Notes under the pieces: generated by a model | Databases searched by the model: none | Told to the model about the DNA's origin: nothing | What the model saw: only the letters and a program-made list of their open reading frames with translations | From: Candidatus Multivorans thiocomprendens | Lineage (GTDB): Bacteria; Acidobacteriota; Thermoanaerobaculia; Multivoradales; Multivoraceae | Assembly (NCBI GenBank): GCA_027493375.1 | Contig: JAPVWO010000250.1 | Span: 1,743-65,742, forward strand | DNA length: 64,000 nucleotides | Reading direction: 5' to 3' | Program-made: the position numbers and the translations under genes | Shown here: positions 1 to 64,000 of the stretch, piece by piece | How positions within the stretch are numbered: position 1 is the first letter of the stretch | Layout: every line of letters starts with the position of its first letter

Positions 1-2
1 AG

Positions 3-446
3 GTCGAAGGGCAGGCGATCCGGCTCCGCGTCGATCGCCTGCAGGCGCCCGGCCCCGACTACGACAAGCTCGAGTCTCTCGCAGACGGCGAAGTCCTGGG
101 ACCGATCTACGGCAAGCCGTTCAAGTTCTGGACCGACGCGAACCTGGCGTTCGAGGACGCGGAAGTAGCCGCCCACAACCACGGCCCGACCTATCCCGGC
201 GTCTACAGCCTCTGGCTCAAGCGGGAAGGAGACGGCTGGAAGCTCGTGTTCAACCACCTGGCCGACGTCTGGGGCACGATGCACATGGCCGAACACGATG
301 CCGGCGAGACGCCGCTGGCCTTCCGCACTCTCGCTGAACCCGCGGAGCACACGGAGGGTGTGCTCGAGATGGACGGCGCGGCCGGCATGCTGACGATCCG
401 CTGGGGCACGATGGAGTGGTCGGCGCCGTTCCAGATCACAAAGTAG
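3..446 (+). CDS. DUF2911-like protein, C-terminal fragment (5' end lies outside the window)
   Basis: Frame 3 is open from the window edge to the TAG at 444-446. The translation ...YPGVYSLWLKREGDGWKLVFNHLADVWGTMH... fits the G-x-Y-x-L-W / W-x-L-x-F-N / WG pattern I associate with DUF2911. GC3 is high. Confidence 0.55.
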   Translation, partial: VEGQAIRLRVDRLQAPGPDYDKLESLADGEVLGPIYGKPFKFWTDANLAFEDAEVAAHNHGPTYPGVYSLWLKREGDGWKLVFNHLADVWGTMHMAEHDAGETPLAFRTLAEPAEHTEGVLEMDGAAGMLTIRWGTMEWSAPFQITK

Positions 447-500
447 AGCGCTCCCGGCGCCCGACGGCGTCGCACTCACCCGCCCGCTGAGGAGCGGCCG

Positions 501-1946
501 TTGGACCGCCTCGCGTTCAGCGCATCCGGAACGGGGGCCGGCCTGGTCACCAACGGCGTCTCCTACTTCCTCCTGGTCTACTACAGCCAGGTGATCGGCC
601 TGGAACCGGCGCTGGCCGGCTCCGCCCTCCTCCTGGCGCTCGCCTTCGACGCCGTCTCCGATCCGCTGGTCGGCCGCTGGTCGGATCGTCTACGGAGTCG
701 GCTGGGACGACGCCATCCGTTCCTCTATGCCTCGGTCATTCCGGCCGCGCTCTGCTACTACTGCCTGTGGACACCTCCGGACCTCTCGCAGCCCGCGACC
801 TTCCTGTGGCTCGCGGGCTTCACTATCGGGCTGCGCCTGGCGATGACGATGCACACCGTCCCCTTCAACGCCCTGCTGCCGGAAATCGCGCCCGACTACG
901 ACGAGCGCACGGGACTCATGAACTACTCGTACGCCGCCGGCTGGCTCTTCGGCACGGCGATGGCCGTGGCCATGTACCTCTGGTGGCTGGCCGATTCGCC
1001 GGAGTACCCCGACGGCACCGGGATTCTGCGCCGGGTCGGCTACGAACAGGCGGGCCTCGTGACCGCGATCGGCGTGCTGGCCTGCCTGATCGCGGCAGCC
1101 CTGGCGACTCGCCGGCACATTCCGAAGCTGACAACTCCATCGCCCGGTGCCCTTTCCATTGCGAAGGCTCTCGGCGAGACGATAGCGACCCTCCGCGACC
1201 GGAGTCTGGTCGCGATCGTTGCCTCCACCGCATTCACGGCGGCCGCCAGCGGTACCGCGACCGCGATGTGGGCGTACATGCAGCCGTGGTTCTGGGGCTT
1301 CGCCAGCAATCAGACCAGCGCGATCCTGGCCGCCCAACTCGTTTCGCCGCTCATCGCGTTCGCGGTCCTGCCACCGCTGAGCCGTGGCCGCGACAAGAAG
1401 AGCGTGCTGATCCGGGTCTCCATTCTCTCGATGCTGGCCGGCAGCGGTCCGGTGATCCTCGCCCTCCTCGGTGCCTTTCCCCCGGTCGGCCACGCGGCGC
1501 TCTTTCCGCTGATGACGGTGATCGGTGTGTTCCAGATAACGCTGATCGTGATGGGCAGTGCGATCAGCGCCTCGATGGTGGCGGACGTCGTCGACGCCCG
1601 CGCGGTCTCGACCGGCAGGCGCGAGGAGGGCCTGGTGACTTCCGTCCTGTCCTTCACCGGCAAGGTAGCCACCGGCATGGGCGTGTGGATCGGCGGTCTG
1701 CTCCTGAGTGCCATCGACTTCCCCACCGAACCTGACACGTCAACGATCGACCAGGCGACGATCGACCGTCTGGGGTGGCTCTATGGCCCTGTCGTGGCGG
1801 CGCTCTATCTGACCGCGGTCTTCGCGCTCCGTTACTACCGCCTTAGCCGGCTTCGGCACGAGGAGAACCTGGCCGCCCTGGCCGCGAACGGAGGGGCGGG
1901 GCGCGGCCGCTATCGTCCCGGAACCTCACGAGGAGATTCGACATGA
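501..1946 (+). CDS. MFS transporter, glycoside-pentoside-hexuronide (GPH):cation symporter family
   Basis: TTG start at 501 is preceded by GAGGAG (489-494). The protein has many hydrophobic segments. The loop motif DAVSDPLVGRWSDRLRSRLGRRHPF is typical of MelB/GPH transporters. The stop overlaps the next start (ATGA). Confidence 0.8.
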   Translation: MDRLAFSASGTGAGLVTNGVSYFLLVYYSQVIGLEPALAGSALLLALAFDAVSDPLVGRWSDRLRSRLGRRHPFLYASVIPAALCYYCLWTPPDLSQPATFLWLAGFTIGLRLAMTMHTVPFNALLPEIAPDYDERTGLMNYSYAAGWLFGTAMAVAMYLWWLADSPEYPDGTGILRRVGYEQAGLVTAIGVLACLIAAALATRRHIPKLTTPSPGALSIAKALGETIATLRDRSLVAIVASTAFTAAASGTATAMWAYMQPWFWGFASNQTSAILAAQLVSPLIAFAVLPPLSRGRDKKSVLIRVSILSMLAGSGPVILALLGAFPPVGHAALFPLMTVIGVFQITLIVMGSAISASMVADVVDARAVSTGRREEGLVTSVLSFTGKVATGMGVWIGGLLLSAIDFPTEPDTSTIDQATIDRLGWLYGPVVAALYLTAVFALRYYRLSRLRHEENLAALAANGGAGRGRYRPGTSRGDST

Positions 1947-3121
1947 CCCAACCATTCGACCGGCCCCGTCAACTCCTGCCGCCCGAGGCGTACTTCGATT
2001 CCGGTTGGCTGGACCGGGAGGTCGACCGCCTGTTCGACCGCTCCTGGGTCTGGGCCGCCACCGAAGAGGACCTGAAGGAACCCGGCGACTTCCGGGCCTG
2101 CCGCGTGATGAACCACTCCCTGTTCGTGCTCCGGGACGGGGCCGGGGAGCTCCAGGCCTTCCACAACGTATGCCGCCACCGCGGCTGCGAGATCGTCGAA
2201 GGCAGCGGCAACCTGGGCAGCACGATCCGCTGCCCGTACCACCGCTGGACCTACGAGACGAACGGCGCCCTGCACGGCGTGCCCAACGAAGCGGAGTGTT
2301 TCGGCGCCGTCCCTCGCGAGAACCTCTCGCTCCATCGAGCCGCGGTCGGCGCCCATCGCGGCATGGTCTACGTGAATCCCGATCCGGAACCGCCCGAACC
2401 GTTCGACGAGTGGATCGCCGGACTCGACGACCACGCCTGGCCCCACGACCTGGCCGACGGCAGCCTGAGCTACGCGGGCGATGTCCGCTATGAGATGCAC
2501 TGCAACTGGAAGGTCTTCTACGAGAACGCGATCGACGGCTACCACCTCGGCTATCTCCACAACAAGACGCTGGGCAGCGTCTATCCCGACCGGAACGTCT
2601 GGCATCCCGTGGGCCGACACACCGTCTGGTACTCGACCGAGCGGGAAGGGGATCCGCAATCGTCCACCGTGCTGTCGGCCGAACTCGCCGACGGCGCGGG
2701 GGCGACCCGCCTGCCGGGCCACGAGGAGAGCTTCTATCCGGGCGTGGTCATGCTCTTTCCACTGACGATCCTGTCGCCGAGCCCCTGGGGCTTTCACGTC
2801 TCGGTGCTGGAACCGAAGACCCCGGACCTCACGACCATGTGGACGCAGAGCTGGACGACGTACGGATCGGCCTCACGCGCCGAAGCGGGCAAGGCGCCCA
2901 CGCTGATCAGCCTCGCGAATCAGGAGGGGCACCCGATGGAGTCCGGCAACTTCCAGCTCGAGGACATGTGGATCTGCGAGATGATCCAGCGCAACCTGCG
3001 GTCCCCGAAGTTCAAGGTCGGTCCCATGGCCGCCGGCTTCGGCGCGGAGTCGCCGATCATGCACTTTCAGCAGAGCGTGCTGGACTACCTGAACGGGGAT
3101 GCCGGCAAGGTGGGCGGCTGA
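1943..3121 (+). CDS. Rieske [2Fe-2S] non-heme-iron oxygenase, alpha subunit
   Basis: Rieske motif CRHRGCEI...CPYHRWTY is present. The mononuclear iron motif NAIDGYHLGYLH (D-x2-H-x4-H) is also present. No beta-subunit gene is adjacent. Confidence 0.9.
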   Translation: MTQPFDRPRQLLPPEAYFDSGWLDREVDRLFDRSWVWAATEEDLKEPGDFRACRVMNHSLFVLRDGAGELQAFHNVCRHRGCEIVEGSGNLGSTIRCPYHRWTYETNGALHGVPNEAECFGAVPRENLSLHRAAVGAHRGMVYVNPDPEPPEPFDEWIAGLDDHAWPHDLADGSLSYAGDVRYEMHCNWKVFYENAIDGYHLGYLHNKTLGSVYPDRNVWHPVGRHTVWYSTEREGDPQSSTVLSAELADGAGATRLPGHEESFYPGVVMLFPLTILSPSPWGFHVSVLEPKTPDLTTMWTQSWTTYGSASRAEAGKAPTLISLANQEGHPMESGNFQLEDMWICEMIQRNLRSPKFKVGPMAAGFGAESPIMHFQQSVLDYLNGDAGKVGG

Positions 3122-4251
3122 TGGACTTCGTCATCCTCGCCATCCCCTACATGAGACGCCTCGGCGAACGGGTCGGCCGCGCAGGATCGGACCCGAACCG
3201 GTTCCAGGCGCTGATGGCGAATCTCCGGACCCAGATGACATTCGCCGAGTCGGTCGGCTACACCGGCTTCTGCATGACCGAGCAGCACCTGCAGGTGGAA
3301 GGGATCGAGACGACGACGAATCCGCTGTTCTGGGACTACTTCGTCGCCCAGCACACCGAGCGGATGCGCGTCGGCCAGCTCGGCATGAACCTGACAGCGG
3401 TCAACCCGATTCAATTGGCCGAGAACCTGGCGATGCTCGACCACTTCACCGGCGGCCGCATGTTCGCCGGCTTCACCAGGGGCAACACGCCAAGGTGGAC
3501 CGGCACGTTCGGCCAGCACATCGGGATCACGGCGACACACTCCGACAAGTCGGAAGTGGACCGACGCAACCGCCGCGCGTTCGAGGAGAACTGGCGCCTC
3601 GTGAAGGCGCTCTGGACGCAGGAGGTGGTGAGCATCTCGGGCGAGTTCTGGCAGGCGCCGCCGGCGATGGACTGGACGTTCGCACCCACGAGCGAATGGT
3701 CGCCCGGGTCGATCACCAGTGAAGGCACGCTGAAGGAGATCGGGATCGTTCCCCGCCCGCTGCAGAACGACCCCCACCCGCCGGTCTACGCGCCGTTCAG
3801 CTACAGCATGGGGACCGCGAAGTTCTGGGCCCGCGAGGGCGGCAAGATGATGGGCATGTTCAACGAGTCGAAGGAGGAGTTCATCCCCCTGACCCTGGAC
3901 GTCTGCCTGGAGGAAGCGCTGCAACACGGCCGGATCATCGGACCCAACGACATGCTCGCCCTGGGCGGACACCTGATCATGGGACGAAACCCGGCCGAGA
4001 CGCAGAAGCTCTACGAAGGCTTCGAGTGGCTGTTCAACTTCGCCTACAACGCACCTCCCTACCACGTGCCGATGGGCCGGCTGTGGATGGGGTCGCGCCA
4101 GCAGGTGCTCGACCACGTGGGGCGGCTCAACGAGGCGTTCGGCATCGAAGAGTTCTTCCTCTGGCACCACGTCGGCTGGTTCGAGCAGGACGAGGAGATG
4201 GCGATGCTCCACGAGTTCGCGGAGGGCGTCATCGGCCCCCTTTCCTCGTGA
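3121..4251 (+). CDS. Luciferase-like (LLM class) flavin-dependent oxidoreductase, divergent
   Basis: ATG at 3121 overlaps the Rieske gene stop (TGATG). The translation MDFVILAIPY...AESVGYTGFCMTEQHL...GQLGMNL has the N-terminal TIM-barrel pattern of LLM enzymes. The longer ORF that starts at 2839 is just the same frame read through the Rieske gene. Confidence 0.55.
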   Translation: MDFVILAIPYMRRLGERVGRAGSDPNRFQALMANLRTQMTFAESVGYTGFCMTEQHLQVEGIETTTNPLFWDYFVAQHTERMRVGQLGMNLTAVNPIQLAENLAMLDHFTGGRMFAGFTRGNTPRWTGTFGQHIGITATHSDKSEVDRRNRRAFEENWRLVKALWTQEVVSISGEFWQAPPAMDWTFAPTSEWSPGSITSEGTLKEIGIVPRPLQNDPHPPVYAPFSYSMGTAKFWAREGGKMMGMFNESKEEFIPLTLDVCLEEALQHGRIIGPNDMLALGGHLIMGRNPAETQKLYEGFEWLFNFAYNAPPYHVPMGRLWMGSRQQVLDHVGRLNEAFGIEEFFLWHHVGWFEQDEEMAMLHEFAEGVIGPLSS

Positions 4252-4264
4252 ACCGCCGCGGCGC

Positions 4265-5467
4265 TCAGAGTTCGGCCGAGACCGGCGAACCGTCGCTCAG
4301 ACTGTCGCTCGGATAGACCACGACCTGCTCGCCGGGCTCAAGGCCGCCAAGAACCTGGGCTTCCCGCGCGTTCCGCTCGCCGACCTCGATCTCCCGAAGG
4401 GTCGCACGGCCTCCCGCGACCGCGAACACCGCCCAGTTCTCGTCGCGCCGGAACAACGCCCCGGTCGGCGCCTTCAGTTCGTCTCCGCTCTCCCAGACGA
4501 CGACCCGGGTTTCGACCCGGAAGCCGTCGCCCAGGCCGGCCCAGACCGCGGGCGGATCGACGATGTCGATGACCACGTTCACCCGCTGCTCTTCCACGCC
4601 GAGCGCCGAGATCTTCGTGAAGCCCGACGGTTCCACCCGGCGCAGCCGGCCCTGCAGCGGGCGATCGCCACCCCATCGATCGATCAGTACGCGCTGTCCC
4701 GAGCGCATGCGGACGGCGTCCTTCGACAGATAGTCCGTCACCACTTCGATCCGCGCCGGATCGCCGACCTCGAGCAGGGCTTCGCCAGCCGGAACGACGG
4801 ACTCGCTCTCGCGCACGCGACGAAGCACGACGCCCGAAACCGGCGACACGATCCGGATTGCCGTGCCGTTCATGTCCTCGGCGCTCTCGGCGCTGAACCG
4901 CAGCAGTCGGACCCGCGCCGCCTGCAACTCGCTGCGGGCCGTGCGCACCGCGTAGTCGGCTGCCTCGACGGCTTCCTGCCGGGTGTCGAGGTCGAGCTGG
5001 GCGCTCTCCATCGTCTCGACCGAGACGATTCCCTCCTGACTCAGCCGCAGGTAGCGTCCCGCCTCGGAGCGCGAGTAGGCGAGTTCGGCCGCCGCCCGCT
5101 CGTAGTGCGCCTCGGCCTGGCCGAGCGCGGCGGTCGCGGTCTGCACTACCGCCTCCGCCTCGGCCCGGCTACGGGCGTCGAGAAGCACCGGCGCGGACGG
5201 CAGGAAGATCGCGAGCACCGTCTCGCCAGTCACCACGACATCACCGGGCTCGAGTTCGATTCGCAGCACGCGGCCGGCGAGCGGCGCCGAGATCACGAAG
5301 CGATCCCGGACCCTGGTCTCGCCCTCTTCGTCGATCGTCACCTCCAGCGGTCCTCGCGTCACCTGCGCGAGCTCCGCCGGCACCGGCTGCGGGCGCGTGC
5401 CGAGAAACGCGGCGGCCGCGACCACGACCAAGCCCACGCCCCACAACACCCAGCGCCGCGTCATCAT
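4265..5467 (-). CDS. Efflux transporter periplasmic adaptor (HlyD/MacA-type membrane fusion protein)
   Basis: N-terminal TM segment (WVLWGVGLVVVAAAAFL). An A/E/R-rich coiled-coil hairpin follows (ARSRAEAEAVVQTATAALGQAEAHYERAAAELAY...). The C-terminus looks like a beta-barrel. It lies directly downstream of ABC permease and ATPase genes. Confidence 0.8.
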   Translation of the reverse strand: MMTRRWVLWGVGLVVVAAAAFLGTRPQPVPAELAQVTRGPLEVTIDEEGETRVRDRFVISAPLAGRVLRIELEPGDVVVTGETVLAIFLPSAPVLLDARSRAEAEAVVQTATAALGQAEAHYERAAAELAYSRSEAGRYLRLSQEGIVSVETMESAQLDLDTRQEAVEAADYAVRTARSELQAARVRLLRFSAESAEDMNGTAIRIVSPVSGVVLRRVRESESVVPAGEALLEVGDPARIEVVTDYLSKDAVRMRSGQRVLIDRWGGDRPLQGRLRRVEPSGFTKISALGVEEQRVNVVIDIVDPPAVWAGLGDGFRVETRVVVWESGDELKAPTGALFRRDENWAVFAVAGGRATLREIEVGERNAREAQVLGGLEPGEQVVVYPSDSLSDGSPVSAEL

Positions 5468-5480
5468 CGGTTCCTTCTTC

Positions 5481-7850
5481 CTACTCGCGGGTCTTGAGAA
5501 CCGCGACCAGATCGAGTTCGTGGAGCTTACGCCGAACGGTCCAGGCCGACACGGCCATCGACCCGAGAACGGTCGCCGCGGAAACCAGGAACGTGTTCGG
5601 GTCGACCACCACCGGCAACCGGAACAGCTCGCTCTCGAAAGCGCTCATCACGCCGGCGATCATGCCGTAGCCGAGGAGCAAACCGAGTGGAATCGAGGCC
5701 ACGGTGAGGATCCCGAGCTCGCCCAGCAGGATCGAGGAGATCTCGCCGCGGGTGAAGCCGATCACCCGCAGGCTGGCGAGTTCACGGCTGGTCTCGGACA
5801 GGGAGATCCGCGCCGTGTTGTAGATGACGCCGAAGGCGATGATCACCGCGAAGAGCAGGTTGACGCTCATCATCATCGACATGTTGTCGAGCATGTAGGT
5901 CTGGATGTTCTCGAGCGCTGCGCTGCGCAAGGTCACGCCGGCCACCGCCGGCATCGCCTTCAACAGGCCGAACAGCCGTTCCTCGGCCAGCGCGTCGATC
6001 TTGAGCATCGCGCCGCTGATCGTGTCGTCGCGCCGCACCAGCCGCCGGAGCGACTCCTGCTCCATGTACGCCGTCACGCCGAGCAGATCGTCGACGGTGT
6101 CGGTCAGCACGACCTCGCGCACCGGCCTGCCGTCTTCCATGATCTCGACCATCAGCGTGTCGCCCGGCTCGACCTGCAACTGCTCCGCCAGCAGCGTGGA
6201 CAGGACGAGACCCGGCCGGTCGAGCCGGATGGCGCGATAGTCCACATCGACCACGCGCTGCAACCTCGCATCGGCCGTCAGCGCCTGGATCGCCGTCTGC
6301 TTCTGCAGGTGGCCGTTGCGCAGCCGCGCGGCGATACCGTTCGTCGGCTCCACCTGCAGCACGCCGGAGAGGGCCGCGAGTTCGTGCACCGCGCTTCGTT
6401 CGACCGGCTCGAAGAAGCTCACCGACAGGTCCTGGCGCTGGATGATGTTGAACTGCACTTCGAGCAGTTCGTCCATCGAATCCATCATCGCCGAGCCCAC
6501 GACCATGATCGCGCCGGCGAAGGCGATGCCCACGATCGACAGGCCCGCCCGCACCGGGCGTCGCGACAGGTTGCGGAGCACCATCCTCGCGGGCTGCGAC
6601 AACCATCGCCGGGCGCCCAGCCGTTCGAACAGGGAGACCCGGAAGGTCTCGGGCGCCGCCGGGCGCATCGCTTCGGCGGGCGGCAGCGAGACGACGCTGC
6701 GCACCGCGCCCAGGGCGCCCACCGTCGCGGCGACGAGGCTCACTCCGACGGCGATCAGGATGCTCGACGCCGACACGCTGTAGATCAGGAGGGGGAAGCG
6801 GAAGTACTCCATGTAGAGGCCTAGCATCGCTTCGGCCAGCAACAGGCCGGCGCCGATCCCGAGCAGGGCGCCGAGGGCCACCACGACGACGGCCCACTGC
6901 ACGTAGTGGACGCCGAGCCGGACGTTCGAGTAGCCGAGAGCCTTGAGCGCCGCGATCTGTTCGCGCTGCACCGCGACCGTTCGCCGCAGGACCACGTTGA
7001 GCAGGAACGTGGCCACGGCGATGAAGATCAACGGCACCAGCAGTCCCATGTTCTCGAGCTGCGTCAACTCGTTCTGGAGGTACCAGTTCGAGGTCTGGTC
7101 CGCACGTGGAATCGCGCCCAGACCGCCGTAGGGATCGAGAATCGCGTCGAGTTCGACGATCACCGCGCGCTCGAGGCTGGGCGACCGGTCGGTCAGCGTC
7201 AGGGCCACGTCGTTGAACCCGCCCTCCATCTCGAACGCGGTGGCCAGGTGCCGCCGGGTCATCCACAGGAAGCCGAAGTGCTTCGGATCCGGAAACAGTT
7301 CTCCCGGACCGATGCCGTAGACGAACTCCGGGCTGAGCGCTATGCCGACGATCTCCAGGGGCTGGCGGCGACCGTTGATGACCGCGAACAGGCGATCGCC
7401 CAGGTCGAGCCCGTGAGCTTCGGCGAAGCGCTCGCCAACCAGGGCCTCCTCCGCCCGGTCCGGGTCCAGGAACCGCCCGCGGCGCAGCGCGACATCGTTG
7501 AGCGCCGGCCGGCCGCGGTCCGGCAGGGAGATCAGGCGTCCATTGATCGGATCGGTGACTCCGGGCACGTCCAGCGAGACGCTCACGACCACCCGGGTCT
7601 GGACCTGCCTGACTCCCGGGATCGCCGCGATGCGCTCCTCGATCCAGTTGGGGACGCGCTTGGCGCCGGCGAACACGTCGGCGAAGGAGTAGCGGGTGTA
7701 GTAGGCGTCGCGGGTCGTGAGCAGCGAGCCGAACACTCCCTGCGCCATGACCAGCAGCGCGATCCCCGACGAGACGACCAGGGCGATCGCCAGTACCTGG
7801 GACCGAACGTTCCAGAGGTCGCGCAGCAGTTTGCGGTCGAGGGCTCTCAT
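5481..7850 (-). CDS. ABC transporter permease with two FtsX-type domains (YbbP/MacB-like)
   Basis: 789 aa with two repeats, each a large periplasmic loop followed by a 3-4 TM bundle. Motifs such as [11 protein letters not shown] and [11 protein letters not shown] are typical of FtsX-family permeases. It sits next to its ATPase. Confidence 0.8.
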
Positions 7851-7854
7851 CGTC

Positions 7855-8591
<737 letters not shown>

Positions 8592-8592
<1 letters not shown>

Positions 8593-10748
8593 CAAGGCAG
8601 CTCGATGTCGGGGGGCGCCGCGGACAGCTCGACGATCATCTCCGTGAACTCGCCCGGCACCGTATCGACCCGGATCATCCCGCCGTGCTCGCGCACTACA
8701 TCGGCCGAGAGCGCCAGACCGAGGCCAGTTCCCTGGTCGGTCGGCTTGGTCGTGAAGAAGGGATTGAAGATCTTGTCGACGATGTCCTGCGGAATGCCGT
8801 TGCCGTTGTCCCGGATCCGGACCTCAACGCCGTCGTCCATCTTTCGCGTCGTCACCGTGAGCGTCGGTTCGTAGGACTCATCGTCCGTTGTGAGCCGCTT
8901 TTCGTTCGTGGCGTAGCAGGCGTTGCCGACCAGGTTGAGGAACACGCGGCCAACGTCCTGGGCCACGACCTCCAGGGTGCCCAGATCCGGATCGAAGTCC
9001 TTCTCGATGGTCAGGTTGAAGTCCGAGTCGGAAGCCCGGGCGCTGTGGTAGGCGAGCCCGATGTGCTCGTCGACCAGACGGTTGATGTCGGCTTCCTCGC
9101 GACCGGCCGCGCCCCGGCCCATCTTCAGCATGTCGGTGACGATCCGGTTGGCGCGCTCGCCGTGGTTCCGGATCAGCTTCAGGTTGCCGCTCAGGTCCTC
9201 GAAGATCTCCCCGATCTCCTCCCGCTGGTCCTCGTCCAGGCTGCCGTCCTCGTTCTCCTTCATGATCTCCTCGACCTCTTCGAGGAGTTCCGAGGAAACT
9301 TCCGAGAAGTTCTTGACGAAGTTGAGCGGGTTCTTGATCTCGTGGGCGACCCCGGCCGTCAGCTCGCCCAGCGCCGCGAGCTTCTCGCGCATGACGATCT
9401 GGTCCTGGGCCTTCTGCAGGTCGACCAGCACGACCTCCAGTTCCTCGTTCTTCTCCTTCAGTTCATCCGCCAGCTTCTCGACCAGGTTCAGCCGCTGCAC
9501 CTCCAGCGCGTGCCGGCGGAAAACCTCGAGGGCGGCCGCCATGTCGGCGACCTCGTCCTTGCCGCCAATCCCGATCTCGGCTTCCAGGTTGCCTCCGGCC
9601 ATCTCCCGCATGCTGCTCGAGAGCGCCTCGAACCGCCGCACCAGCAGCCGTCCGACGAACAACCAACCGATGAAGACCGCTCCGGCGATGCTCAGGACGT
9701 TGAGCCCCAGGAGCAGTGCGCGCCCGGTGCGGATCGCCTGGGACGCGGCCTTGGTCGCCGCATCGGTGCGGGTCCGGGAAGCGGCGACCAGACTCTCGAC
9801 GTCGCCACCGAGTTCGACCGCCAGATTCTGGTTCTCGTCCAGCAGCGCCTGCTGCCGGTCGAGCGCGTCGACTTCCTGTCGTCTCAGGTCGAAGGCGGTA
9901 CGACTCTTCGCCAGCATCTCACCGAAGAGCGCCTCCAACCGATCCGAGGTCGCGGTTTCGTCGATCGCGCTGAGGGCGCGCTCGATACTCGTCGCCGCCG
10001 ACTCGTACCGCTCCTCGACCGGCTCGATCAGCGGCCGGTCGGTCAGCACCGCCAGGCTGTTCAGGAGCTGGTCGATGATCGTGACGTCCTGCTGAAGGCC
10101 CACCAGCACCCGGTAGCGGTCGATCTCCGGTTCCGAGAAGTGGACCTCACGGGAGGCGGGCGGCTGCTCGAACGACCGAAAGCCGGTCATCGCGTAGAAG
10201 AGCTGATTGTCGAGAGCGGGCACCAGAAGCGCCTCGATCCGGGTGTGGAGCGACTCCAGTTCCGACCGCAGCGCCTCGCTCTCCGCGCTCAGTTCGAAGC
10301 CCTCGGAAACCGACTCCCGGATCGCCGCGATGTTCCCGATGAGCTCCTCGCCACGAGCCTGGATGCTCAGGATCTCCGAGTCGCCGTCGAGTGACTCCTC
10401 GGACTCCGTCCCCCGGCTCATCAGGTCCTCGAGCTGGGCCTCGAAGGCACGTTGCGCCGGCAACATCTCGAACTCAGCCCGAGTCAGTTCGTCCTGGTTC
10501 GTCGTTGCGGTCAGCCTGGGGCCCGCGGCCACCAGTGTTCCGCTGCCCTGGGCGACGCCGAACGCCGCCGCCAGCTCCGGCACCGTTCCCTGGGTGACCC
10601 GGTTCTGCGAATCGCCGACCTGAGCGAAGGCGAACAGCGCCACCAGACTGGCCGCGAGAGTCAGGGCAGCCGCGCCGCCGATGCCGACGTAGAGCTGGGT
10701 GGCGATCCTGTAACGGGCCTCGGCCAGTCGTCGGAACCACGAGATCAT
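8592..10748 (-). CDS. Sensor histidine kinase with a large extracytoplasmic helical domain and HAMP
   Basis: Two TM segments flank a region of about 300 aa. HAMP is followed by a coiled coil. H-box [11 protein letters not shown] is present. The ATPase boxes [10 protein letters not shown] and GTGLGLALS are present. The start overlaps the upstream SBP stop (ATGA). Confidence 0.85.
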
Positions 10749-11959
10749 CGGTTCACCGCGGCTTCAAGACGCGTCGCGGGCCGATACCGGCCCCGTTCGT
10801 CGATCACGGTCAGGAACACGGCGTCGGAACCCTGGTTGTCCCCGTCTCCGAACACGAGGCGGAAGCCGTCGAGGTCGATCGAACCGGCATCGCGCAGCGT
10901 CTGAATGAACCGGTCCCGATCGACCGCCGTCCCGCAGCGCTCGAGTGCCTCGATCACGAGCCGTCCGGCGAGGTAGCCCTCGAACGAGACGAAACCGGGC
11001 TCGGCGCCGGGAGTATGGGCGCGCAGCGCGCGACGGTAGGCGGTGGCGACTCTGGAGGTTTGCGCGCTCGGAAACGGCACGACCTGGGTGACGTAGACGC
11101 CGGCGCCGCGTGGGCCGAGTTCTTCCGCGAGGGCATTGCTGCCCACGAAGGACAGGGTCATGAACACCGGATCGAGGCCGATGTGCCGGGCCCAGGAAAT
11201 CAGGCTGGCCACCGGCTGGTAGGCGCCCACGATGATGACGGCCTCCGGACGCCCCACCTCGATGTCGACAATGGCCGTCTTGACGGCGGTCGTGTTGCGC
11301 GGATAGACGCCGATGGCGACCGCCTCCATGCCGCGTCTGTCGAACGCGGCACGAACGCCCGCAAGGCCGGCACGCCCGAAGGAGTCGTTCTGAATGACGA
11401 CCGCGATCCGCTCGATGCCGAGATCCCTGGTCAGTCGCTCCACCATTTCCTCCGTCTCCTGGGCGTAGGAGGCGCGGAGGTTGATCACGTGCGGTTCGCC
11501 GCGGAGAAAGCCCGCGCCGGTGAACGGAGCGATGTACGGGACACCCGCCTCTTCGGCAACCGGTACCGCGGAGCGGGAGGTCGGCGTGCCGACGCCGCCG
11601 ACCAGCGCAAACACGCCCTCGTCCTCGATCAGGCGGCGCGTGTTGCCGATCGCCGCCTCCGGCTCGTAGCCGTCGTCCACCGTAACCAGCTCCAGGCGCC
11701 GGCCGTGCACGCCGCCGCCATCGTTGGCCTCCTTGAACGCCGCCTGGATGCCGAGCCGCATTCCTCTGCCCAGTTCGGCCGCCGGACCGCTGAAGGCGGC
11801 GGACTGGCCGAACAGGATGCGCTCGGCCGAAACGCCCGGCGTTCCTTCCGCCTCGCCCGGCGAGCCAGGCGGCTGAGCCGGCGACAAGGCCGGAGCGAAC
11901 AACGCCGCCGCGACCCAGGCTGACGCGGTCAGAGCTGTTCGAGCAGCACGTGCGCGCAT
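10745..11959 (-). CDS. Periplasmic solute-binding protein, Leu/Ile/Val-binding (Peripla_BP_6) type
   Basis: Start trimmed to the ATG at 11959, which gives signal peptide MRARAARTALTASAWVAAALFAPALSPA. The body reads ILFGQSAAFSGPAAELGRGM...VTVDDGYEP...FALVGGVGTP, typical of LivK-like binding proteins. The upstream part of the 557-aa ORF is Arg/Gly-rich and overlaps the RsbW-like gene. Confidence 0.75.
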   Translation of the reverse strand: MRARAARTALTASAWVAAALFAPALSPAQPPGSPGEAEGTPGVSAERILFGQSAAFSGPAAELGRGMRLGIQAAFKEANDGGGVHGRRLELVTVDDGYEPEAAIGNTRRLIEDEGVFALVGGVGTPTSRSAVPVAEEAGVPYIAPFTGAGFLRGEPHVINLRASYAQETEEMVERLTRDLGIERIAVVIQNDSFGRAGLAGVRAAFDRRGMEAVAIGVYPRNTTAVKTAIVDIEVGRPEAVIIVGAYQPVASLISWARHIGLDPVFMTLSFVGSNALAEELGPRGAGVYVTQVVPFPSAQTSRVATAYRRALRAHTPGAEPGFVSFEGYLAGRLVIEALERCGTAVDRDRFIQTLRDAGSIDLDGFRLVFGDGDNQGSDAVFLTVIDERGRYRPATRLEAAVNR

Positions 11960-11985
11960 CGCCCTCGGCTTCCCCGTGCGGCGGT

Positions 11986-12405
11986 TCAACTCCGGCGCTT
12001 GACCATGGTCACGTGGTTGCGGCCGCCTTCGCGGCTGTACGAAGTCTCGTCCATGAGGACCTTCACGAAGTGGACCCCCAGACCGCCGATCTTCCGTTCC
12101 TCCACGCGCGCGTCGAGGTCCGGCTCGGGGGCCTCGTGGAACGGGTCGAACGCCCTTCCGCCGTCGCGAACCTCGATCCGGACTTCGTCGTCGCTCGACG
12201 TGACCTCGATCTCGATCTCGCTGCTGCCAGGCTGACCGCCGCCGTGACGCACCACGTTCGTCGCCACTTCCTCCAAGCCGAGAACGATGGCGTAGGTCGT
12301 GTCCTGCGCCCAACCCTCCTCCGAGCCGAGCGCCTCCACCGCCTCCGAGACACCCGGAAGCTCCTCGATCCGGTTCGGAACACGCAGATGGAGAGTGGCG
12401 CTCAC
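11986..12405 (-). CDS. RsbW/SpoIIAB-like anti-sigma-factor-type serine kinase (HATPase_c_2)
   Basis: 139 aa. The pattern L..vp..i..l......v...g......y.i.lgleEvatNvvrHG is present, followed by IEVRDGGRAFDP and GGLGVHFVKVLMDE. The GTG start overlaps the PP2C gene stop (GTGA). Confidence 0.75.
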   Translation of the reverse strand: MSATLHLRVPNRIEELPGVSEAVEALGSEEGWAQDTTYAIVLGLEEVATNVVRHGGGQPGSSEIEIEVTSSDDEVRIEVRDGGRAFDPFHEAPEPDLDARVEERKIGGLGVHFVKVLMDETSYSREGGRNHVTMVKRRS

Positions 12406-13574
12406 TCGTCGGCGACACGCAAGGTCATGCAGGTCAGATCGTCGAACTGCGGCGCTTCACCGGCGAAGTCCTTCACGGCCTGCAGGATCATCTCCGCGGC
12501 TTCCCGGGCGCTCGGCGTCGGGGGGGCCTGGAACAGACCCTGGAGCGACTCCAGACCGAACTCCTCGTTCGACACGTTGATCGCCTCGGTGACTCCGTCC
12601 GTGAAGAAGACCACCAGATCTCCCGGGTTGAGCCGGACGTTGGCCTGCCCGTACTCGAAGCCGGGAATCGCCCCCAGGGCGAGGCCGCCCGTCAGTTCCA
12701 GCTCCTCCGAACTCCCGTCGGGATGAATGACCAGCGGAGGGTTGTGGCCACCGTTGGAGAAGGTGAGCACCCTGGTCGAGGGATCGTAGACGCCGTAGAA
12801 CACGGTGACGAACATCGCCGCCTCGTTCGTCTCGTTCAGCAGGTCGTTCACCTCCCGGAGGACCGTGGAAGGATCCTCGACCCCGATGGCCGCTCCCTTG
12901 AGCAGGGTGCGGCTCGACATCATGAACAAGGCCGCAGGCACGCCCTTGTCCGACACGTCGGCTACCGCGAGCCCGATCCGTCCCGCGTCGAGGTTGATCA
13001 CGTCGAAGAAGTCCCCCCCGACGTTGCGGGCGGCATGCATGCATCCGTAGACCTCGCAGTCGTCCAGGTGGGGGAAGGTGTCCGGCAGAATCGACTGCTG
13101 GATCTTCGTCGCCACATCGAGCTCGTTCTGTATCGCCACAAGCTTGTCCCGCGAGGCGAGCGCGGCGCGCCATTCGTCGAGGTGCCGCAGCGTCCGCTCG
13201 ATCGTGACCTCGAGGTCGGTGAAGTCGATCGGCTTGGTGACGAAGTCGAAGGCGCCGCGGTTCATTGCGGTGCGGATGTTCTCCATGTCGCCGTAGGCCG
13301 AGACGATGACCGAGCGGAGATCCGAGTTCACTTCGGGGATCTGCTGCAACAGGGTCAGACCGTCCATCTTCGGCATGTTGATGTCCGAGAGGACGATGTC
13401 GATGTCCTGCTTCTCCGCCAGAACCTCCAGCGCCTCGACGCCGTTGCCGGCGAACTCGAAGCCGTACTTGCCCCTGCGGATCTGGCGGCGCATGCGCTGG
13501 CGGACCAGCCGCTCCAGATCCGGCTCGTCGTCGACGACCAGGATCTTGTAGTCGGGATTGTCCCGATCGCCCAC
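12402..13574 (-). CDS. Response-regulator receiver fused to a PP2C/SpoIIE-type phosphatase (RsbU-like)
   Basis: The REC domain shows KILVVDDEPD...DIVLSDINMPKMDG...VIVSAYGD. The PP2C/SpoIIE part shows VGGDFFDV...AVADVSDKGVPAALFM...FFTDGVTEA...DDLTCMTL. Confidence 0.9.
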   Translation of the reverse strand: MGDRDNPDYKILVVDDEPDLERLVRQRMRRQIRRGKYGFEFAGNGVEALEVLAEKQDIDIVLSDINMPKMDGLTLLQQIPEVNSDLRSVIVSAYGDMENIRTAMNRGAFDFVTKPIDFTDLEVTIERTLRHLDEWRAALASRDKLVAIQNELDVATKIQQSILPDTFPHLDDCEVYGCMHAARNVGGDFFDVINLDAGRIGLAVADVSDKGVPAALFMMSSRTLLKGAAIGVEDPSTVLREVNDLLNETNEAAMFVTVFYGVYDPSTRVLTFSNGGHNPPLVIHPDGSSEELELTGGLALGAIPGFEYGQANVRLNPGDLVVFFTDGVTEAINVSNEEFGLESLQGLFQAPPTPSAREAAEMILQAVKDFAGEAPQFDDLTCMTLRVADE

Positions 13575-13606
13575 CTAGACGACCACCCCTTCCGCGCTCT
13601 AACCCT

Positions 13607-13942
13607 CTACCCCGCGGCCGCCAGGGCGTCGGCCTGCGAGTCGTAGATCTGGATGATGCGGTTGAAGCCGCTGATCTCGAACACGGACTGAACGGGATCG
13701 CTCAGCGCGCAGAGAGAGATGCTCACGTTGCGCTGGCCGAGGGTCTTGGCGACCAGCAACACGACCCTCAGGCCGGCGCTGCTGATGTAGGCGAGCTGAC
13801 CCAGGTCGATGACCACGGCCTGGACATCCTCGCCGATCGCCCCCTGCAACTGGCGTTCAAAGTCCTGGGAGTTCGAGCTGTCGACCCGGCCCTCGACTTT
13901 GGCTACAAGAACCTTGTCGTGATTCTCCACCTGGACGTTCAT
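13607..13942 (-). CDS. STAS-domain anti-sigma-factor antagonist (RsbV/SpoIIAA-like)
   Basis: 111 aa. The segment VVIDLGQLAYISSAGLRVLL contains the usual phosphorylatable Ser context. The start overlaps the transglutaminase stop (ATGA). Confidence 0.85.
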   Translation of the reverse strand: MNVQVENHDKVLVAKVEGRVDSSNSQDFERQLQGAIGEDVQAVVIDLGQLAYISSAGLRVVLLVAKTLGQRNVSISLCALSDPVQSVFEISGFNRIIQIYDSQADALAAAG

Positions 13943-14847
13943 ACTCTCTGCCTCCCGTTGCCGTTTCTTCCGCTAAGTCGCGTCTGATCAACTGCATTCA
14001 CTATCACATCCACCGCGATTCGCGCATCCCCGGCACCCTGAAACACCCCCCGCGTGGGAGAGACGTCGGCATAGTCCCGGCCAGCGGCCACGCGAATGTG
14101 CCGCTGATCGCTGAAGGTCGTGTTTGTTGGATCGAAGCCGACCCAGCCGGCCCCCGGCAGCCAGCATTCTACCCACGCGTGACTGGCGCCCGCCGTCACC
14201 CGCTCGCCGGCCCGGCCCGTGTTGTGGAGATAGCCGGACACGTAGCGGGAGGGGATGCCCCAGGAACGGGCGATCGCGATCATCAGGTGAGCGTAGTCCT
14301 GACACACGCCCCGGCCCGACTCCAGCAGGTGCTCGATGGGCGAATCGGCCGCGGTGCTGCCCGGCTCGTACTCGAAGCGCTCGCGGATCCCGTCGGACAC
14401 GCGGACCAGGCTCTCCATCGGATCTTCCTCCGGGCGGAACCCCTCGCCGCGGACGAAGTCCTCGAGCGCGGGTGACGGCCGAGCCAGCACGCTGGGCTCC
14501 ACAAAGTGCCAGTACTCCGGCAGGTGGCGCAGGCTTCGCACTTCCTCCCAGCCGCCGACCGCTTCCACGCTCGAGGTCGCGGCGAGTTCCGCCCGGAACC
14601 GGGACGTGATCACGAGTTCCCCGTGGCGCCGATGGACATTGAGAACGTGGCGGCGGTTGCCGAAGCAGTCCCGCTCCGGACTCAGAGACGCGGCCGGGAC
14701 CGTCTCGATCTCGAAGCGACGCACCCTCTGGCCCGACGTCCCGGCCGGCTGCAGACAGAGCAGCAGAACGCAGCCGCGGACGCTCTCCGAGTACTCGTAT
14801 CTCGTCCGGTGCTCAACGTCGTAACGGAGCGGGCGGGTAGACGTCAC
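13939..14847 (-). CDS. Transglutaminase-like cysteine peptidase family protein
   Basis: Start trimmed to the GTG at 14847 (GTGA overlap with the alpha-E stop). The N-terminal YDVEHRTRYEYS matches the Bact_transglu_N pattern. The catalytic core shows GRGVCQDYAHLMIAIARSWGIPSRYVSGY and HAWVECWLPGAGWVGFDPTN. Confidence 0.9.
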   Translation of the reverse strand: MTSTRPLRYDVEHRTRYEYSESVRGCVLLLCLQPAGTSGQRVRRFEIETVPAASLSPERDCFGNRRHVLNVHRRHGELVITSRFRAELAATSSVEAVGGWEEVRSLRHLPEYWHFVEPSVLARPSPALEDFVRGEGFRPEEDPMESLVRVSDGIRERFEYEPGSTAADSPIEHLLESGRGVCQDYAHLMIAIARSWGIPSRYVSGYLHNTGRAGERVTAGASHAWVECWLPGAGWVGFDPTNTTFSDQRHIRVAAGRDYADVSPTRGVFQGAGDARIAVDVIVNAVDQTRLSGRNGNGRQRV

Positions 14848-15806
14848 CGCAGCGGAGAATCCTCGATCGCGTAGTCCACGAAGGCGCCGAGCACGGCCTC
14901 GTGCAGATCGCGGGCGGACTGGCTGACCCGTTCCAGCAGTTCTTCGGGCTCCGACGCTTCCGGCCAATCGTAGAGGATGAGCGCCTCGGCCCGGCCTGCC
15001 AACCGCCGGGCGGCGGCGTCCGCGTCGACGCCAGGTCCGCCGCCGAGTCCTTCGAGTTCCGCCGCCGCGGCCTGCACGGTGGCGAGCACGGAGCCGGGCA
15101 GGGATGGATCGGCGACCAGCAGGTCGAGGACCCGGTCCGGCTTCATCTCGATCCCGTGGACGCGGCCGTAGGCCTCCAGGGCATGGTGAGTGCGCAGCAT
15201 GCTGGCCCAGCCCAGCGTTCGCCTCTCCGTGAGGCGGCTCAGTTCGATCTGGGCAAGCAGCAGGGACACCGCGAGTTGTGCCCGCTCGATCGCCCTGCCG
15301 AGGCGCATGAACCGCCAGGCCGCGCCACGATACATCGTCGCATCCGCGACCCCGACGAAGTTGTGGATCTCGCTGCGCGTCCGGGCGTAGAAGACCTCCG
15401 GCGTCCTCCAGACATCGACGGCCTCGAGATCGCGGATCCGCAGCCAGGCGGCGTTCAGGCAGGTCCACATCTCGCCGCTGATGCAGTGACGCATCTGGCG
15501 GGCGTTCTCGCGCCCGCTGGCCACAGCGCTCCACACGGAATCCGGATTCGAACGCTCGAACGTCAGGTCGTCCGCCAGCGTGAAGGCGTCCGCCAGGGCG
15601 AACTCCTCCGTCTCCGGCAGGAATTCCTCGCCCGGAGGCGGCAACCGCTTCATGCACCGGTAGATCCGCTTCCAGCCGAAGTGAATCTCCTCGACCGAAC
15701 GGTCGACCAGAAACTGCACCTGCAACTCCAGCAGGCGGCTCAGGTAGCCGGCCCTCGCCAGGTAGCGAGCCATCCAGTAGACCCCCTGGGCACTGCGCGA
15801 GAGCAT
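14844..15806 (-). CDS. Alpha-E domain protein (DUF403 family)
   Basis: The ATG at 15806 overlaps the ATP-grasp stop (ATGA). The N-terminus MLSRSAQGVYWMARYLARAGYLSRLLE matches the characteristic alpha-E start (LLSRvAe..yWmgRY.ERAe). The protein looks all-helical. Confidence 0.8.
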   Translation of the reverse strand: MLSRSAQGVYWMARYLARAGYLSRLLELQVQFLVDRSVEEIHFGWKRIYRCMKRLPPPGEEFLPETEEFALADAFTLADDLTFERSNPDSVWSAVASGRENARQMRHCISGEMWTCLNAAWLRIRDLEAVDVWRTPEVFYARTRSEIHNFVGVADATMYRGAAWRFMRLGRAIERAQLAVSLLLAQIELSRLTERRTLGWASMLRTHHALEAYGRVHGIEMKPDRVLDLLVADPSLPGSVLATVQAAAAELEGLGGGPGVDADAAARRLAGRAEALILYDWPEASEPEELLERVSQSARDLHEAVLGAFVDYAIEDSPLR

Positions 15807-17248
15807 CAGAGGTCGACCACCCAGAGATCCTTGCCGCCGCCGCCCTGGCTCGAGTTCACGACCAGGCTGCCCCTGCGCAGGGCGACCCGGCAGAACGCAC
15901 CGGGCACGATCCGGGTCTCGTTTCCGGTCAGGACGAAGGGGCGAAGGTCGACGTGGCGCGGTTCGGCGTGACCTTCGATCAGGCAGGGCGACCGCGACAG
16001 CGCCAGGGTGGGCTGCGAGATGAAGTCCGCGGGATCGGCCCGAAGCGTCTTCGCATACTCGTCCCGTTCTTCCGGCGTCGAGTGCGGGCCGACCAGCATG
16101 CCGTAGCCCCCCGACTCGCCGACCCGCTTGACGACCAGACGCTCCAGGTTGTCCAGCGTGTACTCCAGATCCTCGGGCCGCCTGCATAGGCGGGTCTCGA
16201 CGTTCTGCAAGAGCGGCTCTTCGGCCAGGTAGTAGCGAACCATGTCCGGCACGTAGGCGTAGACGCTCTTGTCGTCGGCAACGCCCGTTCCCGGAGCGTT
16301 GGCCAGGGCCACGTTGCCGCGCTTGAACGCGTTCATCAGGCCCGGAACGCCCAGCAGGGAGTCCTCGCGGAAAACCAGCGGGTCGAGGAAATCGTCGTCC
16401 ACGCGGCGGTAGATCACGTCGACCCGTTTGAGGCCGGAGGTCGTCCGCATGTAGACGAACCCGTCGTTGACCAGCAGGTCCTGCCCTTCGACGAGTTCGG
16501 CGCCGATCTCGTGAGCCAGGAACATGTGCTCGTAGAACGCCGAGTTCCAGGTGCCGGGAGTGAGCAGCGCCAGGCACGGGTCCGGCCTGCCGCCGGGCGA
16601 CAGCTCGCAGAGGGTCTGCCGCAGCAGGCTGCCGTACTGCTCGACGTCCTGAACCCGGGACCGCCGGTAGAGCCGGCGCAGGCCGGCCTTCACCGCCTTG
16701 CGATTGGCGATCATGTAGGACACGCCCGAGGGCACGCGCAGGTTGTCCTCCAGCACCATGAAGCCCTCGTGCGTGCGGACGATGTCCGTGCCGCAGATCG
16801 TCACCCAGACATCGTTGGGTACGCTGACCCCGCGCATCGCCACCCGGTACTGCGGGCAGCCGAGGATGACGTCGGCGGGAATCACGCCGTCCCTGACGAC
16901 GCGGCAGTCGCCGTAGACGTCGGCGAGGAACAGGTTGAGCGTCCGGATCCGCTGCACCAGACCGGCTTCGAGTTCCCGCCACTCCGCCAGGGCGAGCAGG
17001 CGCGGCACGCAGTCGATCGGGATGATCCGTTCCTCCGCCTCCTCGTCGCCGTAGACGGTAAAGGTGATTCCCTCCTGGGAGAACGAGCGCGTCACCCGTT
17101 CCTGGATCGTGTTCAGGTCGTCGTCGGGCAGTGCCCCGAGCGCCTCGACGACCGCCTGGCAGTGGTCGCGAGGCTCTCCCTCCGCGACGAACATCTCGTC
17201 GCAGATCGCAGGATCGAAGTCGTAGAGGCTGAAGTCCACCGGACCCAC
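15806..17248 (-). CDS. Circularly permuted type-2 ATP-grasp protein (DUF404/DUF407 amidoligase family)
   Basis: 480 aa. Segments such as FTVYGD...ERIIPIDCVPRL, GVSYMIANR, NAPGTGVADDKSVYAYVP and KRVGESGGYGMLVGP match the family usually found with alpha-E and transglutaminase genes. Confidence 0.85.
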   Translation of the reverse strand: MGPVDFSLYDFDPAICDEMFVAEGEPRDHCQAVVEALGALPDDDLNTIQERVTRSFSQEGITFTVYGDEEAEERIIPIDCVPRLLALAEWRELEAGLVQRIRTLNLFLADVYGDCRVVRDGVIPADVILGCPQYRVAMRGVSVPNDVWVTICGTDIVRTHEGFMVLEDNLRVPSGVSYMIANRKAVKAGLRRLYRRSRVQDVEQYGSLLRQTLCELSPGGRPDPCLALLTPGTWNSAFYEHMFLAHEIGAELVEGQDLLVNDGFVYMRTTSGLKRVDVIYRRVDDDFLDPLVFREDSLLGVPGLMNAFKRGNVALANAPGTGVADDKSVYAYVPDMVRYYLAEEPLLQNVETRLCRRPEDLEYTLDNLERLVVKRVGESGGYGMLVGPHSTPEERDEYAKTLRADPADFISQPTLALSRSPCLIEGHAEPRHVDLRPFVLTGNETRIVPGAFCRVALRRGSLVVNSSQGGGGKDLWVVDL

Positions 17249-17443
17249 TCGGGCGGTTTGCCGAACGGGCGTATCCTACAGGTACGGAAAGAGTAAGCCC
17301 TCCCGCCGGAGGTTGCGGGCGGACTGGGACGGCCAGCCGCTTGGACGCCGCGGCCCTCCGCCCCGTATCATCCTGTAAGCCGCCGGCGACGCGCCCCGAC
17401 TGCGCCGCGGCCGAACCTGAACTTCAACCCAAGGAGCACGAAG

Positions 17444-18019
17444 ATGACCGGAGCGCGCTCCCACAGCCGGCAAGCCGGCTTCACCCTGATCGAACTCCTG
17501 ATCGTCGTGGCGATCATCGGCATCATCTCCGCCTTGCTGGTGCCGAACCTGATGACCGGGCTGCAGAACGCGAACCAGACCCGCACCCAGGCCGACATGA
17601 AGGCCGTGGGCTCCGCCTGGATGCAGTGGCTGACCGACCAGGTCAGCGCCGCCGCCGCCGGCTCAAGCACGACCGCCACGTTCAGTTGGAGCGAGTTCAC
17701 CTATCCCGACTTCTCCCACGCGGACCTCTCCGCCCTGCTCCGTCCGTCGAACACGTTCTTCTACCTGCAGGACGTGCCCGAACGAGACGGCTGGAACAAC
17801 CCCTACCGGTTCGGCTTCGCCGGTTCGGACCAGCTCCTCGGCACCCAGGTCATCGGCATCTGGAGCGGCGGCCGCGACGGCTCGAACAGCGAACAGCCGC
17901 AGTCCACCTACGAGATCGGCGCGTTCCGCGGCACCGACTTCAACGAGGATCTGGTCTGGGCCGACGGCTACTGGGTCCGCTGGCCGGGTAGCGCCGCGGA
18001 AGTCGACACGTCCGAGTAG
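17444..18019 (+). CDS. Prepilin-type N-terminal cleavage/methylation domain protein (type IV pilin or T2SS pseudopilin-like)
   Basis: AAGGAG Shine-Dalgarno sequence precedes the ATG. The N-terminus reads ...RQAGFTLIELLIVVAIIGIISALLVPNL, the class III signal with G/F cleavage site and Glu5. Confidence 0.8.
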   Translation: MTGARSHSRQAGFTLIELLIVVAIIGIISALLVPNLMTGLQNANQTRTQADMKAVGSAWMQWLTDQVSAAAAGSSTTATFSWSEFTYPDFSHADLSALLRPSNTFFYLQDVPERDGWNNPYRFGFAGSDQLLGTQVIGIWSGGRDGSNSEQPQSTYEIGAFRGTDFNEDLVWADGYWVRWPGSAAEVDTSE

Positions 18020-18049
18020 CCGGCCGCGCCCGGCCCGCCCCGGCGGCGA

Positions 18050-18922
18050 CTAGATCTGGGAGAACGCGGTCGGCCGCAGGAACACGTTCTCGATCCGTGA
18101 GACGGTTCCCTTGTAGTAGTCCATGTCGCGCATCCGGATCCACTCGGGATGGCCGCCGAACGCCTGCCAGTGTTCCCGGTGCGCCTCCATGTCGGGGGCG
18201 GACAGGATGTAGACGAGGGCCGGAACGTCCGCACCGACCAGGAGTTCAGCAAACAGGAGGGGCGCCATGTCGACATCCCGCATGATGTCGATTTCACCGT
18301 TGTCGAACATGTGGACCTTGCGGCGGGCCGTCTCCTCGTTGTGGCTCTCGTACAGGCGCAGCTCGAAGATCCGGTCCTGCCCGGCCGCGGTCTGGGGCGG
18401 AAGCTCCATCGCCGGCATGCCCTTGAAGGCCCGCAGCAACCAGCTCTCCACGCGCTCGTAGATCGGCTCCTGCCTCGGCGTCGCGTACATCGGCGCGGCG
18501 GCTTCCAGGTACTCGGCGTCGGCTTCGAGCGTCGACTTCATCGCCGTGAAGTCCCCGACAGTCGGGAAGGCGATGATCGCCCACACGGAGAGCGAATCCA
18601 CCGGGTCGACCGGCTCGTCCGCCTCGGCGGGCGGCTCGACTCCGAACACGCCCACCCTGTCGATCCCGGCGCGGTTGAGCGCCGGCACCAGGGCGTTTTC
18701 CAGGTAGGCGAGGACGGTCTGCCGGCTGTCCTCGTCGGCCAGGCGGTAACGGCGGATCTCGTAGTACTCCCGCCCCGATTCGCTTTCCGCCGCGGCATGC
18801 CCGTCGCCCGCCGCATCCGCCACCGGCGCTTCGGCCGGTGCGCAGGCCAGCACCAGCGCGGCAGCCGCGGCGCCGGCCAGGAAGACGGGAAGCGAACGCC
18901 TGGATTGCTGGGTCATCGACAT
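18050..18922 (-). CDS. NIPSNAP family protein (two NIPSNAP repeats) with signal peptide
   Basis: Start trimmed to the ATG at 18922 (MSMTQQSRRSLPVFLAGAAAAALVLACA). The repeats read YYEIRRYRL...L.YLENALVPALNRAGI..VGVF and IFELRLYESHN... Confidence 0.65.
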   Translation of the reverse strand: MSMTQQSRRSLPVFLAGAAAAALVLACAPAEAPVADAAGDGHAAAESESGREYYEIRRYRLADEDSRQTVLAYLENALVPALNRAGIDRVGVFGVEPPAEADEPVDPVDSLSVWAIIAFPTVGDFTAMKSTLEADAEYLEAAAPMYATPRQEPIYERVESWLLRAFKGMPAMELPPQTAAGQDRIFELRLYESHNEETARRKVHMFDNGEIDIMRDVDMAPLLFAELLVGADVPALVYILSAPDMEAHREHWQAFGGHPEWIRMRDMDYYKGTVSRIENVFLRPTAFSQI

Positions 18923-18948
18923 GCTGGATTCTCCTTGCGGCCGTGACG

Positions 18949-19884
18949 CTACTTCCTGGCCAGCAGCCAGGCGCGCATCGTGTCGGAAACGAGGTCGGCG
19001 GCCTCCAACTGGACCCAATGGCCAACCGTCGGCACCGTGACCAGGGTGTAGTCGCGGTCGACCCAGTCCCAGGTGTTCTTCAGCCCGTCCTTGTCCACCG
19101 CCGTGTCCTTGAGGCCGTGGAACTGGAGGACGGGCATCTTGAGGTTCGGCACCTCGCCGCCGGCCGCGACGCCGCCGTAGTTCGCCCGGTAGTAGTTCAG
19201 CATGCCGTCCCAGTAGGAACGGGAGAACGCCTCGCGGTAGTGGCCGGCCACCTTCTCGCCCTCGCTCTCGTAGCGGCCGAGCAGCCCCTCCGGCACCGGG
19301 CGGCCGTCCGGCTCGGACGAGGCGAAGTTCCGGGCGTACTGGACGTTGCGGCGCTGCTCCTCGGTCGCGTTCGCGATCACGTTCGCATAGCCGCGGGGGT
19401 GGGTGAGGTTCATGATGATCAACCGCTTGACCTTGTCCGGATTCTCGATCGCGAACCGCCAGGCGATCGCCCCGCCCCAGTCGTGGCCGACCAGGTTGAT
19501 CGGCGCGCCGAGGTCCTCGGCCACGGCCGCGACGTCCGCGAGGAGATGCGGCATCGCGTAGTCCTCGACCCGCTTCGGCTGGCCGCTGCGGTTGTAGCCG
19601 CGGAGGTCCATCGCCGCGGCGCGGAAGTCCCCTTCGAGAGCGGCCATCTGGTGCCGGTAGCTGTACCAGATGTCGGGGAACCCGTGGATGAACAGCACCG
19701 GCTCGCCCTCGCCGAGGGTGACGTAGTGGATTCCGACATCGCCGTTCTTTACCGTGTGGTGTTCGACCCGGTCCCAGACATCCGCGTTGGAATCGTCCGC
19801 GGCGAGACCCGCGGGGAGAATCGCGGCCGCGAGCAACAATGCCGCGCACCGGACCGAACGCTTGCGAGCTTCGATGGAGTTCAT
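18949..19884 (-). CDS. Alpha/beta hydrolase, epoxide hydrolase/haloalkane dehalogenase-like, secreted
   Basis: Start trimmed to the ATG at 19884, which gives a signal peptide. Motifs HGFPDIWYSYRHQM, VGHDWGG (Asp nucleophile elbow) and TVPTVGHWV are present. Confidence 0.85.
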   Translation of the reverse strand: MNSIEARKRSVRCAALLLAAAILPAGLAADDSNADVWDRVEHHTVKNGDVGIHYVTLGEGEPVLFIHGFPDIWYSYRHQMAALEGDFRAAAMDLRGYNRSGQPKRVEDYAMPHLLADVAAVAEDLGAPINLVGHDWGGAIAWRFAIENPDKVKRLIIMNLTHPRGYANVIANATEEQRRNVQYARNFASSEPDGRPVPEGLLGRYESEGEKVAGHYREAFSRSYWDGMLNYYRANYGGVAAGGEVPNLKMPVLQFHGLKDTAVDKDGLKNTWDWVDRDYTLVTVPTVGHWVQLEAADLVSDTMRAWLLARK

Positions 19885-19942
19885 GCTCCGCCCTCCTGGG
19901 TTTGAGCGGGCCATCGTAGCAGCGTCGCCTGGCGGAACGGAC

Positions 19943-20461
19943 CTAAGGCAGCCGTCCTTCTTCCGCGGGAGGCGCTTCTTCCGCGGCCGGAAGGGCCTCG
20001 GCCGGCGGATCGTCAAAGCGCTTGTAGTTCCTCCCGTAGTCCGGCCGCGTACGGCGATGGCATACGACGCAGGACATGTAGACCTGCTCGTTCAGGGCGA
20101 TCAGCGCATCGAGGTCCCGCTCGAGGGCGGCCTCGTAGGCCGCGGCGCCGGCGTCGAACATCAGCCGCGCGTCGCGCATCCACTCGTCGCGGTCGCCGAC
20201 CACGCGACTCGGCATCATGATCAGGTTGGCCGACTCGGCGAGGATGAGCGCCTGCGCCTGCAGTTCGTTCCACTCGACTTCATTGGCCGGGGCACGGCTC
20301 TCGACGTAGAGGATCGCGTCCGACGCCGGGTACATGAGCTTGATCATCAGCTCGCTCATCGTGCCGATCGGTTCCGGCTCGGGAACCGGTCCATCGTCCC
20401 CGGCGGCCACCGCGCCCGCGAGGCCGGCGACAAGCGCGGCGGTTGCAATCTTCCCCGGCAT
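19943..20461 (-). CDS. Periplasmic four-helix-bundle c-type cytochrome, cytochrome c'/c-556-like (class II)
   Basis: Only the last 172 codons of the 591-aa ORF look real. There is a signal peptide MPGKIATAALVAGLAGAVAA, a helical body and a single CVVCH motif near the C-terminus, as in class II cytochromes c. Confidence 0.5.
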   Translation of the reverse strand: MPGKIATAALVAGLAGAVAAGDDGPVPEPEPIGTMSELMIKLMYPASDAILYVESRAPANEVEWNELQAQALILAESANLIMMPSRVVGDRDEWMRDARLMFDAGAAAYEAALERDLDALIALNEQVYMSCVVCHRRTRPDYGRNYKRFDDPPAEALPAAEEAPPAEEGRLP

Positions 20462-20533
20462 GAGGTCCCCCTTCGCGGCTATCATGGCATGATCCCGCCG
20501 GCCCCGGTAACGACCCGGAGACGAACCCCAGCC

Positions 20534-21784
20534 ATGAAGCAACAGTTCCTCGTCACCTCGGTCTGCCTGCTCGCGCTTGCCGCCTGCGCGCGGGAGGACG
20601 CCACGCTCCGTCCTGGAGACAACGACCACCGGACGCTCCAGGAAGCGCTGCTGACGGCCGAGCCGGGAGCGCTCATCGAGCTCGCCGCCGGACGCTTCGA
20701 ACTCGACGCTACCCTGTCCCTCGACGTCGAGGGCGTGACCCTGCGCGGCCAGGGGATGGACGAGACGATTCTCGACTTCTCGTTGCAGGCCCCGGGGACC
20801 GGAGGCGAAGGGATTCTCGCGACCGCCGACGACTTCACGGTCGAGAACCTCGCGGTCGAAAACACGAGGGGCGACGGCATCAAGGTGGAGGGCACGACCG
20901 GAGCCGCCTTCCGGAGCGTACGGGTCGAATGGACGAACGGGCCCGACACGAACAACGGCGCCTACGGGCTCTACCCGGTCCAGGTCACGAACGTCCTGAT
21001 CGAGGACAGCCGCGTGCGCGGCGCGTCTGACGCCGGCATCTACGTCGGCCAGTCGGCCAACGTCGTCGTCCGTCGCAACGAAGCCTGGGAGAACGTGGCC
21101 GGCATCGAGATCGAGAACACGACCGGCGCCGACGTCTACGGCAACCGGGCCCACGGCAACACCGGCGGCCTGCTCGTCTTCTCGCTGCCGGAACTGCCCG
21201 TGAAGGACGGCCGCGACGCCCGCGTCTACGACAACGACATCACAGACAACAACCTGCCCAACTTCGGCAAGGAAGGCGCGATCGTGTCGACGATCCCGGC
21301 CGGCTCGGGGATCATCGTGATGGCCAGCGACAACGTCGAACTGTTCGGGAACCGGATCCACCACAACCAGAACTCGAACCTGGCGGTCATCTCCTACCTC
21401 TCGACCGGTCGCACCTACAACGACCCCGGCTACGACCCGTACACCGAGGGCGTCTACATTCACGACAACGAGTTCATCGGCGGCGGCGAGAGCCCGAACG
21501 GCGACTTTGCCGACGCTTTCGTCGCCCTGGCGGGCGGCGCCTTCCCGGACATCGTCTGGGACGGCGTTTCGAACCCGGACAAGCTGGTCGAAGGCGAGGT
21601 CCCCGCGGACCTGCGGCTGTACATCGAGAACAACGGCGACGCCGACTTCGTGAACCTCGACCTCGGGTCCGTCTTCGCGGGCGGCGAACCCGCCGTGAGC
21701 ACGGACCTGGCCGCTCACCAGGGCGCGCTGCCGGCGGTACCCCAGCCGGTCGATCTCGGCGCGGCGACCGGTGGCGCTCCGTAG
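20534..21784 (+). CDS. Parallel beta-helix repeat protein, lipoprotein
   Basis: ATG at 20534 gives the lipobox LLALAAC. Repeated NxxI/GI turns are present (GIKVEGTT, GLYPVQVTN, GIYVGQSAN, GIEIENTTG, GLLVFS). It is the usual partner of SO_2930-type diheme cytochromes. Confidence 0.75.
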   Translation: MKQQFLVTSVCLLALAACAREDATLRPGDNDHRTLQEALLTAEPGALIELAAGRFELDATLSLDVEGVTLRGQGMDETILDFSLQAPGTGGEGILATADDFTVENLAVENTRGDGIKVEGTTGAAFRSVRVEWTNGPDTNNGAYGLYPVQVTNVLIEDSRVRGASDAGIYVGQSANVVVRRNEAWENVAGIEIENTTGADVYGNRAHGNTGGLLVFSLPELPVKDGRDARVYDNDITDNNLPNFGKEGAIVSTIPAGSGIIVMASDNVELFGNRIHHNQNSNLAVISYLSTGRTYNDPGYDPYTEGVYIHDNEFIGGGESPNGDFADAFVALAGGAFPDIVWDGVSNPDKLVEGEVPADLRLYIENNGDADFVNLDLGSVFAGGEPAVSTDLAAHQGALPAVPQPVDLGAATGGAP

Positions 21785-22895
21785 CGCGCCAACCGCGGCA
21801 CTGGCGATCGCCGCGCTCGCGCTCGCGGGTTGCGGAGCCGGGGAGGGCAGTTCAGGGCAGGGGCCGTTCGCCCGCTACCCGGAGAAGCTCTCGAGCTGGG
21901 GCCTGTTCACGGGAGAACCCGCGAGCCACATCCCGGCCCCCGGCGTCGAACCCTACGACCTGAACACGGCGCTGTTTTCGGACTACGCGCTGAAGTTCCG
22001 CTTCGTGCGCCTGCCGGAAGGGGCTGACGGCGACGTCGAGCCCGCGCTGTACCGCGAGGAGGGCCCGTTCGAGTTTCCGGTCGGCACGGTCATCTCGAAG
22101 ACCTTCGCCTACCCCGCGGACTTCCGGCTTCCGGAGGACGGTCCGCGGCCGCTGGAAACCAGGCTGCTGGTCCACGAGGAGGGCGGCTGGGTCGGCCTGC
22201 CGTACATCTGGAACGCCGAACTGACCGACGCTGAACTCGCCATCGTCGGCGGACCCCTTGAGGTGTCCTGGATCGATGCCGAAGGCGCGAGGATCGAGCA
22301 CACGTACCGGGTGCCGAACGCGAACCAGTGCAAGACCTGCCACCGGACGGACGGCGAGCGGGTGCTGCCGATCGGTCCCCAGGCCGCGCAGTTGAACCGC
22401 AACTTCGTCTATGCCGAGACCGACGGCTCCACCCTCTCCGAGAACCAGCTCGAGCGATGGCGGCGACTGGGCTTCCTCGAGGGCGCGCCGCCGGCTGCCG
22501 AGACGCCCCGCGCACCGGTCTGGAACGTCGGGCTCTCCGGCAGCGTCGACGAGCGGGCGCGCACCTGGCTCGACATCAACTGCGCCCATTGCCACAACCT
22601 GAAGGGAAGCGGACGCACGTCGGGCCTCGACCTGCGCAAGGAACACCGGGACCGGACCAGGCTGGGCGTCTACAAGCACCCGGTAGCCGCCGGCCAGGGC
22701 ACCGGCGACCGCCTGTACGGGGTCGTTCCCGGCAGGCCCGACGAATCGATCCTCGTCTACCGGATCGAATCGACGCACCCCGGCATCATGATGCCCGAGC
22801 TCGGCCGCGGTCTCGTCGACATCGAGTCGGTGGCCCTGATCCGCCAGTGGATCCTGGAGATGGAACCGCCGGAACAGCGGGAGCGGGCCGGATAA
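21771..22895 (+). CDS. SO_2930-family-like diheme c-type cytochrome, lipoprotein
   Basis: Lipobox ALALAGC. Two heme sites are present, CKTCH and CAHCH. The start overlaps the preceding beta-helix gene by 14 nt. Confidence 0.7.
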   Translation: MALRSAPTAALAIAALALAGCGAGEGSSGQGPFARYPEKLSSWGLFTGEPASHIPAPGVEPYDLNTALFSDYALKFRFVRLPEGADGDVEPALYREEGPFEFPVGTVISKTFAYPADFRLPEDGPRPLETRLLVHEEGGWVGLPYIWNAELTDAELAIVGGPLEVSWIDAEGARIEHTYRVPNANQCKTCHRTDGERVLPIGPQAAQLNRNFVYAETDGSTLSENQLERWRRLGFLEGAPPAAETPRAPVWNVGLSGSVDERARTWLDINCAHCHNLKGSGRTSGLDLRKEHRDRTRLGVYKHPVAAGQGTGDRLYGVVPGRPDESILVYRIESTHPGIMMPELGRGLVDIESVALIRQWILEMEPPEQRERAG

Positions 22896-22897
22896 GG

Positions 22898-22916
22898 ACG
22901 CCTGCCTGTGGCAGGC
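22898..22916. terminator. GC-rich hairpin between convergent genes (candidate bidirectional terminator)
   Basis: cgcctgcc-tgt-ggcaggcg forms a perfect 8-bp stem with a 3-nt loop. It starts 3 nt after the diheme cytochrome stop. There is no clear U-tract. Confidence 0.35.
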
Positions 22917-22995
22917 GACGTTCTCCCGGCCGCCTGCGGCGGCGGCCGGCGGGGACGCCGGCGCACCCAGTGGGCCCGTTCCCGCTGTCCCGGCC

Positions 22996-23652
22996 CTACT
23001 CCGCCAGGACCTGCCGGGTGCGGTGGAAGACCTCGTCCAGGCCCACCGCGTCCGAGGCGTAGTAGCCGCGGACTCCGCCGTCGCGGTCGACGAGGGCCAG
23101 CCGTGCCGCGTGGGCCACATCGACCAGGCCGCCGGCGAGGTCCAGCCGCTCGCCCATGGGCAGGGCGAAACCGTCGACAACCAGCGAACGCACGTCCGGC
23201 TCGGCGCCGGTGACGAGGCTCCAGTGCTCCAGGTCCAGGCTCCGGCTCCGCGCGTAATCACGGAGCCGCTCCGGCGTGTCGTGCGCCGGATCGACCGTGA
23301 AGCTCACCAGCGTCACTTCCTCCACGCCCTCCTCGCGGTAGCGGCGCTCCAGTTGACGCAGCGAGGCAGTGAGGCGTGGACAGACCGTGGCGCAACGCGT
23401 GAACAGGAAGGACGCGACGTAGACCCCGCCAGCCAGATCGTCGCTGCCGAACGACCCGCCGTTCTGGTCGACCAGCCGCCACTGCGGCAACTGGCGCAGG
23501 ACCGGCGGCGGGTCGGGTTCGAACCGGAGCAGCGGCCGGAGCGCCGGGATCAGGACGAAGCCTGCCAGCGCCGCGAGAAACCAGGGGTTCAGCAAGCTCC
23601 GGCGAGGCTCCCGCGCGCCTCCATCGAGGCCGGAACGAGGGTCCTCGGACAT
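22996..23652 (-). CDS. SCO1/SenC family copper chaperone (thioredoxin fold)
   Basis: N-terminal TM segment. Motif FLFTRCATVCP (C-x3-C) is present, with a downstream His (VAHAARLALVDRDG). It is divergent from the ActA operon. Confidence 0.85.
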   Translation of the reverse strand: MSEDPRSGLDGGAREPRRSLLNPWFLAALAGFVLIPALRPLLRFEPDPPPVLRQLPQWRLVDQNGGSFGSDDLAGGVYVASFLFTRCATVCPRLTASLRQLERRYREEGVEEVTLVSFTVDPAHDTPERLRDYARSRSLDLEHWSLVTGAEPDVRSLVVDGFALPMGERLDLAGGLVDVAHAARLALVDRDGGVRGYYASDAVGLDEVFHRTRQVLAE

Positions 23653-23668
23653 GATCCGAGCCTATCCG

Positions 23669-23697
23669 GGCGCCGGGCTTTGACCGCCTCGATAGCA
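23669..23697 (+). promoter_or_regulatory. Sigma-70-like promoter candidate for the ActA operon
   Basis: TTGACC (23669-23674), a 17-nt spacer, then TACACT (23692-23697). It lies in the 74-nt divergent region between SCO and actA. Confidence 0.4.
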
Positions 23698-23762
23698 CGC
23701 TGTACACTCCGCGCGATCTCGGAGGGGTGCAGGGCTCATACCCTGCTTCGGGGTACGGAGTT

Positions 23763-24410
23763 TTGGCACAGATCTTCCCCAAGTGGACTCTCAAGGTTCC
23801 GCTCTACGTGGCGCTTGCCCTGCCGGTGGGCGGCGGTGCCGTAGCGGGCGGCATCTGGTACTTCTTCTCGCCCGAGTACACCGATGTCGGCTACCGGCCG
23901 GCGCAGCCCGTGCCCTACAGCCACGCGCTCCACGTCGGCGAACTCGGCCTCGACTGCCGTTACTGCCACGCCTCGGTCGAGGAGTCGGCGGTGTCCAACG
24001 TCCCCCCGACCCAGGTCTGCATGAACTGCCACCACGTCGCCGTCCGGGACAGCGAGCTGCTGGAACCGATTCGCAAGAGCATCGAACAGGGTCGTCCGAT
24101 GCGCTGGGTGCGCATCCACAACCTTCCCGACTACGCGTTCTTCGACCACAGCGTTCATGTCGGGGCCGGTGTCGGCTGCCGGACCTGCCACGGTCCGGTC
24201 CACGAGATGGAGGTCGTGTCCCAGGTGGAGCCTCTGAGCATGAGTTGGTGCCTCGACTGTCACCGCGACCCGGGTCCGCACCTGCGGCCGCTCGAAGCGG
24301 TGACCGACATGGAGTGGATTCCGACCGGAGACCACGAGGCCTTCGCCGAGCTGGCGATCGCGGAACGGGCGCTGGCGCCTCCTGAAGACTGCACGGCGTG
24401 CCACCGATGA
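23763..24410 (+). CDS. actA: Alternative complex III subunit ActA, membrane-anchored pentaheme cytochrome c
   Basis: Five CxxCH sites are present: CRYCH, CMNCH, CRTCH, CLDCH and CTACH. The N-terminus ...AQIFPKWTLKVPLYV matches the usual ActA/NrfH-like start, so I prefer the TTG at 23763. The GTG at 23727 is the longest alternative. Confidence 0.85.
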   Translation: MAQIFPKWTLKVPLYVALALPVGGGAVAGGIWYFFSPEYTDVGYRPAQPVPYSHALHVGELGLDCRYCHASVEESAVSNVPPTQVCMNCHHVAVRDSELLEPIRKSIEQGRPMRWVRIHNLPDYAFFDHSVHVGAGVGCRTCHGPVHEMEVVSQVEPLSMSWCLDCHRDPGPHLRPLEAVTDMEWIPTGDHEAFAELAIAERALAPPEDCTACHR

Positions 24411-27400
24411 GCGCGGGCAACGGCAAGCGGCCGGACAGAACCTACTGGCGCAGCCTGGAACAACTCCAGGGAGTTTCCGGGCCGGTCGCCCTCCGGCAGA
24501 TCGACGGCCAGGAGCGTGAGTTCCCGGAGGGCGCGTCGGAAGCGCCGCCCGAACTGCTGCGGGACGGCGTCAGCCGCCGCGGCGTGCTCGCCATGCTGGG
24601 TGGTACGGCCTCGCTCGCCGGCCTGACCGGCTGCGACATCATCCGCCGCCCGGTCGAACACATCGTTCCCTACGTCGACGCCCCGGAGGGCATGGTCCCC
24701 GGCGTTCCGCTGGCCTACGCCACGACGATGCCGTTCGGCAGCCGCGCCCTCGGTCTGCTGGTGGAGAGCCACGAGGGTCGGCCGACGAAGGTCGAAGGCA
24801 ACGAACTCCATCCGTTCTCGGAAGGCGCATCGAGCGTGTGGGCCCAGTCCTCGATGCTCGACCTGTACGACCCCGACCGGTCGAAGTCCGTACGGTTCGG
24901 CGACGAGGCGTCCTCCTGGGACGACTTCGTGGCCGCCTGGAACGAAGGCGACCTCGGCCCCGCGGCCGACGGCACCGGCTTCGCCATCCTCGCCGAGCCG
25001 TCCTCGTCGCCGACCCTGGTCCGGCTCAAGGAAGCGCTCCTCGACCGCTATCCGCAGGCCCGATGGGTGACCTGGGAGCCGGTGAGCGAAGAGAACGCCG
25101 ACCAGGGGACGGCGTCCGCCGCCGGTGAGCACGTCCACGCGCTCTACCATGTGGACCGCGCGCAGGTCCTGCTGACCCTGGACTCCGACTTCCTCAGCAC
25201 CGAGGGCGACAGCGTCCGCAACCTGCGCGGCTACGGCCGCGGCCGGCGCGTGAACGAGGCCGGCGGCGGCACCATGCTGCGCCACTATGCCGTCGACGGC
25301 GTCCACTCGGTGACCGCGGCCGGCGCGGACCACCGCCTACGAGTGCAGAGCGGCCGCGTCGCGGCCCTCGTCGCCCGCCTTGGCAGCGCGCTCGCGGGTC
25401 ACGGCCTGGAACTGCCGGTGGGTGCCGGCGCGCCGGCCGCCGACATCGACGAGGCCTGGGTCGAAGCGCTGGCGCAGGACCTGATCGCACACCGGGGCGC
25501 CGGGCTGATCGTCGCCGGCAACCGCCAGCCGGCGGCCGTCCACGCCGCCGTCTACGTCCTGAACTCGGCGCTCGGCAACGCGGGCTCGACGGTGACGTAC
25601 CACCGGACGCCCGACAGCGGCAGTTCGAGCGACGCGGACCTTGCCGCCCTGTCGTCGGCGATCCGGGAAGGCGCGGTCGACCGTCTGCTGATCCTGGGCG
25701 CCAACCCGGCCTACAGCGCTCCCGCCGACCTCGACTTCCCGGCCGCCCTCGAGAGCCTGGGCGAAACGGCCGCGGTTATCCACGCCGGCGCCTACCGGGA
25801 CGAAACGAGCCGCTTCGCGCGCTGGCACCTGCCGCTCGCCCACTATCTGGAGAGCTGGGGCGACGCCCGGGCCACCGACGGCACGGCGAGCGTCGTGCAG
25901 CCCCTGATCGAGCCGCTCCACGGCGCGAAGAGCCTGGTCGAGGTGCTCGCCCTGGCCGCGACGGGCGAGTCCCGCGACGGCCGCGATCTGGTCCGCGAGA
26001 CCTGGTCCGGGATCCTCGGCCTGCCGCTCGAGGAGGACGCCGACGAGGCGGCCGCCGCCGGGACCGCGCCGGAAGCCGAGACAGACGCCGAAGCCGCCGC
26101 TGACGGCGAGGTCGAAGAGACCGAAGCGGAAGAGGCCGTGCCGGTCGACCCGATGTCGCTGCCGTTCCCCGTCGCGCTCTCCGGGTTCGAAGTCGCCTGG
26201 CGCAAGGTGTTGCACGACGGCCTGCTGGACGGCAGCGCCGCGGCGGCGGCCGATCTCCCCGCCATCGCGCCCGAGGATGGCGCCGCCGCGGTTCGCGCCG
26301 CCGGCGACGCCGCCCAACCGATCGCCGCGGGCGACGAGATGGAGATCGTCTTCCGGTGTTCCCCGGCGGTCCACGACGGTCGCTTCGCCAACAACGGCTG
26401 GCTTCAGGAGCTGCCGGACGCGATGACCAAGCTGACCTGGGACAACGCCGCCCTGATCAGCCCCGCCACCGCCGCCGCGCTGGGTCTCGAGAACGAGGAC
26501 CTCGTCACGGTGGCCTCCGGCGGCCGGCAACTCGAGCTTCCCGTCTGGCAGGTGCCGGGACAGGCGGACAACACGGTGACGATCGACCTCGGCTACGGCC
26601 GCGACTTCACTGGCCGGATCGCGAGCGCCGCCAACCTCGAGGGCCACGGTCCGGGGCGCAACGCCTATCTGCTGCGCACCTCGGAGGCGCCCGACCTCGC
26701 CCGCGGCGCGCTGAGCCCGACCGGCGGCGCCTACCCGCTGGCGCAGACCCAGGACCACCACTCGATGGAGGGCCGCCCGATCGTCCGCGAGGCCGATCTC
26801 GACTACTTCGAAGCACATCCCGACTTCGCGACGGCCCACGGCGAGAAGCCGCACGAGAACTCGATGTGGGACGAGTGGACCTACAAGGACTCGCCGCAGT
26901 GGGGCATGACGATCGACCTGAACGCCTGCGTCGGCTGCAACGCCTGCATGATCGCCTGCCAGAGCGAGAACAACGTGCCGATCGTCGGCAAGGAGCAGGT
27001 GATGGAGGGCCGGGAGATGCACTGGCTCCGCATCGACCGCTACTTCTCCGACGAGGGAGAATCCCGCGGCATGCTCCGGGACCTCGTCCACGACCTCCCC
27101 AACGAGCCGCGGACGAGCTTCCAGCCGGTGCCCTGCATGCAGTGCGAGAACGCGCCCTGCGAGCAGGTCTGCCCGGTCGCGGCCACCGTGCACGACAGCG
27201 AAGGGCTGAACGCGATGGTCTACAACCGTTGCATCGGCACCCGCTACTGCTCGAACAACTGCCCCTACAAGGTACGGCGCTTCAACTACTTCAACTTCAC
27301 CAAGGACACTCCCGAGGTGATGAAGCTGGGCAAGAACCCGGACGTCACGATCCGTTCCCGGGGCGTCATGGAGAAGTGCACGTACTGCGTCCAGCGAATC

Positions 27401-27691
27401 AGCCGGGCGAAGGTCGACGCCAAGCAGGACGGCCGGCCCCTGGCCGACGGCGACGTGGTCACCGCCTGCCAGCAGGCCTGTCCGGCCGAGGCGATCCGCT
27501 TCGGCGACATCACGGATGCCGCCAGCGGCGTTTCCCAGGCGAAGGCCAGTCCCCGCAACTACAAGTTGCTCGACGACCTGCACACGAAGCCCCGGACGAC
27601 CTACCTCGCGAAGATCCGCCACCCGAACCGCGACATCACGCCGGCGCCGCCACCCGCCGAAGACCACGGCGGCGGCGAGGACGCGCACTGA
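24407..27691 (+). CDS. actB: Alternative complex III subunit ActB (Mo-free molybdopterin-oxidoreductase-like B1 fused to 4Fe-4S B2), Tat signal
   Basis: ATG at 24407 overlaps the actA stop (ATGA). YWRSLEQL, Tat motif SRRGVLAMLGG and HEGRPTKVEGNELHP...LDLYDPDRS are present. There is no N-terminal Cys cluster. The C-terminal ferredoxin shows CVGCNACMIACQSENN, CMQCENAPCEQVCP, CIGTRYCSNNCPYK and CTYC...ACQQACP. Confidence 0.9.
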   Translation: MSAGNGKRPDRTYWRSLEQLQGVSGPVALRQIDGQEREFPEGASEAPPELLRDGVSRRGVLAMLGGTASLAGLTGCDIIRRPVEHIVPYVDAPEGMVPGVPLAYATTMPFGSRALGLLVESHEGRPTKVEGNELHPFSEGASSVWAQSSMLDLYDPDRSKSVRFGDEASSWDDFVAAWNEGDLGPAADGTGFAILAEPSSSPTLVRLKEALLDRYPQARWVTWEPVSEENADQGTASAAGEHVHALYHVDRAQVLLTLDSDFLSTEGDSVRNLRGYGRGRRVNEAGGGTMLRHYAVDGVHSVTAAGADHRLRVQSGRVAALVARLGSALAGHGLELPVGAGAPAADIDEAWVEALAQDLIAHRGAGLIVAGNRQPAAVHAAVYVLNSALGNAGSTVTYHRTPDSGSSSDADLAALSSAIREGAVDRLLILGANPAYSAPADLDFPAALESLGETAAVIHAGAYRDETSRFARWHLPLAHYLESWGDARATDGTASVVQPLIEPLHGAKSLVEVLALAATGESRDGRDLVRETWSGILGLPLEEDADEAAAAGTAPEAETDAEAAADGEVEETEAEEAVPVDPMSLPFPVALSGFEVAWRKVLHDGLLDGSAAAAADLPAIAPEDGAAAVRAAGDAAQPIAAGDEMEIVFRCSPAVHDGRFANNGWLQELPDAMTKLTWDNAALISPATAAALGLENEDLVTVASGGRQLELPVWQVPGQADNTVTIDLGYGRDFTGRIASAANLEGHGPGRNAYLLRTSEAPDLARGALSPTGGAYPLAQTQDHHSMEGRPIVREADLDYFEAHPDFATAHGEKPHENSMWDEWTYKDSPQWGMTIDLNACVGCNACMIACQSENNVPIVGKEQVMEGREMHWLRIDRYFSDEGESRGMLRDLVHDLPNEPRTSFQPVPCMQCENAPCEQVCPVAATVHDSEGLNAMVYNRCIGTRYCSNNCPYKVRRFNYFNFTKDTPEVMKLGKNPDVTIRSRGVMEKCTYCVQRISRAKVDAKQDGRPLADGDVVTACQQACPAEAIRFGDITDAASGVSQAKASPRNYKLLDDLHTKPRTTYLAKIRHPNRDITPAPPPAEDHGGGEDAH

Positions 27692-28380
27692 TGCGGCTTG
27701 CCTGGAACTGGCCGCCCACTGGGTGCGCGGGTCTTCTGACCCGCTGCCGCCGCAGGCGGCCAGGAGAACGCGCCGGCCGTCAGGCCGGCTCCGTCCGGGC
27801 GGCCAGATCCATGCAAGCTCTGGCAGCCGTCCTGCTGCTGCTCGGCTGCCGGGGCATGCCGTCGCCCTTTCCGCCGATCCACCCCAACCCGAACATGGAC
27901 TACCAGGAGCGCTACGACCCGCAGGAGGCGAGCGCCTTCTTCTACGACGGCATGGCGATGCGCCAGCCGGTCGCGGGCACGGTGGCGCGCGGGCAGCTCG
28001 ACGTCGATCACCGCCTTCTGTTCGGGCGCGACGACGAGGGTTACTTCCTCGAAACCTCGCCTCTGGCGGTCACCGACGAGGTGCTGGCCCGGGGCGAGAA
28101 CCGGTACGAGATCTACTGCCAGCCCTGCCACGACGAGCGCGGCACCGGTCAGGGCATCCTGTTCGAGCGCGCCAGCACCCCCACCGCCTCCCTCCACGAT
28201 GAACGCATCGCCGCCTACAACGATGGCCGCCTGTACGACGTGATCACGAACGGTGTCGGGTTGATGGCGGGCTACCGCTATCCGCTGACGGTCGACGACC
28301 GCTGGGCGGTCGTCGCCTACGTCCGTGAGCTGCAGCAGGAACGCCGAACGATGCAGGCGGAGCGGGAAGCACGCCAGTAG
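27691..28380 (+). CDS. actE: ActE-like monoheme cytochrome c lipoprotein
   Basis: Lipobox LLLLGC. A single CQPCH site is present. The C-terminal MAGYRYPLTVDDRWAVVAYVRELQ is typical of ACIII ActE. The start is uncertain: the ATG at 27691 overlaps the actB stop (TGATG), and the ATG at 27811 is the alternative. Confidence 0.7.
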   Translation: MRLAWNWPPTGCAGLLTRCRRRRPGERAGRQAGSVRAARSMQALAAVLLLLGCRGMPSPFPPIHPNPNMDYQERYDPQEASAFFYDGMAMRQPVAGTVARGQLDVDHRLLFGRDDEGYFLETSPLAVTDEVLARGENRYEIYCQPCHDERGTGQGILFERASTPTASLHDERIAAYNDGRLYDVITNGVGLMAGYRYPLTVDDRWAVVAYVRELQQERRTMQAEREARQ

Positions 28381-28394
28381 CGCCCGGGGAACAG

Positions 28395-30326
28395 ATGACC
28401 AGAAACAGGATCCTCTTCGGCATCGGCGTTCTCGCCTTCGTGTCCGTGATCGTCACGGTGCGTCTGGGCGGTTTCCTGGTGGACAACGAGTACCGCCAGC
28501 CGGACCGGCAGGTCGCCGCCCAGGAAGAGCTGGGCGAGGCCGAACTCGTGCCACGCCAGCAGGGCATTGCCGACGAGCAGGCCGCGGACGAAGCCGAAGC
28601 GCGGGCGAGGCCCTACGAGGAGGCCGAGTACCGCACGGTGCCGTTCGTCGGCAGCCGGGTGACCGTGTGGGTGCTGGCGCAGCTCCATCTGCTGTTCGCG
28701 GCGTTCGTCCTCGCCGTGCCGCTGTTCGCCTTCATCATCGAGTTCGTCGGCTACGTCAAGAAGGAGGAGCGGTACAACAAGCTGGCGTACGAGTTCACGA
28801 AGCTCCTCTCCGTCTCGTTCTCGATGACCGCCACCTTCGGGGCGTTCCTGACCTTCGCGTTGATCATCCTCTACCCGAAGTTCACGAACTACCTGATGCA
28901 CATCTTCTCGCCGACGTTCCTGCCCTACGTCCTGCTTTTCTTCCTGGAAGCGCTCTTCCTCTACAGCTACTACTACGGCTGGGGCAAGTTCGGGCCGAAA
29001 ATGCACCTGTTCCTGGGCTTCATGCTGAACATCGTGGGCACCGCGATCATGTTCATCGCGAACGCCTGGCTGACCTTCATGATGTCGCCCGGCAAGCGCG
29101 ACGACATCGATGGCGACGGCGTCCCGGACTTCGTCTCCGCGGTCTCGGAGAGCGGCGCACTCCTCAGCCTCCGAGACGCCTTCTTCAACTTCACCTGGAT
29201 GCCGATCAACATCCACCGGATCATCGCGAACGTCGCCTTCGGCGGCTCGATCGCCGCCGCCTACGCCGCCTTCCGCTACCTGCAGGCGAAGTCCGACGAG
29301 GAGAGGGCCCACTTCGACTGGATGGGCTACGTCGGCAACTTCGTCGCCATCATCGCCTTCCTGCCCCTGCCGTTCGCGGGCTACTACCTGGCCGCCGAGA
29401 TCTACGCCTTCAGCCAGACCCTGGGCATCCAGATGATGGGCGGCACGTTCTCCTGGCTGTTCGTCCTCCAGGCGGCCCTCATCGGCAACCTGTTCCTGGG
29501 CGCCAACTACTACCTCTGGCTGGGGATGGGCCGCATGGAGGGCGGCGTCCACTTCCAGAAGTTCATCAAGTGGCTGCTGATCGCGATCGCCCTCTGCTTC
29601 GCCGTCTGGGCAACGCCGCGCTACGCCATCTCTTCGGTCTCCGAGATCGCCGCGATGGGGGGCAGCAGCCACCCGCAGCTTTCCTACCTGGGGCAGATGT
29701 CGGCCAAGAACACGGCGGTCAACATCCTGATCCTCTCGACCTACATGAGCTTCCTGCTCTACCGGCGGACCGGCAGGCAATCGATCCATCCGCACAGGCA
29801 GCTCCTCACCCGCGCACAGGCGATCGTCTTCTCCTCCGCGGCGGCGCTGGTCATCTTCTACGGCGTCTACGGCTACTTCGTCGACTCGGCGACGCGCATC
29901 CGGTTCGCGATTCCGCAGGTCTACTCCGTGCTCGCGGCCCTGGTGGTGATCACGGTGATCGACCTGCCCCTGTACCGCAACGCCGCGCAGTCGGGCGAAA
30001 CCAAATGGGGCAGAATCCCGGCCGTCTCGCAGTACGCCCTCATCTTCATTGCCCTCAGCTTCACCTGGCTGATGGGGCTGATGGGCTACGTCCGCTCCGG
30101 CCTGCGCCAGGAATGGCATGTGTACGGCGTGATCCTCGACACCTCCCCGGACGCCTACACGCCCAGCCTGGGCTTCGCGACGCAGGTCGTCTCCGTCACG
30201 GTTCTCATCTTCTTCGGCCTGATCGGCGTCGTCTTCTGGCTCAGCAGCCTGAGCGGCAAGAAGGACTACGCGCCGGGCGCTGCCGCTGAGGACGGCGGCC
30301 GGCTCGAAGGGGGCCAGACGGCATGA
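28395..30326 (+). CDS. Cytochrome bd-like membrane protein (CydA superfamily, no Q-loop)
   Basis: By eye it aligns to E. coli CydA at four segments. AQLHLLFAAFVLAVP aligns with the H19 region. FFLEALFLYSYYYGWGKFG...IANAWLTFMMSPG aligns with FFLESTFVGLFFFGWDRLG...VANGWMQNP. INIHRIIANVAFGG aligns with the H186 region. GYVRSGLRQEWHVYG aligns with EYGRQPW. It has 643 aa and many TM segments, with only a short loop where the quinol-binding Q-loop would be. Confidence 0.75.
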   Translation: MTRNRILFGIGVLAFVSVIVTVRLGGFLVDNEYRQPDRQVAAQEELGEAELVPRQQGIADEQAADEAEARARPYEEAEYRTVPFVGSRVTVWVLAQLHLLFAAFVLAVPLFAFIIEFVGYVKKEERYNKLAYEFTKLLSVSFSMTATFGAFLTFALIILYPKFTNYLMHIFSPTFLPYVLLFFLEALFLYSYYYGWGKFGPKMHLFLGFMLNIVGTAIMFIANAWLTFMMSPGKRDDIDGDGVPDFVSAVSESGALLSLRDAFFNFTWMPINIHRIIANVAFGGSIAAAYAAFRYLQAKSDEERAHFDWMGYVGNFVAIIAFLPLPFAGYYLAAEIYAFSQTLGIQMMGGTFSWLFVLQAALIGNLFLGANYYLWLGMGRMEGGVHFQKFIKWLLIAIALCFAVWATPRYAISSVSEIAAMGGSSHPQLSYLGQMSAKNTAVNILILSTYMSFLLYRRTGRQSIHPHRQLLTRAQAIVFSSAAALVIFYGVYGYFVDSATRIRFAIPQVYSVLAALVVITVIDLPLYRNAAQSGETKWGRIPAVSQYALIFIALSFTWLMGLMGYVRSGLRQEWHVYGVILDTSPDAYTPSLGFATQVVSVTVLIFFGLIGVVFWLSSLSGKKDYAPGAAAEDGGRLEGGQTA

Positions 30327-30808
30327 AGCTCTCCGTTCCCATGCCGCTGCGGCTGGTCCTTCTCGTGCTGGGCACCACGGCCTTCTACATGTACCTGGGC
30401 CAGATCGTGCCGCAGAAGGAATCCCACCCACCGCCGCCGGTCCTGATCAACGCCGAGATGACGACGGAGGACCTGGTGGCGGTCGGCGCGGAGCTGGCGA
30501 GCGGCAAGGGCCAGTGCCTCGTCGGGTGTCACACGGTCGGCCAGAGCGGCCCCTTGCGCTATCCGGACCTGGACGGCATCGGCGGCCGCGCCGCCACCCA
30601 GGTGGACGGCCTGTCCGACCTGGAGTATCTCGCCCAGTCGCTCTACGAGCCGGCCGTGTTCATCGTCCCAGGGTTTGCCGACGGAATGCAGGCCATCAAC
30701 CAGCCGCCGATCAACCTCTCCGACGACGAGATCAAGGCGGTGATCGCCTGGCTGCAGAGCCTGGGCGGTACGCCGAACGTGACCCTGGACACCGATCTCG
30801 GCTATTGA
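30323..30808 (+). CDS. Membrane-anchored monoheme class I cytochrome c
   Basis: ATG overlaps the bd-like gene stop (ATGA). N-terminal TM segment. A single CLVGCH site and a distal Met (ADGMQAIN) are present. The C-terminus reads IAWLQSLGG. Confidence 0.7.
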   Translation: MKLSVPMPLRLVLLVLGTTAFYMYLGQIVPQKESHPPPPVLINAEMTTEDLVAVGAELASGKGQCLVGCHTVGQSGPLRYPDLDGIGGRAATQVDGLSDLEYLAQSLYEPAVFIVPGFADGMQAINQPPINLSDDEIKAVIAWLQSLGGTPNVTLDTDLGY

Positions 30809-30816
30809 CGTGAACT

Positions 30817-30832
30817 TTCAGAAATTTCTGAA
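30817..30832. promoter_or_regulatory. Perfect 16-nt AT-rich palindrome TTCAGAAATTTCTGAA (candidate operator)
   Basis: Seen directly in the sequence. It lies in the 119-nt intergenic gap inside the cytochrome operon. The half-site TTCTGAAC occurs again at 30864-30871. Confidence 0.3.
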
Positions 30833-30927
30833 CAGATGAGGAACAACCTCCTGCCCGTCGCTGTTCTGAACGGTGACTGCCCCCAAAGCGGTCGACCCTC
30901 AGCCCCTCGAACCTGCCGGAACTGATC

Positions 30928-31746
30928 ATGTTGGGACTCAACCTTCCCGTTGTCATCGTCCTGGCCGCGGTCGGCGGCGTACTCGCCTGGCGCCGGGCCA
31001 ACACTCTCACCTGGCTGCTCTACACCTGGGTCGCCCTGTGGGCCTTCTTCAAGTACGGCTTCGCCGTGCCGATCCCGCGGTCCGTGGCGACGATCTACCT
31101 CGGAATCACCGGGCTCGCGCTGGTCTGCTTCGCCTCCTCGAGCCGGGAACGGTTGTCGGAGACGGTCCAGCCGATCGCGCGGCTCATTCTCGAACCCCGC
31201 TACCGCCTGGCCCTCGCCGGGCTTCTCGTCGCCCTGCCGGCACTCGCCGCCTACAACGTCTACGCCGATCTGAACGTGCCGCTGGAGGCGCCCGGTTTCG
31301 GCCGGGAGGTCCATCCGCCGCCGCCCACGGAGATGACCGTCCACGACGAGACGGTCGACATGGCGACGGCCGAGAACCCGTACCTGCACTACAACCACGA
31401 CGATCCGGAGCTCTACGGAGAGCACCTGGAGAACGGGCGGCGGGTCTACTACGAGAACTGCTTCTGGTGCCACGGCGACGGCATGGGCGGAGACGGCATG
31501 TTCGCCCACGGCCTGAATCCCGTGCCCAGCAACTTCAACGATGTCGGCACGTTGCCGATCCTCCAGTCCTCCTTCGTCCACTGGCGGATTGCCAAGGGTG
31601 CTCCGGGCCTTCCCGGCGCGGGGACCCCCTGGGACAGCATGATGCCGGCCTGGGAGAAGTTCCTCACCACCGAGGAGATGTGGGACGTCAACCTCTTCAT
31701 CTACGACTTCAACGGCTACGAGCCGCGCGCCCTGGGGCAGCACTGA
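30928..31746 (+). CDS. Polytopic membrane protein with a C-terminal monoheme cytochrome c domain
   Basis: About four N-terminal TM segments are followed by GRRVYYENCFWCHGDGMGGDG (CxxCH) and ...MMPAWEKFLTTEEMWDVNLFIY. Confidence 0.7.
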   Translation: MLGLNLPVVIVLAAVGGVLAWRRANTLTWLLYTWVALWAFFKYGFAVPIPRSVATIYLGITGLALVCFASSSRERLSETVQPIARLILEPRYRLALAGLLVALPALAAYNVYADLNVPLEAPGFGREVHPPPPTEMTVHDETVDMATAENPYLHYNHDDPELYGEHLENGRRVYYENCFWCHGDGMGGDGMFAHGLNPVPSNFNDVGTLPILQSSFVHWRIAKGAPGLPGAGTPWDSMMPAWEKFLTTEEMWDVNLFIYDFNGYEPRALGQH

Positions 31747-33548
31747 TGACCGTGCACGCCAGACGACGCGCTCGGGCCATGGCCACGTTGGCCGCTGCCG
31801 TCCTGCTCGTGGCCCTGCCGGCCGGCGGCCAGGTCGACCTCGGCACCGAGGAGCAGCGCGCGGCCGGAAAGATCGTCTACGACAAGTACTGCGGCCAGTG
31901 CCACGGCGACACCGGCGACGGCAACGGCTACGCCACGCCGCGCGTCAAGCCGAAGCCGCGCGACTTCACGACGGGCACCTACAAGTTCCGCACCACGCCG
32001 AACGGCATGCTGCCCACGGACGACGACCTGCGCCGCGTGATCGAGATCGGCGCCCCCTACACCTCGATGCCGGGCTGGCCGAACCTGACGAGCGCCGAGA
32101 TCCAGAACGTCATCTACTACATCAAGTCCTTCTCGCCCGACTTCGAGAACCCCGACCGCTACGGCGAGCCGATCGAGATTCCCCGGCCGCTCGAATCGAC
32201 CGAGGAGTCGATCGCCCGCGGCCGCGTGGTCTACGAGGAGCAGGGCTGCGCCGCCTGCCACGGCGAGGTCGGGCGGGGCGACGGCCCATCGGCGCCGACC
32301 CTGGTCAATGACAAGGGCGACCCGATCAAGGTCGCCGACCTCACCCAGCGCTGGACCTACCGCGGCGGTGCGACGAAGGAAGACATCTACCGCACCTTCT
32401 CCACCGGCCTGAACGGCACGCCCATGCCGTCCTACGCCGACTCGCTCGAGATCGAGGATCGCCAGCACCTGGTGAACTACGTCTACTCGCTGGGCGACGG
32501 AGACGATCCGAACTACGGCACGCTGATCACGGCGGTCTACTCGGAAGAGCCGATCGACCTGGAGGACGGAGAAACGCTCGACGCGCTGTTCGAGACCGCG
32601 CCGATGACCCGCTTCCCCCTCGTCGGCCAGATCAGCGAACCGGGACGCAACTTCTTCCCCTCCGTCACCTCGATCGAGGCCCAGGCGGTCTACAACCGCG
32701 ACGAGATCGCGTTCCGGGTCCGCTGGCACGACCTCCGCGCCGACACCTCGGGCCGCAACAGCCCGAGCCTGGAAGTGCCGATGTGGGACGAGGACAACGG
32801 CATCGGCGCAGAGGCGGCCGACGACGGCGGCGACGATTTCTTCGGGGATGCCGGAGGGGACGATTTCTTTGGCGAGTTCGGCGGCGAGGAAGCGCCCGCG
32901 GAGGACGACTTCTTCGGCGATAGCGGCGGCGACGACTTCTTCGGTGACGGCGGCGACGACTTCTTCGGCGCCGCCGACGCAGGGCCCCCCGGCGCCGAGT
33001 TCTCCGACGCCGTGGCGCTGCAGTTCCCGGCCTCGCTGGCGCCCGAGGAGACTCCCGAACTCAAGCCGTACTTCCTCTACGGCGACTCCCAGAACCCGGT
33101 CGACCTCTGGTTCGTCAACCTGACGTACGGTGTCGCCGACACATTCCGGGGCCGCGGCAGTGAGTCGATCGAGCCCACCGAGGCCGACATCGTCGAAGCC
33201 GTGACTTCCTACGACCAGGGCGAATGGACCGTGACGTACAAGCGGCGGCGCTCGTCGCGCGCCGGCGTCAGCTTCGCCGAGCAGCAGTACACGCCGGTCG
33301 CCTTCAGCGTCTGGGACGGCTTCAACCGCGAACGCGGAAACAAGCGGGCGCTGTCGTCCTGGTTCTACGTCTACACCGAACCGAGCGTGCAGCCGGCGAC
33401 GACGTTCCCCATCGTCCGGGCAGCCGTCATCGTGCTCGTGCTCGAACTGCTGGTCGTCTTCCTGGTTCGCCGCCGGGCCCGCCGGCAGGCGGCCGGCGAA
33501 GAGGCCGCGGGCGGGACCCTCGCCGCAACCGAGGCGCCCGCCGTCTGA
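31746..33548 (+). CDS. Diheme cytochrome c fused to an ethylbenzene-dehydrogenase-gamma-like (EB_dh) domain, with C-terminal TM anchor
   Basis: Start trimmed to the ATG at 31746 (1-nt overlap with the upstream stop). There is a signal peptide and two heme sites, CGQCH and CAACH. The later AQAVYNRDEIAFRVRWHD...AVALQFP...PVAFSVWDGFNRERGNKRALSSW resembles the EB_dh / DMSO-reductase gamma-subunit fold. The terminal TM segment is AAVIVLVLELLVVFLV. Confidence 0.7.
   Translation: MTVHARRRARAMATLAAAVLLVALPAGGQVDLGTEEQRAAGKIVYDKYCGQCHGDTGDGNGYATPRVKPKPRDFTTGTYKFRTTPNGMLPTDDDLRRVIEIGAPYTSMPGWPNLTSAEIQNVIYYIKSFSPDFENPDRYGEPIEIPRPLESTEESIARGRVVYEEQGCAACHGEVGRGDGPSAPTLVNDKGDPIKVADLTQRWTYRGGATKEDIYRTFSTGLNGTPMPSYADSLEIEDRQHLVNYVYSLGDGDDPNYGTLITAVYSEEPIDLEDGETLDALFETAPMTRFPLVGQISEPGRNFFPSVTSIEAQAVYNRDEIAFRVRWHDLRADTSGRNSPSLEVPMWDEDNGIGAEAADDGGDDFFGDAGGDDFFGEFGGEEAPAEDDFFGDSGGDDFFGDGGDDFFGAADAGPPGAEFSDAVALQFPASLAPEETPELKPYFLYGDSQNPVDLWFVNLTYGVADTFRGRGSESIEPTEADIVEAVTSYDQGEWTVTYKRRRSSRAGVSFAEQQYTPVAFSVWDGFNRERGNKRALSSWFYVYTEPSVQPATTFPIVRAAVIVLVLELLVVFLVRRRARRQAAGEEAAGGTLAATEAPAV
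32820..32969 (+). repeat. In-frame acidic-aromatic tandem repeat (five DDFFG units) inside the EB_dh-like domain
   Basis: The translation is DDGGDDFFGDAGGDDFFGEFGGEEAPAEDDFFGDSGGDDFFGDGGDDFFG. The DNA units ggcggcgacgacttcttcgg recur nearly identically. Confidence 0.9.
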
Positions 33549-33624
33549 CCCGGAGCATCCCGGAACAACACCCGACCCAGTACCGCACAGAACCGACACT
33601 TCCGTCAACCCGAGAGACATCACC

Positions 33625-35784
33625 ATGTACAAGACGATCTACGTCCCCGTCGACAACTCGGACTACTCGAACCAGGCGATCGCCTCCGCGGTCGAGCTGG
33701 GCCGCGAGTTCGACTCCACGATGGTCGGCTGCCACGTCTACGCGGCCAGCATGCACGACTACCGCTTCAAGCAGATGGAGTACACCCTGCCGGACGAGTA
33801 CCTCGAGGAGACGGAGCTCGACCGCCAGCGGAAGATCCACGACTCGCTCATCACGATGGGCCTGGAGCTCATCTCCGAGAGCTACCTCGAGCCGATGAAG
33901 GCGGTCTGCGACGACGCCGGCCTCGAGTTCGAGCCGAAGATGATGGACGGCAAGCACCACGTCGAGATCGTCCGCGACATCCGCGAATCGGGCTACGACC
34001 TGACGGTGCTCGGCGTGATGGGGATCGGCCGCGTCCGCGACACCCAGATCGGCTCCGTCTGCGAACGCGTGGCCCGCACCGCCGACAGGGACGTCCTGGT
34101 CATCAAGCGGCTGCCCGCGGGGGCGACCGCGACGAACGGAAACGGCAACGGGCACCATACCGAGGCCGACGGCCGCGACACGATCCTGGTCGGCGTCGAC
34201 GGCTCGCCCCAGTCCTTCGGAGCGCTGATGACGGCGATCGACCTGGCGAAGACCCTCGGCAAGAAGGTCGAGGCGATCTCGGTCTACGACCCCTACCTGC
34301 ATTACTCCGTGTTCAAGGGCGTGGTCAACGTGCTGACCGAGCGCGCGGCGAAGATCTTCCGCTTCGAGGAGCAGAACCAGCTCCACGAGGAGATCATCGA
34401 CACCGGTCTGGCGCAGATCTACCAGTCCCACCTGGATGTCGCCGAGACGATGGCGACCGAGGTCGGCGTGGAGTTGACGAAGACGCTCCTCGACGGCAAG
34501 GCGTTCCAGAAGGTCCTCGACCATGCCAGGAAGATCGATCCCTGGATGCTGGTCATCGGCCGGGTCGGCGTCCACAGTGACGAGAGCGAGACCGGCCTCG
34601 GCAGCAACGCCGAGAACCTGCTCCGCGCCTGCCCCTGCGACCTGCTCCTGACCACTCGCCTGGAGCACCCGGAACTCGACGTCAAGGCCGAGGAGAGCAT
34701 CCGCTGGACCCCCGAAGCCGAGGAGCGTTTCAAGCGGGTGCCCGAGCAGGTGCGCGGCATCGCCCGCACCGCCCTCTACAGGCTGGCCGTCGAGCAGGGA
34801 CACAGCGTGATCTCGAGCAACGTGCTCGACGAGGCGATGGACCGCTACATGCCGAAGTACACCGCCCGCGAGACGGAGGCCCTGGCCGAGAAGCTCGCCC
34901 TGCAGCTCGCGCGCAGCCGGCCGACCTTCATCTGCAGGAAGTGCGGCGTCACCTCGGCCGAACCCGATCCGGTGCGCTGCGGCGTCTGCGGCAGCGACTC
35001 CTTCGAGCAGATCACCGAAGAGATGCTGGAACGGATCGCCGAAATGGAAGGCGGTCTCGAGGTCGAGACCACCTACGACGGCCGCAAGCTGAAGTGGACC
35101 GCCGACGCCCGCCTGGCCCTCAAGACGATCGAGGACGCCTACCGCCGCCGCCGCGCCAAGGCCCGGATCGAGAAGAAGGCGCGGATGAGCAAGCTGCCGA
35201 CCGTCACCTTCGAGTTCGCCCGCGTGATGATCGAGGACGAGACCGGCGAGCCGGTGACGATCGAGGCCCGTGAGCAGGCGACCGAGGCCAACGGCAACGG
35301 CGCCGCCGAGACGTCGGCCGACGAACGCAAGCTGATCGCCCGCGACGACGACCGCGTCCCGCTGCTCTCGAACCACGAGTGGACCGCCGAAGCCGTCGAG
35401 CGCATCCTCCGGGTTCCCGCCGGCTTCATGCGCGACCGCACCCAGGAGCGCGTCGAACTGGTGGCCCGCGAAAAGCACGTCTCCCGGATCGGCATCAAGA
35501 CGGTCGAGGAGGGCATCGAGCTCGGCCGCGAGCTGATGGAGCAGATGATCGCGGCCTACGAGCTAGACAAGAAGGACGAGTCGCCCGCCGGGGACGTCGC
35601 CGAGGCCGAAGCAAAGGCCGCGACCGCCGCCGGCAGGTGCCCCTTCTCCGCTCTCGCCGAAGCCGGCGCCAGCGACGCCCAGGTCGAGGCGGCCAAGGAC
35701 GCGAAGGCCGGGAGCTACCTGAACGAGGTCGGCCTGATGTCGGCCCTGGACGAGAAGCGCAAGGCCGATGAGTCCCGCAACTGA
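33625..35784 (+). CDS. Double universal-stress-protein (USP) domains fused to a zinc ribbon and three PCP_red-like (BchB C-terminal-like) domains
   Basis: USP1 is IYVPVDNSDYS...LTVLGVMG...VCERVARTADRDVLVIK. USP2 is ILVGVDGSPQS...LVIGRVG...GSNAENLLRACPCDLLL. The zinc ribbon is CRKCG...CGVCG. The PCP_red-like units are RWTPEAEERFKRVPEQVRGIARTALYRLAVEQGHSVISSNVLDEA, KWTADARLALKTIEDAY... and EWTAEAVERILRVPAGFMRDRTQERVELVAREK. Confidence 0.8.
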   Translation: MYKTIYVPVDNSDYSNQAIASAVELGREFDSTMVGCHVYAASMHDYRFKQMEYTLPDEYLEETELDRQRKIHDSLITMGLELISESYLEPMKAVCDDAGLEFEPKMMDGKHHVEIVRDIRESGYDLTVLGVMGIGRVRDTQIGSVCERVARTADRDVLVIKRLPAGATATNGNGNGHHTEADGRDTILVGVDGSPQSFGALMTAIDLAKTLGKKVEAISVYDPYLHYSVFKGVVNVLTERAAKIFRFEEQNQLHEEIIDTGLAQIYQSHLDVAETMATEVGVELTKTLLDGKAFQKVLDHARKIDPWMLVIGRVGVHSDESETGLGSNAENLLRACPCDLLLTTRLEHPELDVKAEESIRWTPEAEERFKRVPEQVRGIARTALYRLAVEQGHSVISSNVLDEAMDRYMPKYTARETEALAEKLALQLARSRPTFICRKCGVTSAEPDPVRCGVCGSDSFEQITEEMLERIAEMEGGLEVETTYDGRKLKWTADARLALKTIEDAYRRRRAKARIEKKARMSKLPTVTFEFARVMIEDETGEPVTIEAREQATEANGNGAAETSADERKLIARDDDRVPLLSNHEWTAEAVERILRVPAGFMRDRTQERVELVAREKHVSRIGIKTVEEGIELGRELMEQMIAAYELDKKDESPAGDVAEAEAKAATAAGRCPFSALAEAGASDAQVEAAKDAKAGSYLNEVGLMSALDEKRKADESRN

Positions 35785-35922
35785 GTCACGTGGTTTCGCG
35801 CTTCCGACACGACTCACGCCTGTGAACGAGCAGAGCACGTCCGCGAAGAGGAGATCGGCTCCACACTGCGGGCGGACCAGGAGCCGGCCTTTCTCTATCT
35901 CGCTCTCCTGGCGTGGGCCGTA

Positions 35923-36702
35923 ATGGCCACGGCGCAGCCATCCGACAAAGAAGACGATGACAAGGAGACGTCCGACATCTCTGTCGTTTCTCTGGTGTAC
36001 GCAGAGGCGGTCGCCGCCGGCCTTGAAGACGAACAGGTCGTTCGAGAGGTCTTTGCCGCCCTGGTCGCCAAAGCCGACTACCAGGTGCTCAAACGCCTTT
36101 ACGCTTCCGTGGTCCGCAAGAACCGCGAGCGGCAGTCAATCGTCCGCCGCTCCCTGCGCGAGACCGGCTACAGGCAGGAAGTCTGGGCCGAGTGGCCGAG
36201 CCAGAAGGTCAACGCCCTGTACGCGATGGCCATCGCCTCAGGCGCTGAACCCGACCCCGTGCTTCGACAGCGTCTCTTCCGGCTCCTGGACCGTGAGGCC
36301 GATGACGCTGGGCCCGACATCCTGTGCGATGCTTCCTGTGGGCCGGAAGACCCTGAGCATCCCTTCAACATCTACGACACGGACATCTTCCGGGAATGGC
36401 TGGGATGGTACGAGCACGTCTTCCACGGCGGTCCGGCTCCCGCTGTTCTCTTTGAAATCGACGCCGCGCAGATCGAGAAGCTGATCGACGGATCATGCAC
36501 TATCGCCCAAGCGGTGTCCGCGATTGGCACCGTTGCTGACGTCATTGAAATCGTCAGGAACGATCCCCCTGCCGGGCTGTTCTGGAAAAAGAAGATCGTG
36601 AAGTGGCTGGCCAAGGCCGGCGTAAAGATCACTGTCTCGCAGGTCACGGGGGTAGGCGGCATGCTTAACCTTGCCGCTGTTCTGTGCGAACTCCGAGAAT
36701 AG
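35923..36702 (+). CDS. Hypothetical protein (no recognisable domain), lower-GC gene
   Basis: 259-aa ORF with an acidic N-terminus and no signal peptide. The C-terminal part is amphipathic/hydrophobic. Codon usage is visibly less GC3-biased than in neighbouring genes. Confidence 0.5.
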   Translation: MATAQPSDKEDDDKETSDISVVSLVYAEAVAAGLEDEQVVREVFAALVAKADYQVLKRLYASVVRKNRERQSIVRRSLRETGYRQEVWAEWPSQKVNALYAMAIASGAEPDPVLRQRLFRLLDREADDAGPDILCDASCGPEDPEHPFNIYDTDIFREWLGWYEHVFHGGPAPAVLFEIDAAQIEKLIDGSCTIAQAVSAIGTVADVIEIVRNDPPAGLFWKKKIVKWLAKAGVKITVSQVTGVGGMLNLAAVLCELRE

Positions 36703-36704
36703 CT

Positions 36705-36812
36705 ATGCCTCTTCGGGATCTTGCAGTCACGGCAAAGACGGTCGCTGGCGTGGTCCTCTTCTTCCTGGTGCTCGCTTGGGCCGCCTTCAAGTTCTGGATG
36801 GTATTCACTTAG
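36705..36812 (+). CDS. Small hydrophobic peptide (35 aa, one TM); not in the supplied ORF track
   Basis: I translated this myself: MPLRDLAVTAKTVAGVVLFFLVLAWAAFKFWMVFT. The ATG begins 2 nt after the preceding stop codon. Confidence 0.3.
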   Translation: MPLRDLAVTAKTVAGVVLFFLVLAWAAFKFWMVFT

Positions 36813-37082
36813 CCGGTTCTCCTCTGGATCTTCACTGAAGCACGGAGGGCCATCCTGCGAGTAACCCTCTTCTCGGGGTGATTCTCTGGAGTCGCCTCCA
36901 GATTCCTGTTGTTCCCATCCGGAGCCCGATCGGGTCGGACCTCCGTAGCAGCCCAACGGTCGCACTGCCATCCGCGACCAACCGCGTGGCCGGTGGCGCA
37001 CGAGCGCTACTCCTTGATCCTCAAGACCGCTCCTCGGGAATCTGACGGCCCGCGTCCACGTGCTTCTCAGTCCTCCATACCC

Positions 37083-38456
37083 ATGCGAACGACTCCCCCT
37101 ACCGGCATGATCTTCCATGGCTGGAAGATCATCTTCGTCTCCTTCCTGGCGTTGTTCGTCTCCGTCGGCTTCGGCTTCTACTCGTTCAGCGCCTTCTTCG
37201 TTGCCCTGACCTCCGAGTTCGGGGGCGGCCGGGTCGGCGTCGGCATCGGCGTCGCCATCTTCGGCGTGACGAACGGCTTGGTCGCGCCGTTCCTGGGTCA
37301 TGCCCTGGACCAGGGCCACGCGAAGCGGATCATGACGGCGGGCACCTGGCTGCTGGCGCTGGGCCTGCTCCTGACCGCGACGGTCCAGAATCTGATCCAG
37401 TTCTACCTCGTCCTCGGCACCTTCCTGGCCCTGGGAGCGGCGCTGATCGGTGGCGTGACCGCCTCCACCCTGGTCGCCAACTGGTACGTCCGCCAGCGCG
37501 CCATGGCTCTCGGCATCGCCACGATGGGCATCTCGCTCTCGGGCGTCGTCATGGCGCCCGTGGCGACACGGCTGATCGACCTGATCGGCTGGCGCGGTAC
37601 GTTCGTGCTCTACGGCGCGCTGACGCTGCTCTTCGTCCTTCCGGCCGTCCGGCGCTGGGTGATCGACCGCCCGGAGGACATCGGCCTTCACCCCGACGGG
37701 GCAGCGACCTCCCTGGCCGGCGAGTGGACCGCGGCGCCCGCGGCCGGGGAGGGACCGGTGGGCGTGGAACCGGTAACGCCCCTGCCCACGGCCGACGGCG
37801 CTCCGCCCAGGCGCCCACGGCTGGAGTGGACGCAGCCGCTGGCGAACCGCAACTTCTGGGTCATCGTCCTCGTCGTGTCGATGTGCTTTTGCGCCAACTC
37901 CGCCATCCTCGCGCACATCATCGCCCACGCGACGGACCTGGGCTTTCCGCCCGTCGACGCTGCCTTCTGCCTGTCCACGATCGCTGCCATGGGAGTACTG
38001 GGCAAGGTCGTGTTCGGCTGGATCAGCGACCGGCTCAGCAGTCGCGGCGCCGTGTGGCTGGCGGTCAGCCTGATGGGCGCCGGCGCCGGCGGTCTGCTGG
38101 GGGCCGAGAGCTATCCGGCGGTTCTCGGCGCCGTCGCCGTCTTCGGACTCGGCATGGGCGGCATCATGCCCTTGTGGGGAACGCTGATAGGGGCCTGCTT
38201 CGGCCGCCGCTCCTTTGGCCGGGTGATGGGCCTGATGAGTCCCATGCTGCTGCCGATCCAGGTACTCGGCGTCCCCTTCGCGGGCTACGTCTACGATCGT
38301 TTCCACAGCTACGACCTGGCCTTTACCACGTTCGTCGGCTTGTACGGCTTCTCCATAGTGACCCTCCTGCTTCTCCGAGTCCCCGCACGGGAGCCGAGCG
38401 GCTCCGCGGCTTCCCCCGCGGGGCCGACGACCGCGACGGTCACGCGGACGGAGTAA
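37083..38456 (+). CDS. MFS transporter (oxalate/formate antiporter-like)
   Basis: Start trimmed to the ATG at 37083. The N-terminus GWKIIFVSFLALFVSVGFGFYSFSAFFVAL is typical of OFA-type MFS proteins. There are 12 hydrophobic segments with a long central loop. Confidence 0.8.
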   Translation: MRTTPPTGMIFHGWKIIFVSFLALFVSVGFGFYSFSAFFVALTSEFGGGRVGVGIGVAIFGVTNGLVAPFLGHALDQGHAKRIMTAGTWLLALGLLLTATVQNLIQFYLVLGTFLALGAALIGGVTASTLVANWYVRQRAMALGIATMGISLSGVVMAPVATRLIDLIGWRGTFVLYGALTLLFVLPAVRRWVIDRPEDIGLHPDGAATSLAGEWTAAPAAGEGPVGVEPVTPLPTADGAPPRRPRLEWTQPLANRNFWVIVLVVSMCFCANSAILAHIIAHATDLGFPPVDAAFCLSTIAAMGVLGKVVFGWISDRLSSRGAVWLAVSLMGAGAGGLLGAESYPAVLGAVAVFGLGMGGIMPLWGTLIGACFGRRSFGRVMGLMSPMLLPIQVLGVPFAGYVYDRFHSYDLAFTTFVGLYGFSIVTLLLLRVPAREPSGSAASPAGPTTATVTRTE

Positions 38457-38460
38457 CCGG

Positions 38461-39372
38461 GTGACCGCCTACCGTTTCTGCCGTTCGGACGACGTGCCCC
38501 TCATCGTCGACGCGTACGAACGCTGCAACGTCGGCGCCGGCGCCCGGCCCTGGCGCCTGACGGTGGACCACATGAAGCGGCTGGGCCGGGAGATGAACCT
38601 CTGGACCAGCAGTTGCATGGTCGCCTTCGAGGGTTCCGACCCGATCGGCGTCCTCATCGCCGCCAAGCGGGAGCCGATCGCCAGCCTGGTGCTCCACGTC
38701 GCCGTCCACCCGGATCACCGCCGCCGGGGTCACGGCCGCCACATGATGACCTCGCTGAGCCAGAAGATGGCGATCCTCGAACCGACGCTGATGCTCGTCG
38801 AACTACCGGAAGGCGACGCCCTCGGCCGCCGCTTCTTCGAAGCCTGCGGATTCACAAGGCGGGACGTCCTGACCGATTACACCTGCGCGGGCGAGGCGCC
38901 GGCCGGCGGCGTCGACCCGGTCGGTGGCGTCGACCTGGTCGCCGATGTCGCCGCCGCCGAGCTTGTCTCGCAAGAGGACTTCGAGGCCGTCCCGGAGCTC
39001 GACCGCTGCTGGCAGCGCGCTCCTCTGAGCATCCGGAACCTCCGTGACCGGCCGCAAGGTCTTGCGATCGCCACCGATCGAGGCTTCGAGGCCTGGCTGC
39101 TCCACCGGGGCGACGGCGACGCGGAGACGCCCCTGCCCTTCCTGGCGGCCCCGCCGACGCGGTCACCGCTGGAGGTCCTCGCCCTCGGCGGCAAGATGCC
39201 CGTTCCCGCGCTCGTGCGCCCGCTGCTCGCCGTGGCGTCGGACCGCGCCGGGCGCTCGCTCCACCTGCCCCGGGTCCATCCGTCGGAGGTCCCCGCCGGC
39301 CGCCTCGAGGAGTACGGCTTCAGGCCCGGCTCCAGGACGATTCGCTACGAGAGCGACGCGGCTCCGGCTTGA
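38461..39372 (+). CDS. GNAT family N-acetyltransferase (two-lobed)
   Basis: LVLHVAVHPDHRRRGHGRHMMTSL matches the acetyl-CoA binding motif A (Q/R-x-x-G-x-G/A). GTG start. Confidence 0.6.
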   Translation: MTAYRFCRSDDVPLIVDAYERCNVGAGARPWRLTVDHMKRLGREMNLWTSSCMVAFEGSDPIGVLIAAKREPIASLVLHVAVHPDHRRRGHGRHMMTSLSQKMAILEPTLMLVELPEGDALGRRFFEACGFTRRDVLTDYTCAGEAPAGGVDPVGGVDLVADVAAAELVSQEDFEAVPELDRCWQRAPLSIRNLRDRPQGLAIATDRGFEAWLLHRGDGDAETPLPFLAAPPTRSPLEVLALGGKMPVPALVRPLLAVASDRAGRSLHLPRVHPSEVPAGRLEEYGFRPGSRTIRYESDAAPA

Positions 39373-39396
39373 GGACTTGGTACTCTCGCACCCGCG

Positions 39397-40275
39397 ATGA
39401 AGAGCTACTTCGACCTGATCGATGACGGCGGTTCCGACATCGCCGGCCAGGTCGGCCGGCAGCGGGAACGCATCGCCGAGGCCCTGACCGGCGTCGAACA
39501 CATCGTCGCCATCGGCTCCGGCAAGGGAGGCGTCGGCAAGAGCACCCTGACCATGCAACTGGCCCTGGCCATGGAGCGCCGCGGCCGCCGCTGCGCCGTG
39601 CTCGACGCCGATCTGAACGGCCCTTGCCAGGCGCGCCTCGCCGGCCTCGAGAACGCGGCCCTGCTTCCGGGCGGCCGCGGCATGGCGCTGCCGCGCACCG
39701 CGACCGGACTCGGCGTCGTATCGATGGGTTCCGCGGTGCCGGAATCGGAGGACCTGGACTTCGCCAGCGTTGCCCGCGGCGACTCCCATGTCTGGCGCGC
39801 CACCCGCGAGTTCAACCTGTTCCAACAACTGCTCGGTCTGGTCGACTGGGGACGTCTCGACGTTCTCCTGGTCGACCTGCCGCCCGGCGCCGAGCGCACG
39901 CTCCAGTACGCCGAGGTCCTGGGACCGGGGGCCCGTTTCGTCCTCGTCTCGATTCCGACCGCCCTGGCGCGAGGCGTCGTGGCGCGCTCGGCCGCCGCTC
40001 TGCGGCGAACCCGGAACGTGACGCTCGGCGTGATCGAGAACATGAGCGGCTACTACTGCGAAGGCTGCGACGATGTCCGGCCTCTGTTCGAGGGCTCGGA
40101 CGACACGGCCCCCGAGCTTGGACTCCCCGTACTCGCTTCGATACCGTTCGATCCGCGGCTGGCCGCGGCCTCCGACGCCGGCGACCCGGAGTTGCCGCGG
40201 GGGCCTGCCGTCCGCGCGATCGAGACCGCCGCCGACTCCATCCTGAGCGGCCTCGCCGAGCGGCGGGCCGGCTGA
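39397..40275 (+). CDS. Mrp/NBP35 (ApbC-like) P-loop ATPase, Fe-S cluster carrier family
   Basis: Deviant Walker A IGSGKGGVGKST, VLDADLNGP, LLVDLPPG and the CxxC pair NMSGYYCEGCDD are typical of the family. Confidence 0.85.
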   Translation: MKSYFDLIDDGGSDIAGQVGRQRERIAEALTGVEHIVAIGSGKGGVGKSTLTMQLALAMERRGRRCAVLDADLNGPCQARLAGLENAALLPGGRGMALPRTATGLGVVSMGSAVPESEDLDFASVARGDSHVWRATREFNLFQQLLGLVDWGRLDVLLVDLPPGAERTLQYAEVLGPGARFVLVSIPTALARGVVARSAAALRRTRNVTLGVIENMSGYYCEGCDDVRPLFEGSDDTAPELGLPVLASIPFDPRLAAASDAGDPELPRGPAVRAIETAADSILSGLAERRAG

Positions 40276-40287
40276 TCCGGAGACCCG

Positions 40288-40767
40288 ATGAAGTTCCTCT
40301 GCGTACCCTGCGACGAGCAGATGAAGCTCAAGCACGCGATCGGCCCCGAGGGCGGTTCGGTCGCCCTGGTCTACGCCTGTCCCGCCTGCTCGGCCGAGAT
40401 GGCGATGATGACGAACCCGCACGAAACCCAGGTCGTCGGCTCGCTCGGAGTGAAGATCGGCGCCGCGGAAGATCCCGAGGCGGCCGCGGCCGCCTCGAAA
40501 TGCCCGTTCACCGGCATGCTGGCCGACATGGGCGTTCCGGTGACCGGAACGCGCGCCGCGGAGAACGCCAACCCCGTCGCGAGCGGCAATGGCGGCCCCG
40601 GAGGCATTCCCTGGACGGCCGAGGCCCGCGAGCGGCTCGCCAACATCCCGGACATCGTCCGCGCCGCGGCTGTCGCGGGGATCGAGAAGTTCGCCGAGGA
40701 CCACGGCTACGAAGAAGTCAACGCGGCCGTCCTGGAACGCGCCCGCTCGTTCTTCGGGATCGCCTGA
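40288..40767 (+). CDS. Zinc-ribbon protein with a C-terminal PCP_red-like domain
   Basis: The N-terminus has CVPCD...CPACS. The C-terminus IPWTAEARERLANIPDIVRAAAVAGIEKFAEDHGYEEVNAAVLERA fits the BchB C-terminal pattern W..eAe..l..iP.fvR. Confidence 0.75.
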   Translation: MKFLCVPCDEQMKLKHAIGPEGGSVALVYACPACSAEMAMMTNPHETQVVGSLGVKIGAAEDPEAAAAASKCPFTGMLADMGVPVTGTRAAENANPVASGNGGPGGIPWTAEARERLANIPDIVRAAAVAGIEKFAEDHGYEEVNAAVLERARSFFGIA

Positions 40768-40783
40768 CCGCCTGGAGCCGGCG

Positions 40784-42154
40784 ATGACGGTGTCACCCCT
40801 GGAGCGGCAGGCGAGCGTGAACCCGACCGCCTTCGCGCGGCCGTACGTCATCTCCTGGAACCTGACCTACCGCTGCAACCTGGCCTGCGAGCACTGCTAC
40901 CTCGACGCCGGCGGCAAGCCTCTGGTCCAGACCGCGAACTTCGCCGACCGCTCGGAGCTCTCGACCGACCAGTGCCGCAAGGTGATCGACGACATCTGCG
41001 AGTTCGCCCCCGAAGCCCTGGTCATCCTCACCGGCGGCGAGCCGCTGCTGCGCCGAGACATCCTGGAGATCGTGCGCTACGCGGCAGAGCGCGACTTGTG
41101 GGTCGTCGTCGGCAGCAACGGCGTGCGCATCACCGAGAACCTGGCCCGGATTCTGGCCGGCGAGGGTGTCCGCGGTCTCGCCCTGTCGCTCGACGCCCTC
41201 GACGCCGAGGTCCACGACGGCTTCCGGCGGGTTCGCGGCGCCTGGCGGAACACGGTCGACGGCGCCGGGCACCTCGCCACGGCAGGGTTGCCCTTCATCA
41301 TCCAGACCACGGCCGGCGCCCACAACCGGGGTCAGCTCGAGGAGATCGCCGAGTTCGCCTACAGCGAACTCAAGGCACGGGTCTGGAACCTGTACTTCCT
41401 GGTTCCGACCGGCCGCGGCCAGTTCGTCTCGGACCTGTCGCCGTCCGACTACGACGAGGTGCTGGCCGCCCTCACGTCCATCCAGCGGAACTACCGCGGG
41501 CGCATGGTCGTCAACGCGAAGTGCGCGCCCCACTACGTCCGCCAACTACTCGCCGGAGACCAGGACTCGCCCTTCCTCAAGGCGTACGACGGCGGCGCCG
41601 GCGGCTGCCCGGCCGGAACCCACTACATGGGGATCCGACCCAACGGCGACGTCACGCCCTGCCCCTACCTGCCGGTGTTCGGCGGCAACCTGAAACGGTC
41701 GACGCTCTCGGATCTCTGGAACGACTCCGACCTCTTCCAGTCGATCCGGCGCCGCAACGATCTCGGCGGCCGCTGCGGCTCCTGCGAGTTGTCGACGGTC
41801 TGCGGCGGCTGCCGGGCCCGGGCCTTCGGGATGACGGGCGACCTGATGGCGGAGGATCCGCTCTGCACCCACGAGCCCGGCACCTTCACTGCCGACCGGC
41901 TCCAGGCGTTCGGCGACCGCACCGGGCTGGCCTCTCTCGCCCGCTACGGCGAAGACAGCTCGACCAGCATCGCCTGGGAACCCGAAGCCGAAGCCCGCAT
42001 GAAGCGGGTGCCGGCCTTCGTCCGCGGCATGGTCGTGCGCTCGGTCGAGTCCCACTGCCGCAAGAACGGGATTTCGACCGTGACCGTCGACGAACTCGAG
42101 TCGATCCGCGCCCGGATGCCGACGCCAAAGGTCTTCGGCAGCCGCCCTTCCTGA
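40784..42154 (+). CDS. Radical SAM/SPASM enzyme, NirJ/AhbC/AhbD-like, with a C-terminal PCP_red-like domain
   Basis: Start trimmed to the ATG at 40784. VISWNLTYRCNLACEHCY is the CxxxCxxC radical SAM cluster motif. LTGGEPLLRRD is present. The SPASM cysteines are CPAGTHYMGIRPNGDVTPCPY and GGRCGSCELSTVCGGCRARA. The tail reads IAWEPEAEARMKRVPAFVRGMVVRSVESHCRKNGISTVTVDELE. Confidence 0.85.
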   Translation: MTVSPLERQASVNPTAFARPYVISWNLTYRCNLACEHCYLDAGGKPLVQTANFADRSELSTDQCRKVIDDICEFAPEALVILTGGEPLLRRDILEIVRYAAERDLWVVVGSNGVRITENLARILAGEGVRGLALSLDALDAEVHDGFRRVRGAWRNTVDGAGHLATAGLPFIIQTTAGAHNRGQLEEIAEFAYSELKARVWNLYFLVPTGRGQFVSDLSPSDYDEVLAALTSIQRNYRGRMVVNAKCAPHYVRQLLAGDQDSPFLKAYDGGAGGCPAGTHYMGIRPNGDVTPCPYLPVFGGNLKRSTLSDLWNDSDLFQSIRRRNDLGGRCGSCELSTVCGGCRARAFGMTGDLMAEDPLCTHEPGTFTADRLQAFGDRTGLASLARYGEDSSTSIAWEPEAEARMKRVPAFVRGMVVRSVESHCRKNGISTVTVDELESIRARMPTPKVFGSRPS

Positions 42155-42182
42155 ACGGCGTAAGCAGCCCGGGTTAGAGGTC

Positions 42183-42839
42183 GTGGCCAGCAGCAGCAAC
42201 CCGCTGCCCCGCTCCTACGCCCACGTTCCGCGGACGATCCTCTGGCTCGTGCCGGGCGGCGAGGGCCTGATCGACGGACGAACGGTGACGGTCGAGCCCT
42301 TCTACCTCAGCAAGTGGCCGGTGACGAACGAGCAGTTCGAGGCCTTCGACCCGGACCACCGGCGATCCCCCCTCTCTTCCGGTGACCGGGACCTCGCCGT
42401 CGGCATCGGCTGGAACCAGGCCGACGCCTACTGCCGCTGGTACGCCGAGGTGTCCCGCAAGCCGATGCGGCTGCCGACCCGAACGGAGTGGCTCTACGCC
42501 TGCCGGGGCGTTTCGACCCCCGACGACCAGCCGTCCTGGACCGCCACCCCGGAGGCCATCGACCGCCACTGCTGGCACGCCGGCAACTCGGACGGCCGCG
42601 TGCAGCACCCTGAGCACCGGCAGGCCAACGACTTCGGCCTTCACGGGATGCTGGGAAGCGTCTGGGAGTGGGTCGCCGAGGAACCAGCCGGCGCCCCAGG
42701 CCAACGCACACTCTGCGGCGGCTCCTTCCGCCTCCCGCCACAAGAACTCAAGACCGCCCGGACAACGCACGAGGCACCCGGTTTCGCTTCCGACGAAACA
42801 GGCTTCCGGGTCGCCCGCTCCTTCCGCATCGACGACTGA
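42183..42839 (+). CDS. FGE-sulfatase (SUMF1/EgtB/PvdO) fold protein lacking the catalytic Cys pair
   Basis: FYLSKWPVTNEQFEAF, VGIGWNQADAYCRWY, RLPTRTEWLYACRG and GLHGMLGSVWEWV are present. The terminal segment CGGSFRLPPQELKTARTT has no C-x4-C active-site pair. Confidence 0.7.
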   Translation: MASSSNPLPRSYAHVPRTILWLVPGGEGLIDGRTVTVEPFYLSKWPVTNEQFEAFDPDHRRSPLSSGDRDLAVGIGWNQADAYCRWYAEVSRKPMRLPTRTEWLYACRGVSTPDDQPSWTATPEAIDRHCWHAGNSDGRVQHPEHRQANDFGLHGMLGSVWEWVAEEPAGAPGQRTLCGGSFRLPPQELKTARTTHEAPGFASDETGFRVARSFRIDD

Positions 42840-42919
42840 TGCCGCACCCGGGCTCTTCACGAAGGGCCACATCCGCATTTGACCCGCGGAAGAGCCTGTG
42901 ATGAGCGTTCCAAGTCAAC

Positions 42920-42953
42920 ACAACAGGAGGTCCTCCACAACAGGAGGTCCTCC
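42920..42953 (+). repeat. Perfect tandem duplication of a 17-nt unit containing a Shine-Dalgarno sequence
   Basis: acaacaggaggtcctcc occurs twice (42920-42936 and 42937-42953). The second copy ends 2 nt before the ATG at 42956. Confidence 0.9.
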
Positions 42954-42955
42954 CA

Positions 42956-43339
42956 ATGAGGCAAGAAAGTTGGTTTCGGGGCGCACTGCTGAGCGTGCTC
43001 TTCTTCGCGCTGCTGAGCGGCGGAGCGCCCACTGCGGTGGCGGCCGATCTCCAGTCGGTTGCGTCCAACCACCAGATCGAGACGACCGAAGGGCCCTGCC
43101 AGCAGCCCGGTTACGTCAACACCGCGGGTGGATGTATGCCGGCGACCGAGGTCACGCATCACAACAACTGCGACATGTACGGCGACTTGGCTCTTGCCGG
43201 TGGGTTGCTGGGCGCAGCGGGCGGCTTGCTCGCCATCATCCCTGAGCCGGTGACGACGTTCGTAGGAGGCCTACTCGGGCTCGTCGGCTTCGGCGGTCTT
43301 GCCGCCGGGACCATCGCGTACATCGGCAACGATTGTTGA
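42956..43339 (+). CDS. Hypothetical secreted protein with a Cys-rich segment and a C-terminal glycine-zipper hydrophobic hairpin
   Basis: Signal peptide MRQESWFRGALLSVLFFALLSGGAPTAVAA. Three Cys lie in the mature middle region. The C-terminus reads GGLLGAAGGLLAII...FVGGLLGLVGFGGLAAGTIAYIG. The gene lies in a lower-GC stretch. Confidence 0.5.
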   Translation: MRQESWFRGALLSVLFFALLSGGAPTAVAADLQSVASNHQIETTEGPCQQPGYVNTAGGCMPATEVTHHNNCDMYGDLALAGGLLGAAGGLLAIIPEPVTTFVGGLLGLVGFGGLAAGTIAYIGNDC

Positions 43340-43350
43340 GGGGATCTGGC

Positions 43351-43464
43351 ATGAGATTCGTGCCGCGTTGGTGGAAGGTGCCTCCCCTGAGCGCTCGGCT
43401 CTTCTTTCTGTTCGCGATGTTGGGCGGCCTTGCATGGGCCATCTACATCAACGTTCAGCACTGA
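43351..43464 (+). CDS. Small hydrophobic peptide (37 aa, one TM); not in the supplied ORF track
   Basis: I translated this myself: MRFVPRWWKVPPLSARLFFLFAMLGGLAWAIYINVQH. It starts 11 nt after the preceding stop. Confidence 0.25.
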   Translation: MRFVPRWWKVPPLSARLFFLFAMLGGLAWAIYINVQH

Positions 43465-43657
43465 GTCTCCGCCACGCCCTGCCGGCGTCGCTGCTGGTTG
43501 CGCCGCTTCTCCGCGCACCGGTCGCGGCGTCGGTCGGGCTCGTCCCGCCCATGTGGCCAGCAGACGATGGCGAAGGGGCGCCGTTCGCCGACCAGACGGC
43601 CTGAACGCTACCCGCCGGTTCCACGGAGACCCTCCCCCTGGCCCCACGTGGGCGGAG

Positions 43658-44631
43658 TCAACGCCTCGACGCGCCGCGGACGACCGGCGTCGGCGGGTCT
43701 TCGCCGCGGTGCAGTGCCAGGACGTTGTCCACGGCGAGTTGGGCCATGGCCAGGCGGGTCGGGATCGAGGCACTGGCGATGTGGGGCAGCAGGACCGCGT
43801 TGTCGAGGTCGAGAAGGTCCGGGTGAATCTCCGGTTCCCGCTCGAAGACGTCCAGGCCGGCGGCCCAGATGACGCCCGAGCGAAGCGCCGCCGCCAGCGC
43901 CTCTTCGTCGACGATCGGCCCGCGGGCGGTGTTCACGAGCACCGCGGTCGGCTTCATCCGCGCCAGTTCGTCCGCGCCGATCAGGCCGGTCGTCCCTTCG
44001 GTCAGCGGCAGGTGGATGGAGACGAAGTCGGCAGCGCCGAGCAAGCCGTCCAGATCGGTGCGCCGGGCGCCGAGCTCGCGTTCCAGATCCGGCCGCTCCC
44101 GTTCGTCCCAGTAGAGGATCTCCATGCCGAAGCCGAGCCCTGCGCGGCGGGCGACCGCCTCGCCGATGCGACCCATGCCGAGGATGCCGAGCGTCCGGCC
44201 GTGGACCTCCTGGCCGGTCAGCAGCATCGGCCCCCAGCGCCGGTAGCGACCGGCGCGCAGAAACCGCTCGGCTTCCGGCAATCGACGGGCCGCCGCGAGC
44301 AGCAGCGCCAGCGCCAGGTCCGCGGTGGCGCCGTCGAGCACGCCCGGCGTGTTCGTGACCCAGATGCCGCGGGCCTCCGCCGCCGCGATGTCGACGTTGT
44401 CGAAGCCGACCGCCATGTTCGCCACCATGCGCAGGCTGCTCGCGCGGTCGAAGAGCTCCGCGTCCATCCGCTCCGTGAGCAGCGCCACGATCACGTCGGC
44501 TTCGGACGCGGCGTCGAGCAGCGCCGCGCGGTCCAGAGCCGCGCCCTCCTCGAGCATCCGCGTCTCGGTCGCCGGCTCCGCCCGCAGCCGTTCGACCGCC
44601 GGTTCCGGGATCGGCCTTGTAACGAGCACTT

Positions 44632-44635
<4 letters not shown>
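43658..44635 (-). CDS. D-2-hydroxyacid dehydrogenase / glyoxylate-hydroxypyruvate reductase family
   Basis: Start trimmed to the ATG at 44635 (ATGA overlap with the upstream stop). Motifs GILGMGRIGEAVARR (NAD fold), VNTARG and LLPHIASAS are present. Confidence 0.9.
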
Positions 44636-45846
<1,211 letters not shown>

Positions 45847-45850
45847 CGCC

Positions 45851-47506
45851 TCACCCGGCGCCGTTCTCGCCCGAAGCCGCGATCATCGCCGCCACCTGTT
45901 CGGGCCGCACCCGCGTCAGCAGCGGCTCGAAGGGACCGATCTCGCGGTCGAGCAGCGGCGCGTGAACGTCCTCCCAGACCAGGGGAGCCGTTCGCAGAAA
46001 GGTCTCGGCCCGGCCGGCGATCGCCGGCACCACCGGCTTCAGGAACACGACCAGCTGGCGGAACAGCTCGATGCCCGTGGTGCAGACGGCCTGTACTTCC
46101 GCGGCGCGTTCCGGGTCCCGCGCCGCCTCCCAGGGACGCCGCTCGTCGATGTAGCGGTTGGCGCGGTCGGCCAGCGCGATGACGCGGCGGAGCGCCTGGT
46201 TGTAGTCGCGGCCTTCGTAGAGTTCGGCGATCTCCTCCGCCTCCGCGGCCGCCGCCGCCGCCAGTTCGGGCGCGTCGAGCGACGCCGCCAGCCGGCCGTC
46301 GAACTGCCGGTGCAGGAAACCGGCACAGCGGCTGGCGATGTTCACCACCTTGCCGACGAGATCGGAGTTCACCCGCAGGACGAAGTCCTCCAGGTTGAGG
46401 TCGATGTCGGCGAGGCCGTTGCTGAACTTGGCTGCGATGTAGTAACGGAAGGCTTCCGGATCGAGGTGCTCCAGGTAGGTACGCGCCATGACGAAGGTGC
46501 CGCGCGACTTCGACATCTTGCCCCCGTCGACGGTCAGGAAGCCGTGAACGAAGACCGAGGAAGGCGTACGGTAGCCGCCGCCGTGCAGCATGGCCGGCCA
46601 GAACAGGCAGTGGAAGTAGAGGATGTCCTTGCCGATGAAGTGGTACAGCTCGGCGTCGCTGTCCGGTCCCCAGAAGTCCTCGAAACCGAGTCCGTTCCGG
46701 TCGCAGTACTGGCGGAAGCTGGCCATGTAGCCGATCGGCGCGTCGACCCACACGTAGAAGTACTTGTTCGGCGCATCCGGAATCTCGAACCCGAAGTACG
46801 GGGCATCGCGGGAGATGTCCCAGTCGCGCAGGCCGTCGTCGAACCACTCGCGGAGCTTGTTGACGACCTCGCTCTGCAGGCGACCGTCGCCGACCCACTC
46901 CTCGAGGAGCTGGCGGTAGTCGGAGAGGCGCAGAAAGAGGTGCTCCGACTCCTTCTCGACCGGCAGGGCGCCGGTCACGATGGAACGGGGGTCGATCAGG
47001 TCCGCGGGCTCGTAGGTCGAACCGCACTCGTCGCAACTGTCGCCGTTCTGGTCCTTCGCCCCGCAGCGCGGACAGGCGCCCTTGATGAAGCGGTCCGGCA
47101 GGAACATCTCCCGCTCCGGGTCGTAGAACTGGCGCACCGTCCGCCGGTCGATCGATCCACGGTCGCGCAACCGCTTGTAGATTCCCTCGACCAGCTTGCG
47201 GTTCTCGGGCGAGTGCGTCGTGTAGTAGTTGTCGAAGTGGATCGAGAACGCCCGGTAGTCCTCCAGGTGCTCGTCCGCCAGCCGGACGATCAGTTCTTCC
47301 GGAGAGATCTCCTCCCGCTCGGCGCGCAGCATGATCGGCGTGCCGTGGGCGTCCTCGGCGCAGACGTAGTAGCACTCGTGTCCGCGCATGCGCTGCAACC
47401 GGCACCAGATGTCCGTCTGCACCGCCTCCACCAGGTGGCCCATGTGGATCGGGCCGTTGGCGTAGGGCAGGCCGCTCGTGACCAGAATGCGTCGTCGTTC
47501 GGGCAT
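45851..47506 (-). CDS. metG: Methionine--tRNA ligase
   Basis: HIGH-type motif [12 protein letters not shown], zinc knuckle CPRCG...CDECG and KMSKSRG are present. At 551 aa it has no C-terminal tRNA-binding appendix. Confidence 0.95.
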
Positions 47507-47589
47507 GGCGATCCCCCGGGCACGGGCCGGGCCCGCCGGAGACGGGGAGGTTCGGACGGTGGATTATGCAGGATCCACGGGCGCCCACG

Positions 47590-47618
47590 GGAAACTTCGC
47601 TCGGGCATCATGCGTCTT
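47590..47618 (+). promoter_or_regulatory. ECF-type promoter-like element upstream of the ECF sigma gene
   Basis: GGAAAC, a 17-nt spacer, then CGTCTT. This resembles the GGAAC...CGT pattern of autoregulated ECF promoters. It ends 15 nt before the ATG. Confidence 0.3.
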
Positions 47619-47633
47619 CCTGATCAGAGAACG

Positions 47634-48251
47634 ATGGCCTCCAAGCGACAGCCGCAAGAACCCAACCCCGACCTGTTCCTCGCCCGGCGCGCCGCCGCCG
47701 GCCACGCCGACGCCTGGGCCGAGCTGATCGAACGGTACGGCCGGCGCATCTACAACATCTCCTTCCAGTTCGCCGGCAACAGGGCCGAGGCCGAGGACCT
47801 GACCCAGGAGATCTTCCTGCGCCTCTACCGCAACCTCGGTCGCTACCGCGGCGACGTGCCGCTCGCCGGCTGGACCCTCCGCCTGTCCCGCAACCTCTGC
47901 ATCGACCACTACCGGCGGACCCGGACCGAGCGGCGGACCGTCGTGGTTTCGGAAGAGATTCTGAAGCATCAGGCCAGCGGCAGCGATCCGGCCGCCCGGG
48001 CGGAACGAAGGGAGAAGCTGCGCCTGGTCTACGGGGTCATCGAGGAGATGCCGGAGCCCTTCGCCGAGATCCTGACGCTTCGCGATCTGCAGGGCCTGAG
48101 CTACGCGGACATCTGCGCGTTTCTCGACCTGCCGGAGGGGACGATGAAGTCCAGATTGCGGCGCGCTCGCCTGGAGCTCATCCGCCGGATCGACCGCAAG
48201 CGGCAGGCCCTCGGCGATTCCACGCCGACTCGCGGCGGAGCCTACCGGTGA
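47634..48251 (+). CDS. ECF-family RNA polymerase sigma factor
   Basis: Region 2 reads AEDLTQEIFLRLYRNL...WTLRLSRNLCIDHYR. Region 4 reads LTLRDLQGLSYADICAFLDLPEGTMKSRLRRARLEL. Confidence 0.85.
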   Translation: MASKRQPQEPNPDLFLARRAAAGHADAWAELIERYGRRIYNISFQFAGNRAEAEDLTQEIFLRLYRNLGRYRGDVPLAGWTLRLSRNLCIDHYRRTRTERRTVVVSEEILKHQASGSDPAARAERREKLRLVYGVIEEMPEPFAEILTLRDLQGLSYADICAFLDLPEGTMKSRLRRARLELIRRIDRKRQALGDSTPTRGGAYR

Positions 48252-48946
48252 GCCGCAGGCGCCAACATACGGCGACCTCTCCGGCCGCGGCGTCCCCGGA
48301 TCGGATGCCGGGCATCGAAGAGCTTGCCGCCGACCTGCCGGTCCCCGCCGAACTTCAGGCCGGACTGCTCGAGATCGCCGTCGGCGCACCGCTTCACCGA
48401 GATGGCGAGGCGCGCGCCGCGGAACTCGAATCGCCGCTCGGATCCGAACTCGAGCCGCCGCCGGCTCTGATACGGCGGTTGCGAGCGATCCCGGCGCGCA
48501 ACCCGGCTCACCGGCCCGCGGTTCCCGGCGCGCCGCCTCGGACCGCGACGGCGGTCGCCGCCAGCTACGTGCTCGCGGTTGCCCTGACCCTGCTTCCCGG
48601 CGACCCGGTCGCCGCCGGCCGCAAGGCCGCCGCGAACCTCGGCGCCGCGGCCGGCGAACACGTGCTCGATCCCGTCGCCGAAGCCGGCTCCTCCATGCAG
48701 GCGGGCGTCGCGCAGCGTCTCGGCGCCGTCCGGAATCTCCGCCCCCCGGTCGGCTTCTTCACCGACCCCCTGGTCCTGGCCTCCGACCGCGTGAGCGCCT
48801 GGTTTCAGAGCGCGGTCGACTCGTCGTCCGAGGCCGCCGGCAAACTGGGCGGCCTGTGGCCATGGAGCGATACCGGCAATGACGACGGTCCTCCGCCCAC
48901 GAGCGGAGACCGTCCACAAACCCCGAGGGAGGGAACTTCCGCATGA
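48248..48946 (+). CDS. Putative anti-sigma factor (single TM), hypothetical
   Basis: GTGA overlap with the sigma stop and ATGA overlap with the next gene. One TM segment (TAVAASYVLAVALTLL). GC3 is high. No zf-HC2 motif is recognisable, so the call rests on position only. Confidence 0.4.
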   Translation: MSRRRQHTATSPAAASPDRMPGIEELAADLPVPAELQAGLLEIAVGAPLHRDGEARAAELESPLGSELEPPPALIRRLRAIPARNPAHRPAVPGAPPRTATAVAASYVLAVALTLLPGDPVAAGRKAAANLGAAAGEHVLDPVAEAGSSMQAGVAQRLGAVRNLRPPVGFFTDPLVLASDRVSAWFQSAVDSSSEAAGKLGGLWPWSDTGNDDGPPPTSGDRPQTPREGTSA

Positions 48947-49533
48947 GTACCGAGAGCGAACACGACCCGTCCCGGACCGACCGCACCGACACCGCCGGCC
49001 ATGAACAGGCCCCCGTGGCGGAGGCTCCGCCGCCACCACCGCCGCCGACGCCCGCCCAGGCAAGTCTCACGACCCGCCACGTGATCAGCGTCATCCTCGC
49101 CCTCTTCCCCGGGCTGGGCCACATCTACAACGGCCTCTACCAGCGGGGCATCGTGCTCTTCCTGCTCGCCGTCGGCTCCATCTATCTCGCCACCGAGGAG
49201 GGCGTGATGGGCATGGTCGTGGCCTTCGTGTGGCTCTTCAACATCATCGACGCCTATCGGCAGGCCTCGCTGATCGAGCGCGGCTTCGCCACGGACCTCG
49301 GGCTGCGGGACGCCCCGAAACCGCCCGCCAACGGGCAACTGGGCCTGCTGGCCGGCGCCGGTCTCTTCGTCATCGGCTTCCTGGCCCTGCTCGACTACAC
49401 CTTCGGCTACGACATCGACCGCGTGTGGGAGTTCTGGCCCCTGGGCCTGCTCGCGGCCGGCGCCTGGCTGATGATCGGCGCCTACAGGCAGTGGCTGCGC
49501 AACCGCGACGAGGCGAGGGCGGCTTCGGAGTAG
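48943..49533 (+). CDS. Membrane protein (Pro-rich N-terminus, 4-5 TM), hypothetical
   Basis: VISVILALFPGLGHIYNGLYQRGIVLFLL and FNIIDAYRQA resemble TM2/DUF-type small membrane domains. It is the third gene of the ECF operon. Confidence 0.5.
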   Translation: MSTESEHDPSRTDRTDTAGHEQAPVAEAPPPPPPPTPAQASLTTRHVISVILALFPGLGHIYNGLYQRGIVLFLLAVGSIYLATEEGVMGMVVAFVWLFNIIDAYRQASLIERGFATDLGLRDAPKPPANGQLGLLAGAGLFVIGFLALLDYTFGYDIDRVWEFWPLGLLAAGAWLMIGAYRQWLRNRDEARAASE

Positions 49534-49535
49534 GA

Positions 49536-50459
49536 CTAGCCCAGCTCGGCCCGCAGCTTGCCGTGCAGCGCGTCCGCGCCGTCGATCATCGCGTCGACCG
49601 TCCGGGCGCCGGCCAGGAACAGGCCGGTCAGGTTCAGCGCCACGCCGTCGAACCCCATCTCGCCGAGCTTCGCGGCGGCCGCGGCGACACGGTCGGGCTC
49701 CGTGTAGAAGGTCCGGTCGCTCTCGTTGCCGGGCCGCGGCGGCGGGGACACCTGAGCCTGGAACTCGAGCGCCGAAGGATCCCGGCCGGCCTCCTCGGCG
49801 TACCGGCGCACCGCGGCGATGGCCTGATCGCCGTTCTCGAAGAGCTCGGCCGAGGCGACCCCCATCCAGCCTTCGCCGAGCCGTCCCGCCCGGCGAAAGG
49901 CGGCCTCGCTGTGACCGCCGATCCAGATCGGCAGCGCTTCGCCACGCGGCGGTTTGGGTTCCATCGCCATCGCCTCGAGCCGGTAGAACTCGCCGTCGAA
50001 GTCGATCGGGTCCTGGCTCCAGCAGGCGCGGAGCACCGCGATCGCCTCGTCCATGCGCCGGCCGCGGTTCCTGAAGTCGTGGCCCAGGGCCTCGTACTCC
50101 GACTCCTGCCAGCCAACCCCGAGGCCCAACCGCAGACGGCCGCCGGACAAGGTGTCCAGGGTCGCCGCCTGCTTGGCGGTCAGCACCGGGTCGCGCTGCG
50201 GCAGCACGAGAACCTCGGTGCCAAGCCCGATCCGGCGGGTGCATGCCGCCATGTAGCCGAGAGTGGCGAACGCCTCCATGATCGGCATCTTGGCCGGATA
50301 GCGGTTCTTCTCCCGACCCTCCGTGTCGTGGCCCATGACCACGTGGTCGAAGATGTCGAGCTGATCGAAGCCGATCTCGTCCATCGCGCCGGCAAGGCGG
50401 GCGATGGCCTCCGGCCCCTCGCGGTACACGACACTCGGAAACTCAAGGGCAAGCTTCAT
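49536..50459 (-). CDS. LLM class F420-dependent (luciferase-like) oxidoreductase
   Basis: EAFATLGYMAACTRRIGLGTEVLVLPQRDPVLTAKQAATLDTLSGGRLRLGLGVGW is the characteristic LLM core. Confidence 0.8.
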   Translation of the reverse strand: MKLALEFPSVVYREGPEAIARLAGAMDEIGFDQLDIFDHVVMGHDTEGREKNRYPAKMPIMEAFATLGYMAACTRRIGLGTEVLVLPQRDPVLTAKQAATLDTLSGGRLRLGLGVGWQESEYEALGHDFRNRGRRMDEAIAVLRACWSQDPIDFDGEFYRLEAMAMEPKPPRGEALPIWIGGHSEAAFRRAGRLGEGWMGVASAELFENGDQAIAAVRRYAEEAGRDPSALEFQAQVSPPPRPGNESDRTFYTEPDRVAAAAAKLGEMGFDGVALNLTGLFLAGARTVDAMIDGADALHGKLRAELG

Positions 50460-50491
50460 TCTCGGTGCTCCCGGGAAGGTGGGGGCGGCGC

Positions 50492-51265
50492 TTACGCGCC
50501 GGCCAGGAAGCGCTCACGCAGCCGTCTCATGCCGTTGAGCCAGCGGTCGTGGTCGGCCGTCTTGCGGCGCATGTACTCCTGGACCCGCGGGTGCGGCAGG
50601 ATGAGGAAGCGTTCCTGGTCGATCGCCCGAACGACGATGTCGGCCACCTCTTCCGCTTCCATCATTCCGTCGACGCCGGCCACGCCGGGGCCCCTCGCGG
50701 TCATCGCCGTGCGCACCGCCTGCGGACAGAGGACGGAGACCCGAATGCCCTCGTTGCCGTGGGTGATCGCGATCCACTCGGCCAGCGCCACGGCCGCGTG
50801 CTTGGTCACGGCGTAGGGCGCCGAACCGATCTGCGACAGGAGGCCGGCCGCCGAGGCCGTGCTCGCGATGTAGCCCTCGCCACGCTCGATCATCTTCGGC
50901 AGCACGGCGCGGGCCGCGAAGATGTGGGACATCACGTTGATCTCCCAGATGTTCTGCCAACCCTCGTCGCTCACCTCGACGCCGCCTCCGGTGCCGATGC
51001 CGGCATTCGAGAAGATGAGATCGATGTCGCCGAAGGCGGCCTCCGCGCGGGCGACCATGTCCTGGACCTCGCTCTCGACCGCCACGTCGACCGTCACGGC
51101 GATCGCTGCGGCGCCGATCTCCTCCGCCACCGCCGCCGCGCCGTCGCCGTCGCGGTCGGCGACCACGACTCCCCGCGCGCCGTCGGCGGCGAACCGCCGG
51201 CAGAGCGCCCTGCCGATTCCGCTGGCGCCGCCGGTGACGACGCAGTTCCTGCCCTGTATCTCCAT
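50492..51265 (-). CDS. SDR family oxidoreductase
   Basis: Start trimmed to the ATG at 51265. TGGASGIGRA (TGxxxGxG), NAG and the catalytic YAVTKHA (YxxxK) are present. Confidence 0.9.
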   Translation of the reverse strand: MEIQGRNCVVTGGASGIGRALCRRFAADGARGVVVADRDGDGAAAVAEEIGAAAIAVTVDVAVESEVQDMVARAEAAFGDIDLIFSNAGIGTGGGVEVSDEGWQNIWEINVMSHIFAARAVLPKMIERGEGYIASTASAAGLLSQIGSAPYAVTKHAAVALAEWIAITHGNEGIRVSVLCPQAVRTAMTARGPGVAGVDGMMEAEEVADIVVRAIDQERFLILPHPRVQEYMRRKTADHDRWLNGMRRLRERFLAGA

Positions 51266-51342
51266 GGGCGGCGATCGTAGCAATTGCTCGAACGAGCCGC
51301 AGGATGCGGCTAGAATCGCCCTCTGACCGGCGCCGCAGCCAG

Positions 51343-52497
51343 ATGACCGCAGACCAACCATCGCTGCACCGGCAGTTACTGAAGGGCCTCGAAGAGGAGG
51401 TCTACACCGGCACCGCCGACGGCCACGTGCTGCCGCTCTCGGCCCACGTCAAGGCAGCGATGGACGGCTACACGACCGAGCCGGACGGCCGCAACGTCGA
51501 GTTCACGACGGCGCCCTACCGCAGCTACCAGGTCCTGATCGACCGCCTGATGGCGAAGCGCTGCGCCCTGCGCCGCTACCTGGAAGCCGAGCACGGCTGC
51601 ACGCTGGTACCCGGCGGCGCGCTCTCCCTGGCCGGCCCCGATTCCTTCCACTTCTCCGACCCGGACAACCCTTACTACCGCTACATAAGGGACACGTACG
51701 GCAACCGGGTCGTAACCGCGTCGACCCACATCAACCTCGGCATCGACGAACCGGACGAGCTGCTCCGCGCCTACCGGGTGTTGCGGCTCGAGGCGGCGAT
51801 CTTCCTGGCCCTGACCGCGGCATCGCCCTTTCTGGCCGGCAAGCCGACCGGCCAGCATTCCAGCCGCTGGCTTCGCTTCCCCCTGACCCCGGAGCGGGTG
51901 CCGTTCTTCGCCGACGCCGCCACGTTCGCGGTCTGGATGGACGAACAGCTCGAGAGCGGAACGATGCAGAACCAGCGCCACCTGTGGCTCGGCATCCGGC
52001 CGAACGGACCGGCGACGCCCAGGGTCCTGGATCGCCTGGAGCTTCGCATCTGCGACCGGATCAGCGATCCCCACATCCTGCAGGCGGTCACGGCGCTCTA
52101 CGAGGCCCGGGTCTGGCAGGTGCTGGAACAGCCCGACCTCGATCCCCTGCGTGAACGGTCCTCGCCGAAGCTCGAGGAGCTGGCCGCCGCCAACGAGCGG
52201 GCCGCGGGCACGAAGAGCCTCGACGCGGTCGGCGTGAACTGGGTGGACGGCCGTGCACTCACGTTCAGGGACTGGATCCGGTCGATGCTCGACGATGTCG
52301 CCGAGACCGCGAATCGTCACGGCTTCGCTTCCCTGCTTCAGCCGCTCGAAGCTGTTCTCGCCAACGGCAATCCGGCGATCCAGTGGCTGCGCCGGGTGGA
52401 ACAGGGGACGACGCCCCAGCAGGTCATCCAGGAGGCGATCGTCGAGCTGGCCGCGCTGGACCGGGAGTTCGACCCGAGCTGTCCCCTGGTGGCCTGA
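51343..52497 (+). CDS. gshA: Glutamate--cysteine ligase, cyanobacterial/GCS2-like type
   Basis: LLKGLEEEVYTGTADGHVLPLS...TTEPDGRNVEFTTAPY matches my recollection of the group-3 GshA N-terminus. The size of 384 aa fits. Confidence 0.6.
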   Translation: MTADQPSLHRQLLKGLEEEVYTGTADGHVLPLSAHVKAAMDGYTTEPDGRNVEFTTAPYRSYQVLIDRLMAKRCALRRYLEAEHGCTLVPGGALSLAGPDSFHFSDPDNPYYRYIRDTYGNRVVTASTHINLGIDEPDELLRAYRVLRLEAAIFLALTAASPFLAGKPTGQHSSRWLRFPLTPERVPFFADAATFAVWMDEQLESGTMQNQRHLWLGIRPNGPATPRVLDRLELRICDRISDPHILQAVTALYEARVWQVLEQPDLDPLRERSSPKLEELAAANERAAGTKSLDAVGVNWVDGRALTFRDWIRSMLDDVAETANRHGFASLLQPLEAVLANGNPAIQWLRRVEQGTTPQQVIQEAIVELAALDREFDPSCPLVA

Positions 52498-52515
52498 CGG
52501 CAGCCTCCGCTGGCG

Positions 52516-53010
52516 TCAGCCTGCCGCCAGGCGGGCATAGCGGCCGCCGTGGAACAGCAGCGGCTCCGCGTCGCGCAGCCGTTCGCCGGCGACGACATCG
52601 CCGATCACGATGATGTGATCGCCTCCGTCGATCCGATCCGCGATCCGGCATTCCAGGTGGACCAGCGCGTTCTCGATCAGGGGCTCGCCCAGGCTGCCCT
52701 GCCGGAACGCGACGCCCAGCAGCGAGCCCGTAGCCGGCGCGGTCGTGCGCGCGAAGGTGTTCGAGATCTCCTCCTGGTCGGACGCCAGGATGCTGAGGCC
52801 GAAAGCTCCCGCCCGCAGCATCTGCCGGTAGCAGTTCGACTCCCGGTCGACGCAGACGAGGAGCTGCAGCGGTTCGAGCGAGAGCGAGCAGACGGCGTTC
52901 GCCGTCATTCCATGGAGCCGGCCGTCCACGTTCGTCGTCACCACCGTGACGCCCGTCGCGAACTGGCCGATCAGGCCGCGGTAGGTATCGCGGTCCAGCT
53001 CAGAAGGCAT
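52516..53010 (-). CDS. Flavin reductase family protein (FMN-binding split barrel)
   Basis: YRGLIGQFATGVTVVTT...HGMTANAVCSLSLEPLQLLVCVD. I prefer the ATG at 53010; the GTG at 53025 is the alternative. Either start overlaps the 3' end of the upstream protease gene. Confidence 0.8.
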   Translation of the reverse strand: MPSELDRDTYRGLIGQFATGVTVVTTNVDGRLHGMTANAVCSLSLEPLQLLVCVDRESNCYRQMLRAGAFGLSILASDQEEISNTFARTTAPATGSLLGVAFRQGSLGEPLIENALVHLECRIADRIDGGDHIIVIGDVVAGERLRDAEPLLFHGGRYARLAAG

Positions 53011-56000
53011 CGATGTCGATCTCACCGCAGATGCTCCCCGCCTCGTTCCGGTAGATCGCTACGCTATCGGCCAGCGTGTCGCTCACCGTGATCGTGTACT
53101 CCACGTCCGAGAGGCCGCCGTAGAGGAACCAGAAGCTGCCGTTCACTCCGCGGCCGTCCAGCATCTTCACCGCCAGTTCGACGTTCGAGGGGCTGAAGAA
53201 CCAGTAGAAGCCCGTCTTCCCCGTCGTCAGCGACGGGATCACGCTGGCGGTCCGTGGCACGTCCGCATCCACGTTCGGGTCGATGAAGTCGACTTCGACC
53301 GCGAACCGGTCGTCGAGCAGGCACAGCCGCTCGTCACTGGCCTCGCATCGACCCGAACGGTCACTTGCGAGTTCGATACCGCCAGGATCGAGGGACGCCA
53401 CGTCCATCCGCAGGAGGTCGAATCCCGGGCGGCCCGCACCGGTGCCGGGGGCGCGGGACGGACCCGTCGCGGCCGCCGTATCGATGAAGGCCAGAAGGTC
53501 CTTCTGACCGCAGACGTCCTTCGGCGAGTTGTGGTACGTCCGCCGCTCGCCGGTTTCCGCGTCTCTCACGGTGATCCAGTACTCGACGTCGGACAGCGCG
53601 CCGAAGAAAACCCAGTAGCTGCCGTTGATGGCCGTCCCGTCGAGGACCTTGACGACGAGTTCGATGTTCTCGGACTCGAAGAACCAGAACAGCCCGGACT
53701 CGTCCGAGATGTCCACAGCCACGGCCGTGCCCGCGCCGAACTCGTCCAGCACGTCCGGCCTGCTCCAGTGCGCCCGCGCCTCGAAGCGTCCGTCGCGAAG
53801 GCAGAGAAAGCCGGCCCCTTCCCGACAGGCGCCCCGGAAGGCGCCGGTCGTGACGCTGGCCTCCGGAGAGTAGTCCGCGGCCCCGGACCGGAGCCGGAAC
53901 GTGTAGGGAGTCTCCGCCTCGAGACCCGCGATCATGGTCCCTCCTGTCGTAGCCTGGGCCGTGCCAACCTCCATCCATCCGCTCGCCGGGTTCCGCGCCT
54001 CGACCGCCAGCGGTCCCCGCGCCGCCCGCGTCCACCCGCCGGTCCAGGTCAGTTCGACCGAGGTCTCGCCCGACGGAACGACCATCAGCCCGCCATCCTC
54101 CTCCTCGGGCGGGTCGCCGCTCGGCGCCGGCATTCCCCTGACCGTGTTGCTGGCGCGCGAGTAGCCGGCGTCGCTGTAGGCGAAGACGCGGTAGTCGAGG
54201 GCTTCGCTCCGGGCCAACTCAAACGAAGTGGCGCCAGCCGGGACCAGAGCAACCCGCGTCCAACGGCCGCCACCCACCACGGTGGTGTCCTGCCGGTCGT
54301 ACTCGGGCCGCAACTGGACCTCGAAACCCGTCTCTCCGCGCGAGTTGTCTCTCCAGGTCAACCTGGCCACGCCGCCGTCCACGCCCCAGTTGAGCCTGGT
54401 CGGCGCCGCCGGACCGCGGCCCGCCTCGCCCAGTCCCAACCTCGCGTAGCTGCGTTCGCCAACGCCCGCGTCGTTGTACGGCAGGACGAAGAAGAGGTAG
54501 CCGCCGCCGCGGGCCAGCCCCTCGATCTCGATCGCCTCGCTGTTGGCATCGGTCTCGAACAGGCCGAACCAGCCCGAGACGAGCGCCAGGACCCGGAAGC
54601 CCAGTTCGTCGGACGAATTGTCGCGCCACGTCAGACGAACGGACGTATCGCCCGTCACCCTGGCGGTCAGGTCGGAGACAGCCCTGGGCCCCGGCATGGG
54701 CGGCGATTCCAGGACGAGGAGGCTGCTGGCAGAGGTCCCGGCGATGCCATGCGCGTACACCCGAACGCTGTAGGAGATGTCCGGGAAGAGGCTTGTCAGG
54801 AGCGTCGATTCGCTGTTCGCCGAGACCCACTTCCGCCGCTGCAGCACTCCCCGGTACAGGAGCTGAACCTCGAAGAGACTCTCGTTGTCCGAGTTGTCGA
54901 CCCAGCTCACACGCGCCGAGTTCGTCCCGGCGCGGATGGGATCCTCCTCCACGACCGTGCGCCAGGCGAGTCCCGAAGGCGGGGCCGGCGCCGCGCCCGG
55001 AACGACCAGCGTGACCGTGCTGCTTCTCGCCGAGTAGGTGCTCTCCCCCCTGACCGCCCTGACGAAGAAGAAGTAGCGCGTGCCCGGGTCGGCCACCGGA
55101 AGATCGAGGGTCGCCGACCTCCGCTCCTCGAACCGTCGCGTCGGCAGGTTTCCCGTTCGACCGCGCTGCCAGTACGTTGCTTCGTAGCCATCCGCGTCGG
55201 GCGCGTTGTCCTGCCAGAGCAGCCGCACCGAGATGTCGCCGGCCATCCGGACCACCAGGTCCGTCGGCGCCGCGGGAGCGTCCTCCGGCAAGGCGTCGAC
55301 GAAGTCGCCGTAGCGGACGCCGAGGTGGATGCTGTCCCGCAGAGCGCGCTCGTTCTCCCGTTCGTTCGCGATGCCGATCACCCGGCCCTGCGGCTTGACG
55401 CGTACGCTCGACAGGTACGGTTCGCCCTGGCCGGTGTAACTCATGATCGTCCCGACGTTCGGGATGCGATCGAGATTGCCGTGCCCGAAGGCGTACGGCC
55501 TGAAGGCAAACTGGGGAGAACCGCCGTTCTCCGGGTCGTGGTGGGCGCCCAGGCCGTGGCCGACTTCGTGGGCGAAGATCGGCCCATCGTCCGAACAGGC
55601 GCTGGAGGTCCAACCGTAGGCGTACTCCGAGAACTCCTCCGCGCCGTCCGCCCGTGCCAAAAGGTAGTGCTGGCCGCACGCGCCTCCAAGCGCCCACGGC
55701 GACTCCCCGGTGAAGAGATGAACCAGATCGGCGCCGTGTTCACGCCGCAGCCGCAGCACCTCCCCGTCCCACCGCAATTGCGTGATGATCGAGGCGCCGT
55801 ACAGACCGGTGCCGTCTCTGCCGACACGGTCCAGGCCCGAGAGCTGCGCCATGTGGACGATTCTCGCGCTCACCCCGATGTTGCCGTTCCGCAGGACCAT
55901 GTTCAGGTAGTCCCCGGCACTCCGAATCGCCGCTCGGGCGCCTCCCCGATCCGCCCAGGTCGAAGCCGCCGCCCTCGTGTAGACGACCAGGATGTCGAGC

Positions 56001-56602
56001 TGTTCGTGGTTCCGTGGCGCAGCCACTCGCGCCGGCAGATCGACGGCCATCGCTTCGGCCGGAAGGCGTGCCTGCTCCCGCAATCGCGGATCGGAATCGC
56101 TGCCCACCGGGCAGAAAGCCTCGGGCTCGCGCCCGGGCAGGCCGAAGCTCGAAGCCATCTCACCGCCACCGTCGGGCCGGGCGCTGATCCGATATCGGAC
56201 ACCGCCGGGCTCACCGAACCAGCCGACCAGACGGCCACCCTCGACGGTCAGGACGACGCTGTCATGACCCGCACCCGAAAGACCGCCCGACCACATCAGG
56301 TCGCCGCCGCCCCGATCCTCGAAGACGCCGAGTTCCGCCTCCAGCACCAAGCCATTCGGCGTCGGCAGCTCCAGCCGGACCGGCTCCGTGCGAAGCAGCT
56401 CCATGTCGACCTGGACGGCGATGGAGGAAATCTCCGGCGCGAAGTCCTGGACGGAGACCGTTGCCGGCTGGGTCGCCTGCGGAATCAGCGTCAGCAGGCG
56501 CTGACCCTGAAGCGGCGCAGCGAGCAAGAGGAGCGCCGCGGCGGCAAGGACTCCACCAATCCGGCTTCCGTCGCACTCCAGTCTGGACAGGACTGACCGC
56601 AA
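53000..56602 (-). CDS. Secreted metzincin (reprolysin/M12B-like) metalloprotease with five FN3-like modules and a duplicated C-terminal domain of unknown function
   Basis: Signal peptide present. HEVGHGLGAHHD (HExxHxxGxxH) and Met-turn TIMSY are present. There are five repeats of the pattern VRLxWxDNSxxExGF. Two paralogous C-terminal modules of about 110 aa follow (LCLxDxRF...FWFF..N.EL.VK.LDG...NGS.W...G.LSDVEY.ITV.D). Confidence 0.75.
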   Translation of the reverse strand: MRSVLSRLECDGSRIGGVLAAAALLLLAAPLQGQRLLTLIPQATQPATVSVQDFAPEISSIAVQVDMELLRTEPVRLELPTPNGLVLEAELGVFEDRGGGDLMWSGGLSGAGHDSVVLTVEGGRLVGWFGEPGGVRYRISARPDGGGEMASSFGLPGREPEAFCPVGSDSDPRLREQARLPAEAMAVDLPARVAAPRNHEQLDILVVYTRAAASTWADRGGARAAIRSAGDYLNMVLRNGNIGVSARIVHMAQLSGLDRVGRDGTGLYGASIITQLRWDGEVLRLRREHGADLVHLFTGESPWALGGACGQHYLLARADGAEEFSEYAYGWTSSACSDDGPIFAHEVGHGLGAHHDPENGGSPQFAFRPYAFGHGNLDRIPNVGTIMSYTGQGEPYLSSVRVKPQGRVIGIANERENERALRDSIHLGVRYGDFVDALPEDAPAAPTDLVVRMAGDISVRLLWQDNAPDADGYEATYWQRGRTGNLPTRRFEERRSATLDLPVADPGTRYFFFVRAVRGESTYSARSSTVTLVVPGAAPAPPSGLAWRTVVEEDPIRAGTNSARVSWVDNSDNESLFEVQLLYRGVLQRRKWVSANSESTLLTSLFPDISYSVRVYAHGIAGTSASSLLVLESPPMPGPRAVSDLTARVTGDTSVRLTWRDNSSDELGFRVLALVSGWFGLFETDANSEAIEIEGLARGGGYLFFVLPYNDAGVGERSYARLGLGEAGRGPAAPTRLNWGVDGGVARLTWRDNSRGETGFEVQLRPEYDRQDTTVVGGGRWTRVALVPAGATSFELARSEALDYRVFAYSDAGYSRASNTVRGMPAPSGDPPEEEDGGLMVVPSGETSVELTWTGGWTRAARGPLAVEARNPASGWMEVGTAQATTGGTMIAGLEAETPYTFRLRSGAADYSPEASVTTGAFRGACREGAGFLCLRDGRFEARAHWSRPDVLDEFGAGTAVAVDISDESGLFWFFESENIELVVKVLDGTAINGSYWVFFGALSDVEYWITVRDAETGERRTYHNSPKDVCGQKDLLAFIDTAAATGPSRAPGTGAGRPGFDLLRMDVASLDPGGIELASDRSGRCEASDERLCLLDDRFAVEVDFIDPNVDADVPRTASVIPSLTTGKTGFYWFFSPSNVELAVKMLDGRGVNGSFWFLYGGLSDVEYTITVSDTLADSVAIYRNEAGSICGEIDIDAF

Positions 56603-56643
56603 GACATCCTCCGCTGCTATCCGGGACTCAGTACACTGGATTC

Positions 56644-58404
56644 GTGCAATACAGGTCTATCTCACCATGCAAGAAGCCCGCCGTCGATCTCCTTCGGTTT
56701 CGGGGGCCGACCATCGTCCCCGTGCTGGTCGCGGCAATCGCCCTGGCGCTCTCCGGTTGCCGCGGTATCGACGCCCCGCCCCGGCCCGACATCGTCCTCA
56801 TCATGGCGGACGACATGGGCTTCTCCGACCTGGGCAGCTACGGCGGCGAGATCGGAACTCCGCACCTCGATCGCCTGGCCGCCAACGGCCTGCGCTTCAG
56901 CCACTTCTACAACACGGCCCGCTGCTGCCCGACCCGCGCGTCCCTGCTGACCGGCCTGTATGCGCACCAGGCCGGCGTCGGCCACATGATGGGCGACGAC
57001 GGGCTGCCCGGATACCGCGGCGATCTCGCCGCCAACGCGGTGACGATCGCCGAGGCGCTCAGGGAGGCCGGCTACGGCACCTACATGTCGGGGAAGTGGC
57101 ACGTCACGCGCCACGTGGGCCACTGGAGCGGCAACGACGAACTCACCTCGACCCGCAACTGGCCGCGGCAACGCGGCTTCGACCGCTTCTACGGCACGAT
57201 CCACGGTGCCGGCAGCTTCTACGACCCGATCTCCCTCACCGAGGACAACGAACCCGTCGAACTCACGCCGCCTGACGACCCGGCGGCCCCCGTCTACTAC
57301 TACACGGACGCAATCTCCGAGTACGCGGCGCGCTTCGTGCGTGACCACGCGGAGGGAGAACGCAGCGACGATCCGTTCTTCCTCTACGTGGCCCACACCG
57401 CGCCCCACTGGCCGCTGCACGCGCTGCCGGAGGACATCGCCCGCTACCGGGGCCGCTACGCCGCCGGCTGGGACGCGATCCGGGCCGAGCGCCGGCAGCG
57501 GCTGATCGAACTCGGGCTGATCGACGCCGCCTGGCCGCTTACCGAGCGCGACCCGCGCGTACCCGCCTGGGCGGATGTTCCCGGCGAGGAACGGCCCTGG
57601 TTCGAGCGCGCGATGGAGGTCTATGCCGCCCAGGTCGACCGCATGGATCGGGGCATTGGCGAGGTCGTCGCGGCGCTGGAGGAGACCGGCCGTCTCGACA
57701 ACACGCTGATCCTGTTCCTGGCCGACAACGGCGGTTGCGCCGAGGTTCTGACGGAACGGTGGACCGGCCTCGCGATCCCGCGTCAAGCCCTCGACGGCAG
57801 CCCGGTGGCGGTCGGCAACGACCTGAGCGTGCTGCCCGGACCGGAGTCGAGCTACCAGAGCTACGGCCCCCACTGGGCCCACGCCAGCAACACCCCGTTC
57901 CGCCTCTACAAGCACTGGGTCCACGAAGGGGGCATCGCTTCCCCGCTGATCGTCCACTGGCCGGCCCGGATCGCCGACGGCGGCGACATCGTGCGCGAAA
58001 CCGCCCACGTCATCGACCTGATGGCGACGGCGCTCGACGCCGCCGGCGCCGTCCACCCCGCGAGTCGCGCCGGCAGCGTCTCGATCCCGGTCGAGGGCGT
58101 AAGCCTGCTGCCGGCGTTCGAGGCGCGTCCGCTCGACCGCGAGGCGGTGTTCTGGGAGCACGAAGGCAACCGGGCGGTCCGCTCCGGCAAGTGGAAGCTG
58201 GTGTCCCGATACCCCGGCGAGTGGGAGCTCTACGACGTGCTCGCCGACCGCACGGAAGCCAACGATCTGGCGCTGGTGGAACCGGAACGGGTCGCCGCGC
58301 TCGCCGCGCTCTGGAACGACTGGGCCGCTCGCACCGGCGTGGTCCCCTGGGACGAGATTCGTGAGCGCCGGCAGGTCGCCCGCGTGTTACGCTCCGGGCC
58401 ATGA
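56644..58404 (+). CDS. Arylsulfatase (Cys-type, formylglycine-dependent), lipoprotein
   Basis: IVLIMADDMGFSDLGSYGG and the CCPTRASLLTG (C-x-P-x-R) motif are present. Lipobox ALALSGC. The ORF has no ATG upstream of the signal peptide, so I chose the GTG at 56644. Confidence 0.85.
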   Translation: MQYRSISPCKKPAVDLLRFRGPTIVPVLVAAIALALSGCRGIDAPPRPDIVLIMADDMGFSDLGSYGGEIGTPHLDRLAANGLRFSHFYNTARCCPTRASLLTGLYAHQAGVGHMMGDDGLPGYRGDLAANAVTIAEALREAGYGTYMSGKWHVTRHVGHWSGNDELTSTRNWPRQRGFDRFYGTIHGAGSFYDPISLTEDNEPVELTPPDDPAAPVYYYTDAISEYAARFVRDHAEGERSDDPFFLYVAHTAPHWPLHALPEDIARYRGRYAAGWDAIRAERRQRLIELGLIDAAWPLTERDPRVPAWADVPGEERPWFERAMEVYAAQVDRMDRGIGEVVAALEETGRLDNTLILFLADNGGCAEVLTERWTGLAIPRQALDGSPVAVGNDLSVLPGPESSYQSYGPHWAHASNTPFRLYKHWVHEGGIASPLIVHWPARIADGGDIVRETAHVIDLMATALDAAGAVHPASRAGSVSIPVEGVSLLPAFEARPLDREAVFWEHEGNRAVRSGKWKLVSRYPGEWELYDVLADRTEANDLALVEPERVAALAALWNDWAARTGVVPWDEIRERRQVARVLRSGP

Positions 58405-59021
58405 AGAAGAGAGCTTTCCTGGCTGGCGCGGCCCTGGTTTGCGCCTCTCCCGCGCTGGCTGCCGACGTGCCGACAACCGCGGAGGAAGTCCGGCCGCTTC
58501 TGGTCGGCAGCGCCGTTCCCGAAGTCGAACTTCCCGCCGCCGACGGCGGCGTCGTCGACCTGGCCGCCGCGGCCAGGGCCCAGCCGACGATTCTCATCTT
58601 CTACCGCGGCGGCTGGTGACCGTACTGCAACACGCAACTGGGTCAGTTGCAGGAGATAGAGCAGGATCTGATCAACCTCGGCTACCAGTTGTTCGCGGTG
58701 TCGCCGGACATCGTCGCGCAACTGCACGCCACCGTCGACAAGAACGAGCTGAACTACCGGCTCCTCTCGGACCGGGGCATGGCGGCCTCGCAGGCCTTCG
58801 GCATCGCCTTCCGCGACGAGGAGATGGTGCGGACCTACCGGGAGAGCTATCAGCTCGACCTGGAGGAGTACGCCGGGGACGATCACCACATGCTGCCGGT
58901 GCCCGCGGTCTTCGTACTCGACACGGACGGCCGGGTCGCCTTCCACTACGTGAACCCGGACTACAGGGTCCGTCTCCCGGAGACGGTTCTGCTCGAGGCC
59001 GCGAAGGCGGCCCTCAAGTAG
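58401..59021 (+). CDS. Peroxiredoxin-like (AhpC/TSA, PRX_like) thiol-disulfide oxidoreductase, predicted selenoprotein; TGA at 58617-58619 read as Sec
   Basis: ORFs 58401-58619 and 58647-59021 are in the same frame and are separated only by one TGA. The joined translation gives FYRGGW-U-PYCN, where homologues have FYRGxWCPxC. There is a signal peptide. A hairpin lies downstream of the TGA. Confidence 0.7.
58625..58652 (+). other. SECIS-like stem-loop downstream of the in-frame TGA
   Basis: ctgcaac (58625-58631) pairs with gttgcag (58646-58652). An alternative tighter hairpin pairs gcaac (58634-58638) with gttgc (58646-58650) around the loop tgggtca, starting 14 nt after the TGA. That loop contains GGGU. 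Confidence 0.45.
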
Positions 59022-59031
59022 GTACCGCCAG

Positions 59032-59056
59032 CGGCCGCCGAGCTCGCCGGCGGCCG
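59032..59056 (+). terminator. GC-rich hairpin after the selenoprotein gene
   Basis: cggccgccg-agctcgc-cggcggccg forms a 9-bp perfect stem. It begins 10 nt after the stop and has no U-tract. It may be a terminator/attenuator or an mRNA stabiliser. Confidence 0.3.
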
Positions 59057-59064
59057 ACCGCGTA

Positions 59065-60378
59065 GTGGATTCGAACCGACAGGCGCTGGCGCGCAACGAT
59101 CCCGCGGTCTGGGCCGCGATAGCCGGCGAGGAGGAGCGCGAGCGGCGCGGCGTCGAGCTCATCCCCTCCGAGAACTACACGTATCCCGAGGTGTTCGCGG
59201 CGAACGGCTCGGTGCTGACGAACAAGTACGCGGAGGGCTATCCCGGCCGCAGGTACTACGGCGGCCAGGAGTTCACGGACGCGGTCGAGCGGCTGGCGAT
59301 CGAGCGCGCTCGCAGGGTGTTCCGGGCCGAGCACGCGAACGTTCAGGCGCTCTCCGGCTCGCCGATGAACCAGGCCGTCTACTTCGCCTTCCTGGATCCG
59401 GGCGACACCGTGCTGGCGATGGACCTGTCGCACGGCGGGCACCTCACCCACGGCGCGCCCGTCTCCCACATGGGCCGGGTTTTCAACTTCATCCGCTACC
59501 GGACCGACCCGGCCAACGAGGGCGCGATCGACTTCGACGCCCTGCTCGCCCAGGCCCGCGAGCACCGGCCGAAGATGATCCTCTGCGGCTACTCGTCCTA
59601 CCCGCGGGACTACGACTACCGCGAGTTCAAGCGGGTCGCCGACGACGTGGGGGCGCTGACGATGGCCGACGTCTCCCACATCGGCGGCCTGATCGCCGGC
59701 AACGCGATGGCCAACCCGCTCGACCACGGCTTCGACGTGATGACGACGACCGGTCACAAGACCCTGCGCGGGCCTCGCAGCGGCCTCATCCTCTGCCGCG
59801 CGGAACACCGCCTGAAGATCGACAAGGCGGTCTTCCCGGGCCTTCAGGGCGGCCCCCACATGAACGCCATCGCCGCCTTGGCCATCACCCTCGGCAAGGC
59901 GCTCGAACCCGAGTTCGCCGTCTACGCGCGGCAGGTCCTTTCGAACGCGAAGGTGCTGGCGGACGAGCTGATGAGCCGCGGCGCCGAACTGGTCACCGGC
60001 GGCACCGAGAACCACATGATGGTGCTGGACACGCGGGAGAGCTTCGGTATCGACGGCCGGGTCGCCGAAGAGACGCTGGACAAGGTCTCGATCACGGTCA
60101 ACAAGCAGTTGATCCCAGACGATCCGCTGCCGCCTCTGCGACCCAGCGGCATCCGCCTCGGCAGCCCTGCCGCCACCACCCGCGGCATGGAAGAGGCGGA
60201 AATGAAGCTGCTCGCCGAGTGGATCATGGACGCGCTGCGGCGCCACCGCGACGAGGAGCGGCTCGACGCCATGCGCCAGGACATCGAGCGCTTCTGCCTG
60301 CGCTTTCCCGTGCCCGGCGTGACCCCGCCGGACGCCGGCGCCGCCAGCCCCCGACGATCAAGCGCCGCCAGACCCTGA
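59065..60378 (+). CDS. glyA: Serine hydroxymethyltransferase
   Basis: ELIPSENYT, TNKYAEGYPGRRYYGG, SHGGHLTHG and TTTGHKTLRGPRSG (PLP lysine) are present. GTG start. Confidence 0.95.
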   Translation: MDSNRQALARNDPAVWAAIAGEEERERRGVELIPSENYTYPEVFAANGSVLTNKYAEGYPGRRYYGGQEFTDAVERLAIERARRVFRAEHANVQALSGSPMNQAVYFAFLDPGDTVLAMDLSHGGHLTHGAPVSHMGRVFNFIRYRTDPANEGAIDFDALLAQAREHRPKMILCGYSSYPRDYDYREFKRVADDVGALTMADVSHIGGLIAGNAMANPLDHGFDVMTTTGHKTLRGPRSGLILCRAEHRLKIDKAVFPGLQGGPHMNAIAALAITLGKALEPEFAVYARQVLSNAKVLADELMSRGAELVTGGTENHMMVLDTRESFGIDGRVAEETLDKVSITVNKQLIPDDPLPPLRPSGIRLGSPAATTRGMEEAEMKLLAEWIMDALRRHRDEERLDAMRQDIERFCLRFPVPGVTPPDAGAASPRRSSAARP

Positions 60379-60407
60379 ACACCAGACGCAAGAGGCTGAA
60401 GAACGAG

Positions 60408-61265
60408 ATGGTTTCCGAACACGACGACCACGCGATCCGCCACGAGCTCGAGGACGGCGTCCTCACGATCACGCTGAACCGGCCCGAGCGTCTCAACGCC
60501 TTCAACGGCCAGATGATGGCGGAGATGATGGACGCCTTCGACCGCGCGGACGCGGACGACGACGTCCGCGCCATTGTCGTCACCGGCGAAGGGCGGGGTT
60601 TCTGCGCCGGCGCCGACCTGTCCTCCGGCGGCGACACCTTCGCCCGTTCCAACGCCGAGCTCGACGACTACCGGGACGGCGGCGGCGTCCTGTCGCTGCG
60701 GATCTACGATCTCCGCAAGCCGATCATCGCCGCGATCAACGGCCCGGCGGTCGGAGTCGGCATCACGATGACCCTGCCGATGGACGTTCGCCTCGCCTCG
60801 ACCGAGGCGCGGATGGGCTTCGTCTTCGTTCGCCGGGGCATGGTGCCCGAGGCCTGCAGCAGCTACTTCCTGCCCCGCCTGGTCGGCATGGGCCGGGCCT
60901 CCGAGTGGACGCTGACCGGCCGGGTCTTTCGCGCCCCGGAGGCGCTCGAAGCCGGCCTCGTCAGCCGCGTTCTTCCTCCTGACGAACTTCTTCCCGCGGC
61001 GCGCGAGCTGGCCACGGAGATCGCCGCCAACACCTCGCCGGTTTCGGTCGCGATCACGCGGCACATGCTGTGGAAGGGGCTCGATGCCGAGTCGCCGATG
61101 GCGGCGCACCGGGTGGAGTCGAAGGGCATCTACACACGCGGCAGGAGTGACGACGCGAGGGAAGGCGTGACATCCTTCCTCGAGAAGCGCCCGGCAGAGT
61201 TCCCGTTGAAGGTCAGTTCCGACATGCCGTCCTACTTCCCCTGGTGGGAGGACGAACCGTTCTAG
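60408..61265 (+). CDS. Enoyl-CoA hydratase/isomerase (crotonase) family protein
   Basis: Start trimmed to the ATG at 60408. LNRPERLNAF, VVTGEGRGFCAGADL and KPIIAAINGPAVGVG are present. Confidence 0.9.
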   Translation: MVSEHDDHAIRHELEDGVLTITLNRPERLNAFNGQMMAEMMDAFDRADADDDVRAIVVTGEGRGFCAGADLSSGGDTFARSNAELDDYRDGGGVLSLRIYDLRKPIIAAINGPAVGVGITMTLPMDVRLASTEARMGFVFVRRGMVPEACSSYFLPRLVGMGRASEWTLTGRVFRAPEALEAGLVSRVLPPDELLPAARELATEIAANTSPVSVAITRHMLWKGLDAESPMAAHRVESKGIYTRGRSDDAREGVTSFLEKRPAEFPLKVSSDMPSYFPWWEDEPF

Positions 61266-62590
61266 GTCCTGGCGGCAGCGGATCGCAGCCTGCCGCCCGC
61301 CGCGGAGCGGTGGCGTCCTGGTGTCTCTACGACTGGGCCAACTCCGCCTTCACCACCCTGGTGGTGACCTTCGTCTACGCCACCTACTTCTCGCAGACGT
61401 TCGCCGAGGACGCGGATCGCGGCACCGCCCTGTGGTCGCGCGGGATCACGATCAGTTCCCTGATCATCGCCATCATCTCGCCGCTGCTGGGAGCGATGGC
61501 CGACCGCTCGGGCCTCAGGCGCCGCTTCCTGGCCGCCGCCACCCTGGTTTCGGTCGCCGCCACCGCCTGGCTGACCTTCATCGTCCCGGGAACCGGCAAC
61601 GCCGTTCTCTCGGCACTGACGCTGTTCGTCATCGCGAACGTCGGTTTCGAGGTCGGCATGGTCTTCTACAACGCCTTCCTGCCCCAGTTGTCGACGCCCC
61701 GAACGATCGGACGGATCTCGGGCTACGCGTGGGGGCTCGGCTACGCGGGAGGGCTCGTCTGCCTCGTGGTCGCTCTGCTCGGGCTGATCGGTCTCGGCGA
61801 GGGTGCGCCCTGGTTCCCGCTCAGCACGGAAGACGGCTTCAACGTCCGTGCCTCGAACCTGCTCGTGGCCGGCTGGTTCCTGGTCTTCAGCCTGCCGGCG
61901 CTCATCCTGCTGCGCGACGAAGCAACGCCTCGCAGCGACGCATCCACACCCGGCGCGATCGCATCCGTGCGCGGCGCCTTCCGGGACCTCGGCCGCACGC
62001 TGACCCGGATCCGTGATTTCCGGGACATCGTCCGCTTCCTCATCGCGCGCCTGATCTACAACGACGGCCTGATCACCGTGTTCGCCTTCGGCGGCGTCTA
62101 CGCCGCGGGCACCTTCGGCATGGACACGGCGGAGGTGATCGTGTTCGGCATCGCCCTCAACGTCGCGGCCGGACTGGGCGCGTTCCTGTTCGGGCTCGTC
62201 GACGACCGCCTGGGCGGGCGCACCACCGTGCTCTGGAGCCTGGTCGGCCTGTTCGTCTGCTCCCTGGTCGCGGTCGCGGCGCCCAACAAGGCCTGGTTCT
62301 GGGGCGCGGCGCTCGTGCTGGGCCTGTTCATGGGCCCGAACCAGTCCGCGAGCCGGTCGCTCATGGGCCGATTCGCGCCCAAGCGCTACGAGTCCGAGTT
62401 CTTCGGCTTCTTCGCCTTCTCGGGCAAGGCGACGGCCTTCCTCGGGCCGCTGCTGCTGGGCCTCATCACCGCCGGCTACGGGCAGCGCGCCGGCATCGGC
62501 GTCGTCCTGGTGTTCTTCCTGGTCGGCGGTCTGCTGCTGCTCCGGGTCGACGAGGCGCGGGGCATCGAACGAGCGGCGCGCAGCGCCTGA
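61244..62590 (+). CDS. MFS transporter, UMF1/Atg22-like family
   Basis: SWCLYDWANSAFTT is the family N-terminal signature. There are 12 TM segments. The start is uncertain: the GTG at 61244 overlaps the previous gene by 22 nt, and the GTG at 61310 is the alternative. Confidence 0.8.
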   Translation: MGGRTVLGPGGSGSQPAARRGAVASWCLYDWANSAFTTLVVTFVYATYFSQTFAEDADRGTALWSRGITISSLIIAIISPLLGAMADRSGLRRRFLAAATLVSVAATAWLTFIVPGTGNAVLSALTLFVIANVGFEVGMVFYNAFLPQLSTPRTIGRISGYAWGLGYAGGLVCLVVALLGLIGLGEGAPWFPLSTEDGFNVRASNLLVAGWFLVFSLPALILLRDEATPRSDASTPGAIASVRGAFRDLGRTLTRIRDFRDIVRFLIARLIYNDGLITVFAFGGVYAAGTFGMDTAEVIVFGIALNVAAGLGAFLFGLVDDRLGGRTTVLWSLVGLFVCSLVAVAAPNKAWFWGAALVLGLFMGPNQSASRSLMGRFAPKRYESEFFGFFAFSGKATAFLGPLLLGLITAGYGQRAGIGVVLVFFLVGGLLLLRVDEARGIERAARSA

Positions 62591-62637
62591 CGGGTCAACA
62601 ATGGACTCCGGATCGACGTAGAAGAAAGGGAGGAGCG

Positions 62638-63225
62638 ATGGAGGCAGTCAGCGACTGGTGGGGCTCCCTGGAGGGGGCTTACCGCGTTTTCTACGCGCTG
62701 GGGATCGTCTCCGCCCTGGCCCTGCTCGTTCAGGTCATCCTCACCGTCTTCGGACTCGACGACATCTTCGACGCGGCGGACGGCGACGGCGTATCCCTGC
62801 TCTCGCTGCGCACCGTGAGCGGCTTCCTCGCCGGCTTCGGCTGGACGGGTGTCGTGATGATCCGAGCCGGCTACTCCACCCTGGCCGCCTCGATCGGCGG
62901 CACGGTCGTCGGCCTGCTCTTCGCCGGCATCCTGTTCGGCGTCATGCGCGTCCTGATGGGGCTTCGCCACAGCGGCACGATCGACTACAGGAACGCCGTC
63001 GGCGTAGCCGGCAAGGTCTACGCGCCGATCGGCGCCAGCCTCGAGAAGCCCGGCCAGGTCGAAATTCTGGTCCAGGGCCGCCTGCGGACGGTCGCCGCGA
63101 TGACACGGCACGACCAGGACCTGCCGACTCTCGCCCGCATCCGCGTGGTCGACCTCCTCGATCAGAACACCCTGCTCGTCGCTCCACTCGACGCGGAGGC
63201 CGACGACCCGAAAGAAACCGAATAG
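62638..63225 (+). CDS. NfeD/YqiJ-like membrane protein with a C-terminal OB-fold
   Basis: The N-terminal half has TM segments. The C-terminus GVAGKVYAPIG...GQVEILVQGRLRTVAAMT is an NfeD-type beta-barrel. It lies immediately upstream of a flotillin gene, like the yqiJ-yqiK arrangement. Confidence 0.65.
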   Translation: MEAVSDWWGSLEGAYRVFYALGIVSALALLVQVILTVFGLDDIFDAADGDGVSLLSLRTVSGFLAGFGWTGVVMIRAGYSTLAASIGGTVVGLLFAGILFGVMRVLMGLRHSGTIDYRNAVGVAGKVYAPIGASLEKPGQVEILVQGRLRTVAAMTRHDQDLPTLARIRVVDLLDQNTLLVAPLDAEADDPKETE

Positions 63226-63250
63226 CAGTAGCAGCTAGGAGAATCCAACC

Positions 63251-64000
63251 GTGGACCTGATCATCCTCATCCTGTCCGCCCTGGCGGCCGTCCTCATCCT
63301 CGTCTTCGCGCTCTCGAGTCGATACCGGCGCTGCCCCTCCGACCGCATCCTGGTGGTCTACGGCAAGATCGGCGGCTCCGGCTCTGCCAAGTGCTACCAC
63401 GGCGGCGCGGCGTTCATCGTCCCGATCCTGCAGGCGCATCAGTTCCTCGATCTCGAACCGATGACGATGGACATCAACCTGACCGGCGCGCTCTCGAAGC
63501 AGAACATCCGGGTCAACTGCCCGTCGACGTTCACGGTCGGCATCTCGACCGAGGCCGGGGTGATGGAGAACGCCGCCGAGCGCCTGCTGGGCATGCGGAT
63601 GGAGCGCGTCTCCGCGCTCGCCCGCGACATCATCTTCGGCCAGATGCGCGTCGTCCTGGCGACGATGCCCATCGAGGAGATCAACGCCGACCGCGACAAG
63701 CTGATCGAGAACATCTCGAACGGCGTCGAAGTCGAGCTGAAGAAGGTCGGCCTGCGGCTGATCAACGTGAACATCCAGGACATCACCGACGAGTCCGGCT
63801 ACATCGACGCGCTCGGCAAGGAGGCCGCGGCGCGGGCGATCAACGAGGCGAAGGTCAAGGTCGCCGAGCAGGAGCGCGACGGTGAGGTCGGCGCCGCCGC
63901 GGCGGAGCGCGACCGGCGCATCCAGGTCGCCGAGGCCCGGGCGACGGCTCAGGAGGGCGAGAACGAATCCGCGGTGCGGGTGGCCCAGTCCGACTCAAGT
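63251..64000 (+). CDS. Flotillin / SPFH (band 7) family protein, N-terminal fragment (runs off the window end)
   Basis: I translated frame 2 from the GTG at 63251: MDLIILILSALAAVLILVF...RCPSDRILVVYGK...FTVGISTE...INADRDKLIENISNGVEVELKKVGLRLINVNIQDITDESGYIDALGKEAAARA... There is no stop before 64000. Confidence 0.85.
   Translation, partial: MDLIILILSALAAVLILVFALSSRYRRCPSDRILVVYGKIGGSGSAKCYHGGAAFIVPILQAHQFLDLEPMTMDINLTGALSKQNIRVNCPSTFTVGISTEAGVMENAAERLLGMRMERVSALARDIIFGQMRVVLATMPIEEINADRDKLIENISNGVEVELKKVGLRLINVNIQDITDESGYIDALGKEAAARAINEAKVKVAEQERDGEVGAAAAERDRRIQVAEARATAQEGENESAVRVAQSDSS

Follow-up and report, generated by a model that had tools for sequence, protein, structure and literature searches.

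The question raised by this locus was whether eleven closely packed genes of Candidatus Multivorans thiocomprendens, in which an ATP-grasp/Alpha-E/transglutaminase (TGase) triad is followed by a signalling cassette and an ABC exporter, work as one unit. The window, i.e., the whole 64,000-nucleotide stretch that was analyzed, carried, as the first-pass annotation had claimed, eleven co-directional minus-strand genes at 4265-17248. Their stop codons and reading frames raised no problems, and Pfam and NCBIfam profile searches bore out all eleven domain assignments of that annotation (Table 1). The array was composite and consisted of three units (triad, cassette and exporter) that differed in conservation.

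Table 1. Features of the array and its borders, in order of transcription of the array.
Feature	Position	Strand	Profile matches and start	Junction with next array gene
Divergent pilin-like gene, upstream border	17444-18019	+	N_methyl
Divergent intergenic region between ATP-grasp and pilin-like genes, presumed array promoter region	17249..17443	.
Circularly permuted ATP-grasp ligase, 480 aa, first gene (unit A)	15806..17248	-	CP_ATPgrasp_1/2: PF14403 1.5e-151, PF04174 1.1e-136; GTG start	1-nt overlap (TGATG)
Alpha-E protein, 320 aa (unit A)	14844..15806	-	PF04168 1e-59; ATG start	4-nt overlap (GTGA)
TGase-like cysteine protease-fold enzyme, 302 aa (unit A)	13939..14847	-	Bact_transglu_N PF08379, Transglut_core PF01841; GTG start	4-nt overlap (ATGA)
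Single-domain STAS protein, anti-sigma-antagonist type, 111 aa (unit B)	13607..13942	-	PF01740 1.5e-20, TIGR00377; ATG start	32-nt gap
Receiver-PP2C (SpoIIE/RsbU-type) phosphatase fusion (REC-PP2C), 390 aa (unit B)	12402..13574	-	Response_reg PF00072, SpoIIE PF07228	4-nt overlap
RsbW-like serine kinase/anti-sigma-type protein, 139 aa (unit B)	11986..12405	-	HATPase_c_2 PF13581 3.9e-27	26-nt gap
Periplasmic LivJ/AmiC-type solute-binding protein (SBP), 404 aa (unit B)	10745..11959	-	Peripla_BP_6 PF13458 5e-64; signal-peptide-like N-terminus	4-nt overlap
Membrane histidine kinase (HK), 718 aa: TM, TorS-like periplasmic sensor, TM, HAMP, HisKA, HATPase (unit B)	8592..10748	-	PF21689, PF00672, PF00512, PF02518	1-nt overlap
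ABC ATPase, MacB/LolD/YbbA type, 245 aa (unit C)	7855..8592	-	ABC_tran PF00005	4-nt gap
YbbP-like double-FtsX permease with MacB periplasmic core domain, 789 aa (unit C)	5481..7850	-	PF02687 (two stretches), MacB_PCD PF12704	13-nt gap
HlyD-family membrane-fusion (adaptor) protein (MFP), 400 aa, last gene (unit C)	4265..5467	-	PF13437, PF16576
Convergent luciferase-like monooxygenase, downstream border	ends 4251	+

Direct reading of the junctions confirmed the proposed gaps of 4-32 nt and all but one of the proposed overlaps; five 4-nt overlaps and one 1-nt overlap had been counted, but the ATP-grasp and Alpha-E genes overlap by 1 nt instead of 4, giving four and two. The STAS gene also had a GGGAGG 8-13 nt upstream of its ATG. 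Overlaps of 4 nt were also common elsewhere in the 68% G+C window (e.g., ORF pairs 1943/1946, 30323/30326, 48248/48251, and 48943/48946); those of the array reflect the operon-style packing usual for this genome and do not stand out by themselves. Terminators or promoters splitting the triad from the downstream genes, the objection foreseen in the first-pass annotation, did not occur above chance inside the array: terminator-like sites numbered 5 against 5.6 expected, none lay in the intergenic gaps of the array, and no sigma-70-like promoter was found within it. Within the presumed promoter region, a conserved block fitted a sigma-70-like promoter of the plus-strand pilin-like gene (TGGACG-18-TATCAT, 17342-17371), and the ATP-grasp-proximal part was poorly conserved. 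The best sigma-54 candidates in this region had at least 4 mismatches, and an Rfam search of it returned no match, with no glutamine-riboswitch element upstream of the array.

The exporter genes resembled MacAB/YbbAP-type (type VII) systems in their MacB/LolD/YbbA-like ATPase, double-FtsX permease with MacB core and HlyD-family adaptor, although the locus lacked an outer-membrane factor and the exporter reached no NCBIfam equivalog cut-off; the closest similarities of the ATPase (LolD, DevA, MacB, and YbbA) were all below their cut-offs. Unlike in those systems, attachment to a cassette was a lineage-specific trait. All eleven genes had been suggested as a possible single signal-controlled unit, in which a peptide or metabolite made with the ATP-grasp enzyme would leave the cell by the MacB-type pump, and the uninterrupted co-directional run with terminators not above chance, the 1-nt HK/ABC overlap kept in the window and in two relatives (L001 and L004), and the high conservation of the exporter within the lineage (FtsX identity 85-99%) agree with this. 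However, the HK-ABC spacing widened to 15 nt in L006 and 116 nt in L008, the exporter was absent from every listed cassette or triad locus outside the lineage, and the closest non-lineage permease orthologues (63% and 57-58% identity) belonged to stand-alone three-gene ABC-FtsX-MFP operons with unrelated neighbors. Furthermore, no signal peptide or export-related feature was seen in the triad proteins, and thousands of genomes have the triad but no pump of this kind. Because the exporter joined the cassette only in this lineage among the loci examined, and its orthologues stand alone, making and exporting a product has no comparative support and appears improbable. The exporter is best read as an independent operon appended in this Acidobacteriota lineage, probably as a local addition.

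The signalling cassette retained the residues expected of a working partner switch: phospho-acceptor Ser55 of STAS, the boxes of the RsbW-like kinase, the PP2C aspartates and receiver Asp64 were all intact. Ser55, part of the motif YISSAGLRV, aligned to SpoIIAA Ser58; of 29 STAS sequences from cassettes, 28 had this serine, and the motif varied only by conservative changes. In REC-PP2C, which was 58-71% identical to its orthologues of other phyla, the receiver residues D15, D16, D64, S92, and K114 and the phosphatase residues D188, D191, D206, D209, D326, D378, and D379 were invariant over 16 orthologues. The N, G1, and G2 boxes of the RsbW-like protein were conserved (26 sequences), its RsbW/SpoIIAB NCBIfam matches being weak and under cut-off. 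The histidine kinase matched TorS (TIGR02956) over residues 19-440 and the TorS_sensor_domain profile with 31.9 bits against a cut-off of 27; no receiver domain was detected in it with Pfam and NCBIfam, and the only one at the locus was that of REC-PP2C. The best solved relative of the SBP was 4kv7, a 'probable Leu/Ile/Val-binding protein' (1e-68). Of the 20 cassette loci listed from outside the lineage, 15 had its gene ahead of a kinase homologue, the other five lacking the kinase or reaching a contig end. Since the SBP gene shows translational coupling to that of a kinase whose sensor domain is of TorS type, and importer permeases are absent, the SBP probably acts as a co-sensor, not as a transport component.

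Similar components occur in the RsbK-RsbY-RsbV-RsbW pathway of Bacillus cereus, where the REC-PP2C phosphatase of a partner switch is under the control of a sensor kinase, together with a phospho-serine STAS antagonist and an RsbW-type kinase. The array differs in encoding no sigma factor within or nearby, in its non-hybrid kinase with a periplasmic TorS-like domain and separate binding protein, and in having the triad and an ammonium transporter (Amt), not the sigB operon, as cassette neighbors. The input side resembles TorT-TorS (TMAO), in which a binding protein signals via the TorS sensor domain, although the SBP belongs to the LivJ/AmiC family and not that of TorT, and the kinase lacks the receiver and HPt domains of TorS. 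Partner switches without sigma-factor output are known as HptB-HsbR-HsbA in Pseudomonas, SypE-SypA in Vibrio fischeri, and SiaABCD (PMC6482189; PMC10120452; PMC7647112). As in the cassette, a PP2C and an RsbW-like kinase set the phosphorylation of a small antagonist, which is of STAS type in HsbA and SypA but not in SiaC, and enzymes or other non-sigma targets can serve as output. HsbR and SypE each combine kinase, phosphatase and receiver in a single protein, whereas here these have separate genes; the input here is an SBP-assisted kinase, and the output presumed for it, the triad or Amt, would be new.

The triad proper corresponds to the ATP-grasp/Alpha-E/transglutaminase genes of the 'Anbu operon', reportedly described by Iyer et al. 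2009 and Valas & Bourne 2008, and the array has the same three Pfam families in canonical order and tightly coupled. It differs by the absence of the Anbu peptidase, by the lack of a detected sigma-54 promoter, and by its physical joining to a partner-switching and two-component cassette. The translated TGase has a Cys (GVCQDYA), a His (SHAWVE), and an Asp (GFDPT) in these motifs. The only solved relative of the ATP-grasp protein was the structural-genomics entry 3n6x; identity of this protein was 86-96% within the lineage and 72-75% in cassette-linked triads of other phyla.

The linkage was not unique to this contig, a possibility raised when it was first noticed. The full array was kept in four distinct related MAGs of Acidobacteriota (TGase identity 90% in L001, 78% in L004, 70% in L006, and 67% in L008), and the gene downstream of it varied (luciferase-like or DUF2911). 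The five cassette genes were also conserved together in Chloroflexota (Dehalococcoidia), Binatia, Azotimanducaceae (Gammaproteobacteria), Alphaproteobacteria, and Actinomycetota (Poriferisodalis). Triad genes of the same subfamily, with an ATP-grasp identity of 68-75% where that gene was present, lay within 10 kb of the cassette in 7 of the 20 listed non-lineage loci, a sample of scan matches and not a census. Their placement took four forms: triad ahead of the cassette (L095), cassette ahead of the triad (L012, L014, and L175), convergent (L015), and divergent (L023, and as decayed remnants L018). Among the matches listed from two scans of the collection, 4 of 15 cassette loci had triad genes at their flanks, against 0 of 145 other loci (1.64 Mb in all; Fisher p = 5e-5). 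Thus the part of the proposed single unit that stood was the recurring association of the triad with STAS/REC-PP2C/RsbW and the sensor pair, the exporter falling outside the conserved unit. The tight coupling was itself lineage-specific; elsewhere triad and cassette were at least 188 nt apart (spacing measured at all loci but one) or on opposite strands. The triad was much more widespread than the cassette, and a description of the two joined was not found in the searchable literature.

Triad, cassette and exporter could instead be functionally unrelated operons, packed head-to-tail by chance in a compact genome of high G+C content and neighbors by descent only, the other recurrences being a decaying, horizontally spread block. 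The frequency of 4-nt overlaps across the window fits this, and flanking synteny is kept too (pilin-like, NIPSNAP, hydrolase, and NosD genes), which means that vertical inheritance explains conservation within the lineage. Neither triad nor Amt was within reach at 8 of the 20 listed cassette loci (one of these eight, L027, and also L095 being very short contigs), and L018 has only remnants of the triad. Identity between phyla is high (58-71% for PP2C, 72-75% for ATP-grasp), which suggests horizontal spread of the genes and is compatible with block transfer, so that some co-occurrences may share one ancestral linkage and not be independent. Nevertheless, proximity survives at least four orders and orientations, contrary to the simple decay of one block, triad genes were missing from all listed control loci, Amt associates with the triad and with the cassette separately, and L015 carries a second STAS gene immediately 5' of its ATP-grasp gene. 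Shared descent alone is therefore a serious but rather unlikely explanation.

Besides the triad, Amt was the only recurrent neighbor of the cassette among the matches listed; all-against-all clustering of neighboring ORFs gave no further partner. It flanked 4 of 15 cassette loci against 1 of 145 other loci (p = 2e-4; matches listed from the two scans). Amt occurred within the triad in L010, L011, L014, L015, and L175, the first two having no cassette nearby, and an Amt or Amt-like gene adjoined the cassette or its STAS gene in L013, L019, L022, L096, and L176. This partner, absent from the first-pass annotation, points to nitrogen physiology. When nitrogen is limiting, the triad cluster I35_5080-83 of Burkholderia cenocepacia ranks with the genes that depend most strongly on sigma-54/NtrC (PMC5491218); Pseudomonas putida induces its Anbu/triad operon under nitrogen limitation, as reported secondhand in PMC5666114 (citing Hervas 2008); and in marine metagenomes triad domains vary together with those of urea metabolism (PMC3597751). 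The transcriptomes, which come from distant Proteobacteria, assign the triad to nitrogen-starvation regulons; the nitrogen tie of the Burkholderia and Pseudomonas triads (PMC5491218; PMC5666114) is echoed here by Amt adjacency, and on these two grounds a nitrogen role of the locus is proposed. The pairing of triad and sensor cascade, often with Amt, across several phyla is a testable lead to the function of a widespread triad.

The reading that we favor, with modest confidence, is that the triad is a nitrogen-related enzyme system governed by a partner-switching cascade of its own and that the exporter is a local addition. The LivJ-type SBP would capture a small, probably nitrogenous, periplasmic solute and dock onto the TorS-like periplasmic domain of the kinase, which would phosphorylate Asp64 of REC-PP2C. 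The phosphatase, opposing the RsbW-like serine kinase, would then set the phosphorylation state of STAS Ser55, and the free partner (unphosphorylated STAS or released RsbW-like protein) would act on the output. Because no sigma factor gene was encoded in any locus examined, and the triad and Amt were the sole recurrent neighbors, we infer that the target is the triad and ammonium uptake, which could be reached by direct protein binding or through a sigma factor encoded elsewhere. Nitrogen limitation or the handling of ammonium is probably the physiology that this cascade serves.

The wiring might also run in reverse, with the ATP-grasp enzyme adding, and the TGase-like enzyme removing, an amino-acid or peptide tag on STAS or another component of the cascade, which would be the substrate of the triad and not its regulator. 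Iyer et al. 2009 reportedly predicted that the triad tags proteins or peptides, and among the cassette genes it is STAS that repeatedly adjoins triad genes, overlapping the TGase gene in the window, following it in L095, and immediately preceding the ATP-grasp gene in L015. We consider this very improbable, as most triads have no STAS partner, and the sole special feature conserved in the STAS sequences was the canonical phospho-serine motif.

The eleven co-directional minus-strand genes that the first-pass annotation had placed at 4265–17248 were recovered by ORF and domain reading, and every one of its domain assignments was upheld by Pfam and NCBIfam. Gene starts were set from the longest consistent ORFs and from independent gene calls on related contigs. 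The array comprised a triad (circularly permuted ATP-grasp, alpha-E and transglutaminase-like genes), a signalling cassette (STAS, receiver-PP2C, RsbW-like, binding-protein and histidine kinase genes) and an ABC exporter. Read directly, four junctions overlapped by 4 nt and two by 1 nt, and the remaining ones had gaps of 32, 26, 4 and 13 nt; they were as first described, except that the ATP-grasp and alpha-E genes overlapped by 1 nt (TGATG) and not by 4. Because 4-nt overlaps were frequent elsewhere in the window (68% G+C), they indicate operon-style packing and nothing special to the array. A consensus scan of the array, of limited value in an Acidobacteriota genome, found terminators at a level not above chance and no internal sigma-70-like promoter. 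Neither a second copy of the array genes nor an ammonium transporter (Amt) gene was found in the 64-kb window. The plus strand of the array contained many long ORFs (up to 569 aa) antisense to the real genes, which are the usual high-G+C artefact and not genes; the third-position G+C of the real array genes was 0.86–0.91.

Coordinates of the array genes, flanking features and features at related loci from other genomes (L numbers)
Locus	Feature	Position	Strand	Domain evidence or remark
Window	Circularly permuted ATP-grasp	15806-17248	-	Pfam E 1.5e-151
Window	Alpha-E	14844-15806	-	Pfam E 1e-59
Window	Transglutaminase-like	13939-14847	-	Transglut_core + Bact_transglu_N; Pfam E 1.6e-28 and 8.1e-20
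Window	STAS	13607-13942	-	
Window	Receiver + PP2C (SpoIIE family)	12402-13574	-	PF07228 at 6.3e-52
Window	RsbW-like HATPase_c_2 kinase	11986-12405	-	PF13581 at 3.9e-27
Window	Peripla_BP_6 binding protein	10745-11959	-	
Window	Histidine kinase (TorS-like sensor, HAMP, HisKA, HATPase)	8592-10748	-	
Window	ABC ATPase	7855-8592	-	PF00005
Window	Double-FtsX permease, 789 aa, with MacB periplasmic core domain	5481-7850	-	PF02687 (two stretches) + PF12704
Window	HlyD-family adaptor	4265-5467	-	PF13437
Window	Leader hairpin and T-rich tail	17299-17312	-	
Window	Sigma-70-like promoter of pilin-like gene	17342-17371	+	TGGACG-18-TATCAT
Window	Pilin-like gene	17444-18019		N_methyl
Window	MFS_2 transporter, Rieske oxygenase and monooxygenase run	501-4251	+	
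L010	Amt between ATP-grasp and alpha-E	7632-9023		PF00909
L014	DUF2461 between kinase and ATP-grasp	6693-7379		
L014	Amt between ATP-grasp and alpha-E	9018-10400		PF00909
L015	Amt between ATP-grasp and alpha-E	16417-17697	-	PF00909
L015	STAS	19537-19863	-	
L015	STAS	9526-9852	+	
L018	Abutting triad fragments	8380-9424	-	Transglutaminase 75% coverage, ATP-grasp 25%
L175	DUF2461 between kinase and ATP-grasp	15674-16360		
L175	Amt between ATP-grasp and alpha-E	18299-19681		PF00909

Triad genes are found in thousands of bacterial genomes and have been tied both to the proteasome-like Anbu protease and to regulons of nitrogen starvation. The Anbu peptidase is a facultative associate that defines the 'Anbu operon' subtype, from which the present triad differed, as neither the array nor the scanned flanking genes yielded a proteasome-type domain. 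The three genes were adjacent and co-directional, overlapped by 1 and 4 nt, and encoded CP_ATPgrasp, Alpha-E and Transglut_core (plus Bact_transglu_N) domains. The predicted catalytic Cys-His-Asp of the transglutaminase-like protein was present in the motifs GVCQDYA, SHAWVE and GFDPT, as read from the translation. The only solved relative of the ATP-grasp protein was 3n6x, which comes from structural genomics and has no defined substrate, and to our knowledge the triad has been an enzymatic orphan, with no known substrate or product, since 2008–2009.

The cassette resembled the RsbU/RsbV/RsbW module in combining a PP2C phosphatase, a single-domain STAS protein with a phosphorylatable serine and a HATPase_c_2 kinase, but differed from it in that no sigma factor was encoded with the module; no such domain was found in the array, in the genes flanking it or in those related loci that were annotated with Pfam. 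The STAS protein has Ser55 within the motif YISSAGLRV, aligned with Ser58, the residue phosphorylated in SpoIIAA of Bacillus subtilis; 28 of 29 STAS sequences from cassettes retained this serine. The N, G1 and G2 boxes of the RsbW-like kinase were conserved across 26 sequences, and the protein did not reach the RsbW and SpoIIAB NCBIfam equivalog cut-offs. In the phosphatase, a receiver with phospho-acceptor Asp64, the only receiver domain of the array, was fused N-terminally to PP2C; the acidic pocket, D64, S92 and K114 of the receiver and the metal-binding D188, D191, D206, D209, D326, D378 and D379 of the phosphatase were invariant in 16 orthologues. This fusion, with a dedicated kinase gene alongside, is RsbK/RsbY-like. 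The histidine kinase had two membrane segments around a TorS-type sensor domain (PF21689, 31.9 bits against a cut-off of 27), matched TIGR02956 over residues 19–440 and ended with HATPase_c. The periplasmic sensor domain recalls TorT/TorS, although the kinase is not a hybrid, having neither receiver nor HPt domain (Pfam), and the binding protein belongs to the LivJ/AmiC family (Peripla_BP_6; best solved relative 4kv7) and not to the TorT family. The binding protein had a signal-peptide-like N-terminus, its gene was translationally coupled to that of the histidine kinase, and no importer permeases were found nearby.

For both the transglutaminase-like protein and the PP2C, the closest relatives came from metagenome-assembled genomes labelled Acidobacteriota or Holophagales. 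All eleven genes were found in the same order in four distinct relatives, with transglutaminase identities of 90% (L001), 78% (L004), 70% (L006) and 67% (L008), so the linkage is not unique to this contig. These relatives also kept the divergent pilin-like gene and others farther upstream, the downstream neighbour differed, and conservation within the lineage could be explained by ordinary vertical synteny. At 56% transglutaminase identity, L010 and L011 had the triad without signalling genes and with an Amt gene between the ATP-grasp and alpha-E genes.

The first-pass annotation suggested that all eleven genes could be one signal-controlled unit that makes and exports, or regulates, an ATP-grasp-derived product. 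The ABC ATPase, the FtsX-type permease with its MacB periplasmic core domain and the HlyD-family adaptor do lie in one operon, the gene trio of a MacB/YbbP-type ABC exporter with adaptor, and no TolC-like outer-membrane channel gene was found in the array. The export half of this proposal found no comparative support, since ABC/FtsX/MFP genes were absent from every non-lineage cassette or triad locus listed. The nearest non-lineage permease orthologues (63% identity in L177, 57–58% in L178) belonged to stand-alone ABC-FtsX-MFP operons with the same trio and unrelated neighbours, and the kinase-to-ABC spacing varied within the lineage from a 1-nt overlap to 116 nt. Together, these observations point to what looks like an independent operon appended in this lineage; its place in a conserved unit was not borne out, and the exporter should not be assumed to be part of the triad or cassette pathway.

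Outside the lineage, the cassette appeared as a unit in its own right. The REC-PP2C protein showed unusually high conservation: its orthologues formed a large set at 58–71% identity among the matches listed, and at every informative locus listed the gene stood in a block with STAS and RsbW-like genes, a same-family binding protein (57–68% identical) and a same-kind kinase (43–56%). The histidine kinase homologue was within the block at 15 of the 20 non-lineage loci listed, and was absent or replaced by a contig end at L018, L025, L027, L095 and L176. According to record titles and the taxon labels of the deposited records, carriers were Dehalococcoidia/Chloroflexota, Candidatus Binatia, Candidatus Azotimanducaceae (Gammaproteobacteria), Alphaproteobacteria and Candidatus Poriferisodalis (Actinomycetota). 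The window's own lineage was absent from the matches listed in the genome scan, and counts from the genome and metagenome scans are samples. The metagenome scan with the PP2C alignment returned mostly generic receiver-domain patterns, with L095–L097 the full-length proteins among the matches listed; the rest were used as controls.

Same-subfamily triad genes occurred within 10 kb of the cassette at seven of the 20 non-lineage loci listed, the ATP-grasp protein, where present, being 68–75% identical to that of the window. Together with the four relatives, these loci in other phyla bear out the proposed recurrence of the triad–cassette linkage beyond this contig. The triad preceded the cassette, as in the window, at L095, and followed it on the same strand at L012, L014 and L175; in the last two, which are related Chloroflexota loci, a DUF2461 gene separated the two and the triad contained Amt. 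The arrangement was convergent at L015 (Dehalococcoidia) and divergent at L023 and L018. In L015, one of two STAS genes headed the cassette and the other lay directly upstream of an ATP-grasp–Amt–alpha-E operon, on the opposite strand. Only remnants of the triad were present in L018 (Candidatus Azotimanducaceae), whose abutting fragments beside the cassette look like a decaying triad. L176, with an Amt upstream and a distantly related triad paralogue at 6 kb, was rejected as a triad-linked locus and listed apart, its ATP-grasp (36%) and transglutaminase (33%) identities denoting a different subfamily.

The Amt gene inserted between the ATP-grasp and alpha-E genes was a feature of Chloroflexota-type loci. 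A second, distant Amt-like family (28–32% identical) was encoded directly beside the cassette STAS gene in L015, L019 and L022, and L013, L019, L022 and L096 had an Amt or Amt-like gene next to the cassette but no triad. Overall, 12 of the 20 non-lineage cassette loci listed had at least one of triad and Amt. The other loci from the two scans, which are receiver-domain matches and not cassette orthologues (145 loci, 1.64 Mb), served as an internal control. Among the matches listed, triad genes flanked 4/15 cassette loci versus 0/145 controls (Fisher p = 5e-5), and Amt was near 4/15 versus 1/145 (p = 2e-4). All-against-all clustering of neighbouring ORFs revealed no other recurrent partner.

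These counts bear on the possibility that triad and cassette are adjacent by descent and not functionally coupled. Across five phyla (L015–L026, L095 and L096), identities were 58–71% for REC-PP2C, 57–68% for the binding protein and 72–75% for ATP-grasp; this high similarity suggests horizontal spread of the block, which would favour mere descent, as would the eight of 20 listed cassette loci with neither triad nor Amt. The four different triad/cassette arrangements, the clean result in the controls and the association of Amt with both partners argue against it. Several carriers (Candidatus Poriferisodalis; MAGs titled 'Holophagales bacterium') bore names of the kind given to symbionts of marine sponges, so the spread may have taken place within one habitat.

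Each part of the array belongs to a known family. What is new is that the orphan triad shares a neighbourhood, conserved across phyla, with a complete sensor/phosphatase/partner-switch cassette and an ammonium transporter. The first-pass annotation had known of no description of the linkage, and a full-text literature search found no paper combining triad, cassette and Amt, although Iyer et al. (2009) may mention it briefly. A ligand-sensing cascade next to the triad across at least five phyla, with Amt, provides handles in the binding-protein ligand, the STAS phosphorylation state and the nitrogen or ammonium supply. It also extends what is known of partner-switching systems by a candidate output other than a sigma factor.

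In the favoured scheme, the binding protein would sense an extracytoplasmic small molecule and signal via the TorS-like domain, by analogy with TorT and TorS. The histidine kinase would then phosphorylate the PP2C's receiver, a transfer suggested by adjacency and by this being the sole receiver of the locus. PP2C and the RsbW-like kinase would set the phosphorylation state of STAS Ser55, and the partner switch would in turn act on an output. Given that no sigma factor was found in the annotated loci and that triad and Amt were the only recurrent neighbours, we infer that these are the functional target, which might be reached by direct binding, for which partner switches with non-sigma outputs offer precedent (PMC6482189, PMC10120452, PMC7647112), or through an unlinked sigma factor. 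Much less probably, the wiring could be reversed, with the STAS protein as a substrate of the ligase, a reading suggested only by the repeated contact of STAS and triad genes.

Independent support for a nitrogen connection comes from the literature. The Burkholderia cenocepacia triad cluster I35_5080-83 is among the strongest sigma-54/NtrC-dependent genes under nitrogen limitation (PMC5491218), an Anbu/triad operon is induced in nitrogen-limited Pseudomonas putida according to a passage of PMC5666114 citing Hervas 2008, and in marine metagenomes triad domains vary together with domains of urea metabolism (PMC3597751). A more specific version of the favoured scheme, which we consider rather unlikely, makes the triad enzymes and the often-inserted ammonium channel a direct post-translational output of the partner switch: the binding protein would report a nitrogenous solute, and STAS or released RsbW-like protein would bind the enzyme complex or Amt, toggling a reaction that forms or hydrolyses an amide-linked compound or protein tag. 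If true, the orphan triad would gain its first assigned regulatory circuit and physiological role, and partner switches a new class of output.

Upstream of the ATP-grasp gene, no convincing sigma-54 promoter was found in the window (best match with four mismatches) or in ten related loci. An Rfam search of 4000–18200 (E ≤ 1) returned only a sub-threshold sucC match, leaving the leader without a glutamine or other riboswitch. Both results are weakly consistent with the cassette being a different input in these organisms. The leader also contained, some 50 nt before the start codon of the ATP-grasp gene, a G+C-rich hairpin with a T-rich tail behind it (CCTCCGGCGGGAGG GCTTACTCTT). Of the relatives, L001 alone, the closest, kept this feature, which could be a leader structure or chance. 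The ATP-grasp-facing side of the divergent intergenic region was poorly conserved. A conserved block in the upstream alignment was rejected as an array element, as it belongs to the sigma-70-like promoter of the divergent pilin-like gene, the most conserved part of the region, kept in 5/5 lineage members (alignment A2). While this pilin-like gene borders the array upstream, a convergent luciferase-like monooxygenase gene borders it downstream. The latter lies on the opposite strand in a run with an MFS_2 transporter and a Rieske ring-hydroxylating oxygenase alpha subunit, whose ORFs overlap by 4 nt, and the run is probably a separate catabolic operon.

Follow-up and report, generated by a model that had tools for sequence, protein, structure and literature searches.

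Two described systems come closest to the locus analysed here: alternative complex III (ACIII) and the OR-N2 operon, which encodes a cytochrome bd-like protein. In the solved ACIII, ActB touches all other subunits, with its [3Fe-4S] cluster turned towards those in the membrane (PMC5928083). Among sampled Acidobacteria species, 86% carry genes for ActC/F (PMC8076601). The function of a bd-like protein with 14 transmembrane (TM) helices was called enigmatic in the Nitrospina genome paper, which suggested an ACIII-like, quinone-linked role (PMC3578206). The stretch of DNA studied here (64 kb, hereafter the window) comes from a soil- and sponge-type Acidobacterium, and one of its operons combines relatives of both systems.

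A seven-gene operon with ACIII-like and bd-like products

The operon consists of seven co-directional, tightly abutting genes at 23,763-33,548, and the positions of its genes and junctions agree with the initial annotation. Its features are:

23763..24410, + strand: ActA', pentaheme cytochrome c; TM helix at the N-terminus; ACIII ActA paralogue
24407..27691, + strand: ActB', with Tat signal, cofactor-less molybdopterin-like B1 domain and four-cluster ferredoxin B2 domain
27691..28380, + strand: ActE', monoheme c lipoprotein with LLLGC lipobox; ACIII ActE homologue
28395..30326, + strand: OR-N2-type cytochrome bd-like protein, 643 aa, N-terminal anchor helix and 14 TM helices, without Q-loop
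28488..28652, + strand: residues 32-86 of the bd-like protein, an N-terminal linker in the periplasm carrying the EY[RK]xP...TPRxQG[IL]ADE motif
30323..30808, + strand: c161, membrane-anchored monoheme cytochrome c; PF00034 1.2e-5
30928..31746, + strand: TMc272, ~3 TM helices and a monoheme cytochrome c domain; PF13442/PF00034
31746..33548, + strand: diheme cytochrome c-EB_dh fusion (EbdC/NxrC-like heme b) with C-terminal TM anchor

An ATGA at 24407-24410 is common to the actA' stop and the actB' start, and another at 30323-30326 to the bd-like gene and c161. Overlaps of 1 nt join actB' to actE', if actE' starts at 27691, and the TMc272 gene to the diheme-EB_dh gene at 31746. The start of actA' is most likely TTG 23763, which gives a 215-aa product matching homologues in length, while that of actE' (27691, 27793 or 27811) is uncertain. 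No convincing intergenic terminator-like site was found on the + strand of 23.7-33.5 kb, where the sole match, at 32837, falls within the last gene. Two features lie upstream:

22996..23652, - strand: SCO1/SenC copper chaperone with CxxxC; PF02630 4.8e-24; divergent from the operon
23680..23708, + strand: promoter-like site TTGACC-N17-TACACT, upstream of actA'

The divergent SCO gene is as first annotated. The site described with it as a good promoter is present, and on the + strand it points towards actA'; this only consensus match in 22.9-42.8 kb compares with 0.9 expected in shuffled sequence. Its role as the actA' promoter is suggestive only.

ActA', ActB' and ActE' resemble ACIII subunits

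The assignment of the first three products to ActA, ActB and ActE is borne out by their matches to chains A, B and E of R. marinus ACIII (6F0K; E = 7.8e-67, 8.3e-266 and 7.8e-54, respectively). ActA' carries 5 CxxCH motifs, its five hemes are kept in 41 of 45 homologues, and its identity to the canonical ActA proteins in related genomes is 40-45%. ActE' has one heme motif, CQPCH. The N-terminus of ActB' matches TIGR04519 (TAT-variant Moco-like) below its cut-off, and the matches of ActB' to QrcC (7e-59) and QrcB (6e-20) are also under the model cut-offs; PF00384 and Mo-FeS matches were absent from its domain search. ActB' keeps 15 Cys, sufficient for three [4Fe-4S] clusters and one [3Fe-4S] cluster and conserved in 96% of bd-linked copies, and its Cys76 lies within a lipobox-like LTGC. 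Through the ActA' TM helix and the lipobox cysteines of ActB' and ActE', all three proteins could be held at the membrane even where NrfD is absent.

Sequence identity of ActB' is 52-55% with other bd-linked copies and ~45% with canonical ActB, also when both are encoded in a single genome. In an NJ tree the bd-linked ActB' form their own clade, apart from the canonical ActB found in those genomes. These comparisons identify ActA'B'E' as paralogues of canonical ACIII ActA/B/E. With dN/dS of 0.10-0.22 overall (0.10-0.15 for ActA'), the three Act' genes are under purifying selection.

An OR-N2 protein with a motif that tracks the Act' genes

The match of the 643-aa protein to PF01654 (7.6e-25) is confined to residues 87-335. 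Its signature residues (H98, Y178, E185, Y192/Y194, H204, H274, M435/N439, S568 and W574) agree at every position with the published OR-N2 table, and by sequence it belongs to this catalogued subfamily; S568 replaces the heme b595 ligand E445. An AF2 model of moderate quality (pLDDT 66) has 15 helices, and CydA chains head the Foldseek matches, from which NrfD is absent. The protein is thus CydA-like rather than NrfD/PsrC-like, as initially proposed.

Of the two proteins annotated as monoheme cytochromes c, TMc272 has the expected type of motif (a single CFWCH), whereas c161 has CX3CH in this clade (CLVGCH here) instead of CXXCH; across loci its motif is CXXCH in 75 and CX3CH in 6. The last protein has 2 CxxCH motifs, and its predicted EB_dh domain was recovered (PF09459 9.5e-14; TIGR03477 2.9e-21, below the TIGR03477 cut-off). 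Its diheme part matches 6H5L_B (7.8e-57) and its EB_dh part is alignable to 2IVF_C. In Fibrobacteria, a signal peptide and a cytochrome c domain are fused directly before TM1 of the bd-like protein, which supports direct electron donation to this protein by a c-type heme. At L003/P0118 and L048, ActE' and bd share one in-frame ORF; these two cases count for little here, because both keep the N-terminal anchor helix, and the topology in the membrane would be reversed if the fusion were real.

The periplasmic linker motif of the bd-like protein co-varies with the Act' genes. Its TPR is present in 41 of 47 loci with Act' genes, the other six having VPR, APR or TPH there, and is absent from all 17 loci without them, 4 of which are Acidobacteriota and give a within-phylum contrast; the loci behind this correlation are not phylogenetically independent.

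Conservation across genomes and canonical ACIII in relatives

Gene order is conserved across genomes, as the initial annotation had proposed to check. The core of bd-like protein, c161 (directly after bd), TMc272 and diheme-c/EB_dh protein, each conserved throughout, occurs in all informative related loci (72/72), which come from several phyla. ActA'B'E' immediately precede the bd-like gene in 43 of 47 Acidobacteriota loci, spanning several classes, and in 0/14 Rhodothermales loci and 0/5 from other named phyla (0/19 in total). Loci in Rhodothermales, Calditrichia, Fibrobacteria and Myxococcota, and four in Acidobacteriota, have the core but no Act genes. The core is therefore a self-standing unit, and the Act module an addition peculiar to one lineage. 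Further genes follow in the window:

33625..35784, + strand: Usp-Usp-PCP_red x2 protein; PF00582 1.3e-36, PF08369 1.9e-20
38461-39372, + strand: GNAT (Pfam)
39397-40275, + strand: Mrp/ApbC-type Fe-S carrier (Pfam; NCBIfam MrpORP 3.5e-49, below cut-off)
40288-40767, + strand: small PCP_red protein (Pfam)
about 40772-42154, + strand: AhbD/NirJ-like radical SAM-SPASM-PCP_red protein (Pfam; NCBIfam AhbD 6.8e-88 and NirJ2 6.5e-82, both under cut-off)

The gene for the Usp-Usp-PCP_red x2 protein follows the core in 64/68 loci and has a probable accessory or maturation role. The GNAT, Mrp, PCP_red and radical SAM genes also follow the core in both Acidobacteriota and Rhodothermales, and the set at 38461..42154 may possibly serve heme modification.

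The reported lack of NrfD-like and heme-copper oxidase genes was confirmed throughout the 64 kb window, where ActC, ActD and ActF were not found either. Searches by tblastn with canonical ActC, ActD, ActF and COX1 of related Acidobacteriota gave zero matches, ActC and ActF HMMs against all six frames had a best E-value of 1.7, and the large multi-TM ORFs are MFS or FtsX proteins. In relatives, a complete canonical ACIII (ActA, ActB, NrfD, ActD, ActE, ActF) adjoins ActA'B'E'-bd at L025, L043, L066, L084 and L085, in some cases accompanied by SCO1 and caa3, and cox genes lie upstream of the cluster at L034, L039, L047, L048 and L054. Most loci with Act' genes have no ActC/F within 10 kb. ActC/D/F beside the cluster in relatives, initially named as a possible sign of local deletion or assembly artefact, are real neighbours, yet the Act' module is neither a deletion product nor an assembly artefact, because the complete operons have their own ActA/B/E. 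The SCO gene has counterparts upstream of actA' in 21 related loci; at L085 the counterpart sits between canonical ACIII and caa3. Because complete ACIII operons, often with SCO1 and caa3, adjoin the cluster in relatives, the SCO gene is probably a relic of such a neighbourhood, and its membership of the bd-like/Act' system is uncertain.

Proposed assembly and alternatives

We consider it moderately probable that the operon encodes a hybrid assembly whose FeS/heme wire stems from ACIII and delivers electrons to an OR-N2 terminal reductase; the case is built wholly on synteny and sequence. The Acidobacteriota OR-N2 operon would have captured a dedicated paralogous electron-transfer arm (ActA', ActB', ActE') without NrfD-type subunits, and the seven products would form one membrane-bound assembly. 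Electrons may start at the ActB' FeS clusters, cross the hemes of ActA' and then ActE', and arrive at the c-hemes. In the bd-like subunit, which would most probably reduce O2, they would go on to a b558-like heme (H274/M435) and to the heme ligated by H98. The orientation of the [3Fe-4S] cluster towards the membrane subunits in the solved ACIII (PMC5928083) counts against an ActB that works without ActC/F. Electrons could enter ActB' from a new quinol site in the membrane part of the bd-like protein or TMc272, from the EB_dh domain, or through ActC/F borrowed from canonical ACIII.

If such borrowing were the rule, ActA'B'E' would be an alternative arm on ActC/D/F of a canonical ACIII encoded elsewhere in the genome, an ACIII isoform whose ActE' exit heme is tuned to the bd-like oxidase and not to caa3; NrfD would be missing at the operon level only and quinol oxidised in the ordinary ACIII way. 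The adjoining ACIII operons, the upstream cox genes and the frequency of ActC/F in Acidobacteria are consistent with this, as are the contacts of ActB with all other subunits in the solved complex and the retention in ActB' of all canonical FeS ligands, the Tat signal and a lipobox-like Cys. We nevertheless regard it as rather unlikely, as the duplication is limited to A, B and E and always sits in the bd operon, never in the ACIII operon, the Act-specific motif on the bd-like subunit itself points to direct contact, ActC/F are missing from the window and the 10-kb surroundings of most loci with Act' genes, and two operons sharing membrane subunits would require unusual stoichiometric control. 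That the Act' genes are a decaying partial ACIII duplicate beside an independent OR-N2 operon is highly improbable: canonical ACIII often adjoins and the core is autonomous in other phyla, but the A'-B'-E'-bd order across classes, the low dN/dS, the retained heme and FeS ligands, the overlapping start and stop codons, the distinct ActB' clade and the co-varying bd-like motif all argue against decay.

A role other than O2 reduction also seems doubtful. Following a proposal for relatives near NXR in nitrite-oxidising and anammox bacteria, the core could link periplasmic redox modules to the quinone pool by electron transfer, which may run in reverse, or could reduce another acceptor, with ActB' docking on EB_dh as beta docks on gamma in type II DMSO reductases. 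The change of E445 to Ser and of E99 to Tyr would fit, as would the role suggested for the Nitrospina protein; moreover, in the EBDH/NXR family EB_dh is the heme-b gamma subunit, whose electrons come from beta subunits with four clusters, and the B2 domain of ActB' is likewise a four-cluster ferredoxin. However, this B2 is of the NrfC/QrcC type and not the NarH/EbdB type, the Rhodothermales core operon lacks any alpha/beta-type partner, the equivalents of H19, E107, H126 and H186, retained by oxygen-reducing members, are invariant, and aerobic respiratory genes, ACIII and caa3 neighbour the loci.

Comparison with described systems

The activity of the bd-like protein, like O2 reduction by OR-N enzymes in general, is a predicted one. 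Docking of ActA'B'E' is not a property of the core, because the core works without Act genes elsewhere. The initial suggestion that the bd-like protein replaces ActC/ActF is not supported on this point, and ActC/F could also act in trans. The ActA/B/E module without NrfD, as first described, is supported. No description of an OR-N2 bd-like protein with ActA'B'E' was found in the literature open to search. The core of cytochromes c, EbdC-like domain and bd-like protein is the already published OR-N2 operon, and the new part is apparently the ActA'B'E' set upstream of it in Acidobacteriota.

The seven-gene cluster and its surroundings

Seven co-directional genes, from ActA' to diheme-EB_dh, make up the cluster in the window, which has a G+C content of 68%. 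ActA', ActB' and ActE', named after the subunits of alternative complex III (ACIII), are encoded directly upstream of a CydA-superfamily protein (bd-like), and genes for three membrane-anchored c-type cytochromes (c161, TMc272 and diheme-EB_dh) follow it. The features, including a SCO1/SenC gene on the opposite strand, are as follows:

22996-23652, minus strand: SCO1/SenC
23763-24410, plus strand: ActA', with five CxxCH motifs and an N-terminal TM helix
24407-27691, plus strand: ActB', 1094 aa, with a twin-arginine signal, a TIGR04519 N-terminus and a ferredoxin half, and no Mo/FS0 domain match
27691-28380 (start uncertain), plus strand: ActE', with one CQPCH and an LLLGC lipobox
28395-30326, plus strand: bd-like, a 643-aa CydA-superfamily protein
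30323-30808, plus strand: c161, a monoheme cytochrome c, CX3CH in the window's clade
30928-31746, plus strand: TMc272, about three TM helices and a monoheme c domain
31746-33548, plus strand: diheme-EB_dh, a diheme cytochrome c fused to EB_dh, with a C-terminal anchor

The gene set, the domain content, the ATGA and 1-nt overlaps at the junctions and the lack of an NrfD-type subunit all agree with the initial annotation. The sequence TTGACC-N17-TACACT at 23680-23708 faces actA' and is the sole promoter-like site in 20 kb, a frequency that shuffled sequence also yields. No convincing intergenic terminator-like site was found on the plus strand inside the cluster, where the sole match (32837) lies within the last gene. 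Among the matches listed, a Thermoanaerobaculia (Acidobacteriota) MAG (contig JAJEHN010000009.1) shares 99% identity with the window across the bd-like gene, and the nearest relatives of the window are labelled Candidatus Multivorans or Holophagales. Automatic annotation currently names such genes 'cytochrome ubiquinol oxidase subunit I' and 'molybdopterin oxidoreductase'.

Several local peculiarities were seen. The heme motif of c161 (residues 64-69, 30512-30529) is CX3CH (CLVGCH) in the window and five close relatives; 75 other homologues have CXXCH. A loop of the EB_dh domain (32813-32970) holds tandem acidic-aromatic repeats, DDFFG five times in the window and DPFAE, DFWGEE or DPWGD elsewhere in Acidobacteriota, with or without Act genes at the locus; in Rhodothermales a short loop takes their place. 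Upstream of SCO1, at 19754-22895, a gene for a parallel beta-helix/NosD-like protein (TIGR03805, 4.3e-122) overlaps one for an SO2930-family diheme cytochrome c (TIGR03806, 3e-108), both above the family cut-offs; this pair occupies that place solely in the window's own clade and in L001, one of the related loci fetched for comparison (handles beginning with L).

Homology of ActA', ActB' and ActE' to ACIII subunits

Of the structures solved so far, ActA', ActB' and ActE' match best the ACIII of Rhodothermus marinus (6F0K; chains A, B and E at 7.8e-67, 8.3e-266 and 7.8e-54, respectively), followed by other ACIII structures. Like ACIII ActA, ActA' is a pentaheme protein with an N-terminal TM helix, and its alignment with 6F0K_A spans residues 14-226. 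ActB' has the Tat export signal, the cofactor-less B1 half and the B2 ferredoxin half with predicted clusters of ACIII ActB, together with a TIGR04519 match; domain searches of ActB' returned neither a Mo nor an FS0 motif. When set against the description of ACIII ActB (PMC5928083), its 15 conserved cysteines form the 4+4+3+4 pattern expected of three [4Fe-4S] clusters and one [3Fe-4S] cluster, and Cys76 is conserved in a lipobox-like LTGC after the Tat signal. ActE', with its LLLGC lipobox and single CQPCH, corresponds to the monoheme lipoprotein of ACIII. Judged by these structure and profile matches, the three Act proteins are genuine ACIII homologues.

Assignment of the bd-like protein to the OR-N2 subfamily

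The PF01654 match of the bd-like protein is confined to residues 87-335, and its profile aligns with solved CydA chains over TM1-5 only, which puts H98 at the H19/H21 position. It shows no Q-loop homology; in the AF2 model (pLDDT 66, moderate confidence), which contains one N-terminal anchor helix and 14 helices, membrane helices fill the place of the Q-loop. A count of 14 TM helices is also given for the OR-N2 subfamily by Murali, Gennis & Hemp (2021, bioRxiv 10.1101/2021.01.16.426971). The signature residues were mapped on Supplementary Table 6 of that work.

Table. Positions of E. coli CydA and their counterparts in the window's bd-like protein
H19: H98
E99: Y178
E107: E185
F114/F116: Y192/Y194
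H126: H204
H186: H274
M393: M435/N439
E445: S568
W441: W574

The spacings of the OR-N2 signature are matched (E to Y,Y, +7/+9; S to W, +6; S to N/M, -129/-133), and across 67 homologues its residues show little or no variation. According to the supplement (10.1101/2021.01.16.426971), OR-N2 operons typically hold several cytochromes c and an EbdC homologue, and the donor is possibly cytochrome c. The window has c161, TMc272 and diheme-EB_dh after bd-like. Signature residues, helix count and operon content thus place the bd-like protein in OR-N2 by sequence, and because the signature comes with the published cytochrome c/EbdC operon, the downstream half of the cluster is a catalogued system, biochemically uncharacterised. 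A canonical CydAB quinol oxidase was also considered and rejected: the protein has no Q-loop homology and carries S568 in place of E445, and the cluster encodes no PF02322 protein.

ActA'B'E' is a lineage-specific paralogue set

For the bd-like family, a collection of one genome per GTDB species contains at least 593 matching stretches, and at least 6,996 proteins reach E ≤ 1e-10. When the window proteins were mapped by tblastn onto 83 fetched loci, the core bd-c161-TMc272-diheme/EB_dh was found in all 72 loci with enough downstream sequence; these represent Acidobacteriota, Rhodothermales, Calditrichia, Fibrobacteria and Myxococcota. Genes for ActB' and ActE' immediately precede bd in 43 of 47 Acidobacteriota loci, in none of the 14 from Rhodothermales and in none of the five from other named phyla; six more loci with Act genes (Act+) carry unclassified or implausible MAG labels. 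In the loci without them (Act-), neither a Rieske/cytochrome b nor an NrfD input module was found upstream of bd, and the genes at that place are divergent or have nothing to do with the system, so bd is the first gene of the operon. Since the core occurs without Act genes, the OR-N2 core is autonomous and ActA'B'E' is a lineage-specific addition. One Myxococcota MAG (L069, 3964-13455+) has two divergently oriented copies of the entire OR-N2 core.

A complete canonical ACIII (ActA, ActB, NrfD/ActC, ActD, ActE and ActF) adjoins the cluster in five of the fetched loci: L084 (1-5899), L085 (1-8006), L066 (695-4444), L025 (1-4642) and L043 (1-2602). SCO1 and caa3 genes follow this ACIII in L085, cox genes lie upstream in five further Act+ loci, and in L077, L080 and L081, three loci from Rhodothermales, the bare OR-N2 core comes after ACIII and cox genes. 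These arrangements suggest an ancestral ACIII-caa3-OR-N2 respiratory neighbourhood. The orphan SCO1 of the window is explained if, as is probable, it is a relic of an ACIII-SCO1-caa3-bd neighbourhood.

Between canonical ActB and bd-linked ActB', identity is about 45% in every case, even within one genome, and the window ActB' shares 52-55% identity with most of the others linked to bd. In a neighbour-joining tree, three canonical ActB proteins stand apart from 45 of 46 bd-linked ActB'. The exception, from a Thermoanaerobaculia MAG (L019, 2440-7269), groups with canonical ActB and is 48.5% identical to the canonical protein of L084; this copy may have been recruited independently or at a later date. 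Against close relatives, dN/dS of actA', actB' and actE' is 0.10-0.22, and neighbouring genes give similar values; the heme and FeS ligands of the Act' proteins are conserved across homologues. ActA'B'E' is a paralogue set, not a remnant.

NrfD-type subunits are absent from the cluster and the window

The initial annotation had described ActA, ActB and ActE without NrfD-type subunits, and this was borne out within both the operon and the 64-kb window by tblastn and six-frame HMM searches. PF03916 was not found among the window's large multi-TM ORFs, which are MFS or FtsX proteins. Canonical ActC, ActD (taken from L084), ActF and COX1 of related Acidobacteriota loci gave no tblastn match in the 64 kb, and ActC and ActF HMMs run against all six frames of the window reached a best E of 1.7. 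The cluster has no PF11821 (ActD) match, and in the 43 Act+ loci from Acidobacteriota the stretch from actB' to bd holds no ActC or ActF gene. The 643-aa product itself was likewise upheld as CydA-like: a profile of 24 homologues matches solely CydA chains in the PDB, and Foldseek with the AF2 model returned CydA (E 1e-7 to 1e-5), then CydB, and no PsrC, NrfD or ActC structure. An NrfD/PsrC-like identity of this protein is ruled out, as Pfam, the PDB profile and Foldseek return CydA and CydB only.

Loss of ActC, ActD and ActF by local deletion or assembly artefact is also ruled out, since the gene order recurs in 43 of 47 independent Acidobacteriota assemblies. The initial annotation had held that adjacent ActC/D/F genes in relatives would indicate such a deletion. 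The copies beside the cluster in relatives are part of another, full ACIII that has a separate ActA, ActB and ActE, and they therefore do not point to a local deletion.

Co-variation of the bd-like N-terminal linker with the Act genes

Across the four core proteins, only two alignment columns discriminate Act+ from Act- loci, and both lie in the linker at the N-terminus of bd-like; none of the other three proteins (c161, TMc272 and diheme-EB_dh) has residues that separate the two sets. This linker is a conserved segment of about 45 residues between the anchor helix and TM1 (EY[RK]xPxR...TPRxQG[IL]ADE...PYxExEYR). The TPR motif within it is present in 41 of 47 Act+ loci, with VPR, APR or TPH in the six exceptions, whereas none of the 17 Act- loci has it. 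The Act- set includes four Acidobacteriota with Ala/Pro-rich linkers, and in Rhodothermales an apparent cleavable signal peptide runs straight into TM1. If the topology of E. coli CydA holds, in which we take the N-terminus of TM1 to be outside, the linker would be periplasmic. The loci are not phylogenetically independent, but co-variation of this kind would be expected of a docking element.

Two kinds of fused ORF touch the same end of the protein. In Fibrobacteria (L062, ~1335-3365; L078, ~4215-6353), a signal peptide and a monoheme cytochrome c domain (CLACH) are fused directly before TM1 and take the place of the anchor helix, which supports a c-type heme as the immediate donor. In L003 (10001-12526, ORF P0118) and L048 (~8339-10741), ActE' and bd-like form one in-frame ORF with no stop between them. 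We downgraded these ORFs as proof of contact, because a genuine fusion that retains the anchor helix would turn the topology of bd-like in the membrane around; the ORFs may stem from internal initiation or from an error in assembly.

A conserved downstream gene set related to tetrapyrrole enzymes

A further set of genes follows the cluster in the window:

33625-35784: Usp-Usp-PCP_red, after the core in 64 of 68 loci
38461-39372: GNAT
39397-40275: Mrp/ApbC-type Fe-S carrier
40288-40767: small PCP_red protein
~40772-42154: radical SAM-SPASM protein with a C-terminal PCP_red domain

The set is conserved after the OR-N2 core across phyla, in Acidobacteriota and Rhodothermales. The best family matches of the radical SAM protein are heme b synthase AhbD (6.8e-88) and NirJ2 (6.5e-82), both under the cut-offs. 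AhbD and NirJ2 modify tetrapyrroles, and the PCP_red domain covers a bound tetrapyrrole; Pfam names it for the 57-kD (BchB) subunit of protochlorophyllide reductase. Given the likeness to AhbD and NirJ2 and the tetrapyrrole link of PCP_red, the set may modify or insert heme, and we suggest from sequence that it may be a heme-modifying, heme-inserting or maturation system for the bd-like complex. The full-text literature searched links no radical SAM protein to bd-like oxidases.

Other genes lie in and beside this set. Between Usp/PCP_red and GNAT, the window (35923-38456) has a 259-aa ORF that matches no family, as well as a gene for a lactate/monocarboxylate-type MFS transporter; the MFS gene is at that place solely in the window's clade (L004-L012, L045 and L075). 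An FGE-sulfatase/EgtB-like domain protein (PF03781, 6e-26) is encoded directly after the radical SAM gene, at 42183-42839.

Proposed electron route and alternatives

We propose that the seven proteins could form one membrane assembly. With the TM helix of ActA' and the lipobox cysteines of ActB' and ActE', no NrfD-type subunit is needed for tethering. Electrons would pass from the FeS chain of ActB', the hemes of ActA' and ActE' to the anchored c-hemes and on to the b558-type heme (H274/M435) of bd-like, and the H98-ligated heme would reduce the terminal acceptor, probably O2. They might enter ActB' at a new site in the membrane part of bd-like or TMc272. The EB_dh domain is another candidate entry, as beta subunits dock on gamma subunits in type II DMSO reductases, although the B2 half of ActB' scores as QrcC/DsrO/NrfC type and not as NarH/EbdB type. 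The third candidate, a serious rival, is that ActC and ActF are borrowed in trans from a canonical ACIII operon, given that such an operon often adjoins the cluster and that ActC/F are reported in 86% of Acidobacteria species (PMC8076601). The complex may also have a role other than that of an oxidase: Ser replaces E445, and no OR-N enzyme is known to reduce O2 (PMC3578206), so this alternative keeps some weight beside the oxidase reading. As for the hybrid complex put forward in the initial annotation, its gene set stands, and the use of bd-like as a stand-in for ActC/F is unproven.

In its fullest form, the proposal describes a self-contained Acidobacteriota machine: bd-like and its cytochromes would provide the sites of entry and of reduction, an ACIII-derived FeS/pentaheme arm docked on the Act-specific N-terminal motif would wire the two, and the active-site or EB_dh heme would be a tetrapyrrole modified by the AhbD/NirJ-like radical SAM and PCP_red proteins. 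We consider this whole rather unlikely; if true, it would be a new class of quinol-to-acceptor oxidoreductase made from parts of two unrelated respiratory enzymes.

The 'bd-like oxidases' of the OR-N type are the presumed main terminal oxidases of nitrite and manganese oxidisers. In the Acidobacteriota version, ActA'B'E' is a candidate donor module wired in at the gene level, and a candidate docking motif varies with it; together they lead to testable predictions on the electron route to bd-like enzymes. It also suggests that the peripheral arm of ACIII can be conserved and selected apart from the NrfD-type subunits, which bears on the modular evolution of respiratory complexes, and the linked AhbD/NirJ-like gene set hints at a cofactor modification specific to the bd-like enzyme. 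Because Acidobacteriota are among the most abundant soil bacteria, an unrecognised respiratory branch, if true, would alter metagenome-based readings of their oxygen physiology. The cluster offers a widespread handle on an enigmatic oxidase family and points to an unexpected life of ACIII subunits outside ACIII.

Comparison with known systems

ACIII (6F0K, R. marinus; 6BTM, F. johnsoniae; 6LOD, R. castenholzii) and the window have clear A, B and E homologues in common, but here a CydA-like protein follows the Act' genes instead of the membrane Act subunits. The menaquinone reductase Qrc (QrcABCD) is built from the same modules, a multiheme cytochrome c, a Mo-free molybdopterin-like protein and a four-cluster ferredoxin, and QrcA, QrcB and QrcC are the best NCBIfam matches of ActA' and ActB' (67, 71 and 199 bits, where the cut-offs are 180, 440 and 400). 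With scores so far under the family cut-offs and no NrfD protein (QrcD) in the window, we do not count the cluster as a Qrc complex; ACIII subunits are much closer to ActA' and ActB'.

The diheme domain resembles PDB 6H5L chain B (7.8e-57), a Kuenenia protein, and c161 resembles PDB 7ZS0 (3.4e-20); the EB_dh domain matches PF09459 at 9.5e-14 and TIGR03477 with 75.7 bits (cut-off 169.85). A type II DMSO reductase of the EBDH/NXR alpha-beta-gamma kind is rejected, since EB_dh is there and a Mo-binding alpha subunit is not. Nitrospina, Nitrospira and Kuenenia have a protein of this bd-like kind, a 14-TM 'bd-like oxidase' encoded beside their NXR genes (PMC3578206), and the NXR-associated set, with NxrC-like EB_dh, mono- and diheme cytochromes c and bd-like, comprises the building blocks of the core. 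Unlike that set, the window has no NxrA/B-type molybdoenzyme, and its periplasmic FeS partner is the cofactor-less ActB'. With OR-N2 (NIDE0901-type 'bd-like oxidase') the window shares the 14 TM helices, the missing Q-loop, the signature and the cytochromes c with an EbdC homologue; the available text of the published account names cytochromes c and EbdC and no ACIII subunits, whereas the window adds ActA'B'E' and the Act-linked N-terminal motif. In the running text of the literature searched, no NrfD-less ActAB(E)+OR-N2 cluster is described in Acidobacteriota; an earlier depiction in a figure is possible. The OR-N2 core is already catalogued, and in that literature the NrfD-less ActA'B'E' addition is apparently the undescribed part.

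Linkage of ACIII and oxidase genes in general is already known. The ACIII-cytochrome aa3 supercomplex of F. johnsoniae (6BTM; PMC12342949, citing Refojo 2010) is a precedent for an ACIII heme wire leading directly to a bound terminal oxidase, and its locus follows the same logic as the window, ACIII genes and then an oxidase; there, however, the oxidase is of the heme-copper type and the ACIII complete, whereas in the window a bd-like protein is the partner and of ACIII only A, B and E are left. ACIII genes (actABCDE) precede OR-N5 bd-like oxidases in Nitrospirales (PMC12342949), and the TO_3 and TO_4 clusters of 'Ca. Manganitrophus' contain complex III or ACIII-like parts (PMC9040806); both are interpreted as quinol-to-oxidase chains. 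These loci unite ACIII-type genes with a Q-loop-less bd-like oxidase, as the window does, but they keep ActC (NrfD) and ActD and have a split ActB and a 10-TM OR-N5a/b pair, whereas the window has neither ActC nor ActD and joins ActA'B'E' to one OR-N2 protein of 14 TM helices and its three dedicated cytochromes.

Follow-up and report, generated by a model that had tools for sequence, protein, structure and literature searches.

An OR-N2-type cytochrome bd-like protein encoded in one cluster with ActA, ActB and ActE in a member of the Acidobacteriota

Cytochrome bd-like enzymes of the OR-N family are treated in the literature as putative O2 reductases; they are expressed in Nitrospira and Manganitrophus, both aerobic, and c-type haems have been proposed in print as their electron donor. 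Nitrospira, Nitrospina and Manganitrophus, organisms central to the nitrogen and manganese cycles, are believed to rely on them as their chief terminal oxidases. A homologous bd-like protein is encoded in the NXR cluster of the strictly anaerobic Kuenenia (Lücker 2013), which speaks against O2 reduction as a trait of every family member. In canonical CydA the Q-loop lies between TM6 and TM7, and the OR-N2 subfamily carries the signature H19=H, E99=Y, E107=E, F114/F116=Y/Y, H126=H, H186=H, M393=M/N, E445=S and W569 (Murali 2021). The gene analyzed here lies in a 64-kb stretch of DNA, which was analyzed as a whole and is referred to below as the window:

28395..30326, forward strand: OR-N2-type cytochrome bd-like subunit I (643 aa, 14 TM helices)

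The coding frame coincides with this open reading frame (GC3 0.93), and a Shine-Dalgarno-like GGGGA motif stands 5' of its ATG. The protein was assigned to the cytochrome bd superfamily based on a match to Pfam Cyt_bd_oxida_I (PF01654, E 7.6e-25), the alignment of H98 with H19 of E. coli CydA, and its fold: an AF2 model (pLDDT 75, pTM 0.76) was used in a PDB fold search and the top 10 matches were all CydA chains. The Pfam match covers aa 87-335 against profile positions 2-236 of 418, and by sequence the CydA homology is confined to the first half of the protein. The NCBIfam CydA equivalogs scored only ~20 bits against cut-offs of 968-1025. The earlier note had presented the protein as an oddity; it belongs instead to a large and already named family, whose members are annotated in databases as 'cytochrome ubiquinol oxidase subunit I'; one search yielded ~7000 relatives, and over 589 genomic loci were counted. 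By its signature residues and gene context the sequence fits the OR-N2 'bd-like' subfamily as published (Nitrospira NIDE0901 type), an assignment made because of the N-half PF01654 match, the signature, the 14 TM helices, the operon content, the identity to Nitrospira homologues and the CydA-only fold matches. The find is real, but it is not new, since the family type has already been described in nitrite-oxidizing bacteria. The OR-C family was also considered as a home for the protein and was rejected, as there are no CxxCH motifs within its 643 aa.

The following parts of the protein were distinguished, all on the forward strand:

28395..28658: N-terminal extension, TM0 (aa 5-27) plus a 61-aa periplasmic arm (aa 28-88), from topology and the motifs EYRQPDR and VPRQQG
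28659..29084: four-helix haem module TM1-TM4, from alignments to solved CydA, invariance in 62 sequences and the OR-N2 signature table
29196..29273: TM5 with H274 (= H186, first axial ligand of haem b558), invariant, from profile alignment to Geobacillus CydA
29448..29612: two inserted TM helices (aa 352-406) at the place of the Q-loop, from AF2 helices 353-380 and 385-406, hydropathy and positive-inside parity
29613..29762: conserved periplasmic loop (H426) and TM9 with M435/K438/N439, from invariant columns and OR-N2 M430/N434
29811..29963: second inserted helical hairpin (aa 473-523), from AF2 helices 468-495 and 498-526 and topology
30030..30119: TM12 ending RSGLRQEWH, with S568 at the E445 position; R567, R571, W574 and H575 conserved, matching OR-N2 S563/W569

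Hydropathy, the AF2 helices and positive-inside parity agreed on 14 TM helices (TM0 plus 13), which settles the choice between 14 and 9 that the earlier note had left to a topology prediction. Relative to the 9-TM CydA there is one additional helix at the N-terminus, two at the place of the Q-loop and one further hairpin. The Q-loop was correctly reported as absent, but its place had been misjudged: the short segment taken for its remnant, RYLQAKSDEERAH (aa 294-306), is a positively charged cytoplasmic loop between TM5 and TM6, whereas the position between the TM6 and TM7 equivalents is filled by the two extra helices and a 26-aa periplasmic loop. No hydrophilic periplasmic loop was found between the TM6 and TM7 equivalents, consistent with the absence of the quinol site (K252/E257) that marks OR-N proteins.

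Residues were aligned using HMMER against the solved CydA chains 6rko_A, 5doq_A and 9r2g_A, and conservation was assessed in a set of 62 homologues with 32-96% identity. The four-helix haem module is kept, as had been proposed by eye, with H98, Y178, E185 and H204 as the equivalents of H19, E99, E107 and H126 (E. coli numbering); the ligand and channel residues, including the H19, E107 and H126 equivalents, are invariant across the 62 homologues, so that the finding that would have counted against the proposal, a lack of conservation of the putative haem ligands, did not emerge. HMMER placed H98 on H19 and reproduced the pairing of FFLEALF/YYYGW with FFLES/FFFGW (E185 = E107), in which Y192 and Y194 occupy the F114 and F116 positions. 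The residue at the E99 position is indeed non-acidic (Y178, in the register of the Geobacillus protein, which is without the E. coli insertion), and for the H186 region the family profile aligned PlnvHRilan (H274) with PTKVAHVLAT (H186) of Geobacillus. The pairing of LRQEWHV with GRQPW was less secure, in that it was aligned only in sub-threshold HMMER stretches, but it fits the published OR-N2 pair S563/W569. All nine OR-N2 signature positions were matched (H98, Y178, E185, Y192, Y194, H204, H274, S568 and W574), together with M435/N439. The Glu at E185 separates the protein from OR-N1, which has Gly at the E107 position.

The earlier note had inferred that the Met ligand of haem b558 was lost along with the Q-loop. 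This does not hold: M435 is invariant in the 62 homologues and corresponds to M430 of OR-N2, with M435/N439 offset by +5 from M430/N434, the same offset as that of H274 from H269. The ligand has probably been retained, therefore, with M435 as the candidate second b558 ligand (= M393). The position equivalent to the haem b595 ligand E445 is Ser and that of E99 is Tyr, which implies that the active site differs from those of every characterized bd oxidase. A search of the 3' helices for a copper-binding His cluster revealed no clear three-His cluster and gave no evidence for copper; beyond H98, H204 and H274, only H426 and H575 are invariant.

The bd-like gene is co-transcribed in a tight cluster with genes for ActA, ActB, ActE, two anchored monohaem cytochromes c and a dihaem-c/EbdC-like cytochrome b. 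The genes on either side are as follows, all on the forward strand:

23727..24410: actA, pentahaem cytochrome c with an N-terminal TM helix, part of the electron-transfer arm of alternative complex III (ACIII); five CxxCH, phmmer to Rhodothermus (R.) marinus ACIII 6f0k_A E 7.8e-67
24398..27691: actB, molybdopterin-like domain plus four-cluster Fe-S domain, TAT-variant signal; 6f0k_B E 9.4e-266, Fer4, TIGR04519, GC3 0.92
27811..28380: actE-like monohaem cytochrome c lipoprotein; 6f0k_E E 6e-54, one CQPCH, LLLGC lipobox, frame plot
30323..30808: membrane-anchored monohaem cytochrome c with haem motif CLVGCH (CX3CH), overlapping the bd-like gene by ATGA; directly 3' of it in 80/80 related loci
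30928..31746: second membrane-anchored monohaem cytochrome c, position conserved in related loci
31746..33548: dihaem cytochrome c fused to an EbdC-like (EB_dh) haem b domain, C-terminal TM anchor; PF00034 twice, PF09459, TIGR03477 E 2.9e-21, 6h5l_B E 7.8e-57

The ATGA-coupled cytochrome c gene was thus confirmed, as was the absence of a cydB-like partner: there is no cydB anywhere in the 64-kb window, and neither a second cydA nor an NrfD/ActC gene was found in it. In 80/80 related loci the bd-like gene, the two cytochrome c genes and the c2-EBdh gene stand in the same order. Rhodothermales, Bacteroidota, Calditrichia and some Acidobacteriota keep this four-gene core while lacking ActABE. Several cytochromes c, an EbdC/EB_dh homologue and no CydB make up the gene content of an OR-N2 operon. 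In total, ten haem-c sites (nine CxxCH and one CX3CH) are spread over five neighbouring proteins, in addition to the EbdC-like haem b domain, and four Fe-S clusters are predicted by homology to 6f0k_B.

Upstream, the ACIII electron-transfer module is present as clear orthologues of the 6f0k chains. Only 14 nt separate actE from the bd-like gene, and an alternative actE start at 27691 would overlap actB by TGATG. Promoter and terminator scans of the locus gave only chance-level matches, with a single promoter-like site at 23680-23708, just 5' of actA. NrfD-like ActC, ActF and ActD were not detected in the window (Pfam analysis of all large ORFs; tblastn with the ActC fragment of related locus L033), and 84/85 related loci have no NrfD-like gene within ~10 kb. 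Three loci (L033, L041 and L059) have a second, divergent actA-actB copy beside the actABE-bd-like operon, followed in L033 by a recognizable actC. We found no description in the papers searched of actA-actB-actE preceding an OR-N2 gene without actC, actD and actF. A SCO1/SenC gene also lies upstream in the window.

Further downstream are four genes, also on the forward strand, the last three of which are tentative members of the cluster:

33625..35784: Usp plus PCP_red protein, directly after the cytochrome genes; in most loci with enough downstream DNA
39397..40275: MrpORP/ApbC-like Fe-S carrier ATPase (tentative), in 39 related loci
40288..40767: small PCP_red-domain protein (tentative), in 34 loci
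40784..42154: AhbD/NirJ2-like radical SAM/SPASM enzyme with C-terminal PCP_red (tentative); TIGR04545 E 1e-87, below the family cut-off, and Pfam domains

The radical SAM gene occurs in 34 loci, some of them without ActABE. The conservation of this AhbD/NirJ-like radical SAM and PCP_red gene set, which we did not find described downstream of an OR-N2 gene in the papers searched, hints at dedicated haem maturation.

The earlier note had described about 90 residues ahead of the core, with one TM segment and an acidic stretch, and this is borne out: the extension is ~88 residues long and comprises one TM helix (aa 5-27) and an acidic 61-aa linker (15 D/E versus 7 K/R). The acidity is restricted to the source clade, and the conserved features of the arm are Y33 and P53-R54, all three residues being invariant in ActABE-linked loci. 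Of the loci in which ActABE lies directly upstream, 58/60 carry the arm motif, versus 1/13 of those without (Fisher 6e-11, uncorrected for phylogeny). Compared with locus L053, which keeps ActABE and has a similar TM0 and arm, the motif is decayed in L052, which is without ActABE. This co-variation, of which we found no description in the papers searched, suggests that the arm and ActABE are in physical contact. A profile search of the PDB for homology of the arm to ActD or any solved protein returned nothing at E <= 10. ActE-bd-like fusions were considered as evidence of contact and set aside; they occur in 2/63 loci, one is a truncation, and both are topologically implausible and likely artefacts.

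The reading that we favour, and that we hold to be somewhat likelier right than wrong, is that the protein is a cytochrome c-fed terminal oxidase of OR-N2 type with ActABE docked on its N-terminal arm. The enzyme would hold two or three haems of b type, possibly modified, close to its periplasmic side, and electrons would reach it from a periplasmic haem-c/Fe-S wire and not from quinol at the Q-loop site. O2 would be reduced to water at the di-haem site, with protons delivered via a remodelled channel (Y178, E185 and H204). The non-quinol, c-type-haem donor, which we infer from the sequence data, fits the operon in view of the ten haem-c sites in the five neighbours and the EbdC-like haem b domain. 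In the source lineage, the periplasmic N-terminal arm (TM0, arm and TM1) would dock the ActABE module onto the oxidase; in topology it resembles the ActD hairpin of ACIII, which touches ActB through its periplasmic loop. Weighing against direct docking are the precedent of Chloroflexus, which has ActABE without ActCDF and supplies the membrane subunits from another operon, and the canonical actABC operon that neighbours the locus in some relatives.

We also speculate, with confidence well short of even, that in these Acidobacteriota the OR-N2 protein replaces ActC, ActD and ActF as the membrane module of ACIII, with the N-terminal hairpin (Y33, P53-R54) clamping ActB and the active-site haem perhaps tailored by the products of the radical SAM-PCP_red, PCP_red and MrpORP genes. 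A hard-wired respiratory complex of this make-up, which would combine Fe-S clusters and 10 haems c with a haem b domain and a bd-like di-haem site, was not found in the papers searched.

The same gene order could be read differently, with the bd-like protein as the quinone-interacting membrane module of an ACIII-like complex, replacing ActC, ActD and ActF and bearing ActABE, to give either a quinol:cytochrome c oxidoreductase or a self-contained quinol oxidase whose new quinol site would lie in the inserted helices or in the conserved 407-443 loop. We regard this as rather unlikely. The position of actA-actB-actE directly 5', the lack of NrfD-like genes in the window and in nearly all related loci, and the contact suggested by the arm would all accommodate it, as would the conserved b558-type site (H274/M435), which is the quinol-facing haem in canonical enzymes, and the idea of Lücker 2013 that bd-like proteins could act in the manner of ACIII if they bind quinone. 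Yet the quinol-binding residues of canonical CydA and the entire Q-loop are missing, the searches showed no resemblance to NrfD/ActC, the residues of the O2 site are conserved, and in the lineages named above the core cluster works without ActABE.

That ActABE and the oxidase are mere neighbours, the exchangeable ActABE arm mounting on an ActCDF encoded elsewhere so that a normal ACIII feeds a separate OR-N2 oxidase via cytochromes c, appears distinctly unlikely to us. The tracking of the arm motifs with ActABE presence and the tight spacing of actE and the bd-like gene speak against it, against which must be set the actABEG operon (Cr) of Chloroflexus aurantiacus without actCDF, the second actA-actB copies of L033, L041 and L059 with actC following in L033, and the fact that act genes are commonly followed by oxidase genes.

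The earlier note had also entertained a chemistry other than O2 reduction, for which no positive support was obtained: the H19, E107 and H126 equivalents, which are tied to the O2-reducing di-haem site and proton channel, are invariant. The corresponding alternative, in which the di-haem site turns over NO, nitrite or peroxide or the protein is a mere transmembrane electron conduit, we judge very improbable. It could draw on the non-canonical Tyr and Ser at the E99 and E445 positions, on the homologue in the NXR cluster of anaerobic anammox bacteria, and on the EbdC-like cytochrome b, which is typical of periplasmic Mo-enzyme systems; however, the cluster encodes no nitrogen-oxide enzyme or catalytic Mo subunit, ActB is of the ACIII type (6f0k_B, E 9e-266), and the literature view is that of putative O2 reductases. 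Finally, an ordinary quinol-oxidizing cytochrome bd subunit I (qOR1-3 CydA), as suggested by the annotation and the above-threshold Pfam match and already doubted in the earlier note, is refuted by the partial profile coverage, the low equivalog scores, the 14 TM helices and the lack of Q-loop, E99, E445 and CydB, and has next to no chance of being correct.

What was first noticed here is a re-description of a family already in the literature. Its significance lies in the fact that the enzyme core occurs widely among heterotrophic Acidobacteriota, Rhodothermales and their relatives, which widens the choice of study organisms, that the ActABE linkage and co-varying arm give a concrete and testable idea of the electron route, and that the conserved radical-SAM/PCP_red genes do the same for a special haem.

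The closest known system is OR-N2 of Nitrospira defluvii (NIDE0901; Lücker 2013, Murali 2021), which has the same 14 TM helices, CydA-like TM1-5 without Q-loop or quinol residues, the same signature (H, Y, E, Y, Y, H, H, S, W plus Met/Asn), no CydB, and the same operon content of cytochromes c and an EbdC-like cytochrome b. The bd-like protein is 41% and 39% identical to two paralogues of Nitrospira sp. Kam-Ns4a, one of which stands in an operon of OR-N2 type; the 41% identity, over 579 aa, is to a Nitrospira homologue whose downstream genes are the same. The source locus differs in its acidobacterial host, in ActA-ActB-ActE immediately upstream, in a periplasmic N-terminal arm that is longer and has conserved motifs of its own, in Arg at position 409, where Nitrospira-type members have His, and in having no second bd-like paralogue nearby. 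TO_1 of Candidatus Manganitrophus noduliformans, likened by gene content, has the same core (a clade I bd-like protein, two cytochromes c and a periplasmic CISM-type cytochrome b), with no ActABE described. Canonical CydA (E. coli bd-I/bd-II, Geobacillus and Mycobacterium) is the best structural match and shares the fold, the first five helices and the H19/E107/H126/H186 equivalents, but has 9 TM helices and not 14, a Q-loop where the source protein has helices, Glu in place of Y178 and S568, and CydB and CydX in place of cytochrome c partners. With R. marinus ACIII (ActABCDEF) the cluster has ActA, ActB and ActE orthologues in common, but not ActC, ActD and ActF, the quinol-binding and ion-translocating module. 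In oxidase-linked ACIII (ACIII-caa3, ACIII with OR-N5 in Nitrospirales, and Manganitrophus TO_3) the oxidase gene likewise lies 3' of the act genes; the ACIII-linked bd-like protein of Nitrospirales is OR-N5, whereas that of the source cluster is of OR-N2 type. The Cr operon of Chloroflexus aurantiacus likewise encodes the electron-transfer arm only, but that arm is thought to share the ActCDF of the Cp operon, whereas the arm genes described here stand in one operon with a bd-like oxidase.

The bd-like gene is the fourth gene in a tightly packed operon, whose genes are as follows, with E values against chains of the Rhodothermus marinus alternative complex III (ACIII; 6f0k):

23727-24410, +, actA, five CxxCH motifs (6f0k_A, E 8e-67)
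24398-27691, +, actB (6f0k_B, E 9e-266)
27811-28380, +, actE-like lipoprotein cytochrome c (6f0k_E, E 6e-54)
28395-30326, +, bd-like gene (Cyt_bd_oxida_I, OR-N2 residues)
30323-30808, +, cytochrome c 1, monohaem, membrane-anchored, one CX3CH (CLVGCH; PF00034)
30928-31746, +, cytochrome c 2, monohaem, membrane-anchored, one CxxCH
31746-33548, +, dihaem-c/EbdC-like gene, two CxxCH plus an EB_dh domain, C-terminal anchor

The bd-like ORF was confirmed as the true coding frame by its third-position GC of 0.93 and a clean switch at both borders in the frame plot, and a GGGGA motif lies 5' of its ATG. Its 643-aa product matched Pfam Cyt_bd_oxida_I (E 7.6e-25) across residues 87-335 only, which correspond to profile positions 2-236 of 418. 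HMMER alignment to solved CydA chains placed AQLHLLF on AMYHFLF and FFLEALF...YYYGW on FFLESTF...FFFGW, and thus H98 is equivalent to E. coli H19 and E185 to E107, in agreement with the by-eye alignment of the earlier note. The residue that the note considered non-acidic at the E99 position is Y178 when the register follows Geobacillus CydA, which is without the E. coli insertion, and a 62-sequence family profile likewise set PlnvHRilan (H274) on the Geobacillus H186 helix. The proposed match of RQEW to GRQPW was seen, but in sub-threshold HMMER stretches only.

Hydropathy, an AlphaFold2 model (pLDDT 75, pTM 0.76) and the positive-inside rule all indicated 14 TM helices. The Q-loop of canonical CydA connects helices VI and VII; in the bd-like protein this place is taken by two further TM helices (aa 352-406), after which come a periplasmic loop of 26 aa, which is conserved, and a helix starting GQMSAKN, and so the Q-loop is indeed absent, as had been claimed. 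However, the segment to which its loss had been assigned, RYLQAKSDEERAH (aa 294-306), joins TM5 to TM6 as a short, basic loop on the cytoplasmic side. The b558 Met ligand has probably not disappeared with the Q-loop: M435 is invariant at the M393 position, together with K438 and N439, among 62 homologues (32-96% identity). M435/N439 correspond to the OR-N2 residues "M430/N434" listed at that position, offset by +5 just as H274 is from H269. This conservation and correspondence make it probable that the protein still has a His/Met site for a haem of the b558 type. The other extra helices are the one at the N-terminus and those of a second inserted hairpin (aa 473-523).

The predicted overlap (ATGA) of the bd-like gene with the following cytochrome c gene is real, and the reported lack of a cydB-like partner held throughout the 64-kb window, in which no cydB, second cydA-like gene or NrfD-like gene was found. 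Annotation in databases as a quinol oxidase is refuted by the missing Q-loop and cydB and by scores of ~20 bits against the NCBI equivalog models of subunit I from bd-I and bd-II, which have cut-offs near 1000. In the cytochrome c 1 that overlaps the bd-like stop, the extra residue of the CX3CH motif (aa 65-70) is common to 10 close relatives, versus a plain CxxCH in 74 other orthologues. Five acidic DDFFG repeats (GGDDFFG..., 32832-32972) link the dihaem-c and EB_dh domains and are restricted to the window's close clade.

Nitrospira, Nitrospina and Kuenenia "bd-like oxidases" were described by Lücker et al. (2013) as having 14 TM helices, conserved N-terminal haem ligands and membrane helices instead of a Q-loop, without quinol-binding residues. 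Murali, Gennis & Hemp (2021) named the OR-N family and defined the 14-helix OR-N2 by H/Y/E/Y/Y/H/H/S/W at E. coli 19/99/107/114/116/126/186/445/"441", in operons with several cytochromes c and an EbdC homologue, often without a second CydA-like gene. The bd-like protein carries this pattern (H98, Y178, E185, Y192, Y194, H204, H274, S568 and W574). A profile of its distant homologues retrieved Nitrospira proteins, and a Nitrospira sp. Kam-Ns4a homologue (41% identity over 579 residues) has genes for a cytochrome c and a dihaem-c/EB_dh protein downstream; a second Kam-Ns4a paralogue has 39% identity. Foldseek matched canonical CydA chains only (E 2e-9 to 2e-5), with no OR-N structure among PDB entries current to April 2026. 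It is close to certain that the protein is OR-N2-like, its placement in OR-N2 rather than a sister clade being based on signature residues and gene context. The family is large, with about 7000 proteins from a single search at E <= 1e-5, 1374 clusters when grouped at 50% identity and a minimum of 589 genomic loci; the closest genomic match is a Thermoanaerobaculia MAG (99% identity), and OR-N was already recorded in Acidobacteriota.

The four-gene core (bd-like gene, two cytochrome c genes and dihaem-c/EbdC-like gene) was collinear in 80/80 related loci, joined by the Usp/PCP_red gene in most of those with enough downstream DNA. ActABE genes lie upstream in most Acidobacteriota loci, but not in Rhodothermales, Bacteroidota, Calditrichia, Fibrobacteria and some Acidobacteriota. 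The extra N-terminal helix (TM0) was present in every family member examined. With ActABE upstream, the periplasmic linker has 50-61 residues, with Y33 (motif EYRxPxR) and P53-R54 (motif TPRxQG) invariant; without ActABE, it often has only 19-27 residues and the motifs are missing. These arm motifs occurred at 58/60 loci with ActABE versus 1/13 without (Fisher p = 6e-11, a statistic that ignores kinship). In two loci with similar TM0 and arm, the motifs had decayed in the one without ActABE (L052; EYR to ESR, TPR to TPP) relative to the one with it (L053). One discordant locus (L043, 7783-9579) retains the motifs with no ActABE genes within 4.5 kb upstream. ActD, a two-helix subunit of ACIII, touches ActB with a periplasmic loop that has conserved residues, and its topology is that of the TM0-arm-TM1 hairpin. 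From the motif association and this topology, we infer a docking role for the arm, which would hold ActABE on the bd-like subunit. Searching the PDB with an arm profile found nothing, and ActE-bd-like fusions, considered as a sign of contact, were rare and look like artefacts. The acidic N-terminal stretch previously remarked upon is present (15 D/E), although its strong acidity is specific to the window's clade.

The best-supported reading, which we hold to be somewhat probable, is that the bd-like protein is a cytochrome c-fed terminal oxidase. Electrons would pass from a periplasmic haem-c/Fe-S wire to the b558-type haem (H274/M435) and on to a di-haem site near H98, where O2 would be reduced with protons delivered via a remodelled channel (Y178, E185, H204). 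This chemistry is not certain, and less sure than the OR-N2-like identity. The window's act cluster lacks ActC, ActD and ActF, which in ACIII form the membrane part that binds quinol and translocates ions, and an ActC fragment from a related locus (L033) had no match in the window or in the other loci. It is conceivable, if unlikely, that the bd-like protein replaces ActC, ActD and ActF as a quinone-interacting module, an idea already raised by Lücker et al. Slightly more doubtful is that ActABE is an exchangeable arm mounting on ActCDF encoded elsewhere, for which the Chloroflexus Cr operon (actABEG) is a precedent. In L033 (1-4498, minus strand), the source of the ActC fragment, a second, canonical actA-actB-actC operon adjoins the actABE-bd-like operon divergently, and L041 and L059 are similar; the ACIII electron-transfer arm is therefore duplicated in these related Acidobacteriota. 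Chemistry other than O2 reduction, hinted at by the Kuenenia homologue and by the non-canonical residues in place of E99 and E445, is improbable.

Downstream of the bd-like cluster is an accessory gene set:

33625-35784, +, Usp plus PCP_red
38461-39372, GNAT
39397-40275, +, MrpORP/ApbC-like Fe-S carrier
40288-40767, +, small PCP_red protein
40784-42154, +, AhbD/NirJ2-like radical SAM/SPASM enzyme with C-terminal PCP_red domain

The set (33625-42154) was identified in 34-49 of 86 loci, including L004 and L075, and also in phyla without ActABE. The B subunit of protochlorophyllide reductase has PCP_red as its C-terminal domain, which helps to bind the tetrapyrrole; this role, together with the gene set, suggests a dedicated tetrapyrrole (haem) tailoring or insertion pathway for the bd-like oxidase. 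No link between bd-like oxidases and radical SAM haem genes was found in the literature searched. An FGE-sulfatase-like gene (42183-42839) lies 3' of the radical SAM gene, and in Kam-Ns4a (L086, 5396-7303) a pair of such genes, along with a PCP_red gene, neighbours the two bd-like paralogues. Elsewhere in the window are genes for a sulfatase (56461-58404) and a 1200-aa reprolysin/fibronectin-III protein (53000-56602). These and the FGE-like protein are unrelated to the bd-like finding; such traits are common among sponge-associated Acidobacteriota. The region upstream of actA (19754-23652) encodes a parallel beta-helix protein of the NosD type (TIGR03805), a dihaem cytochrome c of the SO2930 family and, in divergent orientation, an SCO1/SenC copper chaperone; these are kept in close relatives (SCO1 also in several more distant loci) and may relate to the old copper-site proposal for NIDE0901-type proteins.

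Two features may be new, as neither turned up in the literature searched: the actABE-OR-N2 operon with its co-varying, putative docking arm, and the conserved downstream set (Usp-PCP_red, GNAT, MrpORP-like carrier, small PCP_red and radical SAM/SPASM-PCP_red). The bd-like gene is otherwise a solid re-identification of a known family that offers useful leads and would not surprise specialists. The protein type is already in the literature as the OR-N2/NIDE0901-type bd-like protein, the features of which (Lücker 2013; Murali 2021) are matched point for point, and Candidatus Manganitrophus TO_1 has the same core as the window's bd-like cluster.
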